64,000 nucleotides of DNA from an uncultured Dehalococcoidaceae bacterium (GTDB taxonomy: Bacteria > Chloroflexota > Dehalococcoidia > Dehalococcoidales > RBG-16-60-22): the NCBI GenBank assembly GCA_964342875.1, contig CAYFHI010000001.1, positions 5,384-69,383 on the forward strand, given 5' to 3'. The translations under genes and the position numbers were made by a program. Shown here piece by piece: positions 1 to 64,000 of this stretch (positions are counted from its first letter, which is position 1; the number at the start of each line of letters is the position of its first letter). Under the pieces are notes generated by a model, which saw only the letters and a list, made by a program, of their open reading frames with translations, searched no databases and was not told the origin of the DNA.

Positions 1-15
1 CCTGATAGAAATGGT

Positions 16-624
16 CTAAAATTCCCGTCTGCCTTCGATGGCGCGGGTGAGAGTTACATCATCGGCATATTCCAGTTCGGTGCCGAATGGTAGCCCCCGC
101 GCTAAGCAGGTAACTTTAATGCCCAGCGGCGTAATCAGCTGGCTTAGATACATCGCCGTCTGCTCCCCTTCAAGATTGGTGTTGGTTGCTAGGATGACTT
201 CTTCTATCGGGTTGTTCTGGAGTCGGTTCATCAGTTCATGGATTCTTATATTATCGGCACCGATTCCTTCGGTTGGAGATATCGCGCCGTGAAGTACGTG
301 ATACAGTCCTTTGTAGATTCCGGTGTGTTCCAGAGCTAGGATATCCTGTGGTTGTTCCACGATGCAGATGCTGGTGGGTTCGCGCTCGCTGCCGCGACAT
401 ATGGGGCAGGGGTTGGACTCGGTAACATTAAAGCAGGTAGAGCACAGGCTGACTTTCTGCTTCAGAGACAGGATGGCTTCGGTAAGGAGTTTCGCCTGTT
501 CATCCGAATTGCGCAGTAGGTGATAGGTGATTCGCTGGGCACTTTTGGGACCAATGCCTGGTAGCTTACTGAACTCTTGGATGAGCATATTAATGGCATC
601 GACAGATGGGGTGAGACCGTTCAA
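16..624 (-). CDS. recR: Recombination protein RecR
   Basis: 202 aa. HhH motif [13 protein letters not shown]4 zinc finger [16 protein letters not shown] and a Toprim-like C-terminus. Conserved dnaX-ybaB-recR order. Confidence 0.95.
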
Positions 625-646
625 TATCGATTATCCTCGGCTTTCA

Positions 647-952
647 TTAGGTTAATCCCGGGATTTTAAGACCTCCGGTTAATCCGTCGAATTGTTCGGC
701 GGCAGCCTGCTGTGATTTGGTAATGGCTTCACTGACGGCAGTTAAGACTAAGTCTTCAAGAAGTTCTACATCCTCAGGGTTAACCACCTCCGGTGATATC
801 TTGACCGACTGGATTTTCTGCTGTCCGTTTACAGTAACTTTGATGGCGCCACCTCCGGAACTGGCTTTAACGGTCAGTTTCTCCAGCTCTTCCTGGGTCT
901 TCGTCAGCTTTTCCTGGAGTTTTTGCGTCTGTTGCATCAAAAATTTATTCAT
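647..952 (-). CDS. ybaB: YbaB/EbfC family nucleoid-associated protein
   Basis: 101 aa of typical length with a coiled N-terminal half. Lies between dnaX and recR; its start overlaps the dnaX stop. Confidence 0.88.
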   Translation of the reverse strand: MNKFLMQQTQKLQEKLTKTQEELEKLTVKASSGGGAIKVTVNGQQKIQSVKISPEVVNPEDVELLEDLVLTAVSEAITKSQQAAAEQFDGLTGGLKIPGLT

Positions 953-2493
953 TATTCCTCCGCATCGATAATCTGAGCGCCGATTTTCTGGGCAGCTCTC
1001 ACCAGATGGTTGTCTTCCTCCTCATAAATACAGCGTAGCTGACAGGAACGCTCCAGAAAACTGCTGATAATTTTTTCGGCTATCTTAAGGTTTTCTATCT
1101 TTTCCATTTTCTCTATGTGAAACTTATACCTGAAAGATAATACCACTGTGTCATCCTCAATGGCTTTGGCGCTGGCGGTCCTGAGCAGGGCAGCCGCTGG
1201 GGTACGTCCGTAATTATTAGGGGCTTCTTGGATAAGCTGTTTCCATTTCTGTCTCATCCGTTCGATTTCACTATCCAGTTCTGAAGGTAAAGCAGGCTTT
1301 TCTTCGACTTTAGCTGGCGAAGGCACCGGAGTTGGTTTGATAACTGGTTTAGTCTGATCTGTGGGTTCTGGTTTAAAACAGCTAACTAACTCCTTCTTTT
1401 CTTCGCTTTTTTCGGCTGGAGCTAGTGTACTCTCGACCATCGCCAGTTCCAGTGGTAAGGTGGAATAATTATCGAAGCCAATCTCAAGCTGTCCGAAGAG
1501 CTTTATCGCCTTTAACAATTGCGGCAGTGAAACCATTCCCGCAAGCTCTTTGAATTCCTTTTTATCTTCAGCGGTGAGGTCGGCATTTTCACCGGAGCCG
1601 GTTTTGATTAAAAGTAACGACCGAAGATTTTCCACTAGTTCTCGGTTGAACTGGCGTAAATCAAGCCCATCGTTGTTGGCTCTGTTTATAGTGGCTACCC
1701 CGGCGGAAACATCGTTATTTACAATATGACCGATAACCTCTTTGGCTTGCGAGTCGCCGCTGATTCCTAGGATAGACTGGACCTGTTGGAGCTCGATTGC
1801 GGAACCGTAATAGGTAGTTAGTTGCTGTAGGAGGTTTTCGGCGTCGCGGAGACTGCCTGTGGTAGCCTTAGCGATAAGTCTTAATGCTTCTGGCTCTATT
1901 TGGATATTTTCCGTCTCGCAAATATGCGTCAGCTTTGATACCACGTCTACCTGAGAAATGCGGCGAAAGTCGAAACGCTGACAGCGTGACAGGATAGTGG
2001 GTAACAACTTATGGGTTTCAGTCGTTGCCAGGATGAAAATAATATGCAGCGGCGGCTCTTCCAGCGTCTTGAGAAGTGCGTTAGAAGCTTCCTTGGTAAG
2101 CATGTGGACTTCATCGATGATATAGACCTTGTAACGAGCTTGGTTTGGGGAATAACTGGTTTTTTCGCGGAGGTTTCGGATTTCGTCAATGCCGCGGTTA
2201 CTGGCGGCATCAATCTCAATAACATCTAGCGCTTGGCCTCCGGTTATTTCTTGGCATATCGAGCAGGTGTTACATGGTTCTTCCTTACCTTCAGTGGTAA
2301 GGCAATTCACCGCCTTGGCTAAAATACGCCCGCTGCTAGTTTTGCCGGTGCCTCGAGGTCCGCAGAAAAGATAGGCATGAGAAATACGTCCGGTGGCCAA
2401 AGCGCTAAGTAGCGTCCGGGTTACCTGCTCTTGGCCGACTACCTCGGCTAAGAGTTGAGGGCGCCACTTACGATAAAAGACTTCGGAGGCCAT
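952..2493 (-). CDS. dnaX: DNA polymerase III subunit gamma/tau
   Basis: 513 aa. Walker A GPRGTGKTS, Zn module CNTCSIC, DEVHML box and SRC motif SRCQRF. Confidence 0.93.
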   Translation of the reverse strand: MASEVFYRKWRPQLLAEVVGQEQVTRTLLSALATGRISHAYLFCGPRGTGKTSSGRILAKAVNCLTTEGKEEPCNTCSICQEITGGQALDVIEIDAASNRGIDEIRNLREKTSYSPNQARYKVYIIDEVHMLTKEASNALLKTLEEPPLHIIFILATTETHKLLPTILSRCQRFDFRRISQVDVVSKLTHICETENIQIEPEALRLIAKATTGSLRDAENLLQQLTTYYGSAIELQQVQSILGISGDSQAKEVIGHIVNNDVSAGVATINRANNDGLDLRQFNRELVENLRSLLLIKTGSGENADLTAEDKKEFKELAGMVSLPQLLKAIKLFGQLEIGFDNYSTLPLELAMVESTLAPAEKSEEKKELVSCFKPEPTDQTKPVIKPTPVPSPAKVEEKPALPSELDSEIERMRQKWKQLIQEAPNNYGRTPAAALLRTASAKAIEDDTVVLSFRYKFHIEKMEKIENLKIAEKIISSFLERSCQLRCIYEEEDNHLVRAAQKIGAQIIDAEE

Positions 2494-2725
2494 TTTTCTT
2501 TATTCCTACTATAAACATTATACCCTGTAATGACGCGCTTGCCAAAGAGAATAGTGTGCGAAGGCTTCGGATATTACTGTGATTATTGATGTCAATCGGA
2601 AGTTAGCTGCACCCAAAGCGCAACAACATTTATTATACAAAAAGTATACGGTCAGATACCTTCCAACTACGGTTAATAATTTACTTTATTGTAGCGAGAC
2701 CGTTGAATCAGTTTAGATCAGCAAA

Positions 2726-3901
2726 TCACAGTAAAGATGGAATGTCTTTGGAGGTATCTTCCATTGCTTTTAGTCTGACTTCGGTGGCTTCCTGCCTCTT
2801 TTTGGTTTCGGGAATAAGGTCAGTCGATTTGGTATAATAGCCCCTGATTTTTTCCACATCACTGAGCTCGGAAAGAATCACGGTAACGTCTAGCTGCCCT
2901 TTGTCCCTGGGATAGTCACCATTTCTGATAAGAGCTTCCGGTGCCATGTCCCTCATGTAGTCACCCAGTTCCTTAATCATATCCATATTCATCTCTTTAG
3001 CAGGTCCGGAAACAAGATACATGGCTCTCCTCGAATCTACCGGATTGCATTTGAGGGATAATTCGCTGATAGCCTCGTCCATTGCCTGGATGCCCTTTTG
3101 AATCTCAGCGCCCTTCTTTCTGAAGTCATTCCCCCAATCTTGGGGGAATCGGAGTAATGGAACGTCTGCCTTGCCAAAACCGATTACCGTCCAGCCTACC
3201 AGCGTCTGGATGATGTCACCCGCGTCAAGGAGCTTCGACCCGATGTATTTGGGTCTTTTTTCTTCACCGGCGCAGAGCAGGTTGTAAAACGGTTCTGCTA
3301 TCAAAGAATTGATTTTAGAGAGGTTATGTTTGATTGATGAATCCTTTCTGACATATCTTTGATTATCAATAACAAATATGGCATCAGCTACCGAGTAACA
3401 GGATTTAAGGCAGGTAGCCACGTTATAGGCGGTTCTTTCCTCGGTGGTTACCTCATGCTCAAAAGGAAGGACGATAACGTTATAAACTGGTTTATCTAGA
3501 TATCGTTCTTTTATCTGCTGTGTAATAACGGGTATTGAGCCGGAGCCGGTACCACCGGCTGAACCGGCAATGAGAAGGAAGGCATCCGTTTCATAAAAGT
3601 TCTTGGTGGTTCTGATAGCATCAATGACTTTATCGGCATCTTCTTTGGCTACCTCAGCGCCAAGTTCATTTATTTTCCCCACGCCGTGGCCACCGGTTTT
3701 TCTACCACCAATGAGAATTCGGTGCTGGTATCCCTTCGGGATGCCGGTGAGACCGCTCAAATCAGCCGCATCCGTATTTATTGCAAAAGTACCGGTGACT
3801 ATCTGAATTCCGCGTCGGCTTTTCGCCCTTCTATTTAGCTGGGAAAATTCATCGGCAATCTTACCACCACATTGCCCTAACCCTATAACCACTATTTTCA
3901 T
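2726..3901 (-). CDS. Tubulin/FtsZ-superfamily GTPase, CetZ/tubulin-like, paralog 1
   Basis: 391 aa. T1 loop GLGQCGGK, T4 signature GSAGGTGSGS, T7-like LLDAGD, and GGHGVGKINELGAE, VIDNQRY and NGDYPRD motifs. C-terminal tail KDIPSLL. The layout matches my recollection of archaeal CetZ better than FtsZ. Confidence 0.8.
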   Translation of the reverse strand: MKIVVIGLGQCGGKIADEFSQLNRRAKSRRGIQIVTGTFAINTDAADLSGLTGIPKGYQHRILIGGRKTGGHGVGKINELGAEVAKEDADKVIDAIRTTKNFYETDAFLLIAGSAGGTGSGSIPVITQQIKERYLDKPVYNVIVLPFEHEVTTEERTAYNVATCLKSCYSVADAIFVIDNQRYVRKDSSIKHNLSKINSLIAEPFYNLLCAGEEKRPKYIGSKLLDAGDIIQTLVGWTVIGFGKADVPLLRFPQDWGNDFRKKGAEIQKGIQAMDEAISELSLKCNPVDSRRAMYLVSGPAKEMNMDMIKELGDYMRDMAPEALIRNGDYPRDKGQLDVTVILSELSDVEKIRGYYTKSTDLIPETKKRQEATEVRLKAMEDTSKDIPSLL

Positions 3902-3932
3902 AACTCACCTCAACATTAATCGAGTTTTGTTA

Positions 3933-3961
3933 TTTTATACATACCATTGTGAAAATGTCAA
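3933..3961 (-). promoter_or_regulatory. Predicted sigma70-type promoter of tubulin-like paralog 1
   Basis: On the minus strand: TTGACA, 17 nt, TATAAA, about 30 nt upstream of the ATG. AGGTGAG RBS before the start. Confidence 0.45.
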
Positions 3962-4030
3962 TTCCTTTTGGTAAAAAAAGAAATAAAATACTACTATACA
4001 TATTTTTTCAGACAAGTTTATTAATAAATG

Positions 4031-4059
4031 TTGAAAAACTGAACAGTCTATACTAGAAT
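4031..4059 (+). promoter_or_regulatory. Predicted sigma70-type promoter of the 650-aa repeat protein gene (divergent from paralog 1)
   Basis: TTGAAA, 17 nt, TAGAAT, inside an AT-rich 196-bp divergent intergenic region. Confidence 0.45.
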
Positions 4060-4097
4060 GATATGATAGATAAGGATATTAGGGGAAGGGTGATGGT

Positions 4098-6050
4098 ATG
4101 GTACCTAAAGTATTAGAGGATATCAACATAGGTATTGGGTCGGTTGAGAAAGCTGTAGCTAAGGCCGAGCAGCTGAGTAGGGAGGCGAAAGAGGCGGTAG
4201 AGGCTTCTACGAAGGTTTCTCAGCAGGCGGTAAGTCGGGCGGAGCAGATAAGTACAGAGGCGGGAGTGTCGGCGGCAGAATCGGCAAAAGCCGCTCGAGA
4301 AGCGGTAAAGCGTGCTGAGAAACTGAGAAAAGATGCAAAAGAAGCTGTTGAAGCGTCAATAAAAATCTTTGAAGATGCCATACGCCGGGCAGAAGAAGCC
4401 GCCAGAGCGCCGAGAGATTCAGCTGAGGCGACTAAGAAAATCTTTGAGGAAGCGATTAGCCGGGCGGAGAAAATCAGCAAGGAAGCGATGGGAACGGCTG
4501 AGGCGACATTAGTATTGTCTCAGGAAGTATTAACCAGAGTTGATGAAGTAAGTCGGGGAGCCAAAGAAAAATCAGAATACGCCAGAAAAGTAGCTCAGGA
4601 AGCGGTTGATCAGGTTAATGAAGTAAGTCGGATAGCCCGGGAAGCTGCTGAAGTATCGATTAAATCTTCCAGAGAAGTAGCGAGTAAGGCTGAAAAATTA
4701 ACCAAGTTTGCCAGGGAAGACTCTGAAGCGGCTACCAGAGTGGCTAAAGATGCAGCAAATCGGGTGGAAAAGGCGAGTAAAATCACCAAGGATGATGCGG
4801 AAGCATCAGCCAGGGCAGCTGAAGAAGCGACGATACGGGCTGAAGTAACGAGTAAAGTTTCCAAGGAAATTGCTGAAGCAGCGCAGAGAAAATCTGAGGA
4901 GGCGATGAGCCAGACTGAGGAGATAAGTAGGAGAGCCGAAGAGGCGTCAGAGTCATCACAGAAGATGTCACGGGAAGCGCTCAGCAGGATAGAGGAGATA
5001 AGTCGTGAGTCAAGGGAATCAGCTGAAGAATCACAGAAAATATCGCGCGAGGCAATAGAAAGAGCGGATCGGATTAACAGGGAGACGGTAGAAGCAGCAG
5101 AACAGTCTGCAGAACTCTTCCGTGAGGCGATTGATCGGACCGAACAAGTAAGTATTGAAGCAAAGCAAGCGGCGGTAGAATCGGTAGAGGTCTCTCAGGA
5201 AACCATAAGGCGGGCGGAAGAAATAAACAGGGAGGCTAAAGTAACCACCGAAGCGTCAGCAAAAGCGGCTCGTGATGCCGCTGAGACTTCCGTAAAGGCA
5301 TCCCAGGAAGCGATAAGCCGTGCCGAAGAATTAAGTCGGGAGACAAAGGAAAACGCGGAAGTATTCGCAAAAGCAGTAGAAGAAGCGACGGAGACATCAG
5401 CTCGGGCTGCCCGGGAAGCGGCGGAAACATCAAAGAAAGGCTTTGAGGAAGCTATAAGGCGGGCGGAAGAAGTAAACAAAGAAGCTAAAGAAATGGCGAA
5501 AGCAGCAGAAAAAGCGGCTGAAAAAGTATCTGCAGGTTTGATGACAGCTGCGAAAGAATCGGCGAAGGTTACAGTGAAAACCGCCAGAGAAGCTGTCGAA
5601 ACGTCCACAAGGATTGCCAGGGAAGCGGCAGCGCTATCAATACACGCTGTTGAAGAATTAATTAGCCGTGCTGAGACATCCGGTAAAAATGCCAAAGAAA
5701 CGGTAGAAGCGTCCTTAAAAGCCTTTGAAAAAGCGATTATTGAGAATGAGGCGGAGGGTAGAAAATCGGTTGTCACTGATGGTGTCGGTGAGGAATCAGA
5801 AGAAGCTATTGAAAAAGCAATGCCGGGTGATGAAGAAAAAGATGGCGAGGTTGACGCTGATGAGGCTGCGTTAAGGGTATTAGAAGACGCAATAAAACGG
5901 GCTGAAGATACCAAGTCTAAGAAGAAAAAAGGAACCAGAGGAAAGATTGAGACACGACTGGAATCGTTAGCCAAAATGTATGAATCTCAGAAGGGTAAAG
6001 ATGCTAAAGGAAAGTCAGGTGCGGAAGATAATTTGGGGATTGACGCGTAG
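4098..6050 (+). CDS. 650-aa Ala/Glu/Lys/Ser-rich coiled-coil repeat protein, function unknown
   Basis: Long ORF with a GGGGAAGGGTG RBS region. No TM segment or signal peptide seen. Recurring A[VI]xRAE anchor; Lys-rich, charged C-terminus. The antisense ORFs within it are low-complexity mirror artefacts. Confidence 0.85.
   Translation: MVPKVLEDINIGIGSVEKAVAKAEQLSREAKEAVEASTKVSQQAVSRAEQISTEAGVSAAESAKAAREAVKRAEKLRKDAKEAVEASIKIFEDAIRRAEEAARAPRDSAEATKKIFEEAISRAEKISKEAMGTAEATLVLSQEVLTRVDEVSRGAKEKSEYARKVAQEAVDQVNEVSRIAREAAEVSIKSSREVASKAEKLTKFAREDSEAATRVAKDAANRVEKASKITKDDAEASARAAEEATIRAEVTSKVSKEIAEAAQRKSEEAMSQTEEISRRAEEASESSQKMSREALSRIEEISRESRESAEESQKISREAIERADRINRETVEAAEQSAELFREAIDRTEQVSIEAKQAAVESVEVSQETIRRAEEINREAKVTTEASAKAARDAAETSVKASQEAISRAEELSRETKENAEVFAKAVEEATETSARAAREAAETSKKGFEEAIRRAEEVNKEAKEMAKAAEKAAEKVSAGLMTAAKESAKVTVKTAREAVETSTRIAREAAALSIHAVEELISRAETSGKNAKETVEASLKAFEKAIIENEAEGRKSVVTDGVGEESEEAIEKAMPGDEEKDGEVDADEAALRVLEDAIKRAEDTKSKKKKGTRGKIETRLESLAKMYESQKGKDAKGKSGAEDNLGIDA
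4152..5810 (+). repeat. Coding periodic repeat with a 25-residue (75-nt) unit and later 11-residue insertions
   Basis: Anchor hexapeptides start at residues 19, 44, 69, 94, 119, 144, 169, 194, 219, 244, 269, 294, 319, 344 and 369 (15 units at exactly 25 aa). Later anchors are at 405 (+36), 452 (+47), 521 (+69) and 546 (+25). Confidence 0.85.
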
Positions 6051-6328
6051 GATTTTACCGGTAGGATTATTCATATGTTCTATATATGTTACGATAACAA
6101 AAACCCTAATAGAGGAGTTGTTTGGGTAATCGTAATATGTATGGGAAAAGTTATTTGACTTTTCCGGGTAATTAATATAAACTATGCTTCTAAGTAGCTC
6201 TTCATTTTGGGTAGGATATTAGGGTTAATAGGTACGTGTTTCTGTATGCGTATGACGAAAGTACTGGTGCTGGGTATGTAAAAAAGGTGGATAGAACTGA
6301 CAATATGATGGTATAAAGGAGGTACTTT

Positions 6329-6910
6329 GTGGCTAATTCAAAGCGGAAGTTCAAAAAAGTCTCTGATAAAGCGGAAGAGCAGGTAGCTCCATCACTCGAA
6401 GTTCAGGAAGAAGTTCAGGAAGAAGTTCAGGAAGAAGCTCAAGGATATGGTTTAGAAGGTATCTCAGAACGGGTTGAGGAGACTGTTGTGGAAGAATCGG
6501 AAAAAGTAGGTAACCCGCTTGATGAAATGATGGGTCATGCCGAAAGGGCATACGCGGCATATATGGAGGCGGAACGGCAGGTAGCTAGGGCTTACAGGGA
6601 GAATGAGTTGCAGGTAGCCAAGTCTCATAAGAGAGCTAACAATCAAATTCAGAAAGAATATGATGAGACGACCACACAGGCCTTGAAGACGCGCGAAGAA
6701 GCTTTAACTCGGGCAACGGACGCTCGTGAAAAAGCCTGGCAGGAGGCGGAAGCGATTTTTAGCCAGGCTAAAGAGCAGGCTGATAATGAACTTGGGGCGG
6801 TAATGGCAGAAGCGGTAAGGGTAAAGCAGGAGAACTTGGAGAAAGCTTGGAAAGTACGTGACGATACTATTGACCAGGCTTGGCATATTTATTCAAAAAT
6901 GACAAAATAA
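6329..6910 (+). CDS. 193-aa acidic coiled-coil protein, function unknown
   Basis: GTG start 7 nt after AAGGAGG. N-terminal (EEVQ)3 acidic repeat. The C-terminal two thirds is predicted helical with repeated KAW/QAW motifs. Confidence 0.7.
   Translation: MANSKRKFKKVSDKAEEQVAPSLEVQEEVQEEVQEEAQGYGLEGISERVEETVVEESEKVGNPLDEMMGHAERAYAAYMEAERQVARAYRENELQVAKSHKRANNQIQKEYDETTTQALKTREEALTRATDAREKAWQEAEAIFSQAKEQADNELGAVMAEAVRVKQENLEKAWKVRDDTIDQAWHIYSKMTK
6398..6443 (+). repeat. 12-bp tandem repeat (gttcaggaagaa x3 plus a degenerate fourth copy) encoding EEVQEEVQEEVQEEAQ
   Basis: Three perfect contiguous copies at 6401-6436, read directly from the sequence. Confidence 0.85.
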
Positions 6911-6912
6911 GT

Positions 6913-6946
6913 AAAGATGGTACTATGAGCTAGCGCCATCTTTTTC
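6913..6946 (+). terminator. Possible rho-independent terminator after the 193-aa gene
   Basis: Stem AAAGATGG / CCATCTTT with a 15-nt loop, running into TTTTT. The loop is long, so confidence is moderate. Confidence 0.45.
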
Positions 6947-7007
6947 TGTAATAATTGATAATCTGATAAATCCAGAAGTCCGGCTTTTGTCGAAGGTTAA
7001 AGTTCGG

Positions 7008-8183
7008 TTATAACAGAGAGGGGATATCCTTTATCGTGAGGTCAATCCCTCGTTGCTGGTCTACCAAACCATTCTGGCGTTTCTTAAGTGCAGATATTAA
7101 CGAGATTGCTTTAGTGAAGTATCCCCTGATTTTTTCGAGATCACTAAACTCGGATAATACCACGGTAACATCCAGCATACCCCTATCTCTGGGGTAATCA
7201 CCGCTCCTGATAATAGCCTCCGGAGCCATACCCTTTAAATAAGTTCCGAGCGCTTTTATCAGGTCCATACTAATTTCCCTGGCAGGTGCCGATACGAGAT
7301 ACATGGCTCTTTTGGCATCTATGGGGTTACACTTGACTGATAATCCGCTGATAGCTTCATCCATTGCTTGGGTTCCCTTCTGGGTTTCCGTAGCCTTATC
7401 CCTGAAGTCTCGCGCTCCATCGAAGAGCGATTTGAGGAGTGACGTATGAGACTTGCCATAACCTAAAGTTGTCCAGCCGGAGAGCGACTGTATTATATCG
7501 CCGGCATCCAGCATCTTCGCCCCAATGTATTTCGGTTTTTTCTCTTCTCCGGCACAGAGAAGGCTAAAAAACGGCTCCACTATCATCGCGTTGATCTTGG
7601 TCATATTGCTGCTGATCGATGCGTCTTTAGAGAGATATCTTTGGTTATCAACCAGAAATATCGCATCTGCTACTAGATAGCTGGATTTAAGGCATGTGGC
7701 TACGTTATATATGGTTCTATCTTCAGTGGATTCTTCGTGCTCAAATGGAAGGATGATAAGGTTATATACCGGTTTATCTACAAACCGTTCCTTAATTTGC
7801 TGCGTCATAATTGGGATAGAACCGGAGCCAGTACCGCCAGATGCGCCAGCAACGAGCAAGAAGGCATCCGCTTCAGAGAAACGTTTGGTAGTTCTTACCG
7901 TATCAATTATTTTATCGGCATCCTCCTTGGCTATTTCAGCACCCAGCTCATTTATTTTCCCCACGCCGTGGCCACCGGTCTTCCGTCCGCCAATGAGAAT
8001 ACGGTGCTGGTAATCAGACTTTATCGTCGACAGTCCGCTTAAATCAGCTACATCGGTATTAGCAGCATAAGCGCCAACGATGATATCCAGACCACGAGCG
8101 CCGCGTGCTTTCCGGTTCAGCCTTGCAAACTCATCCGTAACCCTACCGCCACATTGTCCAAAACCTAAAACTACTAATTTCAT
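7008..8183 (-). CDS. Tubulin/FtsZ-superfamily GTPase, CetZ/tubulin-like, paralog 2
   Basis: 391 aa, gap-free colinear with paralog 1 (71 of the first 100 residues identical by eye). GFGQCGGR, GASGGTGSGS, MLDAGD, LVDNQRY and SGDYPRD motifs. Identical tail KDIPSLL. Confidence 0.8.
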   Translation of the reverse strand: MKLVVLGFGQCGGRVTDEFARLNRKARGARGLDIIVGAYAANTDVADLSGLSTIKSDYQHRILIGGRKTGGHGVGKINELGAEIAKEDADKIIDTVRTTKRFSEADAFLLVAGASGGTGSGSIPIMTQQIKERFVDKPVYNLIILPFEHEESTEDRTIYNVATCLKSSYLVADAIFLVDNQRYLSKDASISSNMTKINAMIVEPFFSLLCAGEEKKPKYIGAKMLDAGDIIQSLSGWTTLGYGKSHTSLLKSLFDGARDFRDKATETQKGTQAMDEAISGLSVKCNPIDAKRAMYLVSAPAREISMDLIKALGTYLKGMAPEAIIRSGDYPRDRGMLDVTVVLSEFSDLEKIRGYFTKAISLISALKKRQNGLVDQQRGIDLTIKDIPSLL

Positions 8184-8211
8184 AAATAATTACCTAACGT
8201 GCGATTGAACT

Positions 8212-8241
8212 ATTGTAATCATCTTGACGTACAAAAGTCAA
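8212..8241 (-). promoter_or_regulatory. Predicted sigma70-type promoter of tubulin-like paralog 2
   Basis: On the minus strand: TTGACT, 18 nt, TACAAT, about 30 nt upstream of the ATG. Confidence 0.4.
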
Positions 8242-8592
8242 TCTATCCCCTGTTTTTAAGAGGATTCAGGCGTAAGTTCTCTCAAATGGTTGAGTTGTTA
8301 AACGTGATTTATTACATGTTTTCTTAAAAAATACAGGATAGATAAAAACAGGTTAGTAATATTACGTTGGTTCCTTTTTTCAATATCATGTACTATCTCT
8401 TATTATAGCCCACTATCCATAATGGAATTAATCCAGTCAATCAGGTTATTTTTCTCTGCTACTCCTAGTTTTTAATTGTGGCCCCATTTTGTCATTCTGA
8501 GGAAAACCTCCCGAACCGGCTAAAAATATTGATTCTAGTTTTAGTTTTTATTAAGGTTATCTGATATATGCTTATCTTTCATAGTCAGACCG

Positions 8593-9618
8593 TTATCGTC
8601 TGAGTGCCCGTCGGCCGTACTTAAAGCCTTGTTTGCGCCGTTGCAGCATGTCCAGAAATGCCTCAATGCGTGTTTTTTTATGGGTGGTCAGAGAATAATC
8701 GTCATTACCTTCTAATATAAGAAAGGGTAAGTTAATGGCGTTACGAAATATAATGTCGCCGATTCCCCGGTGACAGAATGCCTGTACATAATGAATGACC
8801 CCATCGACCCGTCTTTTGTCGAGCTCCGCGGTGATGTCTTTTAGTCTTTCATGTATTGAGTATGGATAAGTATAGCTGGAATATTGATCTGCTAGAGAGT
8901 TTCCCGCTTCAGGCATCGCAAACTGTCGCTGAATCTCGTTGAATACTATTCTGGCTCCATTGGTCTCAAGATAGGGGAAAAAGTCTCTGGCGTAAACCGG
9001 AGGTACGCCGATATATGCCATCCTGAGATAATCTGCGGGATATGATTGACGCCGCTGGCATTCGGTTAATAGCGTCTTTAATTGAGAGTAATATTCGTGG
9101 TGGTCCCCGTTGAAATCAGACGAGGAAACCAGCCAGTAGTGGTTCTCGCCGCCGCTGACCAGACTATCTTTCCAGGTCAACTCGTCTAGTTCCCGTGCTA
9201 GGTTGCGGCAGGGTTGAAGTTCATCTCTGACTCGGCTTGCCGCTTCTATGCTTGTACCCAGCGTTGCGGCTAATTCCTCTAAGGTCCGCTGCATGATCTC
9301 TGTATTGGGAAATTCAGGATAGGCGAAAGGTATAGCCTTGAGGTTCTTCAGTCTGAGGACTTCCATCAGTATCTTTGTGTTAGAGCAGTCACCAGTAGTA
9401 ACACAGAGGACGGTATCGATTCCATATTCCATACATACCCCATAGATTCCCTTAATCCAGCTGCAGCAGTTAATGGGGAAACCGGCTTTTTCTGCAATGT
9501 GCACCAACCTTTCCGGGTTAGAGTCGTTTATGAAAATATTGTTCAGGTCAACCGGCTGATAGCCGGCGGCAATGAGAACTTCTATGGGAACTGTAGTGGT
9601 GATGCCGATTTTCTTCAT
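8593..9618 (-). CDS. 2-hydroxyacyl-CoA dehydratase (HgdB/D-component) family protein
   Basis: 341 aa. The N-terminal ITTTVPIEVLIAAGYQPV and C-terminal HYVQAFCHRG patterns are typical of the family. No partner subunit or activator is adjacent. Confidence 0.55.
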   Translation of the reverse strand: MKKIGITTTVPIEVLIAAGYQPVDLNNIFINDSNPERLVHIAEKAGFPINCCSWIKGIYGVCMEYGIDTVLCVTTGDCSNTKILMEVLRLKNLKAIPFAYPEFPNTEIMQRTLEELAATLGTSIEAASRVRDELQPCRNLARELDELTWKDSLVSGGENHYWLVSSSDFNGDHHEYYSQLKTLLTECQRRQSYPADYLRMAYIGVPPVYARDFFPYLETNGARIVFNEIQRQFAMPEAGNSLADQYSSYTYPYSIHERLKDITAELDKRRVDGVIHYVQAFCHRGIGDIIFRNAINLPFLILEGNDDYSLTTHKKTRIEAFLDMLQRRKQGFKYGRRALRR

Positions 9619-9663
9619 TCACTTTATTATATCAAATATCAGGTTAGCCGGCAGCGTATAAGT

Positions 9664-11468
<1,805 letters not shown>

Positions 11469-11504
11469 GTTATCTTTATCCTTGACCGGGTACTGTGGAT
11501 TATA

Positions 11505-12110
11505 TTATTGAGTCGGCTCATCGGCAAAAAACTGGTTGTATTTATTCATCGCAGCGGTTAAATCCTCGGAGAGGAAGCAGAGGATAGCCTGGCTGACGGT
11601 AGGGATAACTCGAGCTATAATTCTTCTTTCCTCGGATGTGAAATCAGTTAAGACATAATCAAGCACGACGGATTCTTTATTGGGTAAAGAACTAATAGCA
11701 TCCGGTCGTCCGATACCTACTCTGATTCGGGAGAATTCCCGGCTTTCTAACTGATCGATAACAGAGTTTATACCTTTATGGCCGCCGGAGCCGCCGCCGT
11801 GCCGGATGCGGATTTTACCCAGTGGGGTATCAAGATCGTCATGTATAACCATGAGGTCGTTGAGTTGGACATTAAACTTTTTTACGAGTCGGTTGATCGA
11901 CTGACCACTCAAGTTCATATAGGTCTGGGGTCGGGCAATCACTACCTTATCACTGGCGACTCCACCCGTGCCAGTGCGCGCCAGCCCCTGTTTTTTAAGA
12001 AACCGTATGCCTTGTGTCTTGGCAAAATGGTTTAGGCACATAAAACCGACATTATGGCGGTTATGGGTGTAGCTGGTTCCTGGATTTCCTAGTCCCACTA
12101 TCAGTTTCAT
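11505..12110 (-). CDS. pth: Peptidyl-tRNA hydrolase
   Basis: 201 aa. GLGNPG...Y..NRHNVGF N-terminal signature. Confidence 0.93.
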   Translation of the reverse strand: MKLIVGLGNPGTSYTHNRHNVGFMCLNHFAKTQGIRFLKKQGLARTGTGGVASDKVVIARPQTYMNLSGQSINRLVKKFNVQLNDLMVIHDDLDTPLGKIRIRHGGGSGGHKGINSVIDQLESREFSRIRVGIGRPDAISSLPNKESVVLDYVLTDFTSEERRIIARVIPTVSQAILCFLSEDLTAAMNKYNQFFADEPTQ

Positions 12111-14158
12111 GATTTTGATTCCTTAAGCTTTTCCACAAAAGCTGTTTCATCGAGTATTTCTGTGCCTAGCTTACGGGCTTGGTCAAGCTTTGAACCGGGG
12201 TTGGTGCCGATGACAACGTAATTTGTTTTACGGGTAACATTACTCCCCGTAGAGCCGCCGAGGTTTTTTATCCGGTCTTGAGCTTGTTGCCGGGTAAAAT
12301 CCTCCAGAGTGCCGGTAATGACAAACTGCATCCCCGTCAAGGGTAGGTCGGCAGGTTCAGTTGCCGTTTCCTTCAGCCGGACTCCGGCTTCTATTAGTCT
12401 TTTGACAATATTTTGGTTTTCTTCCTGATTAAAGAAGGTAATGATGCTGTCGGAAATCTTGGGACCGATAGCCGGCATCAACATCAGATGTTCTTTTGAG
12501 GCGCTAGCCAGTTCATCAATGCTTTGGAACTCTTTTGCCAGGATATTCGCCGTCTCATCACCGACGTGGCGTATGCCTAGAGCAAAGATAACCTTCGGGA
12601 AAGGTCTTTCTTTGCTCTTTTCAACGGCTTTGAATATATTACTGATGCTCTTTTCCGCAATTTTTTCTAGGCTGAGAAGCCGTGCTTCCTTACTTCTCAA
12701 GTTATAGATGTCGGCAACATTCTTGACCAACTCTTCTTTCAGTAGGATGGCACTGAGTGCTTTGCCTATTCCTCGTATATCCATTGCTCCTCGTGAGACA
12801 AAGTGCTGCAATCGTTCCTGTACCTGGTCGGGGCAGGCGGTATTGGTGCAGTAATACATAACCTCGCCCTCGGGCTTGATGATGCTGTTTTTCCCACAAG
12901 AAGGGCAGACAGGTTCTCCCTGTTCGTTCTTCAACTTTTCCAGGAGGCTGAACTCCTTTTCCTGTCCGATACGCTTGCTGCTAACCGGACCAACGATTTC
13001 GGGGATTACTTCGCCCGCTCTCTGGACTATTACCGTATCTCCAACGCGGATATCCTTGCGCCTGATATCGTCTTCATTATGTAGGGCAGCCTGCTTTATG
13101 GTTACTCCTCCCATTGATATAGGTTCCAGGATAGCGTAGGGATTAAGTGTACCTGTTCTGCCGACGCTGATGCTAATGTTAAGGAGTCGGGTGGTGCCCT
13201 GGACAGCGGGAAATTTATAGGCGATTGCCCAGCGCGGCTCACGGCCGATATTTCCCAGTCGCTCTTGAAGGTCAAGCTGGTCTATTTTTATCACGACACC
13301 GTCTGTTTCGTAGGGCAGGCTATCTCGTTTTTCCTCACAGGTTTCGTAATACTCTTCAACCTGCTTGATACTGATTAGCTGGCGGTTATTGGGGTTTGTT
13401 TTGAACCCAAGTGATTTAAGGTATTCCAGCGTTTCCCAGTGAGTTGGCGGGACTGCCCTGCCTTCGGCATATCCGAGCATGTAAATATAAATATCTAGCG
13501 GGCGTTTCGCGGTAATGCGAGAGTCCAACAGCCGTACCGAGCCGGCGGCAGCATTGCGCGGGTTGGCAAACTGGGGCAGACCCTCGGCAGCCCGCTCTTG
13601 GTTGAGTTTGTGAAAGCCGGTTTTTGACAGGAAGACTTCTCCCCTGACTTCAAAGCGGGGTGGCGCATCTCTATTTATGGAGGTGGGTATGCTTCTGATG
13701 GTTCTCAAGTTCTGAGTGATATTCTCGCCGTGGAGTCCATCACCGCGGGTGGCGCCAGTGGTTAGCTGCCCGTTAACGTAGGTGAGGGCGACGGCGAAAC
13801 CGTCAATCTTGTACTCACCGATAAAGTTGAATTGTGACTCGTTCGTCAGTTTTAAAGTACGGGCGTACCAGGCGGAGAGTTCGTCTCTGGAAAAAACGTT
13901 GCCTAGCGAGAGCAAAGGTAAAGGGTGCTCCACGATGCCGAAGGCTTCTACCGGAGTCGCTCCGACGCGCTGGGTAGGTGAGTCAGATGTCAGTAACCGC
14001 GGGTACTGCTCTTCAAGCTGCTTCAGTTCCCTCATTAACCCGTCATATCCGCTGTCGCTAATTTCCGGGTTATCCAGAATATAGTATCGGTGGTTGTGGT
14101 GATTAATCTGGTTCTTTAGTTGCTGGATTCTGTTCCTGATTTTGTCCATCTCTGCCAT
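12107..14158 (-). CDS. ligA: NAD-dependent DNA ligase
   Basis: Adenylation motif EYKIDGFA, Zn finger CPSCG...C.N..CP, HhH region and a BRCT-like C-terminus. I moved the start to Met26 of the track ORF (MAEMDKIRNRI...), where homology begins. Confidence 0.94.
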   Translation of the reverse strand: MAEMDKIRNRIQQLKNQINHHNHRYYILDNPEISDSGYDGLMRELKQLEEQYPRLLTSDSPTQRVGATPVEAFGIVEHPLPLLSLGNVFSRDELSAWYARTLKLTNESQFNFIGEYKIDGFAVALTYVNGQLTTGATRGDGLHGENITQNLRTIRSIPTSINRDAPPRFEVRGEVFLSKTGFHKLNQERAAEGLPQFANPRNAAAGSVRLLDSRITAKRPLDIYIYMLGYAEGRAVPPTHWETLEYLKSLGFKTNPNNRQLISIKQVEEYYETCEEKRDSLPYETDGVVIKIDQLDLQERLGNIGREPRWAIAYKFPAVQGTTRLLNISISVGRTGTLNPYAILEPISMGGVTIKQAALHNEDDIRRKDIRVGDTVIVQRAGEVIPEIVGPVSSKRIGQEKEFSLLEKLKNEQGEPVCPSCGKNSIIKPEGEVMYYCTNTACPDQVQERLQHFVSRGAMDIRGIGKALSAILLKEELVKNVADIYNLRSKEARLLSLEKIAEKSISNIFKAVEKSKERPFPKVIFALGIRHVGDETANILAKEFQSIDELASASKEHLMLMPAIGPKISDSIITFFNQEENQNIVKRLIEAGVRLKETATEPADLPLTGMQFVITGTLEDFTRQQAQDRIKNLGGSTGSNVTRKTNYVVIGTNPGSKLDQARKLGTEILDETAFVEKLKESKS

Positions 14159-14242
14159 TCGGTACGCTCGCTGACAAAATTCATATTTTAGTATAACACA
14201 GTGCTTCATCGGGTAGAAGGTAATGAATATCATGAGAAATTA

Positions 14243-14439
14243 AGGTTAATTGCCTTTTTCTGTCTTAACCTCGCCCTCCTAATCCTCCTCTCCAATCAGC
14301 AAGACAGTATGAACCTGCTAGGTTGAGTGCTTTGGAGAGGAGGAGAAATTTGAAGAAGAGGCGAAGCCACTTCTCTCGGTTATTCCTCTTTCCAGCCACT
14401 AAGAGTCCAGATCTGTACATGAAACGGGCTGGAGAGGGG
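14243..14439. repeat. Three consecutive inverted repeats (hairpins) in the cobU-ligA spacer
   Basis: First: AGGTTAA / TTAACCT (14243-14271). Second: a perfect 13-bp pair TCCTCCTCTCCAA / TTGGAGAGGAGGA (14283-14344). Third: CCTCTTTCCAGCC / GGCTGGAGAGGGG (14385-14439), with 2 positions that pair as G-U only in a plus-strand RNA. Confidence 0.7.
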
Positions 14440-14529
14440 TCAGGAGTGAGGTAAACTTGTTAACCAAATGTAGTAAAATCGACATGCTGGATAGCGACGA
14501 ATGAAAAGATAGTTAAGGCTGGTTGGTGC

Positions 14530-15099
14530 TCAGAGAGTCGTTGCCGATTTTATCCGTAGAGGTATGCCTGCTGCCATAAGATAGACCTCATCCACGGTCT
14601 CTGTCAGCATTTGGTTAGTCTTGCCGAGAAGATCTCGATATAACCGGCTGGTATAATCTGTCGGCACTAGGCCGAGTCCAACCTCGTTGGTGACTAAAAT
14701 AAAGCTGGCATTAACCGACTTAAGACACCCGTTAAGTCCACCAATCTCTGCTAGGACCTTTTTTTCGGCTTGCTGGGCATCAATCTGTTCATCAGTATCT
14801 CTGACGTGTTCAAACATAATATTGTTAACCAGAAGGGTGATGCAATCGATAATCACCGTCTGTGATTCACCGATGTTGTTGGTGATAAGCTTACCTAAAT
14901 ACTTGGTGATTTCAAGGGTGGTCCAATCGACTGGTCTTGCTTTCCGGTGCTCCTCGATTCGCTGGCGCATCTCTTCGTCGCTGGCGGTGGCGGTCGCTAC
15001 AAAAAGGATGGGCTTACCTGATTTCAGGGCAAGCTCCATGGCAAAATTACTTTTACCGCTGCGGGCGCCGCCGAGTATTAGAGTGTTAATCTGGCTCAA
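14530..15099 (-). CDS. cobU: Adenosylcobinamide kinase / adenosylcobinamide-phosphate guanylyltransferase
   Basis: 189 aa. P-loop GGARSGKS. Length and layout are typical of CobU/CobP. Confidence 0.85.
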   Translation of the reverse strand: MSQINTLILGGARSGKSNFAMELALKSGKPILFVATATASDEEMRQRIEEHRKARPVDWTTLEITKYLGKLITNNIGESQTVIIDCITLLVNNIMFEHVRDTDEQIDAQQAEKKVLAEIGGLNGCLKSVNASFILVTNEVGLGLVPTDYTSRLYRDLLGKTNQMLTETVDEVYLMAAGIPLRIKSATTL

Positions 15100-15178
15100 C
15101 TCCCTTTATCGTCTTCAAAGGAAAAGGAATATCTTAAAGCAAACGCTGCTATCTCAGCGCTGTAACCGACGATGACGA

Positions 15179-15808
15179 CTATTTTTTGCTCTTTTTGGGT
15201 TTCTCTTCTATTACCGGTTTGCCCAGAACTTCGTCAATAAGGCCGTACTCGACTGCCTGTCCGGGATTAAGATAGAAATCGCGATCGGTATCCTGAGTTA
15301 TCTTTTCGATAGATTGCTCTGTATTTTTAACTAGGATATTTTTGATAATCTCTTGCTGTCGCATAATCTCGCGGGCGGCAATGACAATATCAGCCGCCTG
15401 ACCCTGGGCACCGCCCATCGCCTGGTGCATGTGGATGGTGGCATTGGGCAGGGCATAGCGTTTGCCTTTCTTACCGGCGCAAAGCAGCACCGTACCCATG
15501 CTGGCAGCCAGCCCGACACAGATGGTTGATACATCAGGTCGGATAAGGTTTAATGTGTCATAAATAGCTAGGCCAGCGCTGATGACGCCGCCAGGACTCT
15601 GAATGTACATGCTGATGTCCTTATCAGGGTCTTCACGCTCCAGATAGAGAAGCTGGGCAATGATAGTATTAGCTACGGGGTCGCTGATGGGTGTGAATAA
15701 CATTATTATTCGCTCTTTTAACAGCAGGGAGTATATATCCCAGAATCTTTCACCCTTAGGACCACTCTCCACGACACCGGGGATAATATTCATTGGTTGA
15801 TAATTCAT
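15179..15808 (-). CDS. clpP: ATP-dependent Clp protease proteolytic subunit
   Basis: 209 aa. GLAASMG (Ser) and IHQ-type His motifs. tig-clpP synteny, with an ATGA overlap with tig. Confidence 0.95.
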
Positions 15809-17121
15809 TTTGTTTCCTCCTCATCTTCTGTTTTTACTGTCTCCGTGCCCTTGGCTATTTCCAACAGTCGCTCAATCGTTTTCCTGGTAATTAGTGCCTG
15901 TCTAATTGACTGGCGGAACTGAGGCGCATCTATCAGGTTATTCATCTTATTTGCATTTTCCCCAGCTTTTTTTACCATTCTTTCGACTTCTCTGTCTATG
16001 TCAGAATCGTTTACTTCAATCTTTTCCTCCTCCATCACCTTACCGAGCATAATGCTGCGGGTAACCCTTTTTATGGCAGCGGGTCGCGTATCTTCCCATA
16101 GCTCCTTTTGTGTTTTGTTCGCACTTGCTAGATAACGTTCCAGATCCTTATCGTTCATTTGCAAACGTCTCAACCAATCATTGAAAAGCCGCTCCATTTC
16201 TATTTCTACTAGAATCGGCGGGAATTCCACTTGGGTGAGTTCAACCGCAGCATCGATAACTCTCTCTTCAACGTCAGCACGGGTTTTTTCCTCGGCCCTC
16301 GATTTAAGGTTAGTGGCTACCTCTTCGCGCAGCTTTTCCAGTGTCTCTATTTCAGGATTGATCTGTTTCGCCAGTGTGTCGTCCAAATCAGGGAGATTTT
16401 CCTGTTTGATATCATATATTTTAATCTTGAAAGACGCTTCCTTATCCGCCATTTTGGAGTTGTGAAAATCCTTAGGGGTTCTTAGCTTAAATTCCTTCTC
16501 CTCACCCTTAGTAGTTCCGATCAGTTGCTCGGCAAATCCTGGTACGGGCTCGGTTGAATCAGCCATAACTTGATACCGGGCCCCTTTCTGGTTGATAAAT
16601 GGATTCCCCTCAGCTTCACTTTCAATATCCAGTATCGCTAGGTCTTTGAAGTTTAGTGGTCGCTCCACTGGTTCCCAGATAGAATGTTGATGGCGTAGCT
16701 CCTCCAGGACAGCGTTAATATTTTCCTCAGATACGGTCACCGGCTCCGGATCTATCCGTATCTGCCGGTAATCACCCAGTGTAATCGTGGGTGGTAACGG
16801 CACTATGGCGTTGAATATAACCGGCTCCATCTGGGTTACTTCAATGCGCGGTTTGGAAATAGCTTTAATATCTTGTTCCTTGATTGCCTTTTCATAAGCT
16901 TCCGGTACCAGGTGGTTAACGGCATCTTCAAGGAGATTATCTTTCCCGATGTGACGCTCCAGTATCGAGCGCGGCGCTTTTCCTTTACGAAATCCGGGGA
17001 TATTCGTTTTTTTCGCCAAACGATGGTATGACGCTTCAAGAGACTCGGCTACTTCAGTCGCCTCCATCTCAACCGTTAAAAATGCCTGACAGTCTTCAGT
17101 CTTGTCCCTGGTTACTTTCAC
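15805..17121 (-). CDS. tig: Trigger factor
   Basis: 438 aa. GFRKGKAP ribosome-binding motif and an acidic C-terminus. Confidence 0.93.
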
Positions 17122-18059
17122 TATACCTCCATCAGTTTCGCTTTGCGTTTCTCCTGATAATATCTTAAATATCCGGCGACACTCATATGAACGCTAATCT
17201 CTGCCAAGTATTTATATAATAGTTTGTTTTCCCTGACAGGTTCCAGTTCGGTATATCCTCGGGTAATCATTTTATCTGCCACGCCATTGAATTTCCCATC
17301 GGTAACAGCTGCGTCAACCATCTTTTCCCAGGACTTAATTTTATCTATAGCTAACTCCAGATTTTCGTGAACCTTATCGCTTACTCCGAAGTGAGCGAAA
17401 TACATCCGGTCGGCATTTATACTCATCAGCCAGCGAATTGTATTAATGAAGATTTCGGCGTCAAAATTCGGCGGTGGAGTAGCCGGAAGTAAAATATCGT
17501 TTTCCGGTAAATATATTCCGGCAGCATCACCGGTAAATAATCCGTGGTTTCGAGTTTCATGGATGACCAGTTCGTGGGGAGCATGTCCTGGGGCATCAAT
17601 GCATTGTATCTGTTGGCGGTCACTCAGTTTAATGGTATCACCATCTTTTACTGGTACCAACCGCTTTTCATCAATGGGTACAACCTCTCCGAATCTGGCC
17701 ATCGACTCTTCGCCCTGAACAGCCATAACGCTCTGTACCAGTATTGCTGGATTTACCAGATGCCGGAAGCCTTTATTATGGACGACTACTCTGGCTTTTG
17801 GCATACTTCTAACCAGTGTCCCGGCTCCTCCCGCATGGTCTAAATGGATATGAGTAATAACTATATAGTCGATATCCTCAGGGTTAACACCAATCTCCCT
17901 GATTCCATCCAGAACGGTATTTACCGTAGTGGTTGGGCCGGTGTCTATCAATACCTTTTTTTCTTCATTAAGAAGATAAACGCTTCCCCACCTTGGGATT
18001 GAGTACAGATTGTTATCAATTATATGGACCTTTTCAGCGACTTCTTGTGTGTTAAGCAT
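17121..18059 (-). CDS. MBL-fold metallo-hydrolase
   Basis: 312 aa. HxHxDH motif (THIHLDHAGG). Confidence 0.75.
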   Translation of the reverse strand: MLNTQEVAEKVHIIDNNLYSIPRWGSVYLLNEEKKVLIDTGPTTTVNTVLDGIREIGVNPEDIDYIVITHIHLDHAGGAGTLVRSMPKARVVVHNKGFRHLVNPAILVQSVMAVQGEESMARFGEVVPIDEKRLVPVKDGDTIKLSDRQQIQCIDAPGHAPHELVIHETRNHGLFTGDAAGIYLPENDILLPATPPPNFDAEIFINTIRWLMSINADRMYFAHFGVSDKVHENLELAIDKIKSWEKMVDAAVTDGKFNGVADKMITRGYTELEPVRENKLLYKYLAEISVHMSVAGYLRYYQEKRKAKLMEV

Positions 18060-18062
18060 AAA

Positions 18063-19856
18063 TCATTCGTCTCGCAGGATAATGTGTAATTCTGCCAGCT
18101 GCTCCTCCGTAACCGGGGAAGGTGCTTTAGAGGTCAGGTCAATGGCGCTCTGGTTTTTAGGGAAGGCAACTACCTCTCTGATATTCTCCTCTCCCGCCAG
18201 CAGCATCACGATGCGATCGATACCCGGGGCAATACCTCCGTGTGGCGGAGCGCCATAGTCAAAAGCCTCTAGCAGATGCCCGAAACGCTCTTCGATTTGT
18301 TCGTCAGTATGGCCCAGAAGCCTGAAAATCTTCTTTTGAAGCTCACTTTTGTGAATCCTGATGCTGCCGCTGGATAGTTCATAGCCGTTACATATAAAAT
18401 CATAACTTTTAGCCTTGACTTTTTCGGGAGCCGTGTCCAGAAAAGGGATATCCTCCTCTTTAGGCGCTGTAAACGGGTGGTGTATAGAGTTCCAACATCC
18501 TGCCTTCTTGTCCCATGCCAGCAGGGGGAAATCAACCACAAAAGCAAATGCCAGTGTATCCGGCTCAGTTAGTTTAAGCCGGTGTCCCATTTCTCTCCGT
18601 AGTTCGCCTAGTGTGGTATTGACGAGCTTGGTTTCGCCGGCAACGACGAGTAAAAGGTCCCCCATATTCGCTTCCAGACGTTTTGCCACCCCTTTAATCT
18701 GCTCAAAGGATAAAAACTTGGCTGCCGCCGATTTTACTGTCTCCGGAGTTAATTCGTTTAAATTGCCGGCGGAAGTGCCCAAGGTGATGGTCAGTAGGCC
18801 CCCTGCTCCGAGTTTTTTTGCTATCTGGTTCAGTTCTTCGAGTTGGTGGCGTGAGTAAGCAGCACAACCCGAGGCGTTTATTCCTTTTATGCTCCCGCCC
18901 CCAGCAATAACCGAATTGAAAATCTCAAAATCGCATCCGATGACAATATCCGTGAGGTCCCTGATCTCTAGCCCGAAGCGTAAGTCTGGCTTGTCCGAAC
19001 CGAAACGATCCATAACTTCGGTGTAAGTGAGGCGGGGAAACGGCTTTGTTATACGCATCTCTGGCTTAATTGTTTCCACCATGGTGGTAAACATATCTTC
19101 AACCAATCTAATTATGTCTTTTTCATCGACAAAGCTCATTTCGAGGTCGAGTTGGGTAAATTCCGGCTGACGGTCGGCGCGCGTGTCTTCGTCACGGAAA
19201 CATCGGGCTATCTGGTAGTATTTCTCCAGTCCGGCAACCATCAATAGCTGTTTTAGTTGTTGTGGCGACTGTGGTAAGGCGTAGAACTTGCTGGGGTGAA
19301 GGCGGCTGGGCACTAGGTAATCGCGGGCCCCCTCTGGAGTGCTTTTAATCAGGATTGGCGTATCCACTTCGATAAATCCACGGGTATCCAAGTAATAACG
19401 CATAAACTTTACAATCTGGTGACGCAGCAGTAAATTCTCCTTCATCCGGAGTCGCCGCAGGTCAAGATACCGATATTTAAGCCGGAGGCCTTCCTCTATC
19501 TCAACGTCCTCATTAATATAAAATGGGGGTGTCTTTGACGCATTCAGTATTTCAACATCACGGGCGATAACCTCAACCTCACCGGATGGTAACCTGAGGT
19601 TCTCGGTTCCCGGAGGGCGTAAAGCGACTTCCCCGCTCACCCGGATAACATACTCATTGCGTAGCTCACTGGCGATTTTATGGGATTCTCCGGCGATATC
19701 CGGATTGAATACTATCTGGACGATGCCGTCCCTGTCTCGCAGGTCAATGAATATCAACCCTCCGTGGTCACGTCGTCGGTGTACCCAGCCGGCAAGTGTT
19801 AGTTTAGTCCCAAAATGTTCTTTCCTGGGTTCACCGCAAGTGTGAGTTTTAAGCAA
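18063..19856 (-). CDS. aspS: Aspartate--tRNA ligase
   Basis: 597 aa. FIDLRDR, class II motifs FRDED and GGIAPGIDR, and a bacterial-type insertion domain. Confidence 0.95.
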   Translation of the reverse strand: MLKTHTCGEPRKEHFGTKLTLAGWVHRRRDHGGLIFIDLRDRDGIVQIVFNPDIAGESHKIASELRNEYVIRVSGEVALRPPGTENLRLPSGEVEVIARDVEILNASKTPPFYINEDVEIEEGLRLKYRYLDLRRLRMKENLLLRHQIVKFMRYYLDTRGFIEVDTPILIKSTPEGARDYLVPSRLHPSKFYALPQSPQQLKQLLMVAGLEKYYQIARCFRDEDTRADRQPEFTQLDLEMSFVDEKDIIRLVEDMFTTMVETIKPEMRITKPFPRLTYTEVMDRFGSDKPDLRFGLEIRDLTDIVIGCDFEIFNSVIAGGGSIKGINASGCAAYSRHQLEELNQIAKKLGAGGLLTITLGTSAGNLNELTPETVKSAAAKFLSFEQIKGVAKRLEANMGDLLLVVAGETKLVNTTLGELRREMGHRLKLTEPDTLAFAFVVDFPLLAWDKKAGCWNSIHHPFTAPKEEDIPFLDTAPEKVKAKSYDFICNGYELSSGSIRIHKSELQKKIFRLLGHTDEQIEERFGHLLEAFDYGAPPHGGIAPGIDRIVMLLAGEENIREVVAFPKNQSAIDLTSKAPSPVTEEQLAELHIILRDE

Positions 19857-19931
19857 AACAGCCTCCTAGTAAAATGAAACGCCACTTTAATTATAGCTTA
19901 CTGCGGAGACACACTTCAACCTGAGGGTGCT

Positions 19932-20634
19932 TCAGTAAGGTAGCTTTGCCGCGCCAATGATGAATGGTACCAAGTGCATATGATGCCGTTGCAGTTCGAA
20001 TATTTTGAGTCTGGCGGGTTCAATGCTATCGGTAGTCCTGCGGTTCAGGTAGACAACCCGATCCAAGCCATCGCCATTATGGCGTTAGCGTATTCTGTAT
20101 CCATTTGTGGAAACCGTGATTTGCCTGAACATGTTCGACGAACCGGGAAATTCCGTCCGGTTTAAGGACCCGCTTTACTTCAGACAGAGCCTGAACCGGA
20201 TTCCGCACTGTGCAGAGGGGTTAATGTGGAGATAACGGTATCAAATGAGGCATCGGGAAGCGGCAGCATTTCCGCGGGACGCTGGTGGAATTTCACTCTC
20301 AGCCCTAATTCCTTTACTTTTTTACGAGCCCGCCGGAGTATGAAAGGGTTAGGGTCGATGGCTACAAGGGATACCGACCCTGGATAGTAAGGAAAATTGA
20401 ATCATGTCCCGACTCTGATTTTAAGGATACGCTCCTTAGCCGCATTCGTAAGAGTCTGCGGTAGGTACGCATCATTCCCCGCTCACTGAAGCGTCCCAAG
20501 AAGGCGTACGCCGCCGTGAACCAGTGATGCCCATCGGCATTAAGGGATACGCTCGCTTGTTTATTGAATATCTTCAAAACTTCTGATGAATCATGAAAAA
20601 TTAGGCGTATAGCAGAGAAACACGTAACCGGCAA
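19932..20634 (-). pseudogene. Class I SAM-dependent methyltransferase (Methyltransf_11-like), multiply frameshifted
   Basis: Minus-strand fragments in three frames carry family motifs: ERILKIRVGT* (degraded motif I), [68 protein letters not shown] and HLNRRTTDSIEPARLKIFEL. Confidence 0.7.
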
Positions 20635-20637
20635 CCG

Positions 20638-20949
20638 TTATTTGTTAATAATTAGATTCAACCGGTTTATTGTACCGGTGCCTTTCAGGGTAGAAACCAT
20701 CCCTGTAATGGTCTCAGAGATAATTTTATTGGCGAAAGGAGTCAGTGAAATCACCGCACCGTTAAGATTTAATTTTACCTGTCTCTCTTCATCGATGGAA
20801 AGCTCCAGGTTTTCAATTTTACCTGTTCCCCTCAAACTGCCCAGAATTCCATTGACAATATGCTCTAAAAAACCCTGAGTAAAGTATTTCAGTTTAACGG
20901 GGATATCGTTAACCGTAAGTTCTACCTGTTCTAGCATCGTACTGTCCAC
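20638..20949 (-). CDS. Hypothetical 103-aa protein with internal duplication
   Basis: Two similar halves: GILGSLRGTGKIENLELSI and GMVSTLKGTGTINRLNLII. Co-oriented immediately downstream of the tusA-like gene. Confidence 0.55.
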   Translation of the reverse strand: MDSTMLEQVELTVNDIPVKLKYFTQGFLEHIVNGILGSLRGTGKIENLELSIDEERQVKLNLNGAVISLTPFANKIISETITGMVSTLKGTGTINRLNLIINK

Positions 20950-20963
20950 TTAATACTCCTCTT

Positions 20964-21197
20964 TTAATCGTGCGTCTTCTTTACGTAGACCTTGATTTCC
21001 TCGCCTTCATCTTCTATTCCCAGGAACCCATACCCGGTGGCGTCACACCATGCCGGCATATCCTGCTTTATTCCCTGGTCATCACCTACTACTTCAAGGA
21101 CTTCTCCAGTCTTTAACTGCTTAATCTTCTCGTTAGCTTTGACAATCGGCATTGGGCAATACAGACCCATGCAGTCTAGGGATTGATCTGCCCTCAT
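20964..21197 (-). CDS. tusA: TusA/SirA-family sulfurtransferase
   Basis: 77 aa. Conserved CPxP motif (LYCPMPIV). Confidence 0.85.
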   Translation of the reverse strand: MRADQSLDCMGLYCPMPIVKANEKIKQLKTGEVLEVVGDDQGIKQDMPAWCDATGYGFLGIEDEGEEIKVYVKKTHD

Positions 21198-21231
21198 TTT
21201 CTCCTCCTTGATATGTTATCGAAAACATTGT

Positions 21232-21720
21232 TTAGATAAAAAGGGTAACGCTGGACTTGCGGGCACTATTCAGGAAATAGGCAGCACCAGCCATACTTGT
21301 AATTTCACTGCGGAATGCGTCTTGCTCTGCGGGTAAGCCCATTACCCCGCACGTAGTCGTGCAGGCAATAATTTCTACTCCCATATCATGAGCCATGGTG
21401 ATATATTCGCTGACGGACGGCATATTTGTATCCTTCATCAGTCTCTTCATCATCCATGTGCCCAGCCCAAACATGTTGAATCGGGAAAGTTTCAGTCTCT
21501 CGCTGCCACCTCGGTTTATCGAGTTCAGCATCTTCCTCAACAATCCTTTACTCTTTATACCGTCTTTGTTCTTTTTAACAATATTCAGTCCCCAGAAGGT
21601 AAAGAACATGCTTACCTGCATTCCCATGCTGGCACCGGTGACCGCCAGCATAAAAGCAGCCAGAGCCCTTTCCAGATCTCCACTTAAGACCGCTATCGTA
21701 AGTTTTTCCTTATCAGCCAT
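21232..21720 (-). CDS. DsrE/DsrF-like family protein
   Basis: 162 aa. Layout is like the DsrE/F-related COG2210-type proteins that pair with TusA. Conserved Cys in IIACTTTCGVMG. Confidence 0.65.
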   Translation of the reverse strand: MADKEKLTIAVLSGDLERALAAFMLAVTGASMGMQVSMFFTFWGLNIVKKNKDGIKSKGLLRKMLNSINRGGSERLKLSRFNMFGLGTWMMKRLMKDTNMPSVSEYITMAHDMGVEIIACTTTCGVMGLPAEQDAFRSEITSMAGAAYFLNSARKSSVTLFI

Positions 21721-21744
21721 TTTACCTCTCCTCCCGATTATATC

Positions 21745-21933
21745 CTACCCTTTTATTTGAGTCCCGCAATGCGAGCAAATCTTCTTATCTCGGGGTGTAG
21801 GCGCACGGCAACTGGGACAGTAGAATATGGTTACTTCGCAAGCACCGCAAGTTGGAATCGGATCATTGGCTATTTCCTCGTCACAATAAGGACAAAATCG
21901 TACTTCTTTCTCAATTCTTTGTTTATCTTCCAT
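21745..21933 (-). CDS. Small zinc-ribbon protein (62 aa)
   Basis: Four CxxC pairs: CPYC, CGAC, CPSC and CSHC. I trimmed the start to Met27 of the track ORF because the upstream part overlaps iscU. Confidence 0.5.
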   Translation of the reverse strand: MEDKQRIEKEVRFCPYCDEEIANDPIPTCGACEVTIFYCPSCRAPTPRDKKICSHCGTQIKG

Positions 21934-22330
21934 CCTGCCTGTCCTCCTTATACCTTTCCCTTTTTTTATTCCGGTAATCCTCAATAGCTTTATGCAGAGC
22001 TTGGGCGCCAAGGTTAGAGCAGTGAAACTTGTTCTTGGGTAATCCCTCTAGTTTCTCCGCTACCAGTTGAGGAGTAATTTTCATTCCTTCATCCAATGTT
22101 TTGCCCATTGCCATCTCGCTGACCATGCTGGATACAGCAATCGCTGCCCCACAGCCGAACGTCTTGAATTTTATATCTTCGAGATGGTCATCTTCAACTT
22201 TGATATAAAATGTCATCATATCGCCACATACCGGATTGCCTTCTTCACCGATGCCATCCGGGTTCTCAATTTCTCCTACGTTACGGGGATTCATAAAATG
22301 GTCCATTACTGTTTCGCTATAAATCGGCAT
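21923..22330 (-). CDS. iscU: Fe-S cluster assembly scaffold IscU/NifU N-terminal type
   Basis: Three scaffold Cys motifs: NPVCGDMM, FGCGAAIA and HCSNLG. Start set at Met24 of the track ORF (MPIYSETVMDHF...). Confidence 0.9.
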   Translation of the reverse strand: MPIYSETVMDHFMNPRNVGEIENPDGIGEEGNPVCGDMMTFYIKVEDDHLEDIKFKTFGCGAAIAVSSMVSEMAMGKTLDEGMKITPQLVAEKLEGLPKNKFHCSNLGAQALHKAIEDYRNKKRERYKEDRQDGR

Positions 22331-23519
22331 ATTTACTGCCTCCTTTGCCCGTTTTACTGAATTTTGCATAAAGCGGTGACATCTGCCGTAGCCTGTCAAC
22401 GATGGATGGCATCACCTCAAGAATATAGTCGATGTCCTCAAGTGTATTATCGATACCAAGTGTAAAAAGGATGGAACCCTGAGCAATCTCATGGGGCAAT
22501 CCCATAGCTATAAGCACGTGAGAAGCTTTGAGTGCCCTCGAAGTGCAGGCAGAACCGCTGGAAACGGCAATACCTTTGCTATTTAACATCATGAGCATAG
22601 ATTCACCTTCGATAAATTCAACGCAGCAGCTGACATGTCCGGGAAGGCGATTCCGGGGGTGCCCCGTAACTATTACCCGTTTAATCTTCTCTGGTAACTT
22701 CTTTAATAAGTGGTTACGGAGTTGTGTCAGTTGTTGCGTTCGTGTGACCATGTTTAGTCTGGCCAACTCCGCCGCTTTGCCAAGACCGACGATCGCCGGA
22801 ATATTCTCTGTTCCGGCACGCCGCCCTCCTTCCTGAATACCGCCGTCCAGAAGCGGCATAATGCGCATACCCTTTCGCAGGTAGAGAGCGCTACCTCCCT
22901 TGGGACCGTAGAACTGGTCGCTCGCCAGGCTTAAAGAATCAACTCCCAATTCCTTGACGTTTATCGGTATGTTCCCAACGGTAGCCACCGCATCCGTGTG
23001 GATGGGTATATTATGCTCTCTGGCGATGCTGGCAATCTCCGCTAAAGGTTCAATAGTACCTACTTCTCCGTTAGCGTGCATCACAGAAATTAATCCCGTG
23101 TCTTTTCTGATGCTGCGCTTAACCTCATCGGGATCTACCATGCCGTACTTATCCGCCGGAACCAAAGTCAGCTTAAAGCCCCATTTTCCCAAGGTTCTTG
23201 CCGAGTGGAGCACGGAAAAATGTTCGATGGCCGAAATTACCACATGTTTGCCTTTGGCTTGCTGAGCCAGTGCTATTCCCTTGATGGCAAAGTTATTACT
23301 TTCTGTGCCGCTGCCAGTGAAGATTATCTCTTCGGGACTGGCTCCTATCAGTGAAGCTACCTGTTCTCGTGCTACCTCAATCGCTTCCCTAGAAGCGTCT
23401 CCCCAGTCGTGAAGAGAGGACGGATTGCCAAATGTCTCTCCAAAGTAGGGCATCATCGCATTCCTCACCTCTGAGAGAAGGGGCGTCGCCGAGGCATTAT
23501 CTAAATATACTCTCCTCAT
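22317..23519 (-). CDS. IscS/NifS-family (class V aminotransferase fold) protein lacking the PLP-binding lysine
   Basis: 400 aa, colinear with IscS. The persulfide loop SSGSACTS is retained, but SGHK is ASDQ (D201, Q202) and HxDAxQ is HTDAVAT. Confidence 0.85.
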   Translation of the reverse strand: MRRVYLDNASATPLLSEVRNAMMPYFGETFGNPSSLHDWGDASREAIEVAREQVASLIGASPEEIIFTGSGTESNNFAIKGIALAQQAKGKHVVISAIEHFSVLHSARTLGKWGFKLTLVPADKYGMVDPDEVKRSIRKDTGLISVMHANGEVGTIEPLAEIASIAREHNIPIHTDAVATVGNIPINVKELGVDSLSLASDQFYGPKGGSALYLRKGMRIMPLLDGGIQEGGRRAGTENIPAIVGLGKAAELARLNMVTRTQQLTQLRNHLLKKLPEKIKRVIVTGHPRNRLPGHVSCCVEFIEGESMLMMLNSKGIAVSSGSACTSRALKASHVLIAMGLPHEIAQGSILFTLGIDNTLEDIDYILEVMPSIVDRLRQMSPLYAKFSKTGKGGSKYADL

Positions 23520-23574
23520 TATTATATCTCAACCAAGGACGATAATTCACGATACTTAATAGACACAGCTTGAG

Positions 23575-24102
23575 TTACTCCCTTCCTGTAGTTCCTGCCA
23601 GTATCCTCTTTCGAATTGTTATGAAAAGAGGCTGCTCAATGGCGGTATGTTCCAGCAGTAATTGTCGTGTATGGCTTATATGGGCCCTCATATCATGAGC
23701 GCTGGCTTCCCATCTATGACGTGCCAGCCTGTCGCTAATAAGTTCGGTCACTTGCTTCTTCACATGGGTAAGGCGATCTCTAAAAACTCCATGCTGGAGA
23801 AGCAGAGCTTTCAAGTCGGAAACCAGTTTTTTATCACCGTATCTTTCAAAGACATGTAAAAGGACCGTTTCTTCACGGTTGAAGTGTGCCAGAAGACCTT
23901 GGTTGATTGTATCCAGCGACTCCAGAAACTTTTGTAATCCTTTACCCAAGTCCAATCTGCCAGGCATAAATGCGTCCTTGGCTGCATCTATCCCAGAAAT
24001 CGCAGCAGCGTCACCAAACATCCCATCAAGTTCTTTAAACCTTTTAAAGGCGATCTGGTGTTCTTGAATAATCTGGTCAATCAAGTCCAGGGCTTCCTTC
24101 AT
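23575..24102 (-). CDS. Hemerythrin-like (HHE cation-binding) domain protein
   Basis: 175 aa, helical, with spaced H/E residues (IQEH, HFNREE, LLQH). Weak by-eye call. Confidence 0.45.
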   Translation of the reverse strand: MKEALDLIDQIIQEHQIAFKRFKELDGMFGDAAAISGIDAAKDAFMPGRLDLGKGLQKFLESLDTINQGLLAHFNREETVLLHVFERYGDKKLVSDLKALLLQHGVFRDRLTHVKKQVTELISDRLARHRWEASAHDMRAHISHTRQLLLEHTAIEQPLFITIRKRILAGTTGRE

Positions 24103-24631
24103 TGGTTCCCTCCTACCAAATCAACTGTAAAGCTGCCGGGTTTTGATTGATTGTATCTGAGCAAGAAGATTTTGCATATTCCAGTATGATAACTAGAGAT
24201 AATAAGCCGATTATGGATATAACTGCTGGCTTGAATCATCTTCAATAATAATTGCATTCGCAGTATAGCTTTCCGCCGCTTCCAAAAGAGTCTTCTCATT
24301 GACTGATGACGGGTCTAATATAATCGCTTTGTTCTCATTATCAAAAGCAAAGATCGTCAACGCAATCACCAGCAATTACCCAGGCTAATGCAGAAATCTC
24401 TTTCTACCCGTACTTTCATTATCTTTCGCTGCAACTCTTTTTCTCCTTTGATGTTGCTAGGTTCATTTTAACATACACCACCAACTTTTGCTTTCTACCT
24501 GTCCCCAACTTCATGTCTAACACATATTTTTCTAAGACCTATCATTCTTATCTAAGTATATGCTGCTATCTACGTTAAGGCATATGACATAAGTCATATT
24601 TGATTACTTAGATAAATGGCATTAAAAACTT

Positions 24632-24686
24632 TTGATAAAGTGTATACTGTATGCTACTATGGGGTATATTAGATAACTTTATACCC
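24632..24686 (+). promoter_or_regulatory. Predicted csoR promoter with candidate CsoR operator
   Basis: TTGATA, 17 nt, TACTAT (24632-24660), followed directly by the inverted repeat GGGTATA-N11-TATACCC (24662-24686). This lies inside the 5-prime extension of the track ORF, which supports the downstream start. Confidence 0.4.
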
Positions 24687-24713
24687 TATCGTTTACACAA
24701 GGAGGATTGCAGT

Positions 24714-25007
24714 ATGCCAGCGCCAGGAAGACAATATCAATATACTAAAGATAAAGCGGCTCTACAGACGAGAATGAAAAAAATCGAGGGCCAGGCAAAG
24801 GGTATCCAGCGAATGATTGAAGAAGATCGTTACTGCATTGATATTGTCCAGCAGTTATCTTCTCTTTCCTCAGCGGCTGAAGAGGTGTCTTTACATATTC
24901 TTCAGGCACATATTGAAGGATGCGTAACCAGCGCAATATGTGAACAGAGCGGAGAGAGTTATATTACAGAATTGATGGAAACGATTCGCAAAGCGGTGCG
25001 GCGGTAA
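24714..25007 (+). CDS. csoR: CsoR/RcnR-family metal-sensing transcriptional repressor
   Basis: 97 aa from the ATG at 24714 (AAGGAGG RBS). DUF156 pattern RMKKIEGQAKGIQRMIEEDRYCIDIVQQ with C-H-C ligand positions. Confidence 0.85.
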   Translation: MPAPGRQYQYTKDKAALQTRMKKIEGQAKGIQRMIEEDRYCIDIVQQLSSLSSAAEEVSLHILQAHIEGCVTSAICEQSGESYITELMETIRKAVRR

Positions 25008-25259
25008 CTCCATGAATAATTATAACTTATACTAAATACTTATTGTTGTTAGAATAAATCTAAAGGACGTATTATTTTGAATAAGGGAAGGAATTGTTCC
25101 TGACGACTTTAAACTTGGAGGTGAAGTGGTGGCGAAGGGTAAATACGATACGGCTGTATTCTAGGTAGGGGGGGCGGCGCCAGTTGTTCTTTTTGCAGTA
25201 TCAGTCACTAGGCGGATAAAAGAAATATACCGCTTAAAAATTGGTTGGAGAAAGCTAAT

Positions 25260-27950
25260 ATGAGATCGAATACCATCAAGAAAACAAAGAACGTAATTTT
25301 ACCCATTACAGGGCTGACCTGTGCATCCTGTGTGTCTTACGTGGAAAAGACGCTGAGAGAACTTGACGGCGTCGTCTCGGTCAACGTTAATCTGGCTACG
25401 GAAAAAGCCATTGTGGAATATGATGGTGATAACGCCGATATCAAGATGCTGATTGATGCCATTACCGGTAGCGGTTACGGGGTGACGCCGCAAAAGACAA
25501 CATTTAAAGTAACCGGTATGACCTGTGCTTCCTGCGTGTCCCAGGTGGAGAAAGCTCTGCGGGGACTTAGCGGTGTCGTCTCGGTAAACGTGAATCTGGC
25601 TTCAGAGAAGGCTACCGTTGAATATGATGCTGGTAAAGTCGGTATGGAAGATTTTCGGAAAGTGGTAGAGGGGGCCGGATATGGCGTCGGGGAGGAGATT
25701 GACGCTGAGAGTATCGTCGAGTCTGATGTCGTCTTGGCATCGGCAAATAAAGAGATTCTAACCCTGCGTAGCAAGTTGCTTTTTTCCGGCGTTATGGGCG
25801 CCTATATGATGATTATCGCCATTGCTGAATTGTACGGTGGATCATGGCTGCCGTCTTTTTTCAGTAATCACTATATACTCTGGGTGCTAGCGACGCCGGT
25901 TCAATTCTGGGCAGGCTGGCAATTCTATCGCGGTACGTGGGGGGCATTAAAGCATAAAACATCAAATATGAATACCTTGATTGCCGTGGGGACTTCGGCG
26001 GCTTATTTCTATAGCGTCGTCGCTATCCTAGCTCCCGGGTTCTTCGCCGCCGGTGGTCGGGAAGCAAATGTTTACTTCGACACTGCGGTTATCATTGTCG
26101 CCCTCATTCTGCTGGGGCGCTTCTTGGAAGCACGGGCAAAGGGTAGGACATCAGAGGCAATCAAGAAGTTGGTGGGTATGCAGGCAAAGACAGCTAGGGT
26201 AATGCGCCAGAGTACTGAAACCGATATACCGGTTGAGGAAATAGTCGTTGGGGATATCATCATCGTGCGGCCGGGAGAAAAAATACCGGTGGATGGTGTT
26301 CTCAGAGAAGGACTCTCCGGCGTCGATGAGTCGATGGTTACCGGCGAAAGCATTCCGGTAGAAAAAGGGGTTGGCGACGAGCTTATCGGCGCTACAATTA
26401 ATAAGACCGGTAGTTTTCGTTTTGAAGCTACCAAGGTGGGTACAGACACGGTACTTGCCCAGATTATCAAGTTGGTGGGAGAGGCGCAGGGCAGTAAGGC
26501 ACCCATTCAAAGGCTGGCGGATATCATAGCTGCCTACTTTGTGCCGGCTGTTATCGGTGTGGCTGCAATCACCTTTCTCTCGTGGTATTTATTTGGACCG
26601 GAGCCGGTATTGACCTTTGCTTTGTTAAATTTCGTCGCTGTCATTATCATTGCCTGTCCTTGTGCTCTTGGACTGGCGACCCCTACCGCTATTATGGTAG
26701 GTACCGGCAAGGGAGCCGAAAACGGCGTTCTTATCCGTAGCGGCGAGGCACTGGAGACAGCCCATAAAATAAATGCCATTATCCTCGATAAAACTGGCAC
26801 GTTGACGCAGGGGAAACCGGCGGTAACGGACATTGTAACCGCAGCTAGTTTTAAGGAGGATGAGTTGCTGACGATGATCGCTTCCGCGGAGTGCCGCTCC
26901 GAGCATCCTCTCGGTGAGTCAATAGTCACTGCGGCTAAAGAGAAGGGCCTTAACCTTGTTGATGCCACTGAGTTTAACGCCGTTCCCGGGCATGGCATCG
27001 AAGCCGGAATTGACGGACGCAAGATACTATTAGGTAACATAAAACTGATGAAAGAGCGAAAAATACCACTGGATGGTCTGGAGGAAAGGGCTGTCCAATT
27101 TTCTAACGATGGGAAAACGCCGATGTATATCGCAGTTGATGGCAAGGCGGCAGGACTGGTCGCTGTGGCGGATACCATTAAAGCGGACTCAAAGGGGGCG
27201 GTGGCGGAACTGCAGCGACTCGGTATCGAGGTGGTAATGCTCACCGGTGATAATAAGCGTACCGCCGAAGCTGTAGGTAAACAGGTGGGAATTGATCGTA
27301 TTCTTGCCGAGGTGATGCCGGAGTATAAAGCGCAGGAGGTAAAGAAGCTTCAGGAGGAAGGTGGAGTGGTGGCGATGGTGGGCGACGGCATTAATGATGC
27401 GCCGGCGTTGGCTCAGGCTGACGTGGGGCTTGCCATTGGAACGGGTACTGATGTGGCGATGGAAGCCGCCGATATTATCTTGATGAGCGGTGACCTGTGG
27501 GGGGTGGTTACTGCCATTTCACTAAGTAAGCGGACATTAAGAACCATCAAGCAGAACCTTTTCTTGGCTTTTGCCTACAACGTGTCCTTGATACCAGTGG
27601 CGGCTGGTGTGCTGTACTTTGTTTTCGGGCAGAGTGGAACGCCGCCGGGCTTGCAGTTTTTCCTGGGTGATTTCGGATTTCTGAACCCGATGTTAGCCGC
27701 CGTCGCGATGGCTTCCGGTTCGGTGACAGTAGTCTCTAATTCCCTGCGTTTGAAAAATTTTAAACTTGCCACTCTGGCAAATAAATTAAAAGAGGTTTGT
27801 ATCATGGCTATTGACCCGGTCTGCAAGATGGACGTTGAAGAAAGCACCGCCGCGGTTACCTCTAAATACAAGGGTAAGACCTACTATTTCTGTGCCTTGG
27901 GCTGCAAAAAAGCTTTCGATGGTGACCCAGAGAAATACCTGCTTGAGTAA
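25260..27950 (+). CDS. copA: Copper-translocating P1B-type ATPase with two HMA domains and a C-terminal YHS/TRASH-like domain
   Basis: GLTCASCV and GMTCASCV motifs, TGES, CPC, DKTGT and GDGINDAP. C-terminal extension DPVCKMDV...[15 protein letters not shown] at 25260 preferred over the TTG at 25245 on RBS spacing. Confidence 0.92.
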
Positions 27951-28293
27951 TAGATTCGGAACTGTAATCAGGTACAGAAAATTAGGGTAGGCGATTGAAA
28001 TCTAAGCGGATTATTCCGGTGGAGTACCGTTCTGCATGATTTCCAGGTTGCAGCTTTACTTGCTGGAAGACCATTGCTGATATTCCTTCGCCCATTCTTT
28101 CTGTTCATAAATATAGTCGCACTCTCCACAGATATAGACGGTTTTACCGTTTTTTAATGTTTCACTGACCATTGTCTGATTCCTGAGATATATAGACACA
28201 TTCTAGTTTGAAAACAGGGAAAATGCTAGACTTAGTTATGGGAAGTTACTAAGTTCTCTCTCGTAATCTGATTGTACCTATTAATACATGCCC

Positions 28294-28325
28294 GCCACGC
28301 CACTGGATTCAAGCCAGTGGCGTGG
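28294..28325. repeat. Perfect 13-bp inverted repeat (hairpin) with a 6-nt loop
   Basis: GCCACGCCACTGG attcaa CCAGTGGCGTGGC. No U-tract on either strand. Confidence 0.8.
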
Positions 28326-28736
28326 CAGAATTGGCTTATTCTGTAGTTATTCTAATCATTTTACATGAAAATTCCTCTCCATACACAAGCTTTTCAAATT
28401 CCTCGCCTTCTAAACGGTTGGCACCAATAATGAATTCGTATGATAGATTCTCAAATAGAGGAGGGTTGTCAAGTTGTATAAGGGCTGACAGTTCTCCTTC
28501 ATCACCAGGCCCAGCCTTTACCTACTCTTGAAAGCAGCTTGCTTCACATCTTCTTTAAACTCCCAAGGGTCTGAGACTGTTAGTTCTACCTGTTACTCTT
28601 TAAGCTCATTTTTCATGGTATCTGGCAACATAGTAGTAGAGACTAGCCTCATCAAGTCTCTGACTGGTAAACTTCTTATCCGTACCTAAATCACATTGAC
28701 TATTTCGATAATATCCATACGAGTAGTTCTCAGAAG

Positions 28737-29651
28737 TCATTTTCCCAGTCGCTGTAAATAGCGGTGGGCTTGGAGCGCCGCCTTGGCGCCCTCCCCGGCG
28801 GCAATAATAATCTGCTTCTCAGGTACGTCGGTGACATCTCCGGCAGCATAAAGACCGAGAGCCGTGGTCTCACAAAGACAGCTGACGGGTACCTCTTTCT
28901 GTCTGGTTAATTCAAGGAGTCCGGCTACCGCACTCGAATTGGGTACTAACCCTATCTCGATAAAAACGCCGGTAACATCCAGATTTTTCTTCTCGCCGTT
29001 CTTTACGCTTTTTATGACGATTCCTTTCACCAGGCCATCACCCTCTATTTTCTCGGTATCATATTCAATATAAGTGCTCAGGTTTTTCACACCCGATAGC
29101 TGCTTAGTTAGAACGGGGTCGGCAGTTATCGGGGTCAGCGAAACTAGGTCGACATGCTCGGTAATTTTTATCATGTCCAGAGCCGCCTCGACCGCCGAGT
29201 TGCCGCCGCCTATCACCGCCACTCTCTGCCCGGAGAAAACAGGCCCGTCACAGATGGCGCAATAAGTTACACCCATCCCGGTTAACTCGGCTTCGCCGGG
29301 CACATTTAACTTTCTGGGTTTCTTTCCGGTAGCGAAAACCACTGCTTGTGCCTGGTACTTTTCACCGGAATCAGTGGTGGCTTCGAATCCCCCTTTTATC
29401 GCTGTCAGTTTGGAAACCTTGGGACCAATCTTCTGGTCTACGGGAAACTGGCTCACCTGCGCCTGAAATTTACTTATCAGATCCGGACCTTCGATAAATT
29501 GATAACCAAGATAATTCTCAACGCCCATAGTACTGTTTATCTGGCCACCGATATCACCACTGATGAGAAGGGCCTTTAGCTGTTTGCGTGCAGCATAGAC
29601 AGTGGCGCAAAGTCCCGCGGGACCGCCGCCGATTATTATCAATTCATACAT
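28737..29651 (-). CDS. trxB: Thioredoxin-disulfide reductase
   Basis: GGGPAG FAD motif, redox-active CAICDG and GGGNSAVEAA NADPH motif. Start at MYELIIIGGG (ATG at 29651) with a GGAGG RBS. Confidence 0.9.
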   Translation of the reverse strand: MYELIIIGGGPAGLCATVYAARKQLKALLISGDIGGQINSTMGVENYLGYQFIEGPDLISKFQAQVSQFPVDQKIGPKVSKLTAIKGGFEATTDSGEKYQAQAVVFATGKKPRKLNVPGEAELTGMGVTYCAICDGPVFSGQRVAVIGGGNSAVEAALDMIKITEHVDLVSLTPITADPVLTKQLSGVKNLSTYIEYDTEKIEGDGLVKGIVIKSVKNGEKKNLDVTGVFIEIGLVPNSSAVAGLLELTRQKEVPVSCLCETTALGLYAAGDVTDVPEKQIIIAAGEGAKAALQAHRYLQRLGK

Positions 29652-29701
29652 CTCCCGACCTCCAAACACGGAATTACAACAGGAATTAATTAGCGATAAT
29701 C

Positions 29702-29938
29702 CTATGTCAGCAATCCATCTAATTTTGACTGAACGAAACCTACCATAAGTTCATCACCAACGGTTATTACCGGCACGCCCATCTGTTTGGACTTCCCTAT
29801 CATCTCCTCTAGAGCGACCTTGTCTTCAGCCACATTATGGTCCACGTAAGAGATACCCTTTTGCGAAAGATACTCTTTCGCTCTCTTACAGTAGGGTCAA
29901 GTAGGGGTCGAATAGATAACTATCTTTTTATCAGACAT
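29702..29938 (-). CDS. Glutaredoxin/NrdH-like protein with in-frame TGA at the active site (putative selenoprotein, UPYC)
   Basis: Not in the ORF track. Minus-strand translation is MSDKKIVIYSTPT[TGA]PYCKRAKEYLSQKGISYVDHNVAEDKVALEEMIGKSKQMGVPVITVGDELMVGFVQSKLDGLLT*. The TGA is codon 14 (29897-29899), exactly where the first Cys of CPYC sits. Confidence 0.6.
29846..29889 (-). promoter_or_regulatory. SECIS-like bipartite stem-loop downstream of the Grx TGA
   Basis: Seven nt after UGA: outer stem GUAAGAGA/UCUCUUAC (8 bp), then inner stem GCGAAAGA/UCUUUCGC (8 bp) with a GUA loop and a 9-nt 3-prime bulge. All arms are perfect complements in the sequence. Confidence 0.5.
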
Positions 29939-30454
29939 TTTCTTACCTCTCTCCCGTCATCGATTTGTAATGTAATGCTCGAGACCGTATAGTAGCTCAA
30001 TGGTATAATCTTGTCGGTAAATTTGTCAATTCCGTTGGTTGGACAGTACCGTATCCACGGTTGTATTTAATTCGCTCGTTGTTAGTATGATATACTGGTT
30101 AGAAACGCAGGTATGTAACCTTATAGAGGAGAAAACGGATATCGCTTTGACGATGATAGCTAGCAAATTAAACTTCAAGGCACACTGTAAAACCACGGCG
30201 ATGGCAATAATGCCTCACAGTGGCTTTAACAAAGCGCTGGATATGGTTCTCAGTCTTGATATTCCCTTCAGGCCGCAGCTATCCTATGTGTGATTTAAAT
30301 CATATGCACCCTCGGTTTTATTAATATAGAATCACTATGGCAAAACTATTGGCAGAATAATAATTTAGATTTATTTTCCATTACACCTTAAGAACGGCGA
30401 AATTGTTTCAGGATTCGGAAAGAATGGAATTCATCTGACAGAAGGAGATGGTAA

Positions 30455-30985
30455 ATGGTAACGGAACAGGAAAAAACTGCCGAAGTACTTAAAATGGCTA
30501 TCCAGATGGAAACCGATGGCAAAGAATTCTATTTAAAAGCCAGTAAAAAAAGCTCTAATGACATGGGAAAAACTTTGTTGCAAACACTGGCTAAGGAGGA
30601 AGATTTACATCGGATAAAGTTCCAGGAAATATACGATGCCATCAGTAAAGAAATGGCTTGGCCGACGGTTGATTTGCATCTCGATGGCGGCAAAAACCTG
30701 GAAACTGTATTAGCCACGGCAACTAGGGAAATAAGCTCTGATAACAAGGGGGTTTCAACTGAACTTGAGGCAGTTCAGACGGGGATGGCGATGGAGAATA
30801 AGACCTATGATTTGTATTTTGCCAGAGGTGAAAAAGCCAGCGGTAGTGCCGAGAAAGATTTTTATAAATCATTATCTGTAGAGGAAAGAATACACTACCA
30901 GCTTCTACAGGATTATTATGAATACCTGAAAGACCCGGCGGGGTGGTTTATTAGGAAAGAGCATCCGTCACTGGATGGCGGTTAA
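30455..30985 (+). CDS. Rubrerythrin/ferritin-like diiron-domain protein (no rubredoxin domain)
   Basis: 176 aa. Paired helices with E...ExxH patterns (EEDLHRIKF, EERIHYQLL). Confidence 0.65.
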   Translation: MVTEQEKTAEVLKMAIQMETDGKEFYLKASKKSSNDMGKTLLQTLAKEEDLHRIKFQEIYDAISKEMAWPTVDLHLDGGKNLETVLATATREISSDNKGVSTELEAVQTGMAMENKTYDLYFARGEKASGSAEKDFYKSLSVEERIHYQLLQDYYEYLKDPAGWFIRKEHPSLDGG

Positions 30986-31102
30986 GTAAACAATATAGTG
31001 TACCTCTCTCACGATCAGATGGTAACTACTTTCCTTGTTAATAACTGTGACACCGGAGAGTTTCGAACAGGCAAGGGAGTGGATTTAAAAGGAGATATTT
31101 GA

Positions 31103-32287
31103 ATGAGACCCAGAGAAATAAGGCCTGGGATATATCAGGTTGGAGCGATTGACTGGGACAGGCGGTTATTTGATGCCCTGGTACCTCTCCCTGACGGTAC
31201 CAGCTATAACTCATATTTAGTTAAAGGTAGCCGAAAGACAGCACTTATTGACACAGTAGACTCTTTGATGACAGACGTACTGGTTAACCACCTGGATAAG
31301 CTTGGAATTAAAAGGATAGATTACATTGTCGCTCATCACGCCGAACAGGATCACTCTGGTTCTATTCCCCGTATTATTGAAAAATATCCTCAAGTAAAAA
31401 TCGTTACCTCCCCCAAATGTAAAGGAATGCTTATTGACCTGTTGACTGTGCCGGAAGAGAAATTTGTCACCGTGGATGACCGGGAGACTCTATCACTGGG
31501 GGATAAAACCCTTGAGTTTATCCGCACACCATGGGTTCATTGGCCGGATACTATGGTTACCTATCTAAAAGAAGACAAAATATTATTCACCTGTGATTTC
31601 TTCGGTTCCCATATTGCCGGTAGTGACTTGTATGTGACTGATGAAGGAAAGGTAACTGAAGCTGCCAAGAGATATTATGCCGAAATTATGATGCCTTTCC
31701 GTACCGTTATCCAGAATAACCTGGAAAAAATCAAGGACTATGCCGTTGACTTAATTGCTCCTAGCCATGGCCCGGTTTATGATAAACCGAAATTCATTCT
31801 GAAAGCCTACCGTAGTTGGGTTACTGATGAACCAAAAAACATCGTAGTTTTGCCTTATATTACGATGCATGGTAGCACGCGCCGGATGGTCGAATACTTC
31901 GTCGATGCTTTAATCCAGAGAGGCGTGACGGTGAAACAGTTCGACCTGATAGCAACCGATATGGGTAGACTGGCGATAGCGCTTGTAGATGCTGCCACGC
32001 TAGTCATTGGGACGCCTACCGTTCTCGCCGGTCCGCATCCAAATGCTATTCGCGCCGTTTTCCTGGCAAATGCGCTGAGACCCAATCTAAAATTTGCGTC
32101 GATTATTGGTTCCTATGGCTGGGGGGGGCGTACTGTTGAACAACTGGTCGGCATTATCCCCAATCTGAAGGTAGAACTGTTGGAGCCCGTGCTCTCGAAG
32201 GGTCATCCCAGGGAGGAGATTTTTAAGGCTCTGGATAACCTTGCTGAAACAATTGCCCGAAAACACAAGGAGTATAATTTCAATTAA
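31103..32287 (+). CDS. fprA: FprA-type flavodiiron protein (MBL-like plus flavodoxin-like domains)
   Basis: 394 aa. Diiron motif HHAEQDHSG and a C-terminal flavodoxin-like half. Confidence 0.87.
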   Translation: MRPREIRPGIYQVGAIDWDRRLFDALVPLPDGTSYNSYLVKGSRKTALIDTVDSLMTDVLVNHLDKLGIKRIDYIVAHHAEQDHSGSIPRIIEKYPQVKIVTSPKCKGMLIDLLTVPEEKFVTVDDRETLSLGDKTLEFIRTPWVHWPDTMVTYLKEDKILFTCDFFGSHIAGSDLYVTDEGKVTEAAKRYYAEIMMPFRTVIQNNLEKIKDYAVDLIAPSHGPVYDKPKFILKAYRSWVTDEPKNIVVLPYITMHGSTRRMVEYFVDALIQRGVTVKQFDLIATDMGRLAIALVDAATLVIGTPTVLAGPHPNAIRAVFLANALRPNLKFASIIGSYGWGGRTVEQLVGIIPNLKVELLEPVLSKGHPREEIFKALDNLAETIARKHKEYNFN

Positions 32288-32289
32288 TA

Positions 32290-32850
32290 ATGGTAAGGAG
32301 AGGTCAATACAAAAGGAAAATCATTGGGCTGTTAAATGCTGACCTTCAGGATGAACATAGTGCCATTATCCAGTATCTAGATCAAGCCTACGTAATGCGT
32401 GGAGGCGAAATGTCTTGTGAGGTTGAAGCTATCTACCGGGATGAAATGCGCCATCTGGACTGGCTGGCGAAAGCAATTGTCGAACTCTGCGGCATTCTCA
32501 GCCTGGATAGAAGTAAAATGATGATGAGCGGTAAACGGGTGACCGAGTGGATGAGCAATGACGTGAGCTTGGGAGAGAGTGCCATCATCCAGTACAGGGA
32601 ACAAATAAATCTTATCGATAACCCTAGGATAAAACGACTGCTGAAACGTATCCTTTCGGATGAGGAGGCGCATCGGGATAAATTTACCCAAGATGTGGGG
32701 AACGGATATTATCGGCATGGCGAAACTATTCGGAAACTGAATTGGGCCATAGAGCATGAGTACACCGTCATTCTTCAGTATTTATTCCATTCTTACATGA
32801 CAACCAGCCCGGAAACGAAAAACCAGTTTGAAAACCAGGCGGTTAATTAA
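32290..32850 (+). CDS. Ferritin/bacterioferritin-like protein, apparently the truncated front of a tandem two-domain gene
   Basis: Domain 1 is complete (LNADLQDEHSAIIQYL...RDEMRHLDWLAKAIVELCG...SDEEAHRDKF). Domain 2 starts (LNWAIEHEYTVILQYL) but ends at a TAA that aligns with the Glu of the ExxH motif. Confidence 0.6.
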   Translation: MVRRGQYKRKIIGLLNADLQDEHSAIIQYLDQAYVMRGGEMSCEVEAIYRDEMRHLDWLAKAIVELCGILSLDRSKMMMSGKRVTEWMSNDVSLGESAIIQYREQINLIDNPRIKRLLKRILSDEEAHRDKFTQDVGNGYYRHGETIRKLNWAIEHEYTVILQYLFHSYMTTSPETKNQFENQAVN

Positions 32851-33134
32851 ATGCAGTACCTTGGCTGGCTTGTCGGGAAGCTGGTTGATATGGGCGGCGT
32901 ACCAAATTTGATCGTTCTAGGGAAACCGCCAAAATGCCGCGCGCCAATATCGATATAGAAGAGAAGATGGCTACTAAGTATGGACGCCATAGCATGGAAA
33001 TTGAAGACCCCGACCTGAAAAAACTCCTTCAGCGCATCAGGGATGAGGATAGCGGTCGTATTGACCCGAAAATCAATGAAGACTACCACCATGAGGTGTT
33101 TAATGACCTGCTTCAAGAGGAGGAAGGAAGATAA
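32851..33134 (+). pseudogene. Detached, frameshifted remainder of the second ferritin-like domain
   Basis: Immediately after the TAA: MQYLGWLVGKLVDMGG (compare MRHLDWLAKAIVELCG). A stop and frame change then lead to ...DPDLKKLLQRIRDEDSG... (compare NPRIKRLLKRILSDEEAH). Confidence 0.45.
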
Positions 33135-33182
33135 AAGGTACAAATGTTCTTTTTGTAAATCGGAAGAGGAGGTATTTTTAAC

Positions 33183-33662
33183 ATGCCTGATTCCTTTACC
33201 GGTAATGACCTGATTAATATAGCCATCGGTATCGAAAGAAATGGAATCGCCTTTTACGATATCATGTCCAAGTCGACAGAAAATGCGGAAACCAGCGACA
33301 TTTTTCGCCATCTCGCTCAAATGGAGGGGCAGCATATTCAGATTTTTCAGGGTATGCTTAATGAATCCAATAGATACCTCGAAATAGAAACCAAGGAACA
33401 TATATCTTATCTACAGACGTTAGCCGATAACGCTATTTTCACCGATGAAATGGTCACCAGCGAATTGGCTACCCAGGCGGATAGTGACGTTAAAGCCTTG
33501 GAACTGGCAATCGTTGCCGAAAAGGACTCACTGTTATTTTATTACCAGATGAGGGACATGGTTCCACGGCAGGCATACCCTGAGGTAAATAAGATAATAG
33601 ATGAGGAAAAATCACACTTGAGGCTGCTTTCTGAATTGAAAAAGCGGCTAGCGGCTATTTAA
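33183..33662 (+). CDS. Rubrerythrin/ferritin-like domain protein
   Basis: 159 aa. IAIGIERNGIAFY...LAQMEGQHIQIF...AIVAEKDSLLFY...EEKSHLRLL four-helix pattern. Confidence 0.62.
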   Translation: MPDSFTGNDLINIAIGIERNGIAFYDIMSKSTENAETSDIFRHLAQMEGQHIQIFQGMLNESNRYLEIETKEHISYLQTLADNAIFTDEMVTSELATQADSDVKALELAIVAEKDSLLFYYQMRDMVPRQAYPEVNKIIDEEKSHLRLLSELKKRLAAI

Positions 33663-33950
33663 CCTAGGGATATTTATCGTGTTAGAAGCGAAGATACTAA
33701 ATGAATACCATAATGTGGCAATAGGCGGCTTATCTTCTCAAGCCGGAGTGGTCCAGCAACCGCGTACTCAGCGAAAACGAGCTGGCGATGGCATGGTTCT
33801 AAAGTAGGTACGTGGCTACCATTGCTAAAAAACTGGCAGCGAAATGATCCGGTGATAATATAAGAGGCACAACAAGGTGGAGCAGGTAGTCTTCTATGCT
33901 TCACCTGAACAAACAGGTAATTATAAAAATATGTGCTTCGGGGATTTAGA

Positions 33951-34487
33951 ATGACGCTCGCTCACGGTAATAGCTTTGAACCGGCACAATTTCTGGTGGA
34001 AAATACCGGACTCTTGCCGAAAGGGAGAGTCCTTGATGTGGCTATGGGCGTCGGAAGAAATGCGGTTTATCTGGCTAAGATAGGTTTCAATGTAGAAGGT
34101 ATTGACAGGTCTCCGGAAGCAGTTGCCTCTGCCCGGGAAGTGGCGCAAAATGCCGGGGTATCTATCAAAGCACAGCTTGCTGACCTTGAAGATGATTATT
34201 CAACTGAAAAGAGCGTCTATGATGTGGTCATCTGCTTTAATTATTTGCAGCGTTCCCTGATACCGCAGATTAAGAGTGGGCTGCGAAAAGGTGGAATGGT
34301 AGTCTATGAAACCTTTATCATCGACCAGGTACAATGGGGAAAACCAAAAAACCCGGATTACTTGTTAAAACATAATGAACTTGTTGACATGTTTGGTAGC
34401 TTCCGGTGTCTCCGGTATCGTGAGGGAATCATCGGGGTGGGAGGAAATAGGCGGGCTGTTGCCAGTATAGTTGCTGAAAAGGTGTAA
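33951..34487 (+). CDS. Class I SAM-dependent methyltransferase
   Basis: Motif I VLDVAMGVGRNAVYLA and post-I/II motifs. ATG at 33951 preferred over the GTG at 33933. Confidence 0.8.
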   Translation: MTLAHGNSFEPAQFLVENTGLLPKGRVLDVAMGVGRNAVYLAKIGFNVEGIDRSPEAVASAREVAQNAGVSIKAQLADLEDDYSTEKSVYDVVICFNYLQRSLIPQIKSGLRKGGMVVYETFIIDQVQWGKPKNPDYLLKHNELVDMFGSFRCLRYREGIIGVGGNRRAVASIVAEKV

Positions 34488-34578
34488 GTGTTTACGGGTG
34501 AGGGTATTAGCGGATGCTGAAGGATTGTGGAGGACTTAGCTGATACGGATGAAAAGAATTAAAAGGAGATAGTTCACT

Positions 34579-35889
34579 ATGGCGAAAAAATTTATTATTG
34601 TTTTGTTTGTTATTTTGGCATGGCTGGGTGCTGGACACGGCTATTACTCATACACACTTAATCAGCAGATTGATTCATTAACTGAACAATTGACATCTTT
34701 TCAGATGGAGCAAAGCGCACAGCTTGGTGCCATTAACGATGGACTTGCCGCCAATCTCCCCAGGATTGCAGGACTGGAAGCAGAAACCAGCAGAATCCAG
34801 GAAAGTGTCGGGAAACTTGAATCAGAGTTAAATGAAGCCAGGAAGGGCATCGATAAAATAGGGAATGAAGTGCACGAAACGCAATTAAGAGTGGCAATGG
34901 CCGAATATGAAATTGGAGGAACCATCGTCAACATTGACACCCTAAAAGACGAAATATCTTCTACCACTGCTGAATTTTCCAAGTCCCAGATAAATGCGCA
35001 AATGGTGTATGAACAGGTCTTCCGGGCTACGGTCAGGGTTACCGATGGAGAAAGCACAATAGGTTCCGGTTTTATCTTTGATAACGAGGCGCGTGTCGTG
35101 ACGGCTCACCATGTTATCGAAAATTTGTCTGAAATACACATTGTTTTTCCGGATGGGAAAACTTCCAGGGCGGAGGTTACAGGCAGTTCTCGTGACGCTG
35201 ATGTTGCCGTTCTTACCCTTAACGACAAACCGGTTATTGAAGCGCTGGTAATGGCAGACTCTTCGGAGTTAAAAATCGGGGAACCGGTGGTCGCAATCGG
35301 TAATCCCTTTGAACTGTCGGAAACATTAACGGCTGGTATTGTCAGCCAGGTTAGCCGTACGGCGGAATTAGGTACTGACATCCCGGCGCGCAGGATTGAT
35401 AATCTAATCCAGTTTGATGCCGCTGCTAATTCCGGTAACTCTGGAGGTGCCCTAGTGAATTCCAGAGGCGAGGTTGTGGGGATGGTTATTGCCAGGGTTA
35501 ACCCGAATAAAGGAGACGGAGTCTATTATGCCGTCTCTGCAAATAAGGTTAAAAAGGTTGCCGCTTCACTCATTGATCGGGGATTTTTTGACTATCCCTG
35601 GCTCGGTGTTTCGGTAAGTGATATTACCCCGAAATTCGCTCAGGAAGAAGCCCTTGAGTCAGTACACGGTGTTGTGATAAGAGGAGTTTCGTCAGGTGGT
35701 CCGGCGGCGGCGTCTGGGATTAAAGTTGATGATATTTTGGTGTCTATCGACGGGATGATAATCCATGACGTAAGTGGCCTTACATCTTATCTGGGAGAGT
35801 ATGCAATCCCCGGTGACTTGGCAACAATAATATTAATCCGGGGCACTGATAATCTTGATCTATCCGTGGAAATAGGCAAACGTCCTTAA
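34579..35889 (+). CDS. HtrA/DegP-family (S1C) serine protease with N-terminal TM/coiled coil and C-terminal PDZ
   Basis: 436 aa. Triad contexts TAHHVI, DADVAVL and GNSGGAL. PDZ-like C-terminus. Confidence 0.85.
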   Translation: MAKKFIIVLFVILAWLGAGHGYYSYTLNQQIDSLTEQLTSFQMEQSAQLGAINDGLAANLPRIAGLEAETSRIQESVGKLESELNEARKGIDKIGNEVHETQLRVAMAEYEIGGTIVNIDTLKDEISSTTAEFSKSQINAQMVYEQVFRATVRVTDGESTIGSGFIFDNEARVVTAHHVIENLSEIHIVFPDGKTSRAEVTGSSRDADVAVLTLNDKPVIEALVMADSSELKIGEPVVAIGNPFELSETLTAGIVSQVSRTAELGTDIPARRIDNLIQFDAAANSGNSGGALVNSRGEVVGMVIARVNPNKGDGVYYAVSANKVKKVAASLIDRGFFDYPWLGVSVSDITPKFAQEEALESVHGVVIRGVSSGGPAAASGIKVDDILVSIDGMIIHDVSGLTSYLGEYAIPGDLATIILIRGTDNLDLSVEIGKRP

Positions 35890-35955
35890 TAGCTGGAAAT
35901 ATCGGCGTGCGACGTAATAATTTTAGCCAAGAAATAAACAGTCCGGCATCCAAAA

Positions 35956-36516
35956 TCAACTGACTTTGCCGTATCTGATGAATGCGTAGATCTTTTTCCT
36001 GAACATCAGAACCAGTCCGAACCAGAGTAGTATTATCAATCCGATAATCTCAGGTACGAATACGCCGGGATCTGCCAGCAAACTATGAAATATATTCGTT
36101 ATCCAACCAGATAGATTTAACCGGTCAACGACAAAACCGAATAGGGGCCAGAACAAGGTTTGTGGAGTATTTCACATCCGGTCAAGAATCAGATGTGTGA
36201 ACGTGCCAAGGGCAAGGGTTAATGGCTAGTTTTTATCATGGCGCTGATGCAAATAAATCCCGGCTGCGCTAATCAGGACGAGGGACAAAAGCCTATGGCC
36301 GTATATCCTGCCGTTACTCAGGGTCTCACTGAGAAATACCTGTCCTACCTGTTTGTCAATAATGTCCGGGAGGAGCGAGCCGACCATGAGAAGCCTTACG
36401 TTCAGGTACTCTCCTGCTGAAGTAATCCATGTTTTTTTAATTATTCCCCAGAGCGTATGATATAGCAGCTGTCGCCCCAAGAGTAATTCCGGTATGTCCG
36501 AATAATAGCATGTCAT
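35956..36516 (-). pseudogene. DUF457/YdjM-like membrane metal-dependent hydrolase interrupted by two in-frame stops
   Basis: Track ORFs 36226-36516 and 35956-36156 share one frame. The connecting text reads ...HQRHDKN[TAG]PLTLALGTFTHLILDRM[TGA]NTPQTLFWPLFGFV..., so family-like sequence continues across both stops. Confidence 0.55.
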
Positions 36517-37159
36517 TTTTTAGAGAGTTACAGGTTTGAGGCCTGCATGGCCTATATTCCTTTCGGTATGAAAAAGATGTCTGGTAGTGTACTGTTGTTG
36601 CCTGATTTTTGCTTTTTATAGTCTACAAATTCCCTGTCGCCAAAATGATTAGCAAACTAGAAGAGGTAATGAAAAAGAATATGGCGAGAATTCTCAAGTA
36701 TATTATACTTGCTTTTTCCATTCAAGGTTTATTATGCTTGATTGACCAATAGTAGAATCTTGTATTAATATTATCTTTACCTTGCAACCTTTCCAACTAA
36801 TTAATATACAAATTAGAAAACCGCTTAAGTGATCTCCCGGTTCGTTTTGGGAGAATGGCGAAATATAAACCAATAATCCAGAATATAGCGAGTATCAAGA
36901 TTGTCACGTCTATTAACATTAAACTACCTTCTCACTATCTGAATTGTTTCCAACATCTTTTAAGACCGTTCTTAGGATCAGTATTCTTTTGCTAGACATA
37001 TTCTAACCTATTTTCGGCTATCGGGAACACTGGTCTTGAAAAGTAATCGAATCGTTAATAGGAAAATCGATGAGAAAGTATGATCCCATATCCCCAAATG
37101 GGTCCTCTCTCTTGACGGCTCTACTTGTAGCGGATAGACTGGGAGAGAGTCAGTGAATA

Positions 37160-37747
37160 ATGAAAATAATTGGACTTACCGGTGGTATAGGAAGTGGCAA
37201 AAGCACTGTTGCCCGCTTCCTGACAGAACTAGGTGCCGTTGTTCTGGACGCGGACAAAATAGGGCATAAGTTACTATTGTCCGGCGGTGGGGCATGGCAG
37301 CCGGTAGTCGACGCTTTCGGTAAACAAGTTGTTGCTCCAAACGGAGATATCGACCGTCAAGAGCTGGGTCAAAAAGTTTTTGCCGATTCGGAAGCAAGAA
37401 TTCGGTTGAATCGGATAATGCACCCCTTGATATTTGATGTGGTAAAAGCTCAACTTCAGGAATACCGGCAGAAGGGAGCAATCGTTGTCGTCATTGAAGC
37501 GCCACTCTTGCTGGAAGCAGCTTGGAAATCGGTGGTTGACGAGGTCTGGGTTACCGTAGCCTCCGAGAGCACGATTCTTAAACGACTCAGGGAAAGAGCC
37601 GGGTTAATCGGGCAGGAGGTTCGGGCTCGCATCGGTGCGCAATTACCTTCCGACATTCGAATACATCAAGCCGACATCGTCATTGATACCGATTGTAGCC
37701 TTGATGAGTTAAAAGTAAAGACGAAAAAGCTCTGGGAATGGCTCTAG
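37160..37747 (+). CDS. coaE: Dephospho-CoA kinase
   Basis: 195 aa. P-loop GLTGGIGSGKST. Confidence 0.92.
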   Translation: MKIIGLTGGIGSGKSTVARFLTELGAVVLDADKIGHKLLLSGGGAWQPVVDAFGKQVVAPNGDIDRQELGQKVFADSEARIRLNRIMHPLIFDVVKAQLQEYRQKGAIVVVIEAPLLLEAAWKSVVDEVWVTVASESTILKRLRERAGLIGQEVRARIGAQLPSDIRIHQADIVIDTDCSLDELKVKTKKLWEWL

Positions 37748-37768
37748 GGATAAAACAATTAATAGCTG

Positions 37769-38602
37769 TCAGTGGATGGCTATCGGTCTTTTGTTCTTGA
37801 TAATTGCGATTTTTTCAGCAGGCCCGCTGAAAAAGTAACCTGAGCCTCCCTCCGCCACTAGGCGCATAAATCCGGCGGCGTCATTAACTTTAATTCCTCC
37901 CAGTACCGTGACTCCCCGGGAGAAAAAAGGCTCTGGCCAGAGACTGGCGGTTGGCCCTGCCAAGATGATTTCGCCGGCATTACTGCATAGTTGGAGTAAT
38001 TCGTCGAATCCGCCTTCTACCAGTGCCGATCCGGTAATAATAGCTATATTTGCCTGAGGAAGTACTTCCTCGATAGAATCTGGAGATACCCAAAGCGATA
38101 GCTCGTCTTTTTTCAGGGACTCCGGATGCTTGTCGATAATCCTTAAATTAGCCCCCTGTTTCCTGAGTTTCTGGATGAAAGGAATAAAGGCTCCTACCAT
38201 GACTATTTTATCCGGTGCCTCGATTTTTACCATATCTAGGGCATCCGCTTTAGGCAGTATTTCCCCTCCTGGGATGGCTCTTTCCGCCATCAGGCAGGCA
38301 GAAAGAGCGTTAAGAGTAGCTATACCTATGGCGCGCCGCAGGCGAAAAGGGCTCGTAGCCTGGCGTGCCGTCTCCCAGGCATCACGCTCCCTGAGGTGCC
38401 CCGCTTCTGGTAGTTCCTTTGCCGAGCGCGGACAACATACCGTATCCGAAAGGTCGCGGGGGGTGAAGGCTGTTCCAACGTGATTGCTGGATAGTCTTAC
38501 AGCGGTGTAAAATACACCGACGCATATCTCAGCGGTTTTAAGGGGTCGATGATTGAGTCCGGTTGCCAGCGAGCCAATCAATTCGTCAACAAGCATTACC
38601 AC
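37769..38602 (-). CDS. DUF4213/DUF364-like Rossmann-type protein (putative metal/cofactor handling)
   Basis: 277 aa. The N-terminal VGVFYTAVRLSSNHVGTAFT and C-terminal ...IAIITGSALVEG pattern resembles the DUF364 family. By-eye call. Confidence 0.45.
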   Translation of the reverse strand: MVMLVDELIGSLATGLNHRPLKTAEICVGVFYTAVRLSSNHVGTAFTPRDLSDTVCCPRSAKELPEAGHLRERDAWETARQATSPFRLRRAIGIATLNALSACLMAERAIPGGEILPKADALDMVKIEAPDKIVMVGAFIPFIQKLRKQGANLRIIDKHPESLKKDELSLWVSPDSIEEVLPQANIAIITGSALVEGGFDELLQLCSNAGEIILAGPTASLWPEPFFSRGVTVLGGIKVNDAAGFMRLVAEGGSGYFFSGPAEKIAIIKNKRPIAIH

Positions 38603-38804
38603 CTCTCTGGTATATTCTTACACCCGTATATATTTTAACATACTCGTTATCTGCCATCAATGAGTCCGTTCGAATGGTTCTATTTGCATTTGGTTGATAG
38701 TCTTGCCTCACCACTGACCCTTCTACAAGCTTAAAAACAATAAGACTATGGTCATTTAACCAGTGTTTGGGAGTGGGGTAGGGCAATAACTAATTATTCG
38801 GGTA

Positions 38805-39101
38805 TTAACCGCCACTTATAATGTAGGCTATTACTGCGATAGATAATTCGCTATTAGTCTTTAACATCGTATTTGATCCATCAATTTCACTAATATTGTG
38901 GCCATCAAGTTGTATTATTGTCAAGGGCCGAAGTTGCCAATCAGGGGTTAGAATATTGTCTTTGAACTCATTACCGTATTTCTTAACCAATAAACGCAAC
39001 AAATCTCCCACTGTAGCGTTATCCGAGATATGATACTCCTTATCTCGGTTGCCTACAATGTGTTGGAGCAAACCATAATATGTAATTTTTACCTTACCCA
39101 T
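38805..39101 (-). CDS. MoaD/ThiS-family ubiquitin-like sulfur-carrier protein (C-terminal GG)
   Basis: 98 aa. Beta-grasp-like pattern ending ...IISGG*. Confidence 0.62.
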   Translation of the reverse strand: MGKVKITYYGLLQHIVGNRDKEYHISDNATVGDLLRLLVKKYGNEFKDNILTPDWQLRPLTIIQLDGHNISEIDGSNTMLKTNSELSIAVIAYIISGG

Positions 39102-39218
39102 GTGTTAGGGGCTCCCTGTTCATTCTAACGTGGATAAAAAGCAAGCGGCATGAAATTGGCAGGCCATACTTCAAAGCGGTCTAATGTTATTTCTTTCTTC
39201 TTATCTATCTTTACAATC

Positions 39219-39824
39219 CTAGTCAATATAATAGACTGACGGATTAGTACCTAATTCTGCCTGAAGCTGAATACCTCTCCTTTCCCTGATTAATTGTGAG
39301 ACCTCACTTGCCGGGTCGTCGAGGTTACCAAAGATGCACGCTTTTGTAGGACAGGTAATCACACAAGCCGGTTCCAGCCCCTGTTCTAGCCGACGAAAAC
39401 AGAAATCACATTTCTGCACTGTTGCCCTCTGGAAATCTTGAGGTGCCGTTACTTCATAGGGATTGAGTCCCTTCGGGAAATAGGTCTTATCCTTGGGCTT
39501 CCCCCAGTAAAATCGGCTTCCATAAGGACACGCCATCATACAGGTACGACACCCGATGCAGATATCATAATCCACATAAACTATGTCGTCATCTCGCTTC
39601 GCGGTTGCCCCGGTAGGGTAAATATCGTGGCAGGGAGGTTCCTGACAATGGTAACAAAGCGTTGGAAGGTAGGTTCTGTTGACTGAAGGGTATTTCCCTT
39701 CTTCCTTCTCTATTACCCGTGCCCAGAAAACTGGCGGTGGGGTTTTATTCTCGACTTTGCAAGCCATCAGGCAAGCGTAACAACCGATGCTTCTTTTTAG
39801 GTCCAATATCATTTCGTATCTCAC
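39219..39824 (-). CDS. 4Fe-4S ferredoxin-type electron-transfer subunit of a DMSO-reductase-family enzyme
   Basis: 201 aa with four Cys groups. Groups III (CIGCRTCMMACP) and IV (CDFC...CVITCP) are canonical. Group I reads SIGCYACLMAC and group II CYHCQEPPCHDIYP. Confidence 0.85.
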   Translation of the reverse strand: MRYEMILDLKRSIGCYACLMACKVENKTPPPVFWARVIEKEEGKYPSVNRTYLPTLCYHCQEPPCHDIYPTGATAKRDDDIVYVDYDICIGCRTCMMACPYGSRFYWGKPKDKTYFPKGLNPYEVTAPQDFQRATVQKCDFCFRRLEQGLEPACVITCPTKACIFGNLDDPASEVSQLIRERRGIQLQAELGTNPSVYYID

Positions 39825-39826
39825 TT

Positions 39827-42412
39827 TTACCTCTCAGCGACGGCGCGAACTTTTACTTTTATACAGGTATCCATTGCTTGGGTAACTGGGTCTATAGTTT
39901 CCAAACTAGCCCTGAGCAGAGTGTTATAGTGGACACCTTTACCTTTGGCGGTAGTTAGTCTGGCTGCCCAATGACCAAAGCAACCAGCAATCCCGATTAC
40001 TTCGGGGTGGATACCTTCAGTAAGTTTGATTCTCCCCGTTACTTTGTCACCCGATTTGGTTTCAAGTGACACTATGGCTCCGTCTTTAATCCCCTTCTTT
40101 TTGGCTATTCCAGCATTCATAAGGATGTTGTAGGCAGAGGGGTGATATTCACTTACTTCATTCAGCCATGGATTGTTACCCGTAATTGAGAAAGTATGAA
40201 ATGCGATTTTATAGTTAACGGCGTACAGATCAAACTCCGGTTCTTTTTCTTCATAAGCGGGACATGGTTTCCAATCAGGGAGTGGTTGATAATCGGAAAC
40301 ATCCCACTGCTTGATGCCCATCTCTTCAGTTACCCGCTTTACGCCTTCACCCACTTTAATGATATGCTCCAGATAAATTGGCGTTCTCGCCTGGAAGAAT
40401 TGCGTCGGGTAGACCTCCTCAACCTTCTTGGGCCATTTTATAAAACCGTTCTCCTTAAACCACGCAAGGTCATGCTCGGGATTGAATTCACTTACTATCA
40501 GTCGCTCGCATATTTCTTCCCAGGTGTATTTTTTGTTGATGTCAAGTTTGTAAGGTTCGTGTATGTCATAAGAAAGGTTAAGCATATGGTAAATATCTCC
40601 CAGAAAGCCTACTCTTTCCGCTATTTCCAAAAGAACTTCATTCCAATTTCTCACACCGGGAGGAGCCTCTACCACTGGCTGTCTGATTTGGAAACACCAA
40701 TCATTAGCCAGTCCCACCGGGTTCTGCTCACTTTCGCCGCTCACTCCTGCCTCCAGCTTCTCCAGGAAGTGACTATCTGGCAGAACTATGTCGGCCATTT
40801 CCGTAGTCTCATCAATCTCAACAGCGAATGATACCACCATATCGAATTTCCTGAACCATTCGGCTCGTTGCTCAGGGTTGCCCGTGGTCATCATAAGATT
40901 GGTACGGCTTTGAAACAGAACTTCAGGTTTATAAGGGAATTTAAACTCTTTGGGATTCAGTATATTGAGCAGACCCATAGGCTCCACAACCACAGCCATT
41001 GGAGTGAGTTCTCGCAAAAATACATTTTCGGGAGGTGCTGCCTCGGGGGGTGGGTAGGGACTTGTCTTTGACTTTAATATACGTCCTCCGGGCACCATCA
41101 TTCCATCTTGGCTCATACTATAACTCCAGCTGAAGTTGGCCAATTTATTGGGTAAAAGCACGGGGCAAACACCCACACTTCCTCCAGGCATGCCAACATT
41201 ACCGATAATGATATTTAACAACTGAATAGCAAAGCAATTCAGCAGAGAGTGCTTATGCTGAGAGGGGCCCTTCCTGTTATGGGCACAAGCAGGCCTATAA
41301 GGAAGCTCTTTCCCGTCAATCACAATGGTACTTCCTATTCTGGCAGCTTCGCCAAATTCTGTGGCAATTCGACGTATTGTCTCTGCTGGTACGGTAGTTA
41401 TCTCAGAAGCATATTCGCAAGTATACTTCTTTACATGCTCTTTTAGTAGTTCGAATGAAGGTCTACCAGTAATGCCATTTACCTTGTAGCTTCCCTCTAA
41501 GGCAAAGTCCTTTATGGACGGATCATCATAATATTTCGCCTTTCCGTCTGTAGTGTCCCATACTAAGGGTTTAGAGTTATCTTCGTCTCTGATATAATGT
41601 CCATCCGGACCAATAAGGTAAGATCCATTCGCGTATTTTTTTAAAAACTCGGCATCATAGATCCCCAGTTCGTTGAGAAGGACATTAATCATTGCCAATA
41701 CGAAGGCAGCGTCTGTGCCTGGTCTTAGCGGTATCCACTCGTCAGCTTTGGCAGCTGCCGGACCTAATATGGGGTCGACGGCGATGTGTTTCATCCCTCT
41801 GCTCTTGGCATCGGCAGTGACCTCACTTGCTATCATGGCATGTTCGCCTATCGCGTGACCGCTTTGAGCGCCAAATAGAATCAGGTAGTTACAATGATGC
41901 ACATCAACTTCCTTAGCAAATGCCCCCGTTGTAATATAGGAAATTGGATGCAGTCCGTTACCACAGAACCAATCGGCGGCGCCCACTGATAAGTTTGGCA
42001 TCTTTGGTGTTCCGAAAGCCAGCATAAAAGTTCCTCTCATAGCCACCTGATTTGCAAGATCGAAAGACTCCCATACCAGTTTCCTCGGGTCCTCTTTTCT
42101 GATTTTCTTTAACTTTTGTGATATTGTATCAAGTGCCTCATTCCAACTGATCTCCTCCCATTGTGGGTCTACCCCTTTACCTTTCTCAGGATTTGTCCTC
42201 TTGAGTGGAGTTTTCAGGCGGTCCGGACTGTAGAGGTTCATTATGGCGGCATTCCCCTTGGCACATAATCTGCCCTCGTTGTTAGGACAATCCGTGTTGC
42301 CCTCTATCTTCGTTGCCACTCCATCAACAACATGTACTTTTGTCCCGCACCCGTTGTAACACATGCTGCAACACGTTTTTATCCATTCATCTCTGACGGT
42401 TTTGCTTTCCAT
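39827..42412 (-). CDS. Molybdopterin (Mo/W-bisPGD) oxidoreductase catalytic subunit, cytoplasmic type
   Basis: 861 aa. N-terminal FS0 motif CCSMCYNGCGTKV...C. No twin-arginine signal. DMSO-reductase-family length and domain order. Substrate unknown. Confidence 0.85.
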   Translation of the reverse strand: MESKTVRDEWIKTCCSMCYNGCGTKVHVVDGVATKIEGNTDCPNNEGRLCAKGNAAIMNLYSPDRLKTPLKRTNPEKGKGVDPQWEEISWNEALDTISQKLKKIRKEDPRKLVWESFDLANQVAMRGTFMLAFGTPKMPNLSVGAADWFCGNGLHPISYITTGAFAKEVDVHHCNYLILFGAQSGHAIGEHAMIASEVTADAKSRGMKHIAVDPILGPAAAKADEWIPLRPGTDAAFVLAMINVLLNELGIYDAEFLKKYANGSYLIGPDGHYIRDEDNSKPLVWDTTDGKAKYYDDPSIKDFALEGSYKVNGITGRPSFELLKEHVKKYTCEYASEITTVPAETIRRIATEFGEAARIGSTIVIDGKELPYRPACAHNRKGPSQHKHSLLNCFAIQLLNIIIGNVGMPGGSVGVCPVLLPNKLANFSWSYSMSQDGMMVPGGRILKSKTSPYPPPEAAPPENVFLRELTPMAVVVEPMGLLNILNPKEFKFPYKPEVLFQSRTNLMMTTGNPEQRAEWFRKFDMVVSFAVEIDETTEMADIVLPDSHFLEKLEAGVSGESEQNPVGLANDWCFQIRQPVVEAPPGVRNWNEVLLEIAERVGFLGDIYHMLNLSYDIHEPYKLDINKKYTWEEICERLIVSEFNPEHDLAWFKENGFIKWPKKVEEVYPTQFFQARTPIYLEHIIKVGEGVKRVTEEMGIKQWDVSDYQPLPDWKPCPAYEEKEPEFDLYAVNYKIAFHTFSITGNNPWLNEVSEYHPSAYNILMNAGIAKKKGIKDGAIVSLETKSGDKVTGRIKLTEGIHPEVIGIAGCFGHWAARLTTAKGKGVHYNTLLRASLETIDPVTQAMDTCIKVKVRAVAER

Positions 42413-42798
42413 AATAATAACTCCCTCCTAACGTGAGTTGTGCTTATCAACACCGGCGTCCAATGTGTTTATTATTTTCACTGTCTTTGAAAGTTTTTAA
42501 GCACCTCTCTTGTAGCTTTGAATAAGATAGAGGTTACCTCACTAAAGGTCGTAACAATAAATTCCCAAACGGTGGTAATAATGGTCGCGGGCGTTACCAG
42601 AACCAATACTGTGGTTTGTGTAAATAGCTATCTAGATTATAATACCAATTAAGTGTTGAGGCAAATTCTGGTTCAATCGTTAAACTAGAAATAACAGAAG
42701 TCATTTATTCATTCTTAATATAAATGGAGGGGGATTAAGATAGTGAGGTAATAGGATTGAGGCAACCAGAACCAAACAGAGCCGGGTCGGATTAGTAT

Positions 42799-42828
42799 TT
42801 GACACTCTGTGGGTGTAACTGGTAGAAT
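42799..42828 (+). promoter_or_regulatory. Predicted promoter of rplU-rpmA-rpmE
   Basis: TTGACA, 18 nt, TAGAAT, 18 nt upstream of the AGGAGG RBS region. Confidence 0.45.
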
Positions 42829-42845
42829 ATTCAAGTCTAGGAGGT

Positions 42846-43235
42846 ATGAGAATTTACGCAATTGTTGAAACTGGCGGCAAACAGTATAAGATAATCCAGG
42901 GACAGACCATCGATGTCGACCGTCTAGAAGTGGGCGAGGGTAGTACCGTCGAACTGGATAAAGTGTTGCTTATTGGGGATGGTGACAAAGTTACGGTTGG
43001 TAACCCGGTTATTGAAGGGGCAAAGGTCGTGACTACTTCTCGTGGCGAGGGTAGAAATAAAAAAATAATTGTTCTCAAGTTCAAGCCCAAGGTACGATAT
43101 ACCCGGAAAAACGGGCACCGTCAGTTTTATACGAGGTTGGCTGTCGATAAAATAGTGGTACCCGGGGTAATGGAGGGGAAGCCGAGGAAAAAAGTAAGAC
43201 GGAGTAAAAAAGAGGTAAAACCGGATGGCTCATAA
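42846..43235 (+). CDS. rplU: 50S ribosomal protein L21 (with Lys-rich C-terminal extension)
   Basis: [16 protein letters not shown]-terminus. 129 aa. Confidence 0.95.
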
Positions 43236-43479
43236 GAAGGGTGGCGGTAGTAGCCGCAACGGTCGTGACAGCCAATCAAAACGTCTCGGGGTGAAGAGAT
43301 ACGCGGGGCAAATTGTGAATGCCGGGACTATTCTGGTCCGGCAACGAGGCACGCGTATTCATGCGGGTAACAACGTTGGTGTTGGCAAGGATCACACTCT
43401 TTTTGCCCTTGTTAACGGCATTGTTAAGTATGAACCAGCTAGAGAAAAACGGAGGAAGGTTAGTGTTTACACTTCCTGA
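43225..43479 (+). CDS. rpmA: 50S ribosomal protein L27
   Basis: [16 protein letters not shown] signature. Confidence 0.96.
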
Positions 43480-43484
43480 ATGAC

Positions 43485-43691
43485 ATGAAAGAAAAAATTC
43501 ACCCGAAATATTTTCCCGATGCTCAGGTGGTATGTTCATGTGGTAATACCTTTACCACTGGTTCTACCAGGAAGCAACTGAAAGTAGAGCTGTGTAGTAA
43601 ATGTCACCCGTTTTTCACCGGGGCACAGCGGATGCTGGATACCACCGGGCGGGTGGAGCGATTTAAGAAACGCTATAAGATGGAAGGCTAA
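43485..43691 (+). CDS. rpmE: 50S ribosomal protein L31 (Zn-binding type)
   Basis: MKEKIHPKY start with CSCG...[10 protein letters not shown]. Confidence 0.95.
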
Positions 43692-43710
43692 CTGAATCTA
43701 AAGGAAGGGT

Positions 43711-43747
43711 AGGAGCGGATTATGATTTAGCCGCTCCTTTTTTATTT
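43711..43747 (+). terminator. Rho-independent terminator after rpmE
   Basis: Stem AGGAGCGG / CCGCTCCT (8 bp) followed by TTTTTTATTTT. Confidence 0.75.
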
Positions 43748-43751
43748 TCAT

Positions 43752-44645
43752 ATGTCCAAAAGAACATATTATGGCGGTCAGGCGGTTATTGAAGGTGTCA
43801 TGATGCGGGGGCGGAAAGCTGCGGTTACCGTAGTACGCCGACCCAGTGGTGGGCTGGCTATGGATATTAAACCGCTTTCTGTTTTTTTTACCAGCCGGAT
43901 GAGGAAAGTGCCGTTACTCAGAGGTATCATTATCTTAACAGAAGCTATGATACTGGGTGTGAAAAGCCTGCTTTTCTCCGCCAGCGTTGCTCTGGAAGAA
44001 GAAGAGGAGGAGCTTTCCGGAAAATCGATATGGATTATGCTTGGCATGGCTCTTATTCTCGTGGTTGGTTTATTTTTTATGGCACCCCTGTTCCTCACTA
44101 AGCTGGGAAATCCTTATATACATACCTCCATTGTTTTCCACCTCGTTGAAGGTGTTGTACGACTTGTTATTTTTTTTGCTTATCTGAAGTTGGTTTCCCT
44201 GATCCCTGATATTAAGCGCGTTTTTACCTACCATGGTGCCGAGCATATGACGGTAAATGCCTATGAAGACGGGGTTTCTCTGGAAGTTGAGGCGGTGAGA
44301 AAATATAATACGGCGCATACACGCTGTGGTACCAGCTTTCTGTTTGTCGTATTGATTATCGCCATCGTCGTTTTTGCCATTATCGGGCGGCCGTCGCTCT
44401 GGCTGATGGCGTTATCACGAATCATCCTTATACCGGTTATCGCCGCTCTCGGTTACGAGGCCATTTATTTCGGGGCGAGATATGTTCATAATGTATTTGT
44501 CAGGTTTTTTCTCGCTCCGGGGTTACTCTTACAGAGGTTAACCACCGGTGAACCGGATGATACCCAGCTGGAGGTTGCAGTAGCGGCTTTAAAAAAGGTT
44601 ATTGAGATTGATCAGCTTGAGGAAGTGCCTCAGGCTGTTTCTTGA
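43752..44645 (+). CDS. DUF1385 (YqhQ-like) membrane protein
   Basis: 297 aa. YGGQAVIEGVMMRG N-terminus, HGAEH motif and multiple TM helices. Confidence 0.75.
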   Translation: MSKRTYYGGQAVIEGVMMRGRKAAVTVVRRPSGGLAMDIKPLSVFFTSRMRKVPLLRGIIILTEAMILGVKSLLFSASVALEEEEEELSGKSIWIMLGMALILVVGLFFMAPLFLTKLGNPYIHTSIVFHLVEGVVRLVIFFAYLKLVSLIPDIKRVFTYHGAEHMTVNAYEDGVSLEVEAVRKYNTAHTRCGTSFLFVVLIIAIVVFAIIGRPSLWLMALSRIILIPVIAALGYEAIYFGARYVHNVFVRFFLAPGLLLQRLTTGEPDDTQLEVAVAALKKVIEIDQLEEVPQAVS

Positions 44646-44977
44646 CCTTCTGTATTACTATTTTCCGCGGGTAGTTGTTGAAAAAAGCAGGTCTTGTTAC
44701 CGGTATGGCACACCGGTCCCATTGGTTTTGCTGTTACCAGAATGGTATCGCTGTCACAGTCTTTCCAGACCGAACGCACTAACAGTCGGTTGCCAGAGGT
44801 AGCTCCTTTGTGCCATAGCTCCTGACGTCGGCGACTGTAAAACCATACTTCGCCGCTGGATAATGTCCGCCGCAGTGATTTCTCGTTCATGTAGCCCAGC
44901 ATGAGGACTTCGCCGGTGTCCGTATTCTGAATAATAGCGGGAATGAGTCCTTTTTCATCAAACTTTATATTTTTCAT
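44630..44977 (-). CDS. hisI: Phosphoribosyl-AMP cyclohydrolase
   Basis: 115 aa. GLIPAIIQ...MLGYMN...WFYSRRRQELWHKG...DCD...CHTG pattern. Confidence 0.9.
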   Translation of the reverse strand: MKNIKFDEKGLIPAIIQNTDTGEVLMLGYMNEKSLRRTLSSGEVWFYSRRRQELWHKGATSGNRLLVRSVWKDCDSDTILVTAKPMGPVCHTGNKTCFFQQLPAENSNTEGQETA

Positions 44978-45004
44978 TCACTGAAAACCTTTATCCTATT
45001 CATA

Positions 45005-45724
45005 TTACGTTTGGTTGATGTCAGCGATAGCCTGTTTCAGTTTGATGTCTCCGGTATAGAGCGCTTTGCCGACAATAGCTCCTTCCACACCGAGTTTCGA
45101 CAGTATTTTGAGGTGCTGCAACGACGAAATTCCACCGGCAGCAATAACAGGCAGTCGTATATTTCCAACTATTTCGGCAATTGCCGTAAAATTAGGCTCA
45201 GTGAGGGTGCCGTCACGGTTTATGTCAGTGAAAATAAATCGTTCTACACCGAAAGGTATCATCGATTTAGCAAACTCCGTAGCGTCCAGTTCCGTTTCCT
45301 GCTTCCACCCGTAAGTAGCCATGTATCCTTCACGGGCGTCAATGCCGATAATAATCGATTCTTTGAATTTGCGACAGGTTTCTTTAACAAGGCTGGGATT
45401 CTCCACGGCAGCGGTACCCAGAACGACGCGTTCGATGCCGGCTTTAAGTAATTCCTCTATTGTCGCCAGTTGGCGGATGCCGCCTCCTAGTTGAGTAGGG
45501 ATGAGCATGGCATTGGCTATTTCTTTTATAATCGCGATATTGTGAAGCTCGCCCGTCGCCGCGCCATCGAGATCGACGATGTGCAGTCGTGGTGCGCCTA
45601 ACGATTGCCACTTCAAGGCGACTTCCAGTGGGTCTTCGGAGAATACTGTTTCCTTGTCATAATCGCCTTGATAGAGGCGTACACATCGTCCATCCCTGAG
45701 GTCTATAGCCGGAATTATTTCTAT
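45005..45724 (-). CDS. hisA: 1-(5-phosphoribosyl)-5-[(5-phosphoribosylamino)methylideneamino]imidazole-4-carboxamide isomerase, non-canonical start
   Basis: The track ORF begins at an internal TTG (MKWQS...). In-frame upstream sequence IEIIPAIDLRDGRCVRLYQGDYDKETVFSEDPLEVA is the conserved HisA N-terminus. The frame is closed by a TAG at 45728-45730, with only AAA ATA GAA ATA ATT codons after it. Confidence 0.82.
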   Translation of the reverse strand: MEIIPAIDLRDGRCVRLYQGDYDKETVFSEDPLEVALKWQSLGAPRLHIVDLDGAATGELHNIAIIKEIANAMLIPTQLGGGIRQLATIEELLKAGIERVVLGTAAVENPSLVKETCRKFKESIIIGIDAREGYMATYGWKQETELDATEFAKSMIPFGVERFIFTDINRDGTLTEPNFTAIAEIVGNIRLPVIAAGGISSLQHLKILSKLGVEGAIVGKALYTGDIKLKQAIADINQT

Positions 45725-45745
45725 TTTCTAATCCCTTACAGATTA

Positions 45746-47317
45746 TTACAGATTAATATTGGAATATTTCCGCCAAGGTTTAGCGTTAAATGCTTTGTTA
45801 TCTTTGTTTTTATTTGTTAGAATATCCAGCGCTCTGTTTATGACCTTTCTGGTATCACTGGGCATGATAACATCATCAATGTAACCCCGTTCTGCTCCGA
45901 AATAAGGGTTTTCATATATGTCATCGTACTCTTTTATCCTCTTGGTTCGAGTTTCTTCGGGATTTTCTGATTCCCTTATTTCCCTGGCAAAGATGACACT
46001 GGCAGCGGTTTCAGCTCCGACGATGGTAACCCGGGCTGTTGGCCAGGCAAAGACGAGGTCGGCACCGATGCCTTTGTCCAGCATCCCGTAGTGAGCGCCC
46101 GCATAAGATTTCCTCAGCATAATTGAAATCAGCGGAATGGTAGCATCTGCCCAGGCGAAAAGTAGTTTAGCGCCGTGCCGTAGGATGCCTTTCCAGTCTT
46201 GGTCCGAACCTATCATATATCCGGGGCAGTCTCCAAGGGTAACCACCGGAATATTAAAAAGGTCGCAGGTTCTGATAAATCTAGCACCTTTATCGGCAGC
46301 ATCACAATCTATGATTCCCGAGGCGACCGCTGGTTGGTTTGCCCAGAGACCCACTACGCGTCCGTTAAAGCGGGCAAAACCGGTTATTGTTGTCCTCGCA
46401 TGTTTTCCTAATGTTTCAACAAAATATCCATCGTCTACAATCGCTTTTATCACCTTGAACATATCGTATGGCTGCGTTGGACGGTCGGGTATTATAGTAT
46501 CCAGCTCAGGGCATATTCTTTCCGGATCGTCTCTGCATGTGAGCCGCGGTGGTATTTCCCGGTTATTTGAAGGCAATAAAGATAACAGTTCTTTGCCTTT
46601 GTCCAGACAGTCCTTATCATCTTCGGCGAGTATGTGTGTCTGTCCTGACTTAACGGCGTGGGCTTTCCATCCCGAAAGGTCTTCAAGGTTGATTTCTTCC
46701 CCGAGCTGCGTTTTGACAAAGGCAGGACCGGCTATTCCCATAAATCCGGTGTTTTTACATTGGATAAGGAAGTCCTGCATTATCGGGTGATATGCCTGAC
46801 CACCCAGGCAAGGACCCATCAGTAGGGCAATCTGGGGGATTATGCCAGATGCTTCAATTTGAACCCGGAATAAATTACCGTACACTTCTAGTGAATCCAT
46901 CCCTTCCTGGAGTCGGGCGCCTCCGGAGTCGTTCATACCAACAACTGGCCAACCCATCCCCTTAGCGAACTCAATGGCACGGATCTCTTTTAAGCCATGA
47001 TATTCGCCAAAGGTTCCTGCCATTGCCATATAATCTTCAGCGAAGGCAACCACAGGCCTGCCGTTTACCATGCCGTAACCGGTGACCACCCCTTCAGCCG
47101 GTATCTCTTTCTTATCCATTCCAAAATGAACGGTGCGGTGTTTGACGAAAAGTCCTATCTCTGTGAAGGTATCGGGATCGAAAAAGTAATCTATTCTTTC
47201 CCGCGCTGTCCATTGCCCTTTCTGGTGGCGCTTTTCAATGGCAGCGGGGCCACCCATAGCCAAGATTTTATCTCGCTTTTCCCTATATTTTTCAAGTAGC
47301 TCTTCAGTTGTCGCCAT
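45746..47317 (-). CDS. Acyl-CoA carboxylase carboxyltransferase subunit (propionyl-CoA carboxylase beta / methylmalonyl-CoA decarboxylase alpha family)
   Basis: 523 aa. Two crotonase-like CT halves and motifs such as GGARLQEG and RKSYAGAHYGM-type. Confidence 0.87.
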   Translation of the reverse strand: MATTEELLEKYREKRDKILAMGGPAAIEKRHQKGQWTARERIDYFFDPDTFTEIGLFVKHRTVHFGMDKKEIPAEGVVTGYGMVNGRPVVAFAEDYMAMAGTFGEYHGLKEIRAIEFAKGMGWPVVGMNDSGGARLQEGMDSLEVYGNLFRVQIEASGIIPQIALLMGPCLGGQAYHPIMQDFLIQCKNTGFMGIAGPAFVKTQLGEEINLEDLSGWKAHAVKSGQTHILAEDDKDCLDKGKELLSLLPSNNREIPPRLTCRDDPERICPELDTIIPDRPTQPYDMFKVIKAIVDDGYFVETLGKHARTTITGFARFNGRVVGLWANQPAVASGIIDCDAADKGARFIRTCDLFNIPVVTLGDCPGYMIGSDQDWKGILRHGAKLLFAWADATIPLISIMLRKSYAGAHYGMLDKGIGADLVFAWPTARVTIVGAETAASVIFAREIRESENPEETRTKRIKEYDDIYENPYFGAERGYIDDVIMPSDTRKVINRALDILTNKNKDNKAFNAKPWRKYSNINL

Positions 47318-47557
47318 TATAATACTCCTTCTTGTTTCTTAACCTGTGTTAGAGTGGTTTGAGTACGAAAATAATAATCACCATTCGACCAAGGCCATTA
47401 TATCACTTTAGCTTTATTAAGGACAATGTTATTGACAGCGTCAGATAGGAGGGTTGATAATATTACTAAGAAAATAATCCGGTTTTATTTAAAGCATTAA
47501 CATAATAATTTATTGGCTATTTAGCTGGAATAAAGCGAAGGAGGTGGCTGAAAGAAA

Positions 47558-48319
47558 ATGAAGCTATGGTATGGACAACCAGTACCGTTTTTGAAGGAGG
47601 AGGAGTCCTTTTCCACTATATTGGAGGAAAATATGAAAGATATGGCGGGAGATGGGACTACAGTTGATGTTAAGTGGCTTAATGATGGTTATTCGGACCC
47701 TACATTTACCTGGACGGAGATGTATAATGCCGTGGAAGGGGTCAAGCGCTACTACGAAGCTTGGAAAACCGGATATGACGGTGTTATTATTGGCTGCTCA
47801 CATGACCCGGGGTTGAAGGAAACTCGCAGTATCATAGATATTCCTGTGGTTGGAGTATTGGAATCGGCTCTTTTACTTGCCTCTTGCCTGGGATACCGCT
47901 TTTCAGTTATCGCTCTTCATCAATCAGCCAAGTCGGCGCTGACCGACACGATAAAGAGATACGGTCTAGCTGATAAGCTTGCTAGTATAAGGAGTCTCAA
48001 TATGGGTCCTCTGGAATCAGCCGAAAAACACTCGGAGCCAGCAACAATGGTTGACCTGTTTCGTGAGAAAGCCGTCAAGGCGATAAAAGAAGATGAAGCT
48101 GAGGTAATAATTCCTGGCTGCACCATCGTCAGCACTTTACTTACCTCTCAGAAGGTCTTTGCAATAGATGAAGTACCGATTATAGATCCTGTTTATGCCG
48201 GTATCAAAATGGCGGAAGTCATGGTGGATTTAAAAAAGAAGCGTGGAACGGGAGTCTGCCGGGCGGGTATCTATGCGGCGGCTACCGACTGGGAAAAAGT
48301 AAAGCAGATAGGTTTTTAA
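47558..48319 (+). CDS. Asp/Glu/hydantoin racemase family protein
   Basis: 253 aa. GCSHDPGL and IIPGCT cysteine-containing motifs in the two pseudo-symmetric halves. Confidence 0.62.
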   Translation: MKLWYGQPVPFLKEEESFSTILEENMKDMAGDGTTVDVKWLNDGYSDPTFTWTEMYNAVEGVKRYYEAWKTGYDGVIIGCSHDPGLKETRSIIDIPVVGVLESALLLASCLGYRFSVIALHQSAKSALTDTIKRYGLADKLASIRSLNMGPLESAEKHSEPATMVDLFREKAVKAIKEDEAEVIIPGCTIVSTLLTSQKVFAIDEVPIIDPVYAGIKMAEVMVDLKKKRGTGVCRAGIYAAATDWEKVKQIGF

Positions 48320-48412
48320 TTCGATGTTTCTATTTGAACATATTGGTTTGCCGTCGGCGTCTTGAATATAATATTTCTCATGCTATAAAATTATTGTGAT
48401 ACTAGGAAATGC

Positions 48413-48706
48413 TTGACAAATGAAGCTAATTATGCTTTAATAATAGTTAAGAGGCCTTGATAATCTGAATAGTGCTTCAGGAGGGAGAGTATGAGGCTTC
48501 ACATGGTATTTGGAGTTTGGCAAGTAGATAGTTAGTGCCCCGTTTACAGGCGGGGCGGTTGGAACTCGAACTCGACTCGGTACATTAGGTTGGAGACTAA
48601 TCTCTTGAGTGAGAAGTTCGTTCGGTGATTATCATCGACAAAGAGTTGGGTTTGGGGAGGGACTCATGGTAAGTGGGGGTTGCGGTAGTGACCCCCACTT
48701 TTTTTA
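48413..48706 (+). other. Orphan promoter-to-terminator unit (candidate sRNA or leader peptide transcript)
   Basis: TTGACA, 17 nt, TTTAAT (48413-48441). GGAGGG RBS plus the 14-codon ORF MRLHMVFGVWQVDS. Hairpin GCCCCG/CGGGGC. Strong terminator AGTGGGGGT/ACCCCCACT followed by TTTTTTTA (48672-48706). No long ORF. Confidence 0.3.
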
Positions 48707-48714
48707 TTTGGTAA

Positions 48715-49010
48715 TCAATGCCACTGCTTATTGCTTTGGTGTCCTCATACCCTGCCGGACGAAAATACACTGACTGTCGCAACATGGACACCATCTCATG
48801 CTACATATTTCTGCCTCCACGAGTACCTTGCGGATAGACTGGCGTCATCTGAGTTAATCCCAGTACCCTGTCCAGTTCTCGATAGGCCAGTAGCCCTGTA
48901 TTCGAGGTGATCCTGGCTGGTCCCGTGGAACTCTAGCCTCAGCCGATTGTCAAATTGGAGTTTTAGTGCCTCCTTAGACTTTTCACCCTTTGGGTTCCTC
49001 CAACTAGCAC
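48715..49010 (-). mobile_element. Truncated, frameshifted IS1380-family (DDE_Tnp_1_4-like) transposase N-terminal remnant
   Basis: Minus-strand fragments LQFDNRLRLEFHG / ITSNTGLLAYRELDRVLGLT / GRNM*HEMVSMLRQSVYFRPAGYEDTKA match the family N-terminal pattern (..TSdAGLL..RElD..LGL...LLRQ..Y.RlAGYEDtND). The rest of the transposase is absent. Confidence 0.5.
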
Positions 49011-49525
49011 CGTCTAATGTGGAAAAACGGGTGGCTTTTGAAGCTATTTTACCATTAATGCCTGCCTATACCCCCATTTTGATATGGGAAATCTGGATTA
49101 AGATAGATTAGACAGTATGTTTAATTTTCTGGTCCGTCCAGTACAGTTCTTTTCAGTAAACCATGTTAAAACTGGGTAACATCCTCGTCGTAAATAGTGT
49201 TCTCAGCCCCCAGTAGGGATGATATTAGCGCTTCTCGGTAAATTTTTTCAACGTCCGGTAACAGGTCTTCCAAACTGAAATGATCAGGGGGAATAGTTGT
49301 ATTCTCGGTCTGTGCCCTTATCAGCAGGGCAGTCTGAACGCCCTATAGTAACAGTCTGCTAATAATTGTTCCGGGGTATTTTGACAGGTAATTATGAAGA
49401 CCGAGATAAAAACTATAAAGAGTCCATAAAGGTCTGTTTAAGGTTCTATAAAGAATTAGCCTTCGCAGGTAATTCTTGACATTGCGCTTTACGTATATCT
49501 AAAATAACGGGGATGAGAAACGCTG

Positions 49526-50194
49526 ATGATAGAACGTAATATTAGCCGGGTAGTTCCTGCTATTCTCACTGATGACCCTAAAACCCTGGAGACATTAGTT
49601 CGACAGTCAGAGACATTTACCGATTATGTGCAGATTGACATCATGGATGGCAGGTTTGTTCCTTCTTCCAGCATTACAGTGAAGCACCTGTCCGTCTTGG
49701 AGACAAAACTGAGCTGGGAAGCTCACCTGATGGTAAAGTCCCCCGAGGTTTACTTGGAAGATTTTAAAAAGGCGGGGGCTCAAAAAATTGTATTTCATTA
49801 TGAAGCAACGGATTCGCCGGGGGAAGTTGTTTCTTTGGTTAGGGATTTTGGACTGAATGTGGGGATAGCGGTTAATCCGGAGACTCCAATATCTGCCGTT
49901 TTACGCTTGGCGGATAAAATCGACAGCATACTTTTTCTGGCCGTTCATCCCGGTTTCTACGGGGCGAAATTCATACCTGAAGTCCTAGATAAGCTGATGG
50001 AATTTCGCCGTGTCAGGTCTGATGTAGAGATAGGTATTGACGGCGGAATAAAAGAAGGCAATATTGCTCGGATTGCGCAGTGTGGGGCTGATGTAATCTT
50101 TGTTGGCAGTGCTATCTATTTACAGCCGGAACCAGGTGAAAGTTTCCGTCATCTCCGGGTTCTGGCAGAGCAGGGATCATGGAACCGGGTCTAA
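49526..50194 (+). CDS. rpe: Ribulose-phosphate 3-epimerase family protein
   Basis: 222 aa. VQIDIMDGRFVP motif and TIM-barrel length. Confidence 0.82.
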   Translation: MIERNISRVVPAILTDDPKTLETLVRQSETFTDYVQIDIMDGRFVPSSSITVKHLSVLETKLSWEAHLMVKSPEVYLEDFKKAGAQKIVFHYEATDSPGEVVSLVRDFGLNVGIAVNPETPISAVLRLADKIDSILFLAVHPGFYGAKFIPEVLDKLMEFRRVRSDVEIGIDGGIKEGNIARIAQCGADVIFVGSAIYLQPEPGESFRHLRVLAEQGSWNRV

Positions 50195-50224
50195 CCGAAT
50201 CAGACTACTGAAAAAGTCCTCGGT

Positions 50225-50857
50225 TTATCTCCCTAAGCAGGTGGTCGGTGGGAACAATTCTGTCATATAAGTAGTTCCAAGAATAAGTGTCGATATCTGG
50301 TTTGCAACGCAGGCATACCTGATGGCCTCGATGGGTACAATCATGTCATCATGAAGAAGTCTAACTGGATTACCGCTAAGTGGATAGTATAAAGTGAAAG
50401 CATCACCGAGCATCTCTTTATACATCTCGTAATGTTTATACCAGGTGTTAATGAACTCGTATTTATAAAACGGTTTGCTTTTTGGTTCCTAAGGTCGGCA
50501 TAGCCGCTCCAAGACAGTCCGTATTGCTCACGCTGCTGATTAGCAAATAATTGTTGTAGTCTATCAATGTTTTGTTCTTGTAAGGCCTCACTAATTGGAC
50601 GCATATTTAGGTCTATGGATTTCTGCCAATGAAGCCCTACCTAGTATTCTGAGGGTGCGGTTTTTGTCCTCTTTAGCCTTAGTATATGCTGCGATAATAC
50701 GTTCTACCATTCTTCGAGGCAAAATGTTTTTCTCGTGGTCGGCAAATCCTATTTCTAGCCTAGGTATGGCTTTATAATTGCGATACTTCAGGAAGTATTC
50801 CGTCAAGACTTTAACAGTTTCGCGTACGCTATAACCTAGTATCAATCTTTCAAACAT
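50225..50857 (-). pseudogene. Frameshifted gene of unknown function (three serial ORFs in different frames)
   Basis: Track ORFs 50591-50857, 50341-50604 and 50225-50425 abut or overlap head-to-tail on one strand in three frames. That pattern is typical of a single disrupted gene. Confidence 0.4.
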
Positions 50858-51182
50858 CGTTCACTTGTCATTAAAATCTTCATCACCAGACATTTCTTCT
50901 ACGCCGGTAAAGACTGGGTCAAATGACCTAACGGACACGTACTAACTCCTTCGGCAATTGCGATACGACTGGGAAATACACAATTGGAGTTGTTGCAACC
51001 TTGTTGTCACATGAGGTGTCGTGAAGCTCATCCCAAGTGTAAATACTATAAAATACGACTTCGCCCATCTCAGTCACTGCCGCTTTCCCCTCCAATACTC
51101 GAGAATAGATGGCTGAGGAGAAGTGGTTCTGGTATGGTCCATTGCATCCCTTCCACGTGAGGCCGTTGTTAAAGTTGACTCG

Positions 51183-51494
51183 CTATTCGTCTTCACCACC
51201 CCACTTCTGCATTACCTCCTTCAGTTTCTGCGCCAGCCCCGGATTTGAGCGCAGTCGTTCAATGAAGACAGGACAACCTTCCAGTAATGAATTTTGCGCT
51301 GAAGTTGCCATGCTTGACAAAAGGTTCTGTAGGCTGATGTCATTTGGCTGAGGAATATTTATCCCTGGTGCCGCTGATTCCATCTGGCGGCGGATATCTT
51401 CAGCGGTAAATCTCATCGGTATTACACAGGATTTATACCAGGGGCATTCCTTGCACTGGACTATACCGTAGGCTTCATTAAGAATATCCCCCAT
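51183..51494 (-). CDS. Hypothetical 103-aa four-cysteine protein
   Basis: CKECPWYKSC...C pattern (C14, C17, C23, C74). Co-oriented downstream of ccdA-tlpA. Confidence 0.5.
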   Translation of the reverse strand: MGDILNEAYGIVQCKECPWYKSCVIPMRFTAEDIRRQMESAAPGINIPQPNDISLQNLLSSMATSAQNSLLEGCPVFIERLRSNPGLAQKLKEVMQKWGGEDE

Positions 51495-51559
51495 ATAAGC
51501 ACCTCTCTTTATAAAAATTTTTGGGAACTATATACTTATTTGACCTAATTTTTAATATA

Positions 51560-52084
51560 TTATTGTGCGAGCTTGGCGAGTCCCCGCTCTATTTCTATCA
51601 CGCTGGAAAAAGAACCGATTTTGATTTCTCGTATTATACCCGTATTATCGATGAAAAAAGTAGTGGGGATAGCTCGGATGTTATAAGCCGTGGCTACCGA
51701 CTGTTCAATGTCAAGCAGCACTGGGAACGTAAGCCCGTTTCCCTGCATAAATTTTTCAGCTGTGGAAGGCCCTTCACCAATATTAATCGTCAGAATTATG
51801 GCTGGTTGCGGTTGTCCTGTTTGTCTTTTATATACTGTCTGTATCAACTGCATTTCTTCCCGGCACGGACCGCACCAGCTTGCCCAGAAGTTAATAAATA
51901 CTGGTTGGCCATTTAATCCGCTAAGCGAAACAGCCTCATTATCGAGGTCATAAAGCGTCAAATCAGGTGCTATTTTCCCAACCTGCGGGCCTTGCGTATT
52001 GGATTCACCACATCCCGTTATAACTAGTATGGTAATTAACAGGACTAGGGTAGTCACTAATTGTATTTTACGTTTATTTTCCAT
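51560..52084 (-). CDS. TlpA/ResA-family thiol:disulfide oxidoreductase lipoprotein
   Basis: 174 aa. Lipobox VITGC and thioredoxin motif WASWCGPC. Confidence 0.86.
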   Translation of the reverse strand: MENKRKIQLVTTLVLLITILVITGCGESNTQGPQVGKIAPDLTLYDLDNEAVSLSGLNGQPVFINFWASWCGPCREEMQLIQTVYKRQTGQPQPAIILTINIGEGPSTAEKFMQGNGLTFPVLLDIEQSVATAYNIRAIPTTFFIDNTGIIREIKIGSFSSVIEIERGLAKLAQ

Positions 52085-52105
52085 AATTACCTCCGAAAAG
52101 TATGT

Positions 52106-52804
52106 TCACGAAGTAATTGATAAGAGCCAGGGCAGGCGGTTGGTTAGAACCAGTAAGCCAACAGCGATAAGCAAGAAACCGCTGATAATATGGAACAGGC
52201 CAGAATAACGGTGGATGCGTTTAAATATTGGCGCAACAGCATTAAAAGCAGCTCCGATAATCAGGAAAGGAAGCCCCAAACCCAGGGAGTATATAGCCAG
52301 CAGGTAAGCCCCCTGCCATATACTGGCAGAATTCATGGCGAGGGTCAGGATACCTCCCAGTATGGGGCCGACACAAGCTGTCCACGCCATCGAAAAGACG
52401 GCTCCGGTTAAAAAAGCTCGCAAATAGCCGGTTTTTTGACTCAAAGATGGGGTAAGGCGTTTTTCATAGTTGAGCCATGGTACTTTTAGAGCAACCAGTA
52501 AAAATACGCCGAAGGCAATCAAGAGGCTGCCCGCAATATTATTGAGCAACGCCTGGTTGGGATTAATGATGAAACTGGTAAGCCCAGCAATTACTCCTAG
52601 GGTAATAAAAATTATGGAAAAACCGACCACAAAGCTGAGGGAGCGTAAAAAAATGGAAATCCGGTTTTTGTTGAGTCCGGCGTTATTAATCTCAGGTCCG
52701 TAAAGGTTTGATAAATATACGGGCGCCATAGGAAGCACACACGGCGAGAGAAATGATAATAACCCGGCAACAAAGGCAACCGTTATTGAAATGTTTTCCG
52801 TCAT
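52106..52804 (-). CDS. ccdA: Cytochrome c biogenesis/thiol-disulfide transporter CcdA (DsbD transmembrane domain)
   Basis: 232 aa. Six TM helices with conserved Cys in LSPCVLP and WTACVGP. Confidence 0.87.
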   Translation of the reverse strand: MTENISITVAFVAGLLSFLSPCVLPMAPVYLSNLYGPEINNAGLNKNRISIFLRSLSFVVGFSIIFITLGVIAGLTSFIINPNQALLNNIAGSLLIAFGVFLLVALKVPWLNYEKRLTPSLSQKTGYLRAFLTGAVFSMAWTACVGPILGGILTLAMNSASIWQGAYLLAIYSLGLGLPFLIIGAAFNAVAPIFKRIHRYSGLFHIISGFLLIAVGLLVLTNRLPWLLSITS

Positions 52805-53126
52805 TTTACTCCTTAATCATCATTAGTTATTAAGTAGAGTCGGGATTGCTTTATTGAAATTGTCATTTTCTTACAGGGAACCTTGTGCAGATGGGATAAA
52901 CAAGGCAGCATACCCCTGTAATCATTGTATAACTTATTCAGCTTTTATTTCTACTCAGACAACATATTGGACGTATTGAGAGTTCGGAAAATAATTGACT
53001 ATAGACAATTCTCCGACTGCGTTCTATAATTTTAATTAAATACCCGTTTTAAGGTCGAAAGATAATTATTACAATGACAGGAGGAACCGGAGACTGCAAC
53101 GGGGATTTTAGCAAAAGGGGGGAAAG

Positions 53127-53414
53127 ATGCCTATCTATATTATGTTGACAAATTTAACTGACGAAGGAAGAAAAACAATAAAGTCAAATCCGCAGCGGAT
53201 TAAAGAGGTAAATAAAGAAGTAGAAGCAATGGGCGTGAAAATACTGGACCAGTATGCTCTTCTTGGCCAGTATGATTTTATTAACATTCTGGAAGCCGCC
53301 AATAACGAGGTCGTGTCCAGGATGGCGATAGAACTTGGTTCCCGGGGAACTCTTCAGACGACGACTCTGGCAGCAATGAAACTCGACGAGTTTGTAAACA
53401 GTCTGAAGAAGTGA
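53127..53414 (+). CDS. GYD domain-containing protein
   Basis: 95 aa. The LLGQYDFINILEA pattern contains the family GxYD core. Confidence 0.78.
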   Translation: MPIYIMLTNLTDEGRKTIKSNPQRIKEVNKEVEAMGVKILDQYALLGQYDFINILEAANNEVVSRMAIELGSRGTLQTTTLAAMKLDEFVNSLKK

Positions 53415-53498
53415 CCTTTTTTCTATTGATAGTTGGGTCGGTGCCCCCTGTTGCTATTGGTATGAACTATCAAACCGACAAACCGAGGGAGGAAAGCC

Positions 53499-54229
53499 AT
53501 TAAACCTCTGTGCTTTACCCAGATTTCGCTTTATCAGTCCTGTCCTCTATGCTATAAGCTACAATACATTGACGGACTTACGGCCGCGTAAAAATGGTAT
53601 TTTAGCTTTGGCATAACGCTGCACCGCTGCGTGGAGTATTTTTACAAGGTGAACGTGCCTCCACCGCCATCTTTAGATGATCTGTTGCAGTTTTATCGCA
53701 AGAATTGGATTTCTAGGGGATATCAATCAGCCGCCGAAAATAAAAAATATAAGGACTACGGGCAGGATATTCTGACTAGGTTCTGGGAAGCTCATAGCTC
53801 TGATTTTCGGTTGCCGTTAGCGGTAGAACGAGTGTTTTATATCGATATTGATGGGGTGAAGCTGAGGGGTTTTATGGACAGGGTAGATAAGCTTGAGAGC
53901 GGTGGTTTCTCGATAGTTGACTTTAAGACGAATCAGGGTCTTTTCACTAACGACGATCTGGAGAACGATCTTCAGCTGACGATATATCAAATGGCGGCAG
54001 AGCAAACCTGGCAGCTTCCGGTGGAGAGGTTGACGCTCTATGCAGCTGCCAGCCGAGGGATGCGGCCTAGCTTGGGCAGGTAAGACGGATGGTATTGGAA
54101 GTGGCGGAAAACATTGCCAGACAGAATTTCCCGGCGACTGAAAACCAGTATTGCCCCTGTGATTTCCCGGAGCGTTGTCCTTATTATCGCCAACAGTATA
54201 TGGAAACGGTGCCGGAATTAGCCCGGTAG
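53499..54229 (+). pseudogene. PD-(D/E)XK (Cas4/RecB-like) nuclease with an in-frame TAA and a frameshift
   Basis: N-terminus IKPLCFTQISLYQSCPLCYKLQYIDGLTAA[TAA 53589]KWYFSFGITLHRCVEYFY continues in the same frame into track ORF 53631-54083 (...GFMDRVDKL..IVDFKT..Q). The C-terminal Fe-S Cys cluster ...NFPATENQYCPCDFPERCPYY is in another frame. Confidence 0.6.
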
Positions 54230-54250
54230 GAGCTTCTTCCGGGATTCGTT

Positions 54251-54622
54251 GTGGCTGACGCTGTTGAAAGCTATGTTTCTCTTCAACAGGAAATTAAGGA
54301 GATTCAGCTTAAGCGAGATTTTGTTAAGAAGGCAATCATTGATTATTGCCAGAGCGAGGGATTAAACCGGGTCTATGGCAATATACATGCCATTACCTGC
54401 AAATTGATTGAGAGGACCGACTTCAGCGAGGAGGAGGTCAAAGCACTACTTGAACCGGAGGGTCTCTGGGACAAAGTGTTAAGTTTCGACCCGTCACGTC
54501 TCAAGTTGCTACTCGCTGACGGGGAAGTAGCTGAAGATATTAAAAACCGACTGGAAACTTTGAAACGGATTGTCCCTACTCATACCCAGCTATGGGTAAA
54601 AAAACTTGCCGAAGAAGAATAA
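54251..54622 (+). CDS. Hypothetical 123-aa protein
   Basis: GTG-start ORF directly downstream of, and in frame with, the nuclease stop (TAG at 54227). No recognisable motif. Confidence 0.4.
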   Translation: MADAVESYVSLQQEIKEIQLKRDFVKKAIIDYCQSEGLNRVYGNIHAITCKLIERTDFSEEEVKALLEPEGLWDKVLSFDPSRLKLLLADGEVAEDIKNRLETLKRIVPTHTQLWVKKLAEEE

Positions 54623-54694
54623 GCCGATGACATCTACACCAAAATATATATGCTCAAAGGCTTGTATTATTATCTAGATTAGCGTATGCTGAAA

Positions 54695-54835
54695 CCAATT
54701 GAATAGGTAACTGGGGTGCCCGAACGTAAGTGAGGGCCTAACTGGAAAGCAAGCCGGTGAGAGACCGGCGCGGCCGCGCCACTGTGATTGATGGGGATAC
54801 CATTAAAAGTCAGAACGCCAGCCCTTTAGTATCCT
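54695..54835 (+). promoter_or_regulatory. Cobalamin (B12) riboswitch aptamer upstream of cbiB
   Basis: Elements appear in the correct order: GGAAAGC..GCCGGTGAGAGACCGGC..GCCGCGCCACTGT core, then the B12-box-like AAAAGTCAGAACGCCAGCC. It sits 120 nt upstream of cbiB. Confidence 0.75.
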
Positions 54836-54882
54836 ACACGCTCCGCGGGGAGGGGTAGGAATTTTTGTTACGCAATTATTCC

Positions 54883-54908
54883 CCTCGCCGCCGGGTGAGG
54901 TTTTTTTT
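54883..54908 (+). terminator. Riboswitch expression-platform terminator
   Basis: Stem CCTCGCC/GGTGAGG (7 bp including one G-U) with tetraloop GCCG and T8. The upstream GAGGGG could pair alternatively with CCCCTC. Confidence 0.7.
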
Positions 54909-54952
54909 AATATCAAACCAGTAATATATCAGGGAGGCGCCGGTTAACATCT

Positions 54953-55885
54953 ATGGAGATAATATTGTTATTGACTTTAGCCATTGCCATTGATTTAGCC
55001 CTGGGCGAACCGGCACGCTTTATTCATCCCGTAGTCTGGATGGGTAAAGTCATGTCATTATTGGAAAAAGGTAATAAAGGTAAGTCGCCCATCATACAAT
55101 TTATTTACGGCTCGGGAATAGTCCTGTTTAACATCGGGCTCTTTGCCGTTCCTGTTTATTTGATACTTCTCTATCTAAAGAATCTCAACTTTATAGCTTA
55201 CATAGTTGCTGCTGCGGTGCTGCTGAAGCCTACTTTTTCTCTAAAGGAGTTGCGCCGGGCAGCGCTTAAAGTCAAGAGGTGTATCGTCGAGGATAAACTC
55301 GATGAAGCGCGCGTTGATCTCCGTTCTTTGGTCAGTCGCGATACTGCAAAATTACCAAAACCCTTACTTATTTCAGCCGTTGTGGAGTCGGTGGCGGAAA
55401 ACGCCGGTGACAGCTTTGTTGCTCCCCTTTTCTACTTTCTGCTGCTGGGGGTTCCCGGAGCCATCGCTTACCGGGTGGTTAATACGATGGATGCCATGAT
55501 TGGCTATCACGGAAAATACGAATTTCTGGGCAAGTTCGCCAGCAGACTGGACGATATACTCAATTTCGTACCGGCGAGGTTAACGGCGCTGCTGCTGGTG
55601 CTGGCTGCCTTTTTGCTGAGAAAGGATGGTCGAAATGCCTTGCAGGTTGCCTTTAAGGAGCATTCCAGAACGGAGAGCCCGAATGCCGGCTGGCCGATTG
55701 CCGCCGTTGCCGGTGCCCTTAATGTACAATTGGGGAAGGTGGGTCAGTACACACTGGGAACGATGACTACCGCTCTTATATCGGAGACCATCGCTGTTGC
55801 TTTGAACTTAATGCTGGTGGCAATGATAATCTGGGTGTTAATCTGCCTGCTGGCAGGAGGGACTCAAGTTGTCCTTAGAGCCTAA
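54953..55885 (+). CDS. cbiB: Adenosylcobinamide-phosphate synthase
   Basis: 310 aa membrane protein. Motifs HPVVWMG, N-terminal LGEP, and ESPNAGWP. Confidence 0.9.
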   Translation: MEIILLLTLAIAIDLALGEPARFIHPVVWMGKVMSLLEKGNKGKSPIIQFIYGSGIVLFNIGLFAVPVYLILLYLKNLNFIAYIVAAAVLLKPTFSLKELRRAALKVKRCIVEDKLDEARVDLRSLVSRDTAKLPKPLLISAVVESVAENAGDSFVAPLFYFLLLGVPGAIAYRVVNTMDAMIGYHGKYEFLGKFASRLDDILNFVPARLTALLLVLAAFLLRKDGRNALQVAFKEHSRTESPNAGWPIAAVAGALNVQLGKVGQYTLGTMTTALISETIAVALNLMLVAMIIWVLICLLAGGTQVVLRA

Positions 55886-56957
55886 AGACGAAATGAAAAA
55901 CCTGGAAGCCTGTCCTCACGGCGGTATCGATTACGCCGAGTTAAGAGCCATGGGTTCGACCCCTGATGATGTTCTCGATTTCAGTGTTTGCTTCAACCCG
56001 TTCATGCCCCCGCCGGGAGTAAACCGGGTTCTGCAAGATATCCTTATTAACCGGTACCCCGATTCCGAAGCGACCGAGTTGCGGCAGCATCTCTCGGCAA
56101 AATTGGGAGTGCCACCGGACAGTTTATTGGCGGGTAGCGGCAGTATAGAGTTAATTCGTATCATTGCTTTGACCTACTTCAGGAAGGGTGATTCCGTCCT
56201 GATAATCGAACCAACATTCGGCGAATATGAAACTAATTGTCGGCTTGTCGGAGCGCGGGTGGTAAAGCAGCGATTGAGGGAAGAAGATGGCTTTAAATTG
56301 GGGATGGAAGAAACACTCGACCTTATCCGGCAATACCACCCGCGTGGGGTTTTTATCTGCAATCCCAATAATCCCACAGGGCGCTATATTAACCGGCGGG
56401 AGATTGAGACAATACTAAATGCCATCGGGGGTAACCTGCTCATTCTCGACGAAGCCTATTTTGCCTTTACCGGGGAAAACTTGTCGGCTGTCGAATTAAT
56501 TTCAAAGGGCAACATCGTTGTTTTACGCTCTTTGACTAAGGACTATGGATTGGCGGGATTGCGCCTTGGCTATGCTGTTGCCCGTCCGGAGATTATCCAT
56601 AACCTGCGTCGTGTCTGCCCGCCTTGGAATGTCAATATCGTTGCTCAGAAAGTAGGTATAGCGGCGTTGGCGGATTTGGACTATCTAGAATGGACCCAGC
56701 AAAAAATAAGGGAGGTGAAGCAGTTTCTCATAGATGAACTGACACGGCTTGGATTACTGTTATTGCCATCGGACACCAATTATTTTCTGGTTAGAGTAGA
56801 TAATGCCACAGAGTTTCGTGTTGCTTTGCTTAAATATGGCATCCTAGTGCGGGACTGCACGTCTTTCGGGCTGCCGCAGTATATTAGAATCGCTCCTCTT
56901 GCTATGCCTGACTGCCAAAAACTTATTGACGCAGTCCGGGCAATAAAGAACATATGA
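55869..56957 (+). CDS. cobD: L-threonine-O-3-phosphate decarboxylase (HisC-like aminotransferase fold)
   Basis: 362 aa. PLP Lys context SLTKDYGLAGLRLGY. TTG start preceded by GGAGGG. Placed between cbiB and cobT. Confidence 0.82.
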   Translation: MSLEPKDEMKNLEACPHGGIDYAELRAMGSTPDDVLDFSVCFNPFMPPPGVNRVLQDILINRYPDSEATELRQHLSAKLGVPPDSLLAGSGSIELIRIIALTYFRKGDSVLIIEPTFGEYETNCRLVGARVVKQRLREEDGFKLGMEETLDLIRQYHPRGVFICNPNNPTGRYINRREIETILNAIGGNLLILDEAYFAFTGENLSAVELISKGNIVVLRSLTKDYGLAGLRLGYAVARPEIIHNLRRVCPPWNVNIVAQKVGIAALADLDYLEWTQQKIREVKQFLIDELTRLGLLLLPSDTNYFLVRVDNATEFRVALLKYGILVRDCTSFGLPQYIRIAPLAMPDCQKLIDAVRAIKNI

Positions 56958-57442
56958 GGATGTTAAATAACGGCATCTATGAGGAATTACAATCTGATAT
57001 GATACAATGTATTTATATAATTACAAACGCATTGCGGTGGTATAGTGATGGTAGCCAATAAAAAGGGTATCATCTAGGGCAACGGCGGGATACAGGAATT
57101 TATTTTCGGTCGACTTACCAGGGCAGCCTATGATGTGGCTGAGGCATCACACATAAGGACTGAAAGTATTACCCTTGCCTGGCGCCTCAGTGGTTGATAA
57201 ATGCCAGAATTACGATATTTGTATTATTAACTGTCCCGCCGAGGCTCTGGACAGACCGGAGACGGGCGTACCTTATAATAATTAATAAGTTCGCCTGTTG
57301 TGCTTTTTGAAGTGAGTCTGGAGGTTGTTCTGAGTCCATGCGATCTTGCCCGACGGGTATTTTAAAATCAGATAATGCAATAAAGAAACTGAAAGGTTTA
57401 AGTTTAATACAAACTGATAACAGTATAACGGAAAGGAGAAAC

Positions 57443-58510
57443 ATGGCCGACCTTAAGCGAATAATTGAGATGATTACTCCTCTTGACACAGAGAGGATGG
57501 ATGAAACTCGGGCGCGGCAGGACATATTAACGAAGCCGCAGGGCAGCTTGGGTAGGCTGGAAGAACTGTCTATCCAGTTGGCGGGTATTCAGGGCAAAGC
57601 TAATCCGGAAATTAAGCAAAAAGCCATTATTACTATGGCGGGAGACCATGGTGTGGTTGACGAGAAAGTAGGTAACTGGCCACAGGAAATTACAGCTCAG
57701 ATGGTCTATAATTTCCTCCGCGGTGGAGCCGGAATTAATGTACTGGCACGGCAAGCCGGCGCTAGGGTAGTGGTGGTGGATATGGGGGTAGCATCTGACC
57801 TAAAACCTGACCCTCAACTTTTAGTGAGGAAAATTGGCTACGGTACCCGGAATATGTGCTTGGGTCCGGCGATGACGGTAGAACAGGCAGTCAAGTCAAT
57901 TGAGGCGGGAATTGAGATAGTGACCGATGAATTAAAAAAGGGCATTGATATCGTCGGCACTGGCGATATGGGTATCGGTAATACTACGGCAAGTAGTGCT
58001 ATCTGTGCCGTAATGACCGGAAAAACGGTAGCCGAGGTTACCGGCAGAGGCACTGGCCTGACCGATGAACAGCTTGCCCGTAAAGTAGGGGTAATTGAAC
58101 GAGCCTTGGCGAAAAATAACCTCGATTCGTCTCAGTCCCTGGACGTCCTGGCGAAGGTAGGAGGCTTTGAGATTGGGGGGCTGGTGGGGGTAATTCTGGC
58201 AGCTGCTGCCTATCGTGTACCGGTGGCTATTGACGGCTTTATCTCCGGAGCAGCCGCCCTTATTGCCTCAGCGCTGGCGCCAGGAGTCAAGGGATTTCTT
58301 ATTGCTGCTCATGTTTCTGCGGAAACCGGTCACCGGATAATACTTGAACATCTGGGACATAAGCCGTTGCTTGATTTGGACATGCGTCTGGGTGAGGGCA
58401 CTGGCGCGGTACTGGGTATATTCTTGGCTGAGGCTTCCGCCCGGATTCTGGCGGAGATGTCGACTTTTGCCGAAGCCGGTGTATCAGAAGGAGATGGGTC
58501 GGTAAAATGA
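57443..58510 (+). CDS. cobT: Nicotinate-nucleotide--dimethylbenzimidazole phosphoribosyltransferase
   Basis: Start at MADLKRIIE (AAAGGAG RBS). Motifs KPQGSLGRLEEL and GDMGIGNTT. Confidence 0.92.
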   Translation: MADLKRIIEMITPLDTERMDETRARQDILTKPQGSLGRLEELSIQLAGIQGKANPEIKQKAIITMAGDHGVVDEKVGNWPQEITAQMVYNFLRGGAGINVLARQAGARVVVVDMGVASDLKPDPQLLVRKIGYGTRNMCLGPAMTVEQAVKSIEAGIEIVTDELKKGIDIVGTGDMGIGNTTASSAICAVMTGKTVAEVTGRGTGLTDEQLARKVGVIERALAKNNLDSSQSLDVLAKVGGFEIGGLVGVILAAAAYRVPVAIDGFISGAAALIASALAPGVKGFLIAAHVSAETGHRIILEHLGHKPLLDLDMRLGEGTGAVLGIFLAEASARILAEMSTFAEAGVSEGDGSVK

Positions 58511-59262
58511 GCTTTTTCGCGGCCCTGCAATTTCTGACCGTTATCCCCGTGCCATGGTGGCATAAAGACAGCCCGGAGGAACTGGGGCGTTCCATAGTAT
58601 ATTTCCCAGTAGTTGGTCTGATTATCGGATTTATCTTGGCCGGTTCACACTGGCTTTTCGGGCTTTTTCTACCCTTTCCCTTAGTGAATGCATTACTACT
58701 TGTAGTTCTGGTAATAATTACCGGGGCACTGCATCTTGATGGATTTGTGGATACCTGTGATGGGGCTGGCAGTCGGGGTACCACTGAGGATAGGTGGAAG
58801 GTGATGCACGATAGCCGGGTTGGTGCTTTTGGCATCATCGGTGTCGTGTTACTGTTGCTGGTTAAGTATGTCGCTTTAAGTAGTACTCCCGGATATTTAA
58901 CAGTGATGGTTCTTGTCTTTATGCCGGTGGTAAGTCGCTGGGTAATGGTTTATGTTATTTTCGCCTTTCCGTATGCCCGTCCATCCGGTTTGGGGAAGGT
59001 GTTTAAACAGGCAGCCAGATGGCCTAGATTTACGATCGCCACGTTACTGGTTTTCATTGTAGCTGTGGTTTTAATACCGTTGGTTCATCTGGCTGCGATG
59101 GTAATAGTGATAGGTGTCTGGATTATCTCTACCCTGGTAGCATTTTATATTAAGAATAAATTCTCCGGGTTTACCGGTGATACCTATGGCGCTATTAATG
59201 AAATAGCTGAAGTGAGTACTCTTCTTTTAATTATTCTACTGGCACGACTTGGATTAACCTAG
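58507..59262 (+). CDS. cobS: Adenosylcobinamide-GDP ribazoletransferase (cobalamin synthase)
   Basis: 251 aa multi-TM protein. TGALHLDGFVDTCDG motif. ATGA overlap with cobT. Confidence 0.9.
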   Translation: MSFFAALQFLTVIPVPWWHKDSPEELGRSIVYFPVVGLIIGFILAGSHWLFGLFLPFPLVNALLLVVLVIITGALHLDGFVDTCDGAGSRGTTEDRWKVMHDSRVGAFGIIGVVLLLLVKYVALSSTPGYLTVMVLVFMPVVSRWVMVYVIFAFPYARPSGLGKVFKQAARWPRFTIATLLVFIVAVVLIPLVHLAAMVIVIGVWIISTLVAFYIKNKFSGFTGDTYGAINEIAEVSTLLLIILLARLGLT

Positions 59263-59276
59263 TCGGGAGGGGGAGA

Positions 59277-59906
59277 TTGTCAAAGTTATTATTGGTACGT
59301 CACGGTAATACAAAATTAAACAGCCACGAAAGGTTCTGGGGGCAAACTGACGTTGAACTAGGTGTTGATGGGATAGAGCAGGTGGAGAGATTACGAGACC
59401 GACTGGCATCATTCAAGATTGACGCTATCTATGCCAGTAATCTTTTCCGTACTAGGGTAACTGCTGAGATTATTGGTGCCAGACAAAAGTCGGATATTGT
59501 GATCTGTGCCGAGTTGGGTGAGATTAACTTTGGATATATCGAGGGACTGACGTTCGAAGAAATAAGCCAGCGCCATCCGGAGCTGGCGGTAAGGTTAGCC
59601 GACTGGAGTATCAGTCCTGAGTTTCCCGGAGGAGAAAGTTTTAAGGATTTTAATAAGAGAGTTAGAAAATTTATTCCCAAGCTTGAGAGCCATGCGCCGG
59701 AGGAAACGATACTTATCGTCGCCCATGCCGGCTCACTGCGTCTTTTAATATGCAATTTGATGAAGATTTACGTACGATTCTGGCGGCAGATGCGCCTAGA
59801 GTTGGCTTCATTGAGTATTTTGGAGACACATCCGCATGGTGCAACCCTGATGCGGTTAAATGATATTTCTCATCTGGAAACGCAGGAGATAAATCGTAAG
59901 CTCTGA
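59277..59906 (+). CDS. cobC: Alpha-ribazole phosphatase (histidine phosphatase family)
   Basis: 209 aa. LVRHGNT catalytic RHG motif. TTG start. Placed after cobS. Confidence 0.8.
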   Translation: MSKLLLVRHGNTKLNSHERFWGQTDVELGVDGIEQVERLRDRLASFKIDAIYASNLFRTRVTAEIIGARQKSDIVICAELGEINFGYIEGLTFEEISQRHPELAVRLADWSISPEFPGGESFKDFNKRVRKFIPKLESHAPEETILIVAHAGSLRLLICNLMKIYVRFWRQMRLELASLSILETHPHGATLMRLNDISHLETQEINRKL

Positions 59907-59943
59907 CCGCGATTGTTTTTCGATAACCTACTGGCTGCATCTG

Positions 59944-60774
59944 TTATGATAGGGTTTCCTTTACCTGCTCATTGATTTCTTCAGTTAGGTCATAGCCGTT
60001 AATTGGCTTGTTAGCAGCATTCACAACCTGTTCGTCATCGGTGATTTTCACCCTTCCTTGGCTGAAAGCTTTTATAGTGGATATTATCAGAGGAAGCTCC
60101 CGGGCGAAACCGTGCTGTCGGATAGTCTGGAATAAATTATTGTTTTCACCTTGGTCTTTCCTGATTTTGTCTATGGGATAACCCCTTATCTCGTCCCAAT
60201 ATCTGTCAAAAGGTTCCCCCCTGATTGGGAATGTGCAGTAAGTTGCTGGCGGTCCCTTGTCAAGCTCAGGGATTACCAGGTGCATTATCACTCCAGTGGT
60301 TTCAGCTTCGTGCTCTATCAGCTGCCAGATAACCTCTTTCCAGGTGCCAGTCGGTCCGCCCGGTGCTGCCGGATGAAGGTTAATCATATCGTATTTTCGG
60401 CACAGCTCTGGCCCGACAATCAGCATGTAACCGGCAAGGATGCACAGGTCTGGACGAAAATCCTGGAGACGCGCCATTACCTCCCTATCATAGTCAAGCC
60501 GCCATGCGGGTAAAGCATTTGGGTCGCTGCCATCGGATTGTCCTTTTTTGAAGTGCTGGTATGAGAAACTGACGAGGGGAATATTGCAATTTTCAATCAT
60601 ATCCAAAAACGTGTCCGTGACTTCAGTTTCACCGCGTTCACGACTGCAGAAAATAAAGGCTATCTCCGCTTCTATATCACCCGATTTGATACTGTTCTGT
60701 ACTACCTTGAGAAGTCCTTGAGAGCCCTTGCCTCTGCCTGTAGAAAACCATCCAAGTTGACAAGGATCGCTCAT
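59944..60774 (-). CDS. Formyltransferase-family protein (PurN-like fold)
   Basis: NLHPAAPGGPTG...TGVIMHLVIPELDKGP matches the formyl_trans_N catalytic pattern. ATG at 60774 preferred over the TTG at 60786. Confidence 0.62.
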   Translation of the reverse strand: MSDPCQLGWFSTGRGKGSQGLLKVVQNSIKSGDIEAEIAFIFCSRERGETEVTDTFLDMIENCNIPLVSFSYQHFKKGQSDGSDPNALPAWRLDYDREVMARLQDFRPDLCILAGYMLIVGPELCRKYDMINLHPAAPGGPTGTWKEVIWQLIEHEAETTGVIMHLVIPELDKGPPATYCTFPIRGEPFDRYWDEIRGYPIDKIRKDQGENNNLFQTIRQHGFARELPLIISTIKAFSQGRVKITDDEQVVNAANKPINGYDLTEEINEQVKETLS

Positions 60775-60812
60775 TTTCACCCCCAATTATTTTTACGGCC
60801 GTATTTCAGGCG

Positions 60813-61457
60813 TTAAAAATGCTTCTTAAGCCTTGCCAGGACGCTGTGAAAATGTGTAAGTGGGTTTGTCCTGTGTCCGGAAATATTACCATTGTTTAAA
60901 ATCTGAAGAAAGTCGTCTCTGCCGGTAAATTCAAGCATTTCAACGTAAGCATTTCCTATCTCGTGCAGGCTATGGGCATCACTGCCGGCGCTTTTGGCAA
61001 TGCCGTGCTTTTCAGCGAAAGCCTCGGCTTTATTGGAACTTCGCAGAAGAGGATCTCTGGCATTGAACACTTCCATAACGTCAATCTGTCCCACAATTTC
61101 TTCTATTTTTTTACTGTTCAGGGCCGATCCCCTAACCGTGTCAAAGGGGTGTGGTATGCAAACTAGGCCACCCTGAGATCTTATCTGAGAAAGCACCTCT
61201 TCTACCGATTGCCCGCTGGATATGGTCTCCTTGAGGAACATCCCCATAATCTCTCCGTGAGGGGTAAGTATTTCCTCGGAGACAATTACGCTGAAAGGTG
61301 CCAACTGTTGCATCTTTAAGGCGCCCTCGATAGTGCCGTGGTCGGCAATGTTAACGCAGTTTATCCCTAATGCCAGACAGCGATTGATAATTTTATCTAG
61401 AGGCGCATCGCAGTCCATTGAATATTTGGTGTGGATATGAAGGTCAGCTTTCAGCAA
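60813..61457 (-). CDS. PHP-domain metal-dependent phosphoesterase
   Basis: 214 aa. ADLHIHTKYS N-terminal His motif plus later HP and DAH motifs. Confidence 0.75.
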   Translation of the reverse strand: MLKADLHIHTKYSMDCDAPLDKIINRCLALGINCVNIADHGTIEGALKMQQLAPFSVIVSEEILTPHGEIMGMFLKETISSGQSVEEVLSQIRSQGGLVCIPHPFDTVRGSALNSKKIEEIVGQIDVMEVFNARDPLLRSSNKAEAFAEKHGIAKSAGSDAHSLHEIGNAYVEMLEFTGRDDFLQILNNGNISGHRTNPLTHFHSVLARLKKHF

Positions 61458-61468
61458 TTTGGTTGATA

Positions 61469-62026
61469 TTAGCTGCTCCTTTCCAGATAACTGGCGGTTC
61501 GAGTATCAATCTTGAGGATATCTCCTTCGTTAACAAACAGTGGGACTTGCACCGTCAGTCCTGTCTCCAGTGTGGCAAGCTTGGTACCGCCGGTGGCGGT
61601 ATCGCCTTTGAAACCAGGATCGGTTTTAGTGACCTCAAGTTCAATTGTGATGGGCAATTCAATACTAACAAATTTACCCTTATAACTCGATATATTAACG
61701 GAAATACCCTCTTTTAAGTATTTAAGATCGTCGCTAAGTTGGCTGGCAGTAAGCGGTGTCTGCTCAAAGCTCTCCTCATCCATAAAATAATAGAGTTCGC
61801 CTTCGTTATAAAGGTACCGTTGTGTGTGGGAGTCAATCCTCGCCCTGACTAGCCTCTCATTGGATTGAAAGCTTCGTTCCATAGTATGACCGGCATTGAT
61901 GTCACGGAGTTTTACCTTGGCCAGGGCGGTTCGCTTCATTTTTACATGCTGATAGTCGATAACCTGTAACAGTTTGCCGTCCAGTTCAATAATGATCCCT
62001 TTTCTTAGTTCACTTCCGCTAATCAT
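61469..62026 (-). CDS. efp: Elongation factor P (atypical beta3-beta4 loop)
   Basis: 185 aa, colinear with EF-P (TDPGFKGDTATGGTKLATLETG). The loop reads HVKMKRTALAKVKLR instead of the usual VKPGKGQAFARVKLR. Confidence 0.9.
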   Translation of the reverse strand: MISGSELRKGIIIELDGKLLQVIDYQHVKMKRTALAKVKLRDINAGHTMERSFQSNERLVRARIDSHTQRYLYNEGELYYFMDEESFEQTPLTASQLSDDLKYLKEGISVNISSYKGKFVSIELPITIELEVTKTDPGFKGDTATGGTKLATLETGLTVQVPLFVNEGDILKIDTRTASYLERSS

Positions 62027-63108
62027 AATAAACCCTTTCTCGCTTTTGAAATCGCGGTAACTTTGCCTTTTTCCAGTATTACGAGGTCTTCAATTCTTAC
62101 CCCTCCCCAACCGGGGAGATAGATGCCAGGTTCGATGCTAAAAACCATATCAGAAGTAAGTGTCTCGGTAGAACCGGGCCCTAGGCAGGGCGATTCATGG
62201 GACGCTAGCCCGATGCCGTGTCCGAGGGCATGCCCGAAATTTTCTTCATAACCTGCTTGCTCAATAACCGTCCTAGCAAGGCTGTCCGCCTGCTCACCGG
62301 ACATACCCTCCTTTATTATAGCCACAGCCGTTAGCTGGGCGCAATGGACAACGTCATATATTTTTTTAAAATTAGCGTCAGGGTCGCCGAGACAAATGGT
62401 GCGGCTCAGGTCGCTGCAATAGTTTCCAATTCTGGCTCCAATATCAATAATAACCGGCTCTCCGGGACTAATGGTGCGCTGGGAGGGCTTGGCGTGAGGC
62501 AGGGCAGCGTTAGGTCCTGAAGCGACAATAATATCAAATGGCAGCGACTGGCTGCCGTTCTCCCGCAGAATTTTCTCCAGTTCCCAAGCGACGTTAATTT
62601 CAGTCATGCCGGCGTGGATGGTATCTTCAATGTATTCAATGGCGTTATCGCTTATGCCGGCGGCTCGGGTAATACACTCAATTTCTTCAGGTTCTTTTAT
62701 CATCCGCAGGGATTCTACTAGGTCGTCAACAGGGGTAAGCTTTAGCGGAAGGTTCTGTTTCTTGAGTGTTTCGCTTAACTGCTGGTACTGGGAAGAGGTA
62801 ATGTGCCTCGCCTCGAATCCCAGTCTGTTCAAATTTAATCCACCTGTCAGTTCCGGGAACCAGCTTGCAATACCGTTAGTTATTCTGAAAATTTTATAAC
62901 CGGGCGCCTGTACCTTCGCCTGCTCGATGTATCGGAAATCGGTAGCTAAGATGGCATCTTTCTTCGTAATCAGCAGAAAACCGGCAGAGCCATTAAATTC
63001 GGAAATGTAGTATCTGTTCTCAGGTTGAGAGATAAATATAGCGTCAATCTCTCTCCTCTCTAAACTGTCACGCAGTTTTTGCAACCTGCTAGCTATCTTC
63101 AGTTTCAT
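62023..63108 (-). CDS. pepP: Xaa-Pro aminopeptidase (M24B)
   Basis: 361 aa. Metal ligand contexts DIGA, HGIGL, SIEPG and RIED. Confidence 0.87.
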   Translation of the reverse strand: MKLKIASRLQKLRDSLERREIDAIFISQPENRYYISEFNGSAGFLLITKKDAILATDFRYIEQAKVQAPGYKIFRITNGIASWFPELTGGLNLNRLGFEARHITSSQYQQLSETLKKQNLPLKLTPVDDLVESLRMIKEPEEIECITRAAGISDNAIEYIEDTIHAGMTEINVAWELEKILRENGSQSLPFDIIVASGPNAALPHAKPSQRTISPGEPVIIDIGARIGNYCSDLSRTICLGDPDANFKKIYDVVHCAQLTAVAIIKEGMSGEQADSLARTVIEQAGYEENFGHALGHGIGLASHESPCLGPGSTETLTSDMVFSIEPGIYLPGWGGVRIEDLVILEKGKVTAISKARKGLL

Positions 63109-64000
63109 CTTTTCCTGCTCGCGCCATCGGGTGCGCCGAAAGGTATATTTTTTTTGCCTGGCTTTTGGTTACGTGTGTATAAATCTGAGTAGAGGACAGA
63201 CTGGTATGCCCTAAAAGCTCCTGGACAACCCTGAGGTCGGCACCCCCGTCAAGAAGATGCGTGGCGAAGGTGTGGCGTAGCATATGCGGGTGTACCTTTT
63301 TATCCAGAATTACGGCGTACTTTTCAAGGATTTTCTGCACTCGGCGTGCCGGAAGGCGTTCTCCATAACGGTTCAGGAATAATGCTTGACTCTTCTTATT
63401 GTTCAGCAGCCGGGATCTGCCCAGGCTAATGAATACGTTCAGTGCCTGTGCTGCCGGTTCGCCTACCAAGACAATACGCTCTTTCGCCCCCTTACCCCAG
63501 ATCCGGATTTCATTGGTATCAAGATTGACTTGGTCGAGGTCAAGGCTAACTAGCTCGCTCACTCGGAGACCGGAAGCGTAGAGTAATTCAAGTAAAGCAC
63601 GGTCGCGCTGACCTTCCGGTTTGGATAAATCAGGAGATTCGATAAGCGTCCTTACCTCATCGATACTGAGAAAAGAGGGCAGGCGTTTATCCAGCTTTGG
63701 TGAAGGGGCATTCTTCAGCGGATTGGCAGGTAGTATGCTCTCCCGTTCCAAGTAGCGGTAGAAGGAGCGAATCGCCGATTGCTTACTGGCGATGCTCGTT
63801 TTGGATAGTCCCTGCTCGACAAGGTAGGATAGGTAGCTGCGCCAAACATGCCTGTCCACTTCCTTTAAGGAACCGATCCCTTTTTGTCTCATAAAACCGA
63901 CAAAGTCGAGTAAAACGGCGGAATACAGGCGTACAGTGTGAGGTGAAGTATTGCGTTCTGCCTGTAGATAGTCGATATATCGCTTAAAGATTTTCTGCAT
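63089..64000 (-). CDS. Tyrosine recombinase XerC/XerD family (the ATG lies at the window edge, so the N-terminus may be incomplete)
   Basis: 303 aa. R...HMLRHTFATHLL...GHTSLSSTQIYTHV catalytic pattern. Confidence 0.87.
   Translation of the reverse strand: MQKIFKRYIDYLQAERNTSPHTVRLYSAVLLDFVGFMRQKGIGSLKEVDRHVWRSYLSYLVEQGLSKTSIASKQSAIRSFYRYLERESILPANPLKNAPSPKLDKRLPSFLSIDEVRTLIESPDLSKPEGQRDRALLELLYASGLRVSELVSLDLDQVNLDTNEIRIWGKGAKERIVLVGEPAAQALNVFISLGRSRLLNNKKSQALFLNRYGERLPARRVQKILEKYAVILDKKVHPHMLRHTFATHLLDGGADLRVVQELLGHTSLSSTQIYTHVTKSQAKKIYLSAHPMARAGKDETEDS

Follow-up and report, generated by a model that had tools for sequence, protein, structure and literature searches.

The window analyzed here, that is the whole 64-kb stretch of DNA, carries on its minus strand a gene cluster that begins with a gene for a hemerythrin-like protein of 175 amino acids (23575–24102; Pfam Hemerythrin, 4.6e-8). 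The gene that follows (22317–23519) encodes an IscS/NifS-type, MisS-like protein of 400 amino acids in which the fold and the cysteine loop are kept and the PLP and substrate pocket is lost. Next comes a gene for an IscU/NifU-type scaffold of 135 amino acids (21923–22330; Pfam NifU_N, 3.6e-45). By gene call it overlaps the 3′ end of the iscS-like gene by 14 nt, in line with the first-pass annotation of this DNA, which had reported such an overlap. The cluster continues with a double zinc-ribbon protein of 62 amino acids that contains four CxxC pairs (21745–21933; Pfam DZR, 4.8e-9), a DsrE2-like sulfur carrier of 162 amino acids (21232–21720; Pfam DrsE_2 PF13686, 4.6e-43) and a TusA sulfur carrier of 77 amino acids (20964–21197; Pfam TusA PF01206, 1.4e-24). 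An ORF for 103 amino acids that starts 14 nt after tusA (20638–20949, same strand) has no Pfam match, and its membership in the cluster is doubtful. It was found only in the window and the identical contig L001. What similarity it shows is to the C-terminal region of MobB/FeS fusion proteins (PRK14494), at 2.7e-10 and well short of the cut-off.

All ligands expected of an IscU are present in the scaffold protein (Cys35, Asp37, Cys60, His103 and Cys104), which passes the NCBIfam equivalog model TIGR03419, NifU_clost (195.2 against a cut-off of 187.9). The double zinc-ribbon protein is probably a dedicated IscU partner: its gene lies downstream of IscU in relatives too, and at three loci (L016, L018 and L055) the zinc ribbon is fused to the C-terminus of IscU. 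The DsrE2-like protein matches the NCBIfam DsrE2 model at 2.9e-18 without reaching its cut-off (66.6 against 210), as well as PDB entry 3PNX, a ‘putative sulfurtransferase DsrE’, at 1.4e-18. Its active-site cysteine (IIAC) is conserved in all 10 matches that cover the site, and the CPxP active-site motif of TusA, here GLYCPMP, is conserved in 16/16 TusA matches. The hemerythrin-like protein has HxxxE motifs at residues 73 and 152 and a weak similarity to YtfE/RIC (9e-4); its gene is conserved in L004 and, among the matches listed, occurs only at loci L001–L006, all of which either match the window exactly or belong to close relatives. RIC and hemerythrin-like proteins give iron to Fe-S assembly (PMC3989283, PMC8117158), and the protein encoded here may be a di-iron protein that donates iron or senses oxygen. 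Among the genes of the cluster and the flanking ORFs of the window that were scanned, none was identified as a rhodanese, SQR, YeeE, Hdr or Dsr gene. A promoter and terminator scan gave counts no higher than those in shuffled sequences. CsoR was considered as a regulator of the operon, but the operator-like inverted repeat at 24656–24692 is placed at the start of csoR itself and some 550 nt away from that of the hemerythrin gene, so that it more likely controls csoR-copA.

Loss of the PLP and substrate pocket in the IscS-like protein

The IscS-like protein is full-length, matches Aminotran_5 (PF00266) at 1e-71 and is 41% identical to Escherichia coli IscS. Its PDB matches reach 5.6e-131 (9wep) and include Archaeoglobus fulgidus IscS2 (about 1e-112). 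The only NCBIfam model that it passes is the subfamily model NF002806, and that narrowly (306.3 against 304); the cut-offs of NifS (TIGR03402; 499.9 against 530.75) and IscS (TIGR02006; 380.7 against 643.2) are not reached. In a MAFFT alignment with E. coli IscS no gap occurs from about residue 41 to about residue 220, and SFSGHK of E. coli IscS corresponds to SLASDQ, HVDATQ to HTDAVA, and SSGSACTS to an identical SSGSACTS. HMMER alignments place the Schiff-base lysine of solved desulfurases opposite the same residues. The two methods thus agree with the first-pass annotation in describing a 400-residue IscS homologue that aligns without gaps around the cofactor site. A formal comparison with IscS and the solved desulfurases brought back no lysine at the Schiff-base position, and the ungapped alignments rule out a hidden indel that would restore one. 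The only lysine close to the site is the invariant lysine of YGPKG, which canonical enzymes have too.

The replacement of SGHK by ASDQ is exact in alignment and codon positions, as had been proposed: His205 and the Schiff-base Lys206 of E. coli IscS correspond to Asp201 and Gln202, encoded at 22914–22919 on the minus strand (A199, 22923–22925; S200, 22920–22922; D201, 22917–22919; Q202, 22914–22916). The annotated loss of the glutamine from the HxDAxQ motif is likewise borne out by the MAFFT alignment, in which Ala179 (22983–22985) takes the place of the PLP-contact residue Gln183. The losses in the pocket go beyond this earlier description. The PLP-contact residue Asn155 is replaced by Gly151 (23067–23069), Ser203 by A199, and Arg354, which binds the substrate α-carboxylate, by Leu351 (22467–22469). 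Among the PLP contacts, G151, A179, A199 and D201 are therefore replaced residues and T237, D176 and H100 are kept. The persulfide or cluster-ligand cysteine, Cys325 (22545–22547), is kept on the mobile loop SSGSAC, and the earlier statement that this loop and the fold are intact holds for both. An AF2 model built from 150 sequences has a pLDDT of 95.4 and TM-scores of 0.94 to human NFS1 and 0.92–0.94 to canonical type I desulfurases; compared with the A. fulgidus structures 4HVK and 4EB5 the TM-score is 0.90–0.91, with an rmsd of 1.2–1.5 Å at 44–45% identity. Inside the model, the cysteine loop is the one stretch with low confidence (pLDDT 67), which we read as flexibility.

To describe the pocket across the family, we used 61 reference columns that are each at least 90% conserved in 104 canonical relatives. 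Eight of these columns are lost in the lysine-less relatives (A11, T12, N155, Q183, K206, T243, S323 and R354), and a further 34, including H104, D180 and C328, are conserved. Seven of the eight lost columns are residues that we take, from IscS structures, to contact PLP or the substrate; the eighth lies in the cysteine loop. Gln183 and Arg354 are each present in 100% of the canonical representatives. In the lysine-less ones, position 183 is Ala in 68% and position 354 is occupied by Val, Leu, Ile or Gln. Lysine-less relatives also differ widely in residue 206 (Q, R, S, T, G, L, D, N and others), which fits a position that is no longer used. With the substrate arginine, the Schiff-base lysine and three or four further PLP contacts all gone, the protein should be unable to form a persulfide from free cysteine. 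The first-pass annotation had held canonical PLP-dependent desulfuration to be impossible without the lysine; judged from the losses throughout the pocket, we consider it very unlikely. A tblastn search with E. coli IscS and SufS as queries found no second desulfurase in the 64-kb window. An intact desulfurase may be encoded elsewhere in the genome, in which case the TusA/DsrE2 module would be auxiliary.

Conservation of the lysine-less state

None of the 120 closest homologues, which are from Dehalococcoidia and other Chloroflexota and 75–89% identical, has a lysine at the Schiff-base position, and 110 of them have AGNQ at the ASDQ site. The persulfide cysteine is kept in 120/120 of these homologues and in every lysine-less representative. 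The dN/dS ratio between the 400-residue protein and its orthologue at locus L004 is about 0.07. Strong purifying selection maintains the fold, the equivalents of His104 and Asp180 and the mobile Cys325 loop. An identical protein is encoded on four contigs, the three retrieved contigs being from three different samples, which rules out a sequencing error.

Linkage of TusA and DsrE2 to lysine-less homologues

We then compared gene neighborhoods in a census of at least 80 GTDB species loci, which are phylogenetically non-independent, using an alignment of eight sequences as the query and locating TusA and DsrE2 by seeded jackhmmer searches and precomputed Pfam calls. Among the matches listed, TusA and/or DsrE2 were encoded within about 1.2 kb and on the same strand at 10 of the 13 lysine-less loci, whereas neither was found within ±8 kb at any of the 65 fully canonical loci (Fisher p = 2.3e-10, the loci being non-independent). 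The result for the canonical loci was unchanged at E ≤ 1 with E. coli TusA as the seed. The linkage persists through about ten gene orders. It occurs in the bacterial taxa Chloroflexota, Nitrospirota, Aminicenantes, Planctomycetota, Latescibacterota, Syntrophia and a Thermodesulfobacteriota-like group, and in the archaeal taxa Bathyarchaeia and Archaeoglobi. At five lysine-less loci (L007, L012, L025, L043 and L054) TusA is present without IscU. Neither TusA nor DsrE2 was found near the lysine-less gene at 3 of the 13 GTDB loci, among the matches listed, or near three more lysine-less homologues (P0123, P0125 and P0166). The earlier suggestion that the neighboring DsrE-like and TusA proteins could supply sulfur by another route thus gains strong comparative support, the relay as such being our reading of the gene linkage. 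In a literature search that took in few subscription journals, we found no paper that links lysine-less IscS to TusA or DsrE2.

Comparison with A. fulgidus IscS2

A. fulgidus IscS2 has been described as a PLP-free protein in which the lysine is replaced by Asp199 and which is without desulfurase activity (PMC7585200, PMC13066941; PDB 4EB5, 4HVK and 4R5F). Its cysteine ligates the [2Fe-2S] cluster on IscU in an (IscS-IscU)2 complex. This precedent had been invoked in the first-pass annotation as an archaeal IscS with the same lesion. An inactive partner of IscU does exist in A. fulgidus; ‘the same lesion’ is loosely put, the position being the same and the residue Asp rather than Gln.

The archaeal pair, AF0564/AF0565 (PDB 4EB5, 4EB7, 4HVK and, for D199K, 4R5F), resembles the one in the window in several respects. 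Both IscS proteins have a type I fold that has lost the Schiff-base lysine and kept the cysteine loop, and in both the equivalents of Gln183 and Arg354 are replaced by Ala and Leu (A179 and L351 in the window protein). The A. fulgidus signature is Q183A/H205N/R354L, and A. fulgidus IscS2 together with 120 relatives has A, P or S at position 183 and L or V at position 354. In both organisms IscU is encoded immediately downstream and a DsrE-family gene is adjacent, in A. fulgidus 10 nt upstream of iscS2, where a ThiS-ThiF-TusA-DsrE2-TusA array also lies 6 kb upstream. However, the A. fulgidus type is archaeal and has Asp rather than Gln in place of the lysine (119 of 120 relatives), it keeps Ser203 and Asn155, and its operon contains no TusA, zinc-ribbon or hemerythrin gene. 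Experiments exist for the archaeal protein only. In a bootstrapped NJ tree from which the signature columns had been removed, the archaeal lysine-less clade was recovered as an exact split in 82% and as a near-exact split in 98% of the replicates. The bacterial lysine-less sequences adjoin this clade, with canonical sequences interspersed and no bootstrap support.

Discussion

Based on the present data, we propose that the lysine-less, non-catalytic IscS/NifS-type protein, here named IscS*, is a PLP-free adaptor that receives persulfide sulfur from TusA/DsrE2 on its Cys325 loop for transfer to IscU, a reading that we hold with slightly better than even confidence. By analogy with the A. fulgidus IscS2-IscU structures, IscS* would associate with the IscU translated alongside it to give (IscS*-IscU)2, and the Cys325 loop would enter the IscU site, where the cysteine would deliver sulfur, serve the nascent [2Fe-2S] cluster as its fourth ligand, or both. 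The gene linkage would further suggest that Cys325 receives its sulfur from TusA and DsrE2, the two carriers having themselves picked up sulfane sulfur from sulfide, polysulfide or thiosulfate. Such a transfer from TusA to IscS* would be the reverse of the step from IscS to TusA in E. coli, and the single argument for this direction is that the linkage appears exactly where desulfurase chemistry has been lost. More speculatively, the hemerythrin-like protein might supply or gate iron, and the Cys8 zinc ribbon, behind or fused to IscU, might help IscU by handling electrons or metal. The whole cluster would then be a module with which an anaerobe assembles Fe-S clusters independently of cysteine.

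Four other readings of the data have to be weighed. The first transfers the A. fulgidus model unchanged: IscS* would be only a structural partner of IscU and the fourth cluster ligand, the sulfur source would be free sulfide of environmental or cellular origin, and TusA and DsrE2 would serve another pathway, being merely co-operonic, for example for tRNA thiolation or molybdopterin synthesis. It agrees with the interpretation published for A. fulgidus IscS2 (PMC7585200), and the sulfide-using SMS system shows that anaerobes do build clusters from sulfide (PMC12192291). The six lysine-less genes without TusA or DsrE2 nearby (3/13 GTDB loci among the matches listed, and three further homologues) would fit it as well. 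However, this model leaves unexplained why, among the matches listed, the carriers are linked exclusively to lysine-less homologues (0/65 canonical loci), and why TusA stands beside IscS* at the five loci without IscU. We therefore consider it rather unlikely, although it deserves more weight than the readings that follow.

A second reading, which we regard as a degree less probable still, keeps the direction of flow known from E. coli: IscS* would be a hub that gives sulfur to TusA and on to acceptors of the ThiI, MoaD or MnmA type, Cys325 would gain its sulfur without PLP, from sulfide, polysulfide or an IscU-bound cluster, and the module would serve thio-cofactor synthesis or tRNA thiolation, not Fe-S assembly. 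The neighborhood ThiS-MoaE-IscS*-TusA-Mrp-ThiI at locus L012 argues in its favor, the ThiS/MoaE/ThiI/Mrp context pointing to thiolation or Moco, not Fe-S assembly. Neighborhoods with ThiI+NFACT-R, TusA, IscS-like and IscU genes have been described (PMC4075521), and the A. fulgidus ThiS-ThiF-TusA-DsrE2-TusA array can be read in the same way. Moreover, the central acidic pair E49/D52 with which E. coli IscS contacts TusA is E/E in the window protein, and R55 is kept (alignment with PMC2854127). Yet IscU is the sole visible acceptor in the window and at most Chloroflexota-type loci, and the operons there contain no ThiI, MoaD or MnmA gene. If TusA were a mere acceptor, it should be linked to canonical desulfurases too, and this was the case at none of the 65 canonical loci among the matches listed.

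Thirdly, the protein could still be a cysteine desulfurase that binds PLP non-covalently or through another residue. The fold, the equivalents of Asp180 and His104, Thr237 and the Gly-Thr phosphate loop are indeed all kept. Nonetheless, Lys206, His205, Ser203, Gln183, Asn155 and Arg354 are all replaced, position 206 is free to vary among the lysine-less relatives, and the A. fulgidus homologue with similar changes is reported to be without desulfurase activity (PMC7585200), which together make this explanation highly improbable. Finally, a decaying pseudogene or an assembly error without function, which the loss of a residue essential in the parent enzyme family might bring to mind, is refuted for practical purposes by the conservation data, namely the intact full-length reading frame, the low dN/dS ratio of 0.07, the lysine-less state and cysteine loop common to 120 homologues, the identical sequence on four contigs from at least three samples and the restriction of the losses to the pocket.

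The proposed persulfide adaptor can be placed among several known systems. Canonical type I desulfurases (E. coli IscS 1P3W, human NFS1 and NifS) share its fold and mobile cysteine loop, and the partners IscU and TusA are the same as in the E. coli IscS-TusA and IscS-IscU complexes (3LVJ and 3LVL). The window protein differs from them in lacking the PLP lysine, the substrate arginine and four other pocket residues; cysteine would thus not be its sulfur source, and TusA would act as donor rather than acceptor. In E. coli tusA is unlinked to iscS, whereas the linkage is tight here. The MIS (minimal ISC; MisS/MisU) systems, two-gene systems found in anaerobes, consist of the same pair of an IscS-like protein and a single-domain, clostridial-type NifU/IscU, without HscAB, IscA or Fdx, and the window pair has this content, there being no chaperones, A-type carrier or ferredoxin in the operon. 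MIS systems have been described with an active desulfurase (PMC12192291, PMC13066941), whereas the lysine-less subgroup is predicted to have none and carries TusA/DsrE2. The IscS1 protein of the Methanosarcina acetivorans MIS system is also reported to have no lysine (PMC7585200). The persulfide cascades of sulfur oxidizers (Rhd-TusA-DsrE2/DsrE3-DsrEFH/sHdr) draw on the carrier families found here, and the active-site cysteines are also the same. Hand-over of persulfides among such small carriers is established (PMC3397948, PMC11094781), and in vitro sulfide alone can persulfurate DsrE (PMC3397948). In sulfur oxidizers the cascades serve dissimilatory sulfur oxidation, whereas the sole visible sink in the window is the IscS-like/IscU pair. 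SmsCB of the SMS system offers a functional analogy, since it lets anaerobes assemble Fe-S clusters with no cysteine desulfurase reaction (PMC12192291); it differs in its unrelated SufBC-type ATPase scaffold and in the use of free sulfide, not of a protein persulfide relay.

Taken together, the sequences suggest that the protein is a bacterial counterpart of the already known inactive IscS. The inactive-IscS solution is not confined to archaea: abundant uncultured bacteria, among them Dehalococcoidia, Nitrospirota, Aminicenantes, Latescibacterota and others, also conserve it under purifying selection. In the work on A. fulgidus IscS2 the sulfur source was reportedly left as ‘probably sulfide’. 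The exclusive linkage to TusA/DsrE2, among the matches listed, provides a concrete hypothesis for this missing sulfur donor. The lysine-less proteins are all annotated as ‘cysteine desulfurase’ in databases, and metabolic reconstructions that count them as cysteine-dependent sulfur mobilization are therefore probably wrong. We put forward tentatively, as a possibility to which we give somewhat less than even weight, that lysine-less IscS is a widespread and distinct class in many anaerobic bacterial phyla and archaea, A. fulgidus IscS2 with its solved structures included, acting as a persulfide adaptor with which TusA/DsrE2, charged from inorganic sulfur, replace cysteine as the sulfur source of IscU. 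If true, a protein relay would join cysteine desulfuration and the direct use of sulfide as a third route into Fe-S assembly.

Gene organization and fold of the lysine-less IscS

The lysine-less IscS/NifS-type protein of the window is encoded on the minus strand by an ORF of 400 aa (22317..23519), in which the codons for A199-S200-D201-Q202 lie at 22925..22914; the coordinates given for Asp201/Gln202 in the first-pass annotation (22914-22919) are exact. Its description of the cofactor site was borne out by MAFFT alignment with E. coli IscS (41% identity): the cofactor site aligns without a gap (SFSGHK in E. coli, SLASDQ in the window), the Gln of the HxDAxQ motif is lost (HVDATQ versus HTDAVA), and the catalytic Cys loop is the same in both proteins (SSGSACTS). 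A formal HMMER alignment against solved desulfurases likewise places the same window residues opposite the Schiff-base lysine. The class-V aminotransferase fold is supported by a Pfam match (1e-71), and an AlphaFold2 model built with a 150-sequence alignment as input (pLDDT 95.4) superimposes on human NFS1 (TM 0.94), E. coli IscS (TM 0.92) and Archaeoglobus fulgidus IscS (TM 0.90-0.91, rmsd 1.2-1.5 A), the Cys loop being its sole soft internal stretch. The protein misses the NCBIfam equivalog cut-offs for the desulfurases NifS (499.9 versus 530.75) and IscS (380.7 versus 643.2), and no second Aminotran_5 gene was found in the 64-kb window. Since the same protein is present on four contigs, the three retrieved ones coming from three different samples, the lesion is not an assembly artefact.

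The gene belongs to a tight minus-strand cluster extending from 24102 to 20638. This begins with a gene for a hemerythrin-like protein of 175 aa, followed after a 55-nt gap by the lysine-less IscS gene, which overlaps iscU, as had been reported, the overlap being 14 nt. IscU retains all its ligands, and its gene overlaps by about 11 nt that of a double zinc-ribbon protein (21745-21933, 62 aa, eight Cys). A DsrE2-like gene follows after 24 nt and tusA after a further 34 nt; these are the carrier genes previously noted as neighbours. The last ORF (103 aa, 20638-20949) was seen only in the window and an identical contig; its sole resemblance is to MobB/FeS fusion proteins, over their last ~45 residues (PRK14494, 2.7e-10, well short of the cut-off). 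The order of the six leading genes is kept in a 78%-identical relative (locus L004, MAG GCA_011192105.1). IscU carries the zinc ribbon as a C-terminal fusion in three other lineages (loci L016, 1477-1986; L018, 7931-9742; L055, 7349-7978), a Rosetta-stone link which marks the ribbon as an IscU accessory.

The cluster is flanked by csoR-copA, a thioredoxin-reductase-like gene, and genes for rubrerythrin, an ODP-type metallo-beta-lactamase-fold protein and a ferritin-like protein. The adjoining oxidative-stress/metal island (28737-33401) has the same set of genes in the relative (L004, 4012-8466). With such a conserved island beside it, the isc-like module may belong to a regulon for stress or repair. 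An inverted repeat, ACTATGGGGTATA / TATACCCTATCGT, at 24656-24692, which we take to resemble a CsoR-type operator, overlaps the long csoR ORF at its start (24651). A 97-aa form, as called in the identical contig L001, is probably the true CsoR, and it probably autoregulates csoR-copA through this putative operator. Between the hemerythrin gene and csoR, two adjoining frame fragments on the minus strand (~24230-24437), MKVRVERDFCISLGNCW and one ending in LLEAAESYTANAIIIEDDSSQQLYP, each closed by a stop, look by eye like the N-terminal and C-terminal portions of a small ferredoxin that has lost most of its cysteines to other residues, and may be a decayed ferredoxin gene.

Elsewhere in the window, two 391-aa proteins encoded on the minus strand (2726-3901 and 7008-8183) match Tubulin (2e-33 and 2.9e-29) and CetZ_C (~4e-16 and 3e-16). 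The CetZ tubulins are described as a family of archaea, and the host here is apparently a Dehalococcoidia genome. The ORFs between them (650 aa, 4098-6050; 193 aa, 6329-6910) had no Pfam match. A Cobalamin riboswitch on the plus strand (54697-54842; 32.6 bits, the gathering score being 31.5) lies upstream of ORFs at 54953-56957.

Coordinated loss of the cofactor pocket

Six residues of E. coli IscS that we take to be PLP or substrate contacts are replaced in the window protein (N155 by G151, Q183 by A179, S203 by A199, H205 by D201, K206 by Q202 and R354 by L351); Arg354 is the residue that binds the substrate carboxylate. The equivalents of H104, D180, T243 and C328 are retained. As judged from the alignments, the lesion is thus a coordinated loss of the pocket and not a single substitution. 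Among the best 150 matches from 1.8 billion 50%-identity cluster representatives, Lys206 is kept in 124 and replaced by another residue in 25, nearly all of which also carry Q183 to Ala and R354 to Leu/Val/Ile/Gln. Column by column, 104 canonical representatives were compared with 22 full-length lysine-less ones. Conservation reaches 90% or more at 61 columns of the canonical class, and only eight of these are lost in the lysine-less class (A11, T12, N155, Q183, K206, T243, S323 and R354); 34 further columns, H104, D180 and C328 among them, remain conserved in the two classes alike. Position 206 is highly variable in the lysine-less representatives (Q, R, S, T, G, L, D, N and others), as would be expected of a site no longer used, and positions 183 and 354 have turned small or hydrophobic.

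Possible transitional forms, with Lys206 kept and Q183 and R354 already replaced, are found at locus L022 of Nitrospirae SZUA-242 (7929-9164; Cys and Gln) and in a homologous protein, P0124 (Ala and Leu). The solved sequences closest to the window protein (5.6e-131) are PDB 9WEP, 9WER, 9WEW, 9WF8, 9WFB, 9WFE and 9WFY, which represent a 'cysteine desulfurase' of 406 aa that has the lysine, together with six variants of it; these differ at pocket positions (for example HTDAVQS/HTDAAQS/HTDAAPS, SIMH/SIGH, FSAHK/FTAHK) and look engineered.

The lesion is maintained in the near relatives. Lys is absent from all 120 closest homologues (75-89% identity), 110 of which read AGNQ at the site, and the loop cysteine is present in all 120; source names, where given, are Dehalococcoidales, Dehalococcoidia, Chloroflexota or 'subsurface metagenome'. 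Relative to the orthologue in GCA_011192105.1, dN/dS is 0.07, with dS near saturation. By these measures the gene is functional.

Linkage to TusA and DsrE2

By their signature residues we classified 80 loci encoding relatives of the protein, among the matches listed from the GTDB one-genome-per-species collection, each on its own contig record and phylogenetically non-independent: 13 are lysine-less, 65 fully canonical (Q183, H/S205, K206, R354) and two intermediate. All six-frame ORFs within +-8 kb were searched with profiles seeded with the window TusA, DsrE2, IscU, hemerythrin and zinc-ribbon proteins. TusA and/or DsrE2 was encoded within ~1.2 kb on the same strand at 10 of the 13 lysine-less loci, whereas neither was found across the fetched region at any of the 65 canonical ones (Fisher p = 2.3e-10 for these non-independent loci); seeding the search with TusA of E. 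coli and accepting E <= 1 did not change this. IscU adjacency is alike in both classes (9/13 versus 50/65). Among these loci the linkage to TusA/DsrE2 is specific to the lysine-less class. One of the two intermediate loci, L022, has TusA as well as an adjacent IscU.

Precomputed Pfam annotations of other contigs reveal the same linkage in varied contexts (IscS here denoting the lysine-less form): IscS-DsrE2-TusA without IscU in bacterium BMS3Abin14, ThiS-MoaE-IscS-TusA-Mrp-ThiI in a Latescibacteria-type contig, Rrf2-IscS-IscU-TusA-DsrE in a Nitrospirae MAG, and, in an archaeal contig resembling A. fulgidus (L094), TusA-IscS with an intact Fer4 gene (58 aa) ahead of the pair. With A. fulgidus itself included, the linkage persists across some ten gene orders, some ten phyla and both prokaryotic domains. 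Three further lysine-less homologues outside the GTDB set had no carriers nearby. The CPxP cysteine is kept in all TusA hits, and the DsrE2 hits covering the site have one conserved cysteine.

Comparison with Archaeoglobus fulgidus IscS2

The second-best solved-structure match (~1e-112) is A. fulgidus IscS2 (4EB5, 4EB7, 4HVK; D199K mutant 4R5F). The archaeal precedent named in the first-pass annotation is real: this protein lacks desulfurase activity because an aspartate replaces the essential lysine, and its cysteine serves as fourth ligand to the [2Fe-2S] cluster on IscU, as seen in the structure of IscS with IscU(D35A); M. acetivorans IscS1 is likewise noted to be without the lysine (PMC7585200, PMC13066941). 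The lesion, called the same, is so in position, but A. fulgidus has Asp where the window has Gln. IscS2 aligns with HIDATAS, SSNDIYGPKG and LLLTLG, and shares Q183A, H205N and R354L with the bacterial lysine-less group. Among its 120 closest relatives, Lys is replaced by Asp in 119, and Leu or Val occupies position 354 in all. In a bootstrapped NJ tree with the signature columns removed, the archaeal lysine-less clade is well supported (82% of replicates recover the split exactly and 98% nearly so), and the bacterial lysine-less sequences fall beside it, interspersed with canonical ones and without support, a topology compatible with one loss of the lysine or with several.

In A. fulgidus DSM 4304 (AE000782.1, locus L096), a 94-aa DsrE-family gene (7707-7991) ends 10 nt before iscS2/AF0564, and a ThiS-ThiF-TusA-DsrE2-TusA-Pyr_redox_2 cluster (45-3241) lies 6 kb upstream; we found no mention of the DsrE gene or the ThiS-ThiF-TusA-DsrE2-TusA cluster in the literature searched.

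A possible sulfur route

By analogy with the A. fulgidus structures, the window protein would bind IscU, its Cys325 loop entering the IscU assembly site. Because the carriers accompany IscS genes that have lost the sulfur-mobilising chemistry and, among the 80 listed loci, none in which that chemistry is intact, they most likely supply the sulfur, which would pass from TusA/DsrE2-SSH to Cys325 and on to IscU, the reverse of the E. coli IscS to TusA step. DsrE is persulfurated by sulfide alone in vitro (PMC3397948), making a desulfurase-free loading step plausible. More speculatively, the hemerythrin-like protein might work in the manner of RIC/YtfE, di-iron proteins that act as iron donors in Fe-S assembly (PMC3989283, PMC8117158); it is only marginally similar to YtfE (9e-4), and its gene is confined to close relatives among the 80 loci.

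The main rival to carrier supply is the A. fulgidus model in its plain form: free sulfide would be the source and the carriers would serve another pathway, which leaves the class-specific linkage unexplained. Alternatively, sulfur could flow in the normal direction, from the lysine-less IscS to TusA for thiolation or Moco, as is favoured in some lineages by the Latescibacteria-type gene context (L012) and by ThiI/TusA/IscS-like neighbourhoods (PMC4075521). Residual PLP chemistry and pseudogenisation are both very unlikely: by its sequence, the protein has lost the pocket that would hold PLP and cysteine, whereas selection has maintained its fold, its mobile cysteine and the signals of IscU partnership.

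PLP-free IscS is already known in archaea. In the literature searched, no paper linked lysine-less IscS to TusA/DsrE2; an earlier mention may exist. With the window, a large and conserved group from bacteria joins the archaeal proteins, all its members annotated 'cysteine desulfurase'; it differs from the A. fulgidus type in having Gln rather than Asp and a richer operon. The linkage to sulfur carriers is possibly a general, and perhaps new, feature of PLP-free IscS proteins, and one that can be tested.

Follow-up and report, generated by a model that had tools for sequence, protein, structure and literature searches.

We report a gene for a small glutaredoxin-like redox protein whose single in-frame TGA almost certainly codes for selenocysteine. 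The gene lies on the minus strand of a 64,000-nucleotide stretch of DNA (hereafter the window; GC content 46%) from an uncultured Dehalococcoidaceae bacterium. We put at about 0.88 the probability that it encodes a genuine selenoprotein, with SECIS-directed insertion of Sec into a YruB/Cp9-type redoxin that works with the adjacent reductase. Sec-glutaredoxins and Cp9/Cp34-type pairs are known, and the gene adds one more to a selenoprotein family already described, whose genes are cut short by gene callers. It comes from a lineage already known as selenoprotein-rich and carries a SECIS of the textbook bacterial type. The selenoprotein reading had been put forward in a preliminary description of the window, and each check suggested there that was run here favours it; it is supported by TGA-bearing orthologues, a hairpin downstream of the TGA, purifying selection and homology to a Sec glutaredoxin.

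Results

A TGA at the catalytic position of a glutaredoxin-like gene

The 237-nt minus-strand frame with one TGA that had been described before was reproduced in both its coordinates and its translation. It runs from ATG to TAG over 79 codons (29938-29702; 78 residues and the stop), contains a single in-frame TGA (29897-29899), and has a good ribosome-binding site. The features of the gene are:

29702..29938, minus strand: coding sequence of a YruB/Cp9-type glutaredoxin-like protein of 78 residues with Sec14 in U-P-Y-C (from translation, family models, TGA orthologues and dN/dS)
29938-29936, minus strand: ATG start codon
29704-29702, minus strand: TAG stop codon
29897..29899, minus strand: in-frame UGA at codon 14, almost certainly read as Sec, aligned with the first (attacking) Cys of CPxC
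29946..29951, minus strand: ribosome-binding site GAGAGG, 7 nt 5' of the ATG (read from the sequence)
30000..30029, minus strand: promoter-like TTGACA-18-TACCAT, about 60 nt 5' of the ATG (a consensus match only)

The frame translates as MSDKKIVIYSTPT-(TGA)-PYCKRAKEYLSQKGISYVDHNVAEDKVALEEMIGKSKQMGVPVITVGDELMVGFVQSKLDGLLT-(stop), and the segments around the TGA read MSDKKIVIYSTPT-(TGA)-PYCKRAKEYL, followed by GVPVITVGDELMVGF and a terminal LLT. The standard ORF list holds just the C-terminal 47 aa of the gene (29702-29845). With Cys substituted for the stop, residues 6-64 match the Pfam Glutaredoxin model PF00462 at 68.8 bits (cut-off 22.9), and TIGR02196, the YruB-family glutaredoxin-like model, covers the full length at 92.8 bits (cut-off 88.55). 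The best match among solved structures is 7C10 (E = 6e-14, 27/74 aligned residues identical). The U-P-Y-C motif makes up residues 14-17, and both the translation and the alignment of homologues bear out that the TGA stands exactly at the first Cys of C-P-Y-C.

The TGA is conserved in intact and constrained orthologues

Four other assemblies of this population (L004-L007), which derive from at least three sample accessions and different assemblers, contain the whole 237-nt gene with 100% identity, TGA included. Among the 120 best homologues, codon 14 is Cys in 113 and 'W' in seven. The DNA check took in four of the seven 'W' homologues (P0001, P0004, P0008 and P0087; the other three are P0022, P0032 and P0099), and in all four the 'W' proved to be a TGA read as Trp, the gene callers having chosen genetic code 4 on short contigs; the ORFs were otherwise intact. 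Orthologues had been expected to carry either Cys or TGA at this codon, and this is the pattern found at the positions so checked.

The TGA also occurs at the same codon in five Dehalococcoidia-type sequences (L001, L002, L003, L038 and L045), whose proteins are about 70-86% identical in amino acids to that of the window. When GTDB species-representative genomes were searched with a degenerate pattern that picks out T-P-T-TGA-P-[YFW]-C, 24 further genomes had TGA at this codon, all with intact frames; they are mostly Desulfobacterota, together with one MAG each from Chloroflexi, Blastocatellia and Zymogenaceae. For the window gene paired with each of the four Dehalococcoidia-type Sec forms measured, dN/dS was 0.04-0.15. 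The 13 codons 5' of the TGA showed 3.5-7 synonymous changes per 8.8 sites versus 2.5-4.5 non-synonymous changes per 30 sites. The low dN/dS and the same synonymous excess upstream indicate that both flanks of the TGA are translated in one frame.

We analysed the use of TGA elsewhere in the window. It is the stop codon of 16 of the 47 ORFs of at least 180 aa, so the genetic code is standard and TGA is not reassigned. An in-frame TGA also separates two adjacent genes of the window, and translation with table 11 gives ORFs of normal length.

A SECIS-type hairpin follows the UGA

Downstream of the UGA the transcript can fold into a hairpin that may be extended by further pairing:

29863..29881, minus strand: candidate core SECIS hairpin GCGAAAGA-GUA-UCUUUCGC, 8 bp with a 3-nt loop (from fold, covariation, codon test and consensus criteria)
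29842..29894, minus strand: candidate extended SECIS stem-loop with lower stems CUAC/GUGG and GUAAGAGA/UCUCUUAC (-24.1 kcal/mol)

With numbering that starts at the U of the UGA, the core hairpin spans positions 19-37 (16-34 nt after the UGA), and its loop, which begins with GU, lies 23 nt after the UGA. Bacterial SECIS elements have been characterized by an apical loop of 3-9 nt on a stem of 4-16 bp, a G in the first two loop positions that is usually followed by G or U, a distance of 16-37 nt from UGA to loop, and a minimum free energy of -7.5 kcal/mol or lower (PMC13188914). A check for such an element had been suggested in the preliminary description, and the hairpin agrees with all four published criteria, having a GUA loop, 8 bp, a distance of 23 nt and an energy of -8.6 kcal/mol for the core alone or -24.1 kcal/mol when extended. 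The extended stem-loop has a z of -2.4 versus shuffles, and its lower stem is only partially conserved among relatives.

In the Sec forms of both phyla this hairpin recurs at an unchanged distance from the UGA, its loop being GUU or GUA. Over 29 Sec forms, 89% of cells were paired, and three pairs showed changes on both sides (five sequences have U-A for C-G, and two have A-U for G-C); none of 500 shuffles equalled the real alignment in covariation score or paired fraction. Slid registers paired 35-70%, and the slide -2 control likewise showed three pairs with changes on both sides. As the 29 sequences are related, we consider the covariation supportive and modest rather than decisive. De novo folding of the 29 Sec forms with RNAalifold did not recover the hairpin and gave a weak, different structure (-1.07 kcal/mol), which is why the named hairpin was tested directly. 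Rfam, with no fitting bacterial SECIS model, gave no SECIS-type match for the window at the gathering threshold or for the gene at E <= 10.

Synonymous codons and probable switching between Sec and Cys

The stem lies inside the codons for A-K-E-Y-L-S-Q, and its pairing needs Ala to be GCG, Ser UCG, Leu CUU and Tyr UAU. Given this peptide and the codon usage of the window, the chance of a full stem is 0.003. Four independent Cys forms that encode the same peptide served as DNA-level controls: the stem is missing in two (L040; L041/L042), one pair is broken in L039, and the hairpin is intact in L043/L044. The low chance and the frequent lack of an intact stem in Cys forms with the same peptide argue that the hairpin is no by-product of the peptide; its retention in L043/L044 means that it is not exclusive to Sec forms either. 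A pattern scan of metagenome contigs for TGA and TGY forms gave a single Cys-type match, which is frameshifted.

The peptide motif [AV]KEYLS[QR] is present in all nine Sec forms of the Dehalococcoidia group versus 20 of 112 Cys forms (roughly p = 1e-6, a hypergeometric estimate uncorrected for phylogeny). The nearest neighbour of five of these nine Sec forms is a Cys form, which suggests that Sec and Cys forms have switched repeatedly. The most telling case is the pair L038 (TGA) and L039 (TGC), which are 99.2% identical over 1216 nt and differ within the gene at three bases only: ACC/ACT before the UGA, TGA/TGC, and UCG/UCA. The last of these, a silent change of UCG to UCA in the Cys form, breaks the C20-G36 pair of the hairpin. 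The two sequences may thus be seen as a natural experiment, which supports a link between the UGA and the hairpin. Such a near-isogenic pair and its well-documented Sec/Cys-polymorphic family, with a simple and strongly conserved SECIS, are useful for studying Sec/Cys interconversion and for training selenoprotein finders.

The adjacent reductase resembles AhpF

The gene is followed by a reductase gene, and genes for oxygen and peroxide defence diverge from the pair:

28737..29651, minus strand: FAD-dependent pyridine-nucleotide-disulfide reductase, 304 aa, C-A-I-C redox centre, 50 nt downstream of the redoxin gene
30455-30985, plus strand: rubrerythrin, divergent from the redoxin/reductase pair
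31103-32287, plus strand: flavodiiron protein, divergent from the pair
32290-32850, plus strand: ferritin-like protein, divergent from the pair
33183-33662, plus strand: second rubrerythrin, divergent from the pair

This neighbour had been called trxB. It is indeed co-oriented with the redoxin gene and lies 50 nt downstream of it; it is TrxR-like but not a typical TrxB, and the C-terminal part of AhpF is closer. When compared with solved structures, the reductase scores 253 bits against the AhpF core (1FL2) and at most 189 bits against any TrxR. It also has LTP, like AhpF, at the position where TrxR has its HRR NADPH motif. From the scores and this motif we assign the gene to an AhpF-C-like reductase.

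The redoxin and reductase genes are probably co-transcribed. Their adjacency is conserved in other Dehalococcoidia, whether the redoxin is a Sec or a Cys form, and in the Desulfobacterota loci with Sec forms, where the reductase is about 50% identical to that of the window. In the Desulfobacterota loci a flavodiiron protein gene often comes directly after the reductase gene (in L026 it starts 4 nt after it), with rubrerythrin nearby. The neighbours of the pair in the window are rubrerythrin, flavodiiron protein and CopA, and the divergent defence genes (30455..33662, plus strand) are likely to be its functional context, as distinct from proven partners. No peroxiredoxin (AhpC/TSA) gene adjoins the pair; the sole AhpC/TSA-family ORF of the window (51560-52084) is 22 kb away, beside a gene for a CcdA/DsbD-type membrane protein. 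We saw no msrA or glutathione genes in the window, and no rubredoxin among the ORFs read in the oxidative-stress cluster.

Comparison with known redoxins

The closest solved structure, 7C10, shows Clostridium oremlandii Grx1, which its authors describe as a selenoprotein in its native form, with a U(C)PXC motif, crystallised with Cys in place of Sec; it is described as reduced by GSH and as itself the reductant of the selenoprotein MsrA (PMC7642778). Grx1 of C. (Alkaliphilus) oremlandii OhILAs (7C10/7C12; Kim et al. 2011, as cited in PMC13188914 and PMC7642778) and the window protein are both thioredoxin-fold PF00462 proteins of about 80 aa with an N-terminal U-P-x-C in which Sec comes first. 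They differ in sequence (about 36% identity), in host (Firmicutes versus Chloroflexota), and in partners, GSH and MsrA in the one case and an AhpF-C-like reductase with a flavodiiron/rubrerythrin neighbourhood in the other. Replacement of Cys by Sec in thioredoxin-fold proteins had been cited as an established class, and a published table of selenoprotein families does contain the entry 'Glutaredoxin (Grx), PF00462, UxxC', placed above the group 'predicted with high confidence' (PMC13188914). The reference attached to that entry is a biochemical study, Kim et al. 2011.

In Clostridium pasteurianum, the YruB protein Cp9 receives electrons from the NADH-dependent TrxR-like Cp34 and passes them to the peroxiredoxin Cp20 (Reynolds et al. 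2002, as summarised in PMC3720550). The window pair resembles this system in that its redoxin is of the YruB family, with 75-80 aa and a C-P-[YW]-C type motif, and in that the redoxin gene adjoins a TrxR-like flavoprotein that looks like the C-terminal part of AhpF without the AhpF N-terminal domain. However, Cp9 has Cys where the window protein has Sec. The gene order also differs: C. pasteurianum has the reductase in front, then the redoxin, then the peroxiredoxin, whereas here the redoxin comes first and no peroxiredoxin adjoins the pair.

The comparison with Desulfobacterota covered 21 deltaproteobacterial-type MAG loci among L013-L036. These share the TGA position in T-P-T-U-P-Y-C, the hairpin and its distance, and a downstream AhpF-C-like reductase. 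They differ in sequence (45-55% amino-acid identity) and in the longer C-terminal tails of their proteins (82-95 aa). Between redoxin and reductase they have an additional gene, for a classical CPFC glutaredoxin, and a flavodiiron gene has been fused into their operon. A Geobacter protein, WP_010943784.1, is entered as a Sec-containing Grx-like protein (PMC13188914) and may be related to these.

Several other assignments were tried and rejected. The protein had been described as Grx/NrdH-like; the glutaredoxin part stood, by its PF00462 match, and the NrdH part did not. NrdH-redoxins are alike in being small glutaredoxin-like proteins reduced by a TrxR-type flavoprotein rather than by glutathione; however, the score against TIGR02194 is 39.9 bits (cut-off 85.75), the motif is U-P-Y-C and not C-[VMI]-Q-C, and the window has no nrdHIEF genes. 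The UXX-star family, in which Sec stands three residues before the C-terminal stop, was set aside with 62.8 bits against NF041212 and its subfamilies (cut-off 66), as the protein ends ...LDGLLT-TAG with no C-terminal TGA. A selenoprotein homologous to the AhpF N-terminal domain is likewise not indicated (TIGR02187, 22 bits versus a cut-off of 185). The classical Grx3 model TIGR02181 gave 60 bits (cut-off 90).

Sec machinery and lineage

Neither tRNA-Sec nor selA, selB or selD was found when the 64-kb window and about 10 kb on either side of it were searched, and two scans of the window for other TGA-interrupted or selenoprotein genes returned nothing convincing. In BSepDB, two Dehalococcoidia MAGs, having 49 and 46 selenoprotein genes, rank in the top ten bacteria by number of such genes. 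This lends lineage-level support to Sec decoding, and we infer that decoding in this organism depends on SelB.

Discussion

The mechanism we favour is that the hairpin 16-34 nt after the UGA, carried on its longer stem, acts as a bacterial SECIS and recruits SelB with Sec-tRNA(Sec), so that the UGA would be read as Sec and not as a stop. On reducing its target, the protein would form a U14-C17 selenenylsulfide. It would then be re-reduced by the AhpF-C-terminal-like flavoprotein, probably with NADH, and the pair would in that case work like Cp34/Cp9. The electrons may be fed into peroxide/oxygen defence or into protein repair. The path from reductase to redoxin, the preference for NADH and the identity of the final acceptor are what we infer.

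It is very improbable that this genome carries an ordinary Cys-glutaredoxin gene put out of action by a nonsense mutation. Such a pseudogene would fit the Cys at this codon in most of the closest homologues (113/120), the public gene calls that treat the locus as a 43-aa fragment, and the lack of Sec machinery within the window and about 10 kb beyond each end; yet the same TGA recurs in about 30 independent and otherwise intact orthologues from several phyla, dN/dS is low (0.04-0.15) with the 13 codons upstream of the TGA constrained too, and specific synonymous codons maintain the hairpin after the UGA. That a chance nonsense mutation at this codon was unlikely had been argued in the preliminary description, and the TGA in diverged intact orthologues and the purifying selection on both sides of it point the same way. 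The sign of decay named there, intact relatives with other lesions in this copy, is contradicted by a conserved TGA and the absence of a second lesion. We also see little room for a UGA decoded as something other than Sec, whether by reassignment (Trp/Gly, codes 4/25) or by near-cognate Trp/Cys readthrough. The 'W' given by gene callers to several orthologues on short contigs speaks for it, as does the Sec machinery not being seen in the window or its flanks of about 10 kb. Against it, TGA stops 16/47 long ORFs of the window, where table 11 gives ordinary ORF lengths; a CxxC oxidoreductase with Trp as its attacking residue would be inactive; the aligned residue is Cys in homologues and Sec in Grx1 of C. 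oremlandii; and a SECIS-type hairpin is present that co-varies with the UGA. Genetic codes 4 and 25 were rejected on this use of TGA as a stop and on the chemistry of the site. The chance that the TGA was created by a sequencing or assembly error is negligible: MAG contigs can carry errors, and the coverage of the related contigs is low (5-7x), but the sequence is identical in the four other assemblies, from at least three sample accessions and different assemblers, and the same codon is found in many unrelated genomes.

A real Sec gene could also serve a different role, its product being a glutaredoxin that depends on glutathione and, as in C. oremlandii, recycles a methionine sulfoxide reductase; this is possible though unlikely. 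It is suggested by the GSH-reduced cGrx1, the closest solved homologue and a reductant of the selenoprotein MsrA, and by the motif, which is of the classical glutaredoxin C-P-Y-C type. The family scores, however, place the protein above the cut-off of the YruB/Cp9 model and below that of Grx3 (60 versus 90 bits); the reductase gene is adjacent, probably co-transcribed, and paired with the redoxin gene across two phyla; and the window showed neither msrA nor glutathione genes. The Desulfobacterota loci carry a separate CPFC glutaredoxin between the two genes, which suggests distinct roles. By family scores and synteny, the glutathione role is thus less well supported than work with the adjacent reductase.

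The conserved redoxin-reductase module beside flavodiiron and rubrerythrin genes is brought to notice by this analysis. A speculative and rather doubtful extension is that the Sec-redoxin and its AhpF-C-like reductase form a dedicated selenium-dependent electron donor for flavodiiron proteins and/or rubrerythrins in anaerobes. This idea comes from two phyla, far apart, in which flavodiiron and rubrerythrin genes are linked to the pair, from the flavodiiron gene that directly follows the reductase gene in several Desulfobacterota loci, and from the absence of rubredoxin among the cluster ORFs read. If true, the module would replace the usual pair of NADH:rubredoxin oxidoreductase and rubredoxin.

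Occurrence and annotation of the gene

Proteins of the window were found identical on a 74,145-bp NCBI contig and in Tara Oceans marine assemblies, and among named homologues, those nearest to the redoxin and to the reductase come from MAGs assigned to Chloroflexota, Dehalococcoidia or Dehalococcoidales. The plasmid collection had no match to the gene, and a pattern scan of viral contigs for TGA and TGY forms had none either. In the public gene calls for the contig (NCBI, ENA and Logan), the gene is present merely as a 43-aa C-terminal fragment. In the protein collection, too, this fragment was the only form present, with both the W and the C versions of the full protein absent; the full gene is therefore unannotated. 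The present analysis corrects this annotation, for a gene that is a 43-aa fragment or uncalled in this MAG and its nearest NCBI relative, and that is, being cut or uncalled, missing from redox inventories of marine Dehalococcoidia. In GCA_042579965.1, the nearest relative with a long contig, the 78-codon glutaredoxin-like gene is uncalled, has TGA at the same codon, and lies just upstream of a reductase gene whose product is 80% identical to the window reductase.

Sec and Cys forms of the redoxin gene

The glutaredoxin-like gene was found in both Sec and Cys forms in a near-isogenic pair of loci from two ENA samples, and in the Sec form in a second NCBI Chloroflexota genome (GCA_042579965.1, contig JBHOVN010000005.1; locus L045).

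L038 946-1182: redoxin gene with TGA
L039 1343-1579: redoxin gene with TGC
L045 9692-9928: redoxin gene with TGA

L038 and L039 are 99.2% identical across 1216 nt, and within the redoxin gene they differ only at ACC/ACT, TGA/TGC and UCG/UCA. The last change, which is silent, disrupts a single base pair in the SECIS hairpin. As in the window, the L045 gene is 78 codons long, codon 14 being TGA, and it carries the SECIS hairpin of the window gene. No gene was called in the 600-nt gap 5' of the L045 reductase.

Neighbours of the redox pair

In the window, the following genes lie beside the redox pair (Sec-redoxin gene and AhpF-C-like reductase), within 20638-24102 (-) and 24651-27950 (+).

Adjoining the pair: CsoR-type copper repressor; the P-type ATPase CopA, which has a YHS domain at its C-terminus
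Beyond CsoR/CopA, on the far side from the pair: hemerythrin-like protein, NifS, probable NifU and probable DsrE-family genes

This arrangement is conserved in the related genome L045; synteny with L045 is the sole basis of the NifU and DsrE-family assignments.

In Desulfobacterota MAGs (loci L013-L036) the order is Sec-redoxin, classical CPFC glutaredoxin, then AhpF-C-like reductase; a gene for a flavodiiron protein often comes next.

L026 3010-5730: example of this gene run

The one-strand arrangement of these genes throughout, together with the spacing of only 4 nt between the end of the reductase match and the start of the flavodiiron match in L026, suggests that they form a single operon. 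In L017, a 1-Mb MAG contig, the reductase gene beside the Sec-redoxin (927-1826) aligns as four pieces in shifted frames, which suggests frameshifts arising from either long-read assembly errors or gene decay.

Other genes of the window

A cobalamin salvage and assembly cluster lies directly 3' of a cobalamin riboswitch.

54697-54842 (+): cobalamin riboswitch (Rfam RF00174; 32.6 bits, gathering score 31.5)
54953-55885: CobD/CbiB, with an aminotransferase listed between it and the CobT-like gene
57338-58510: CobT-like
58507-59262: CobS
14530-15099: CobU, apart from this cluster

A PhsA/DMSO-reductase-family molybdopterin oxidoreductase (861 aa) and its adjoining 4Fe-4S subunit occupy 39219-42412 (-). 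The lineage uses Sec elsewhere, but the oxidoreductase gene contains no in-frame TGA, so this enzyme has Cys or some other residue instead of Sec.

Two paralogous genes of 391 aa each both have precomputed Pfam matches to Tubulin (PF00091) and CetZ_C (PF21011).

2726-3901 (-) and 7008-8183 (-): tubulin-like paralogues
4098-6050 (+), 650 aa, and 6329-6910 (+), 193 aa: intervening ORFs, neither with a Pfam or NCBIfam match

Since CetZ-type tubulin homologues are as a rule archaeal, this gene pair is unusual for a Dehalococcoidia MAG.
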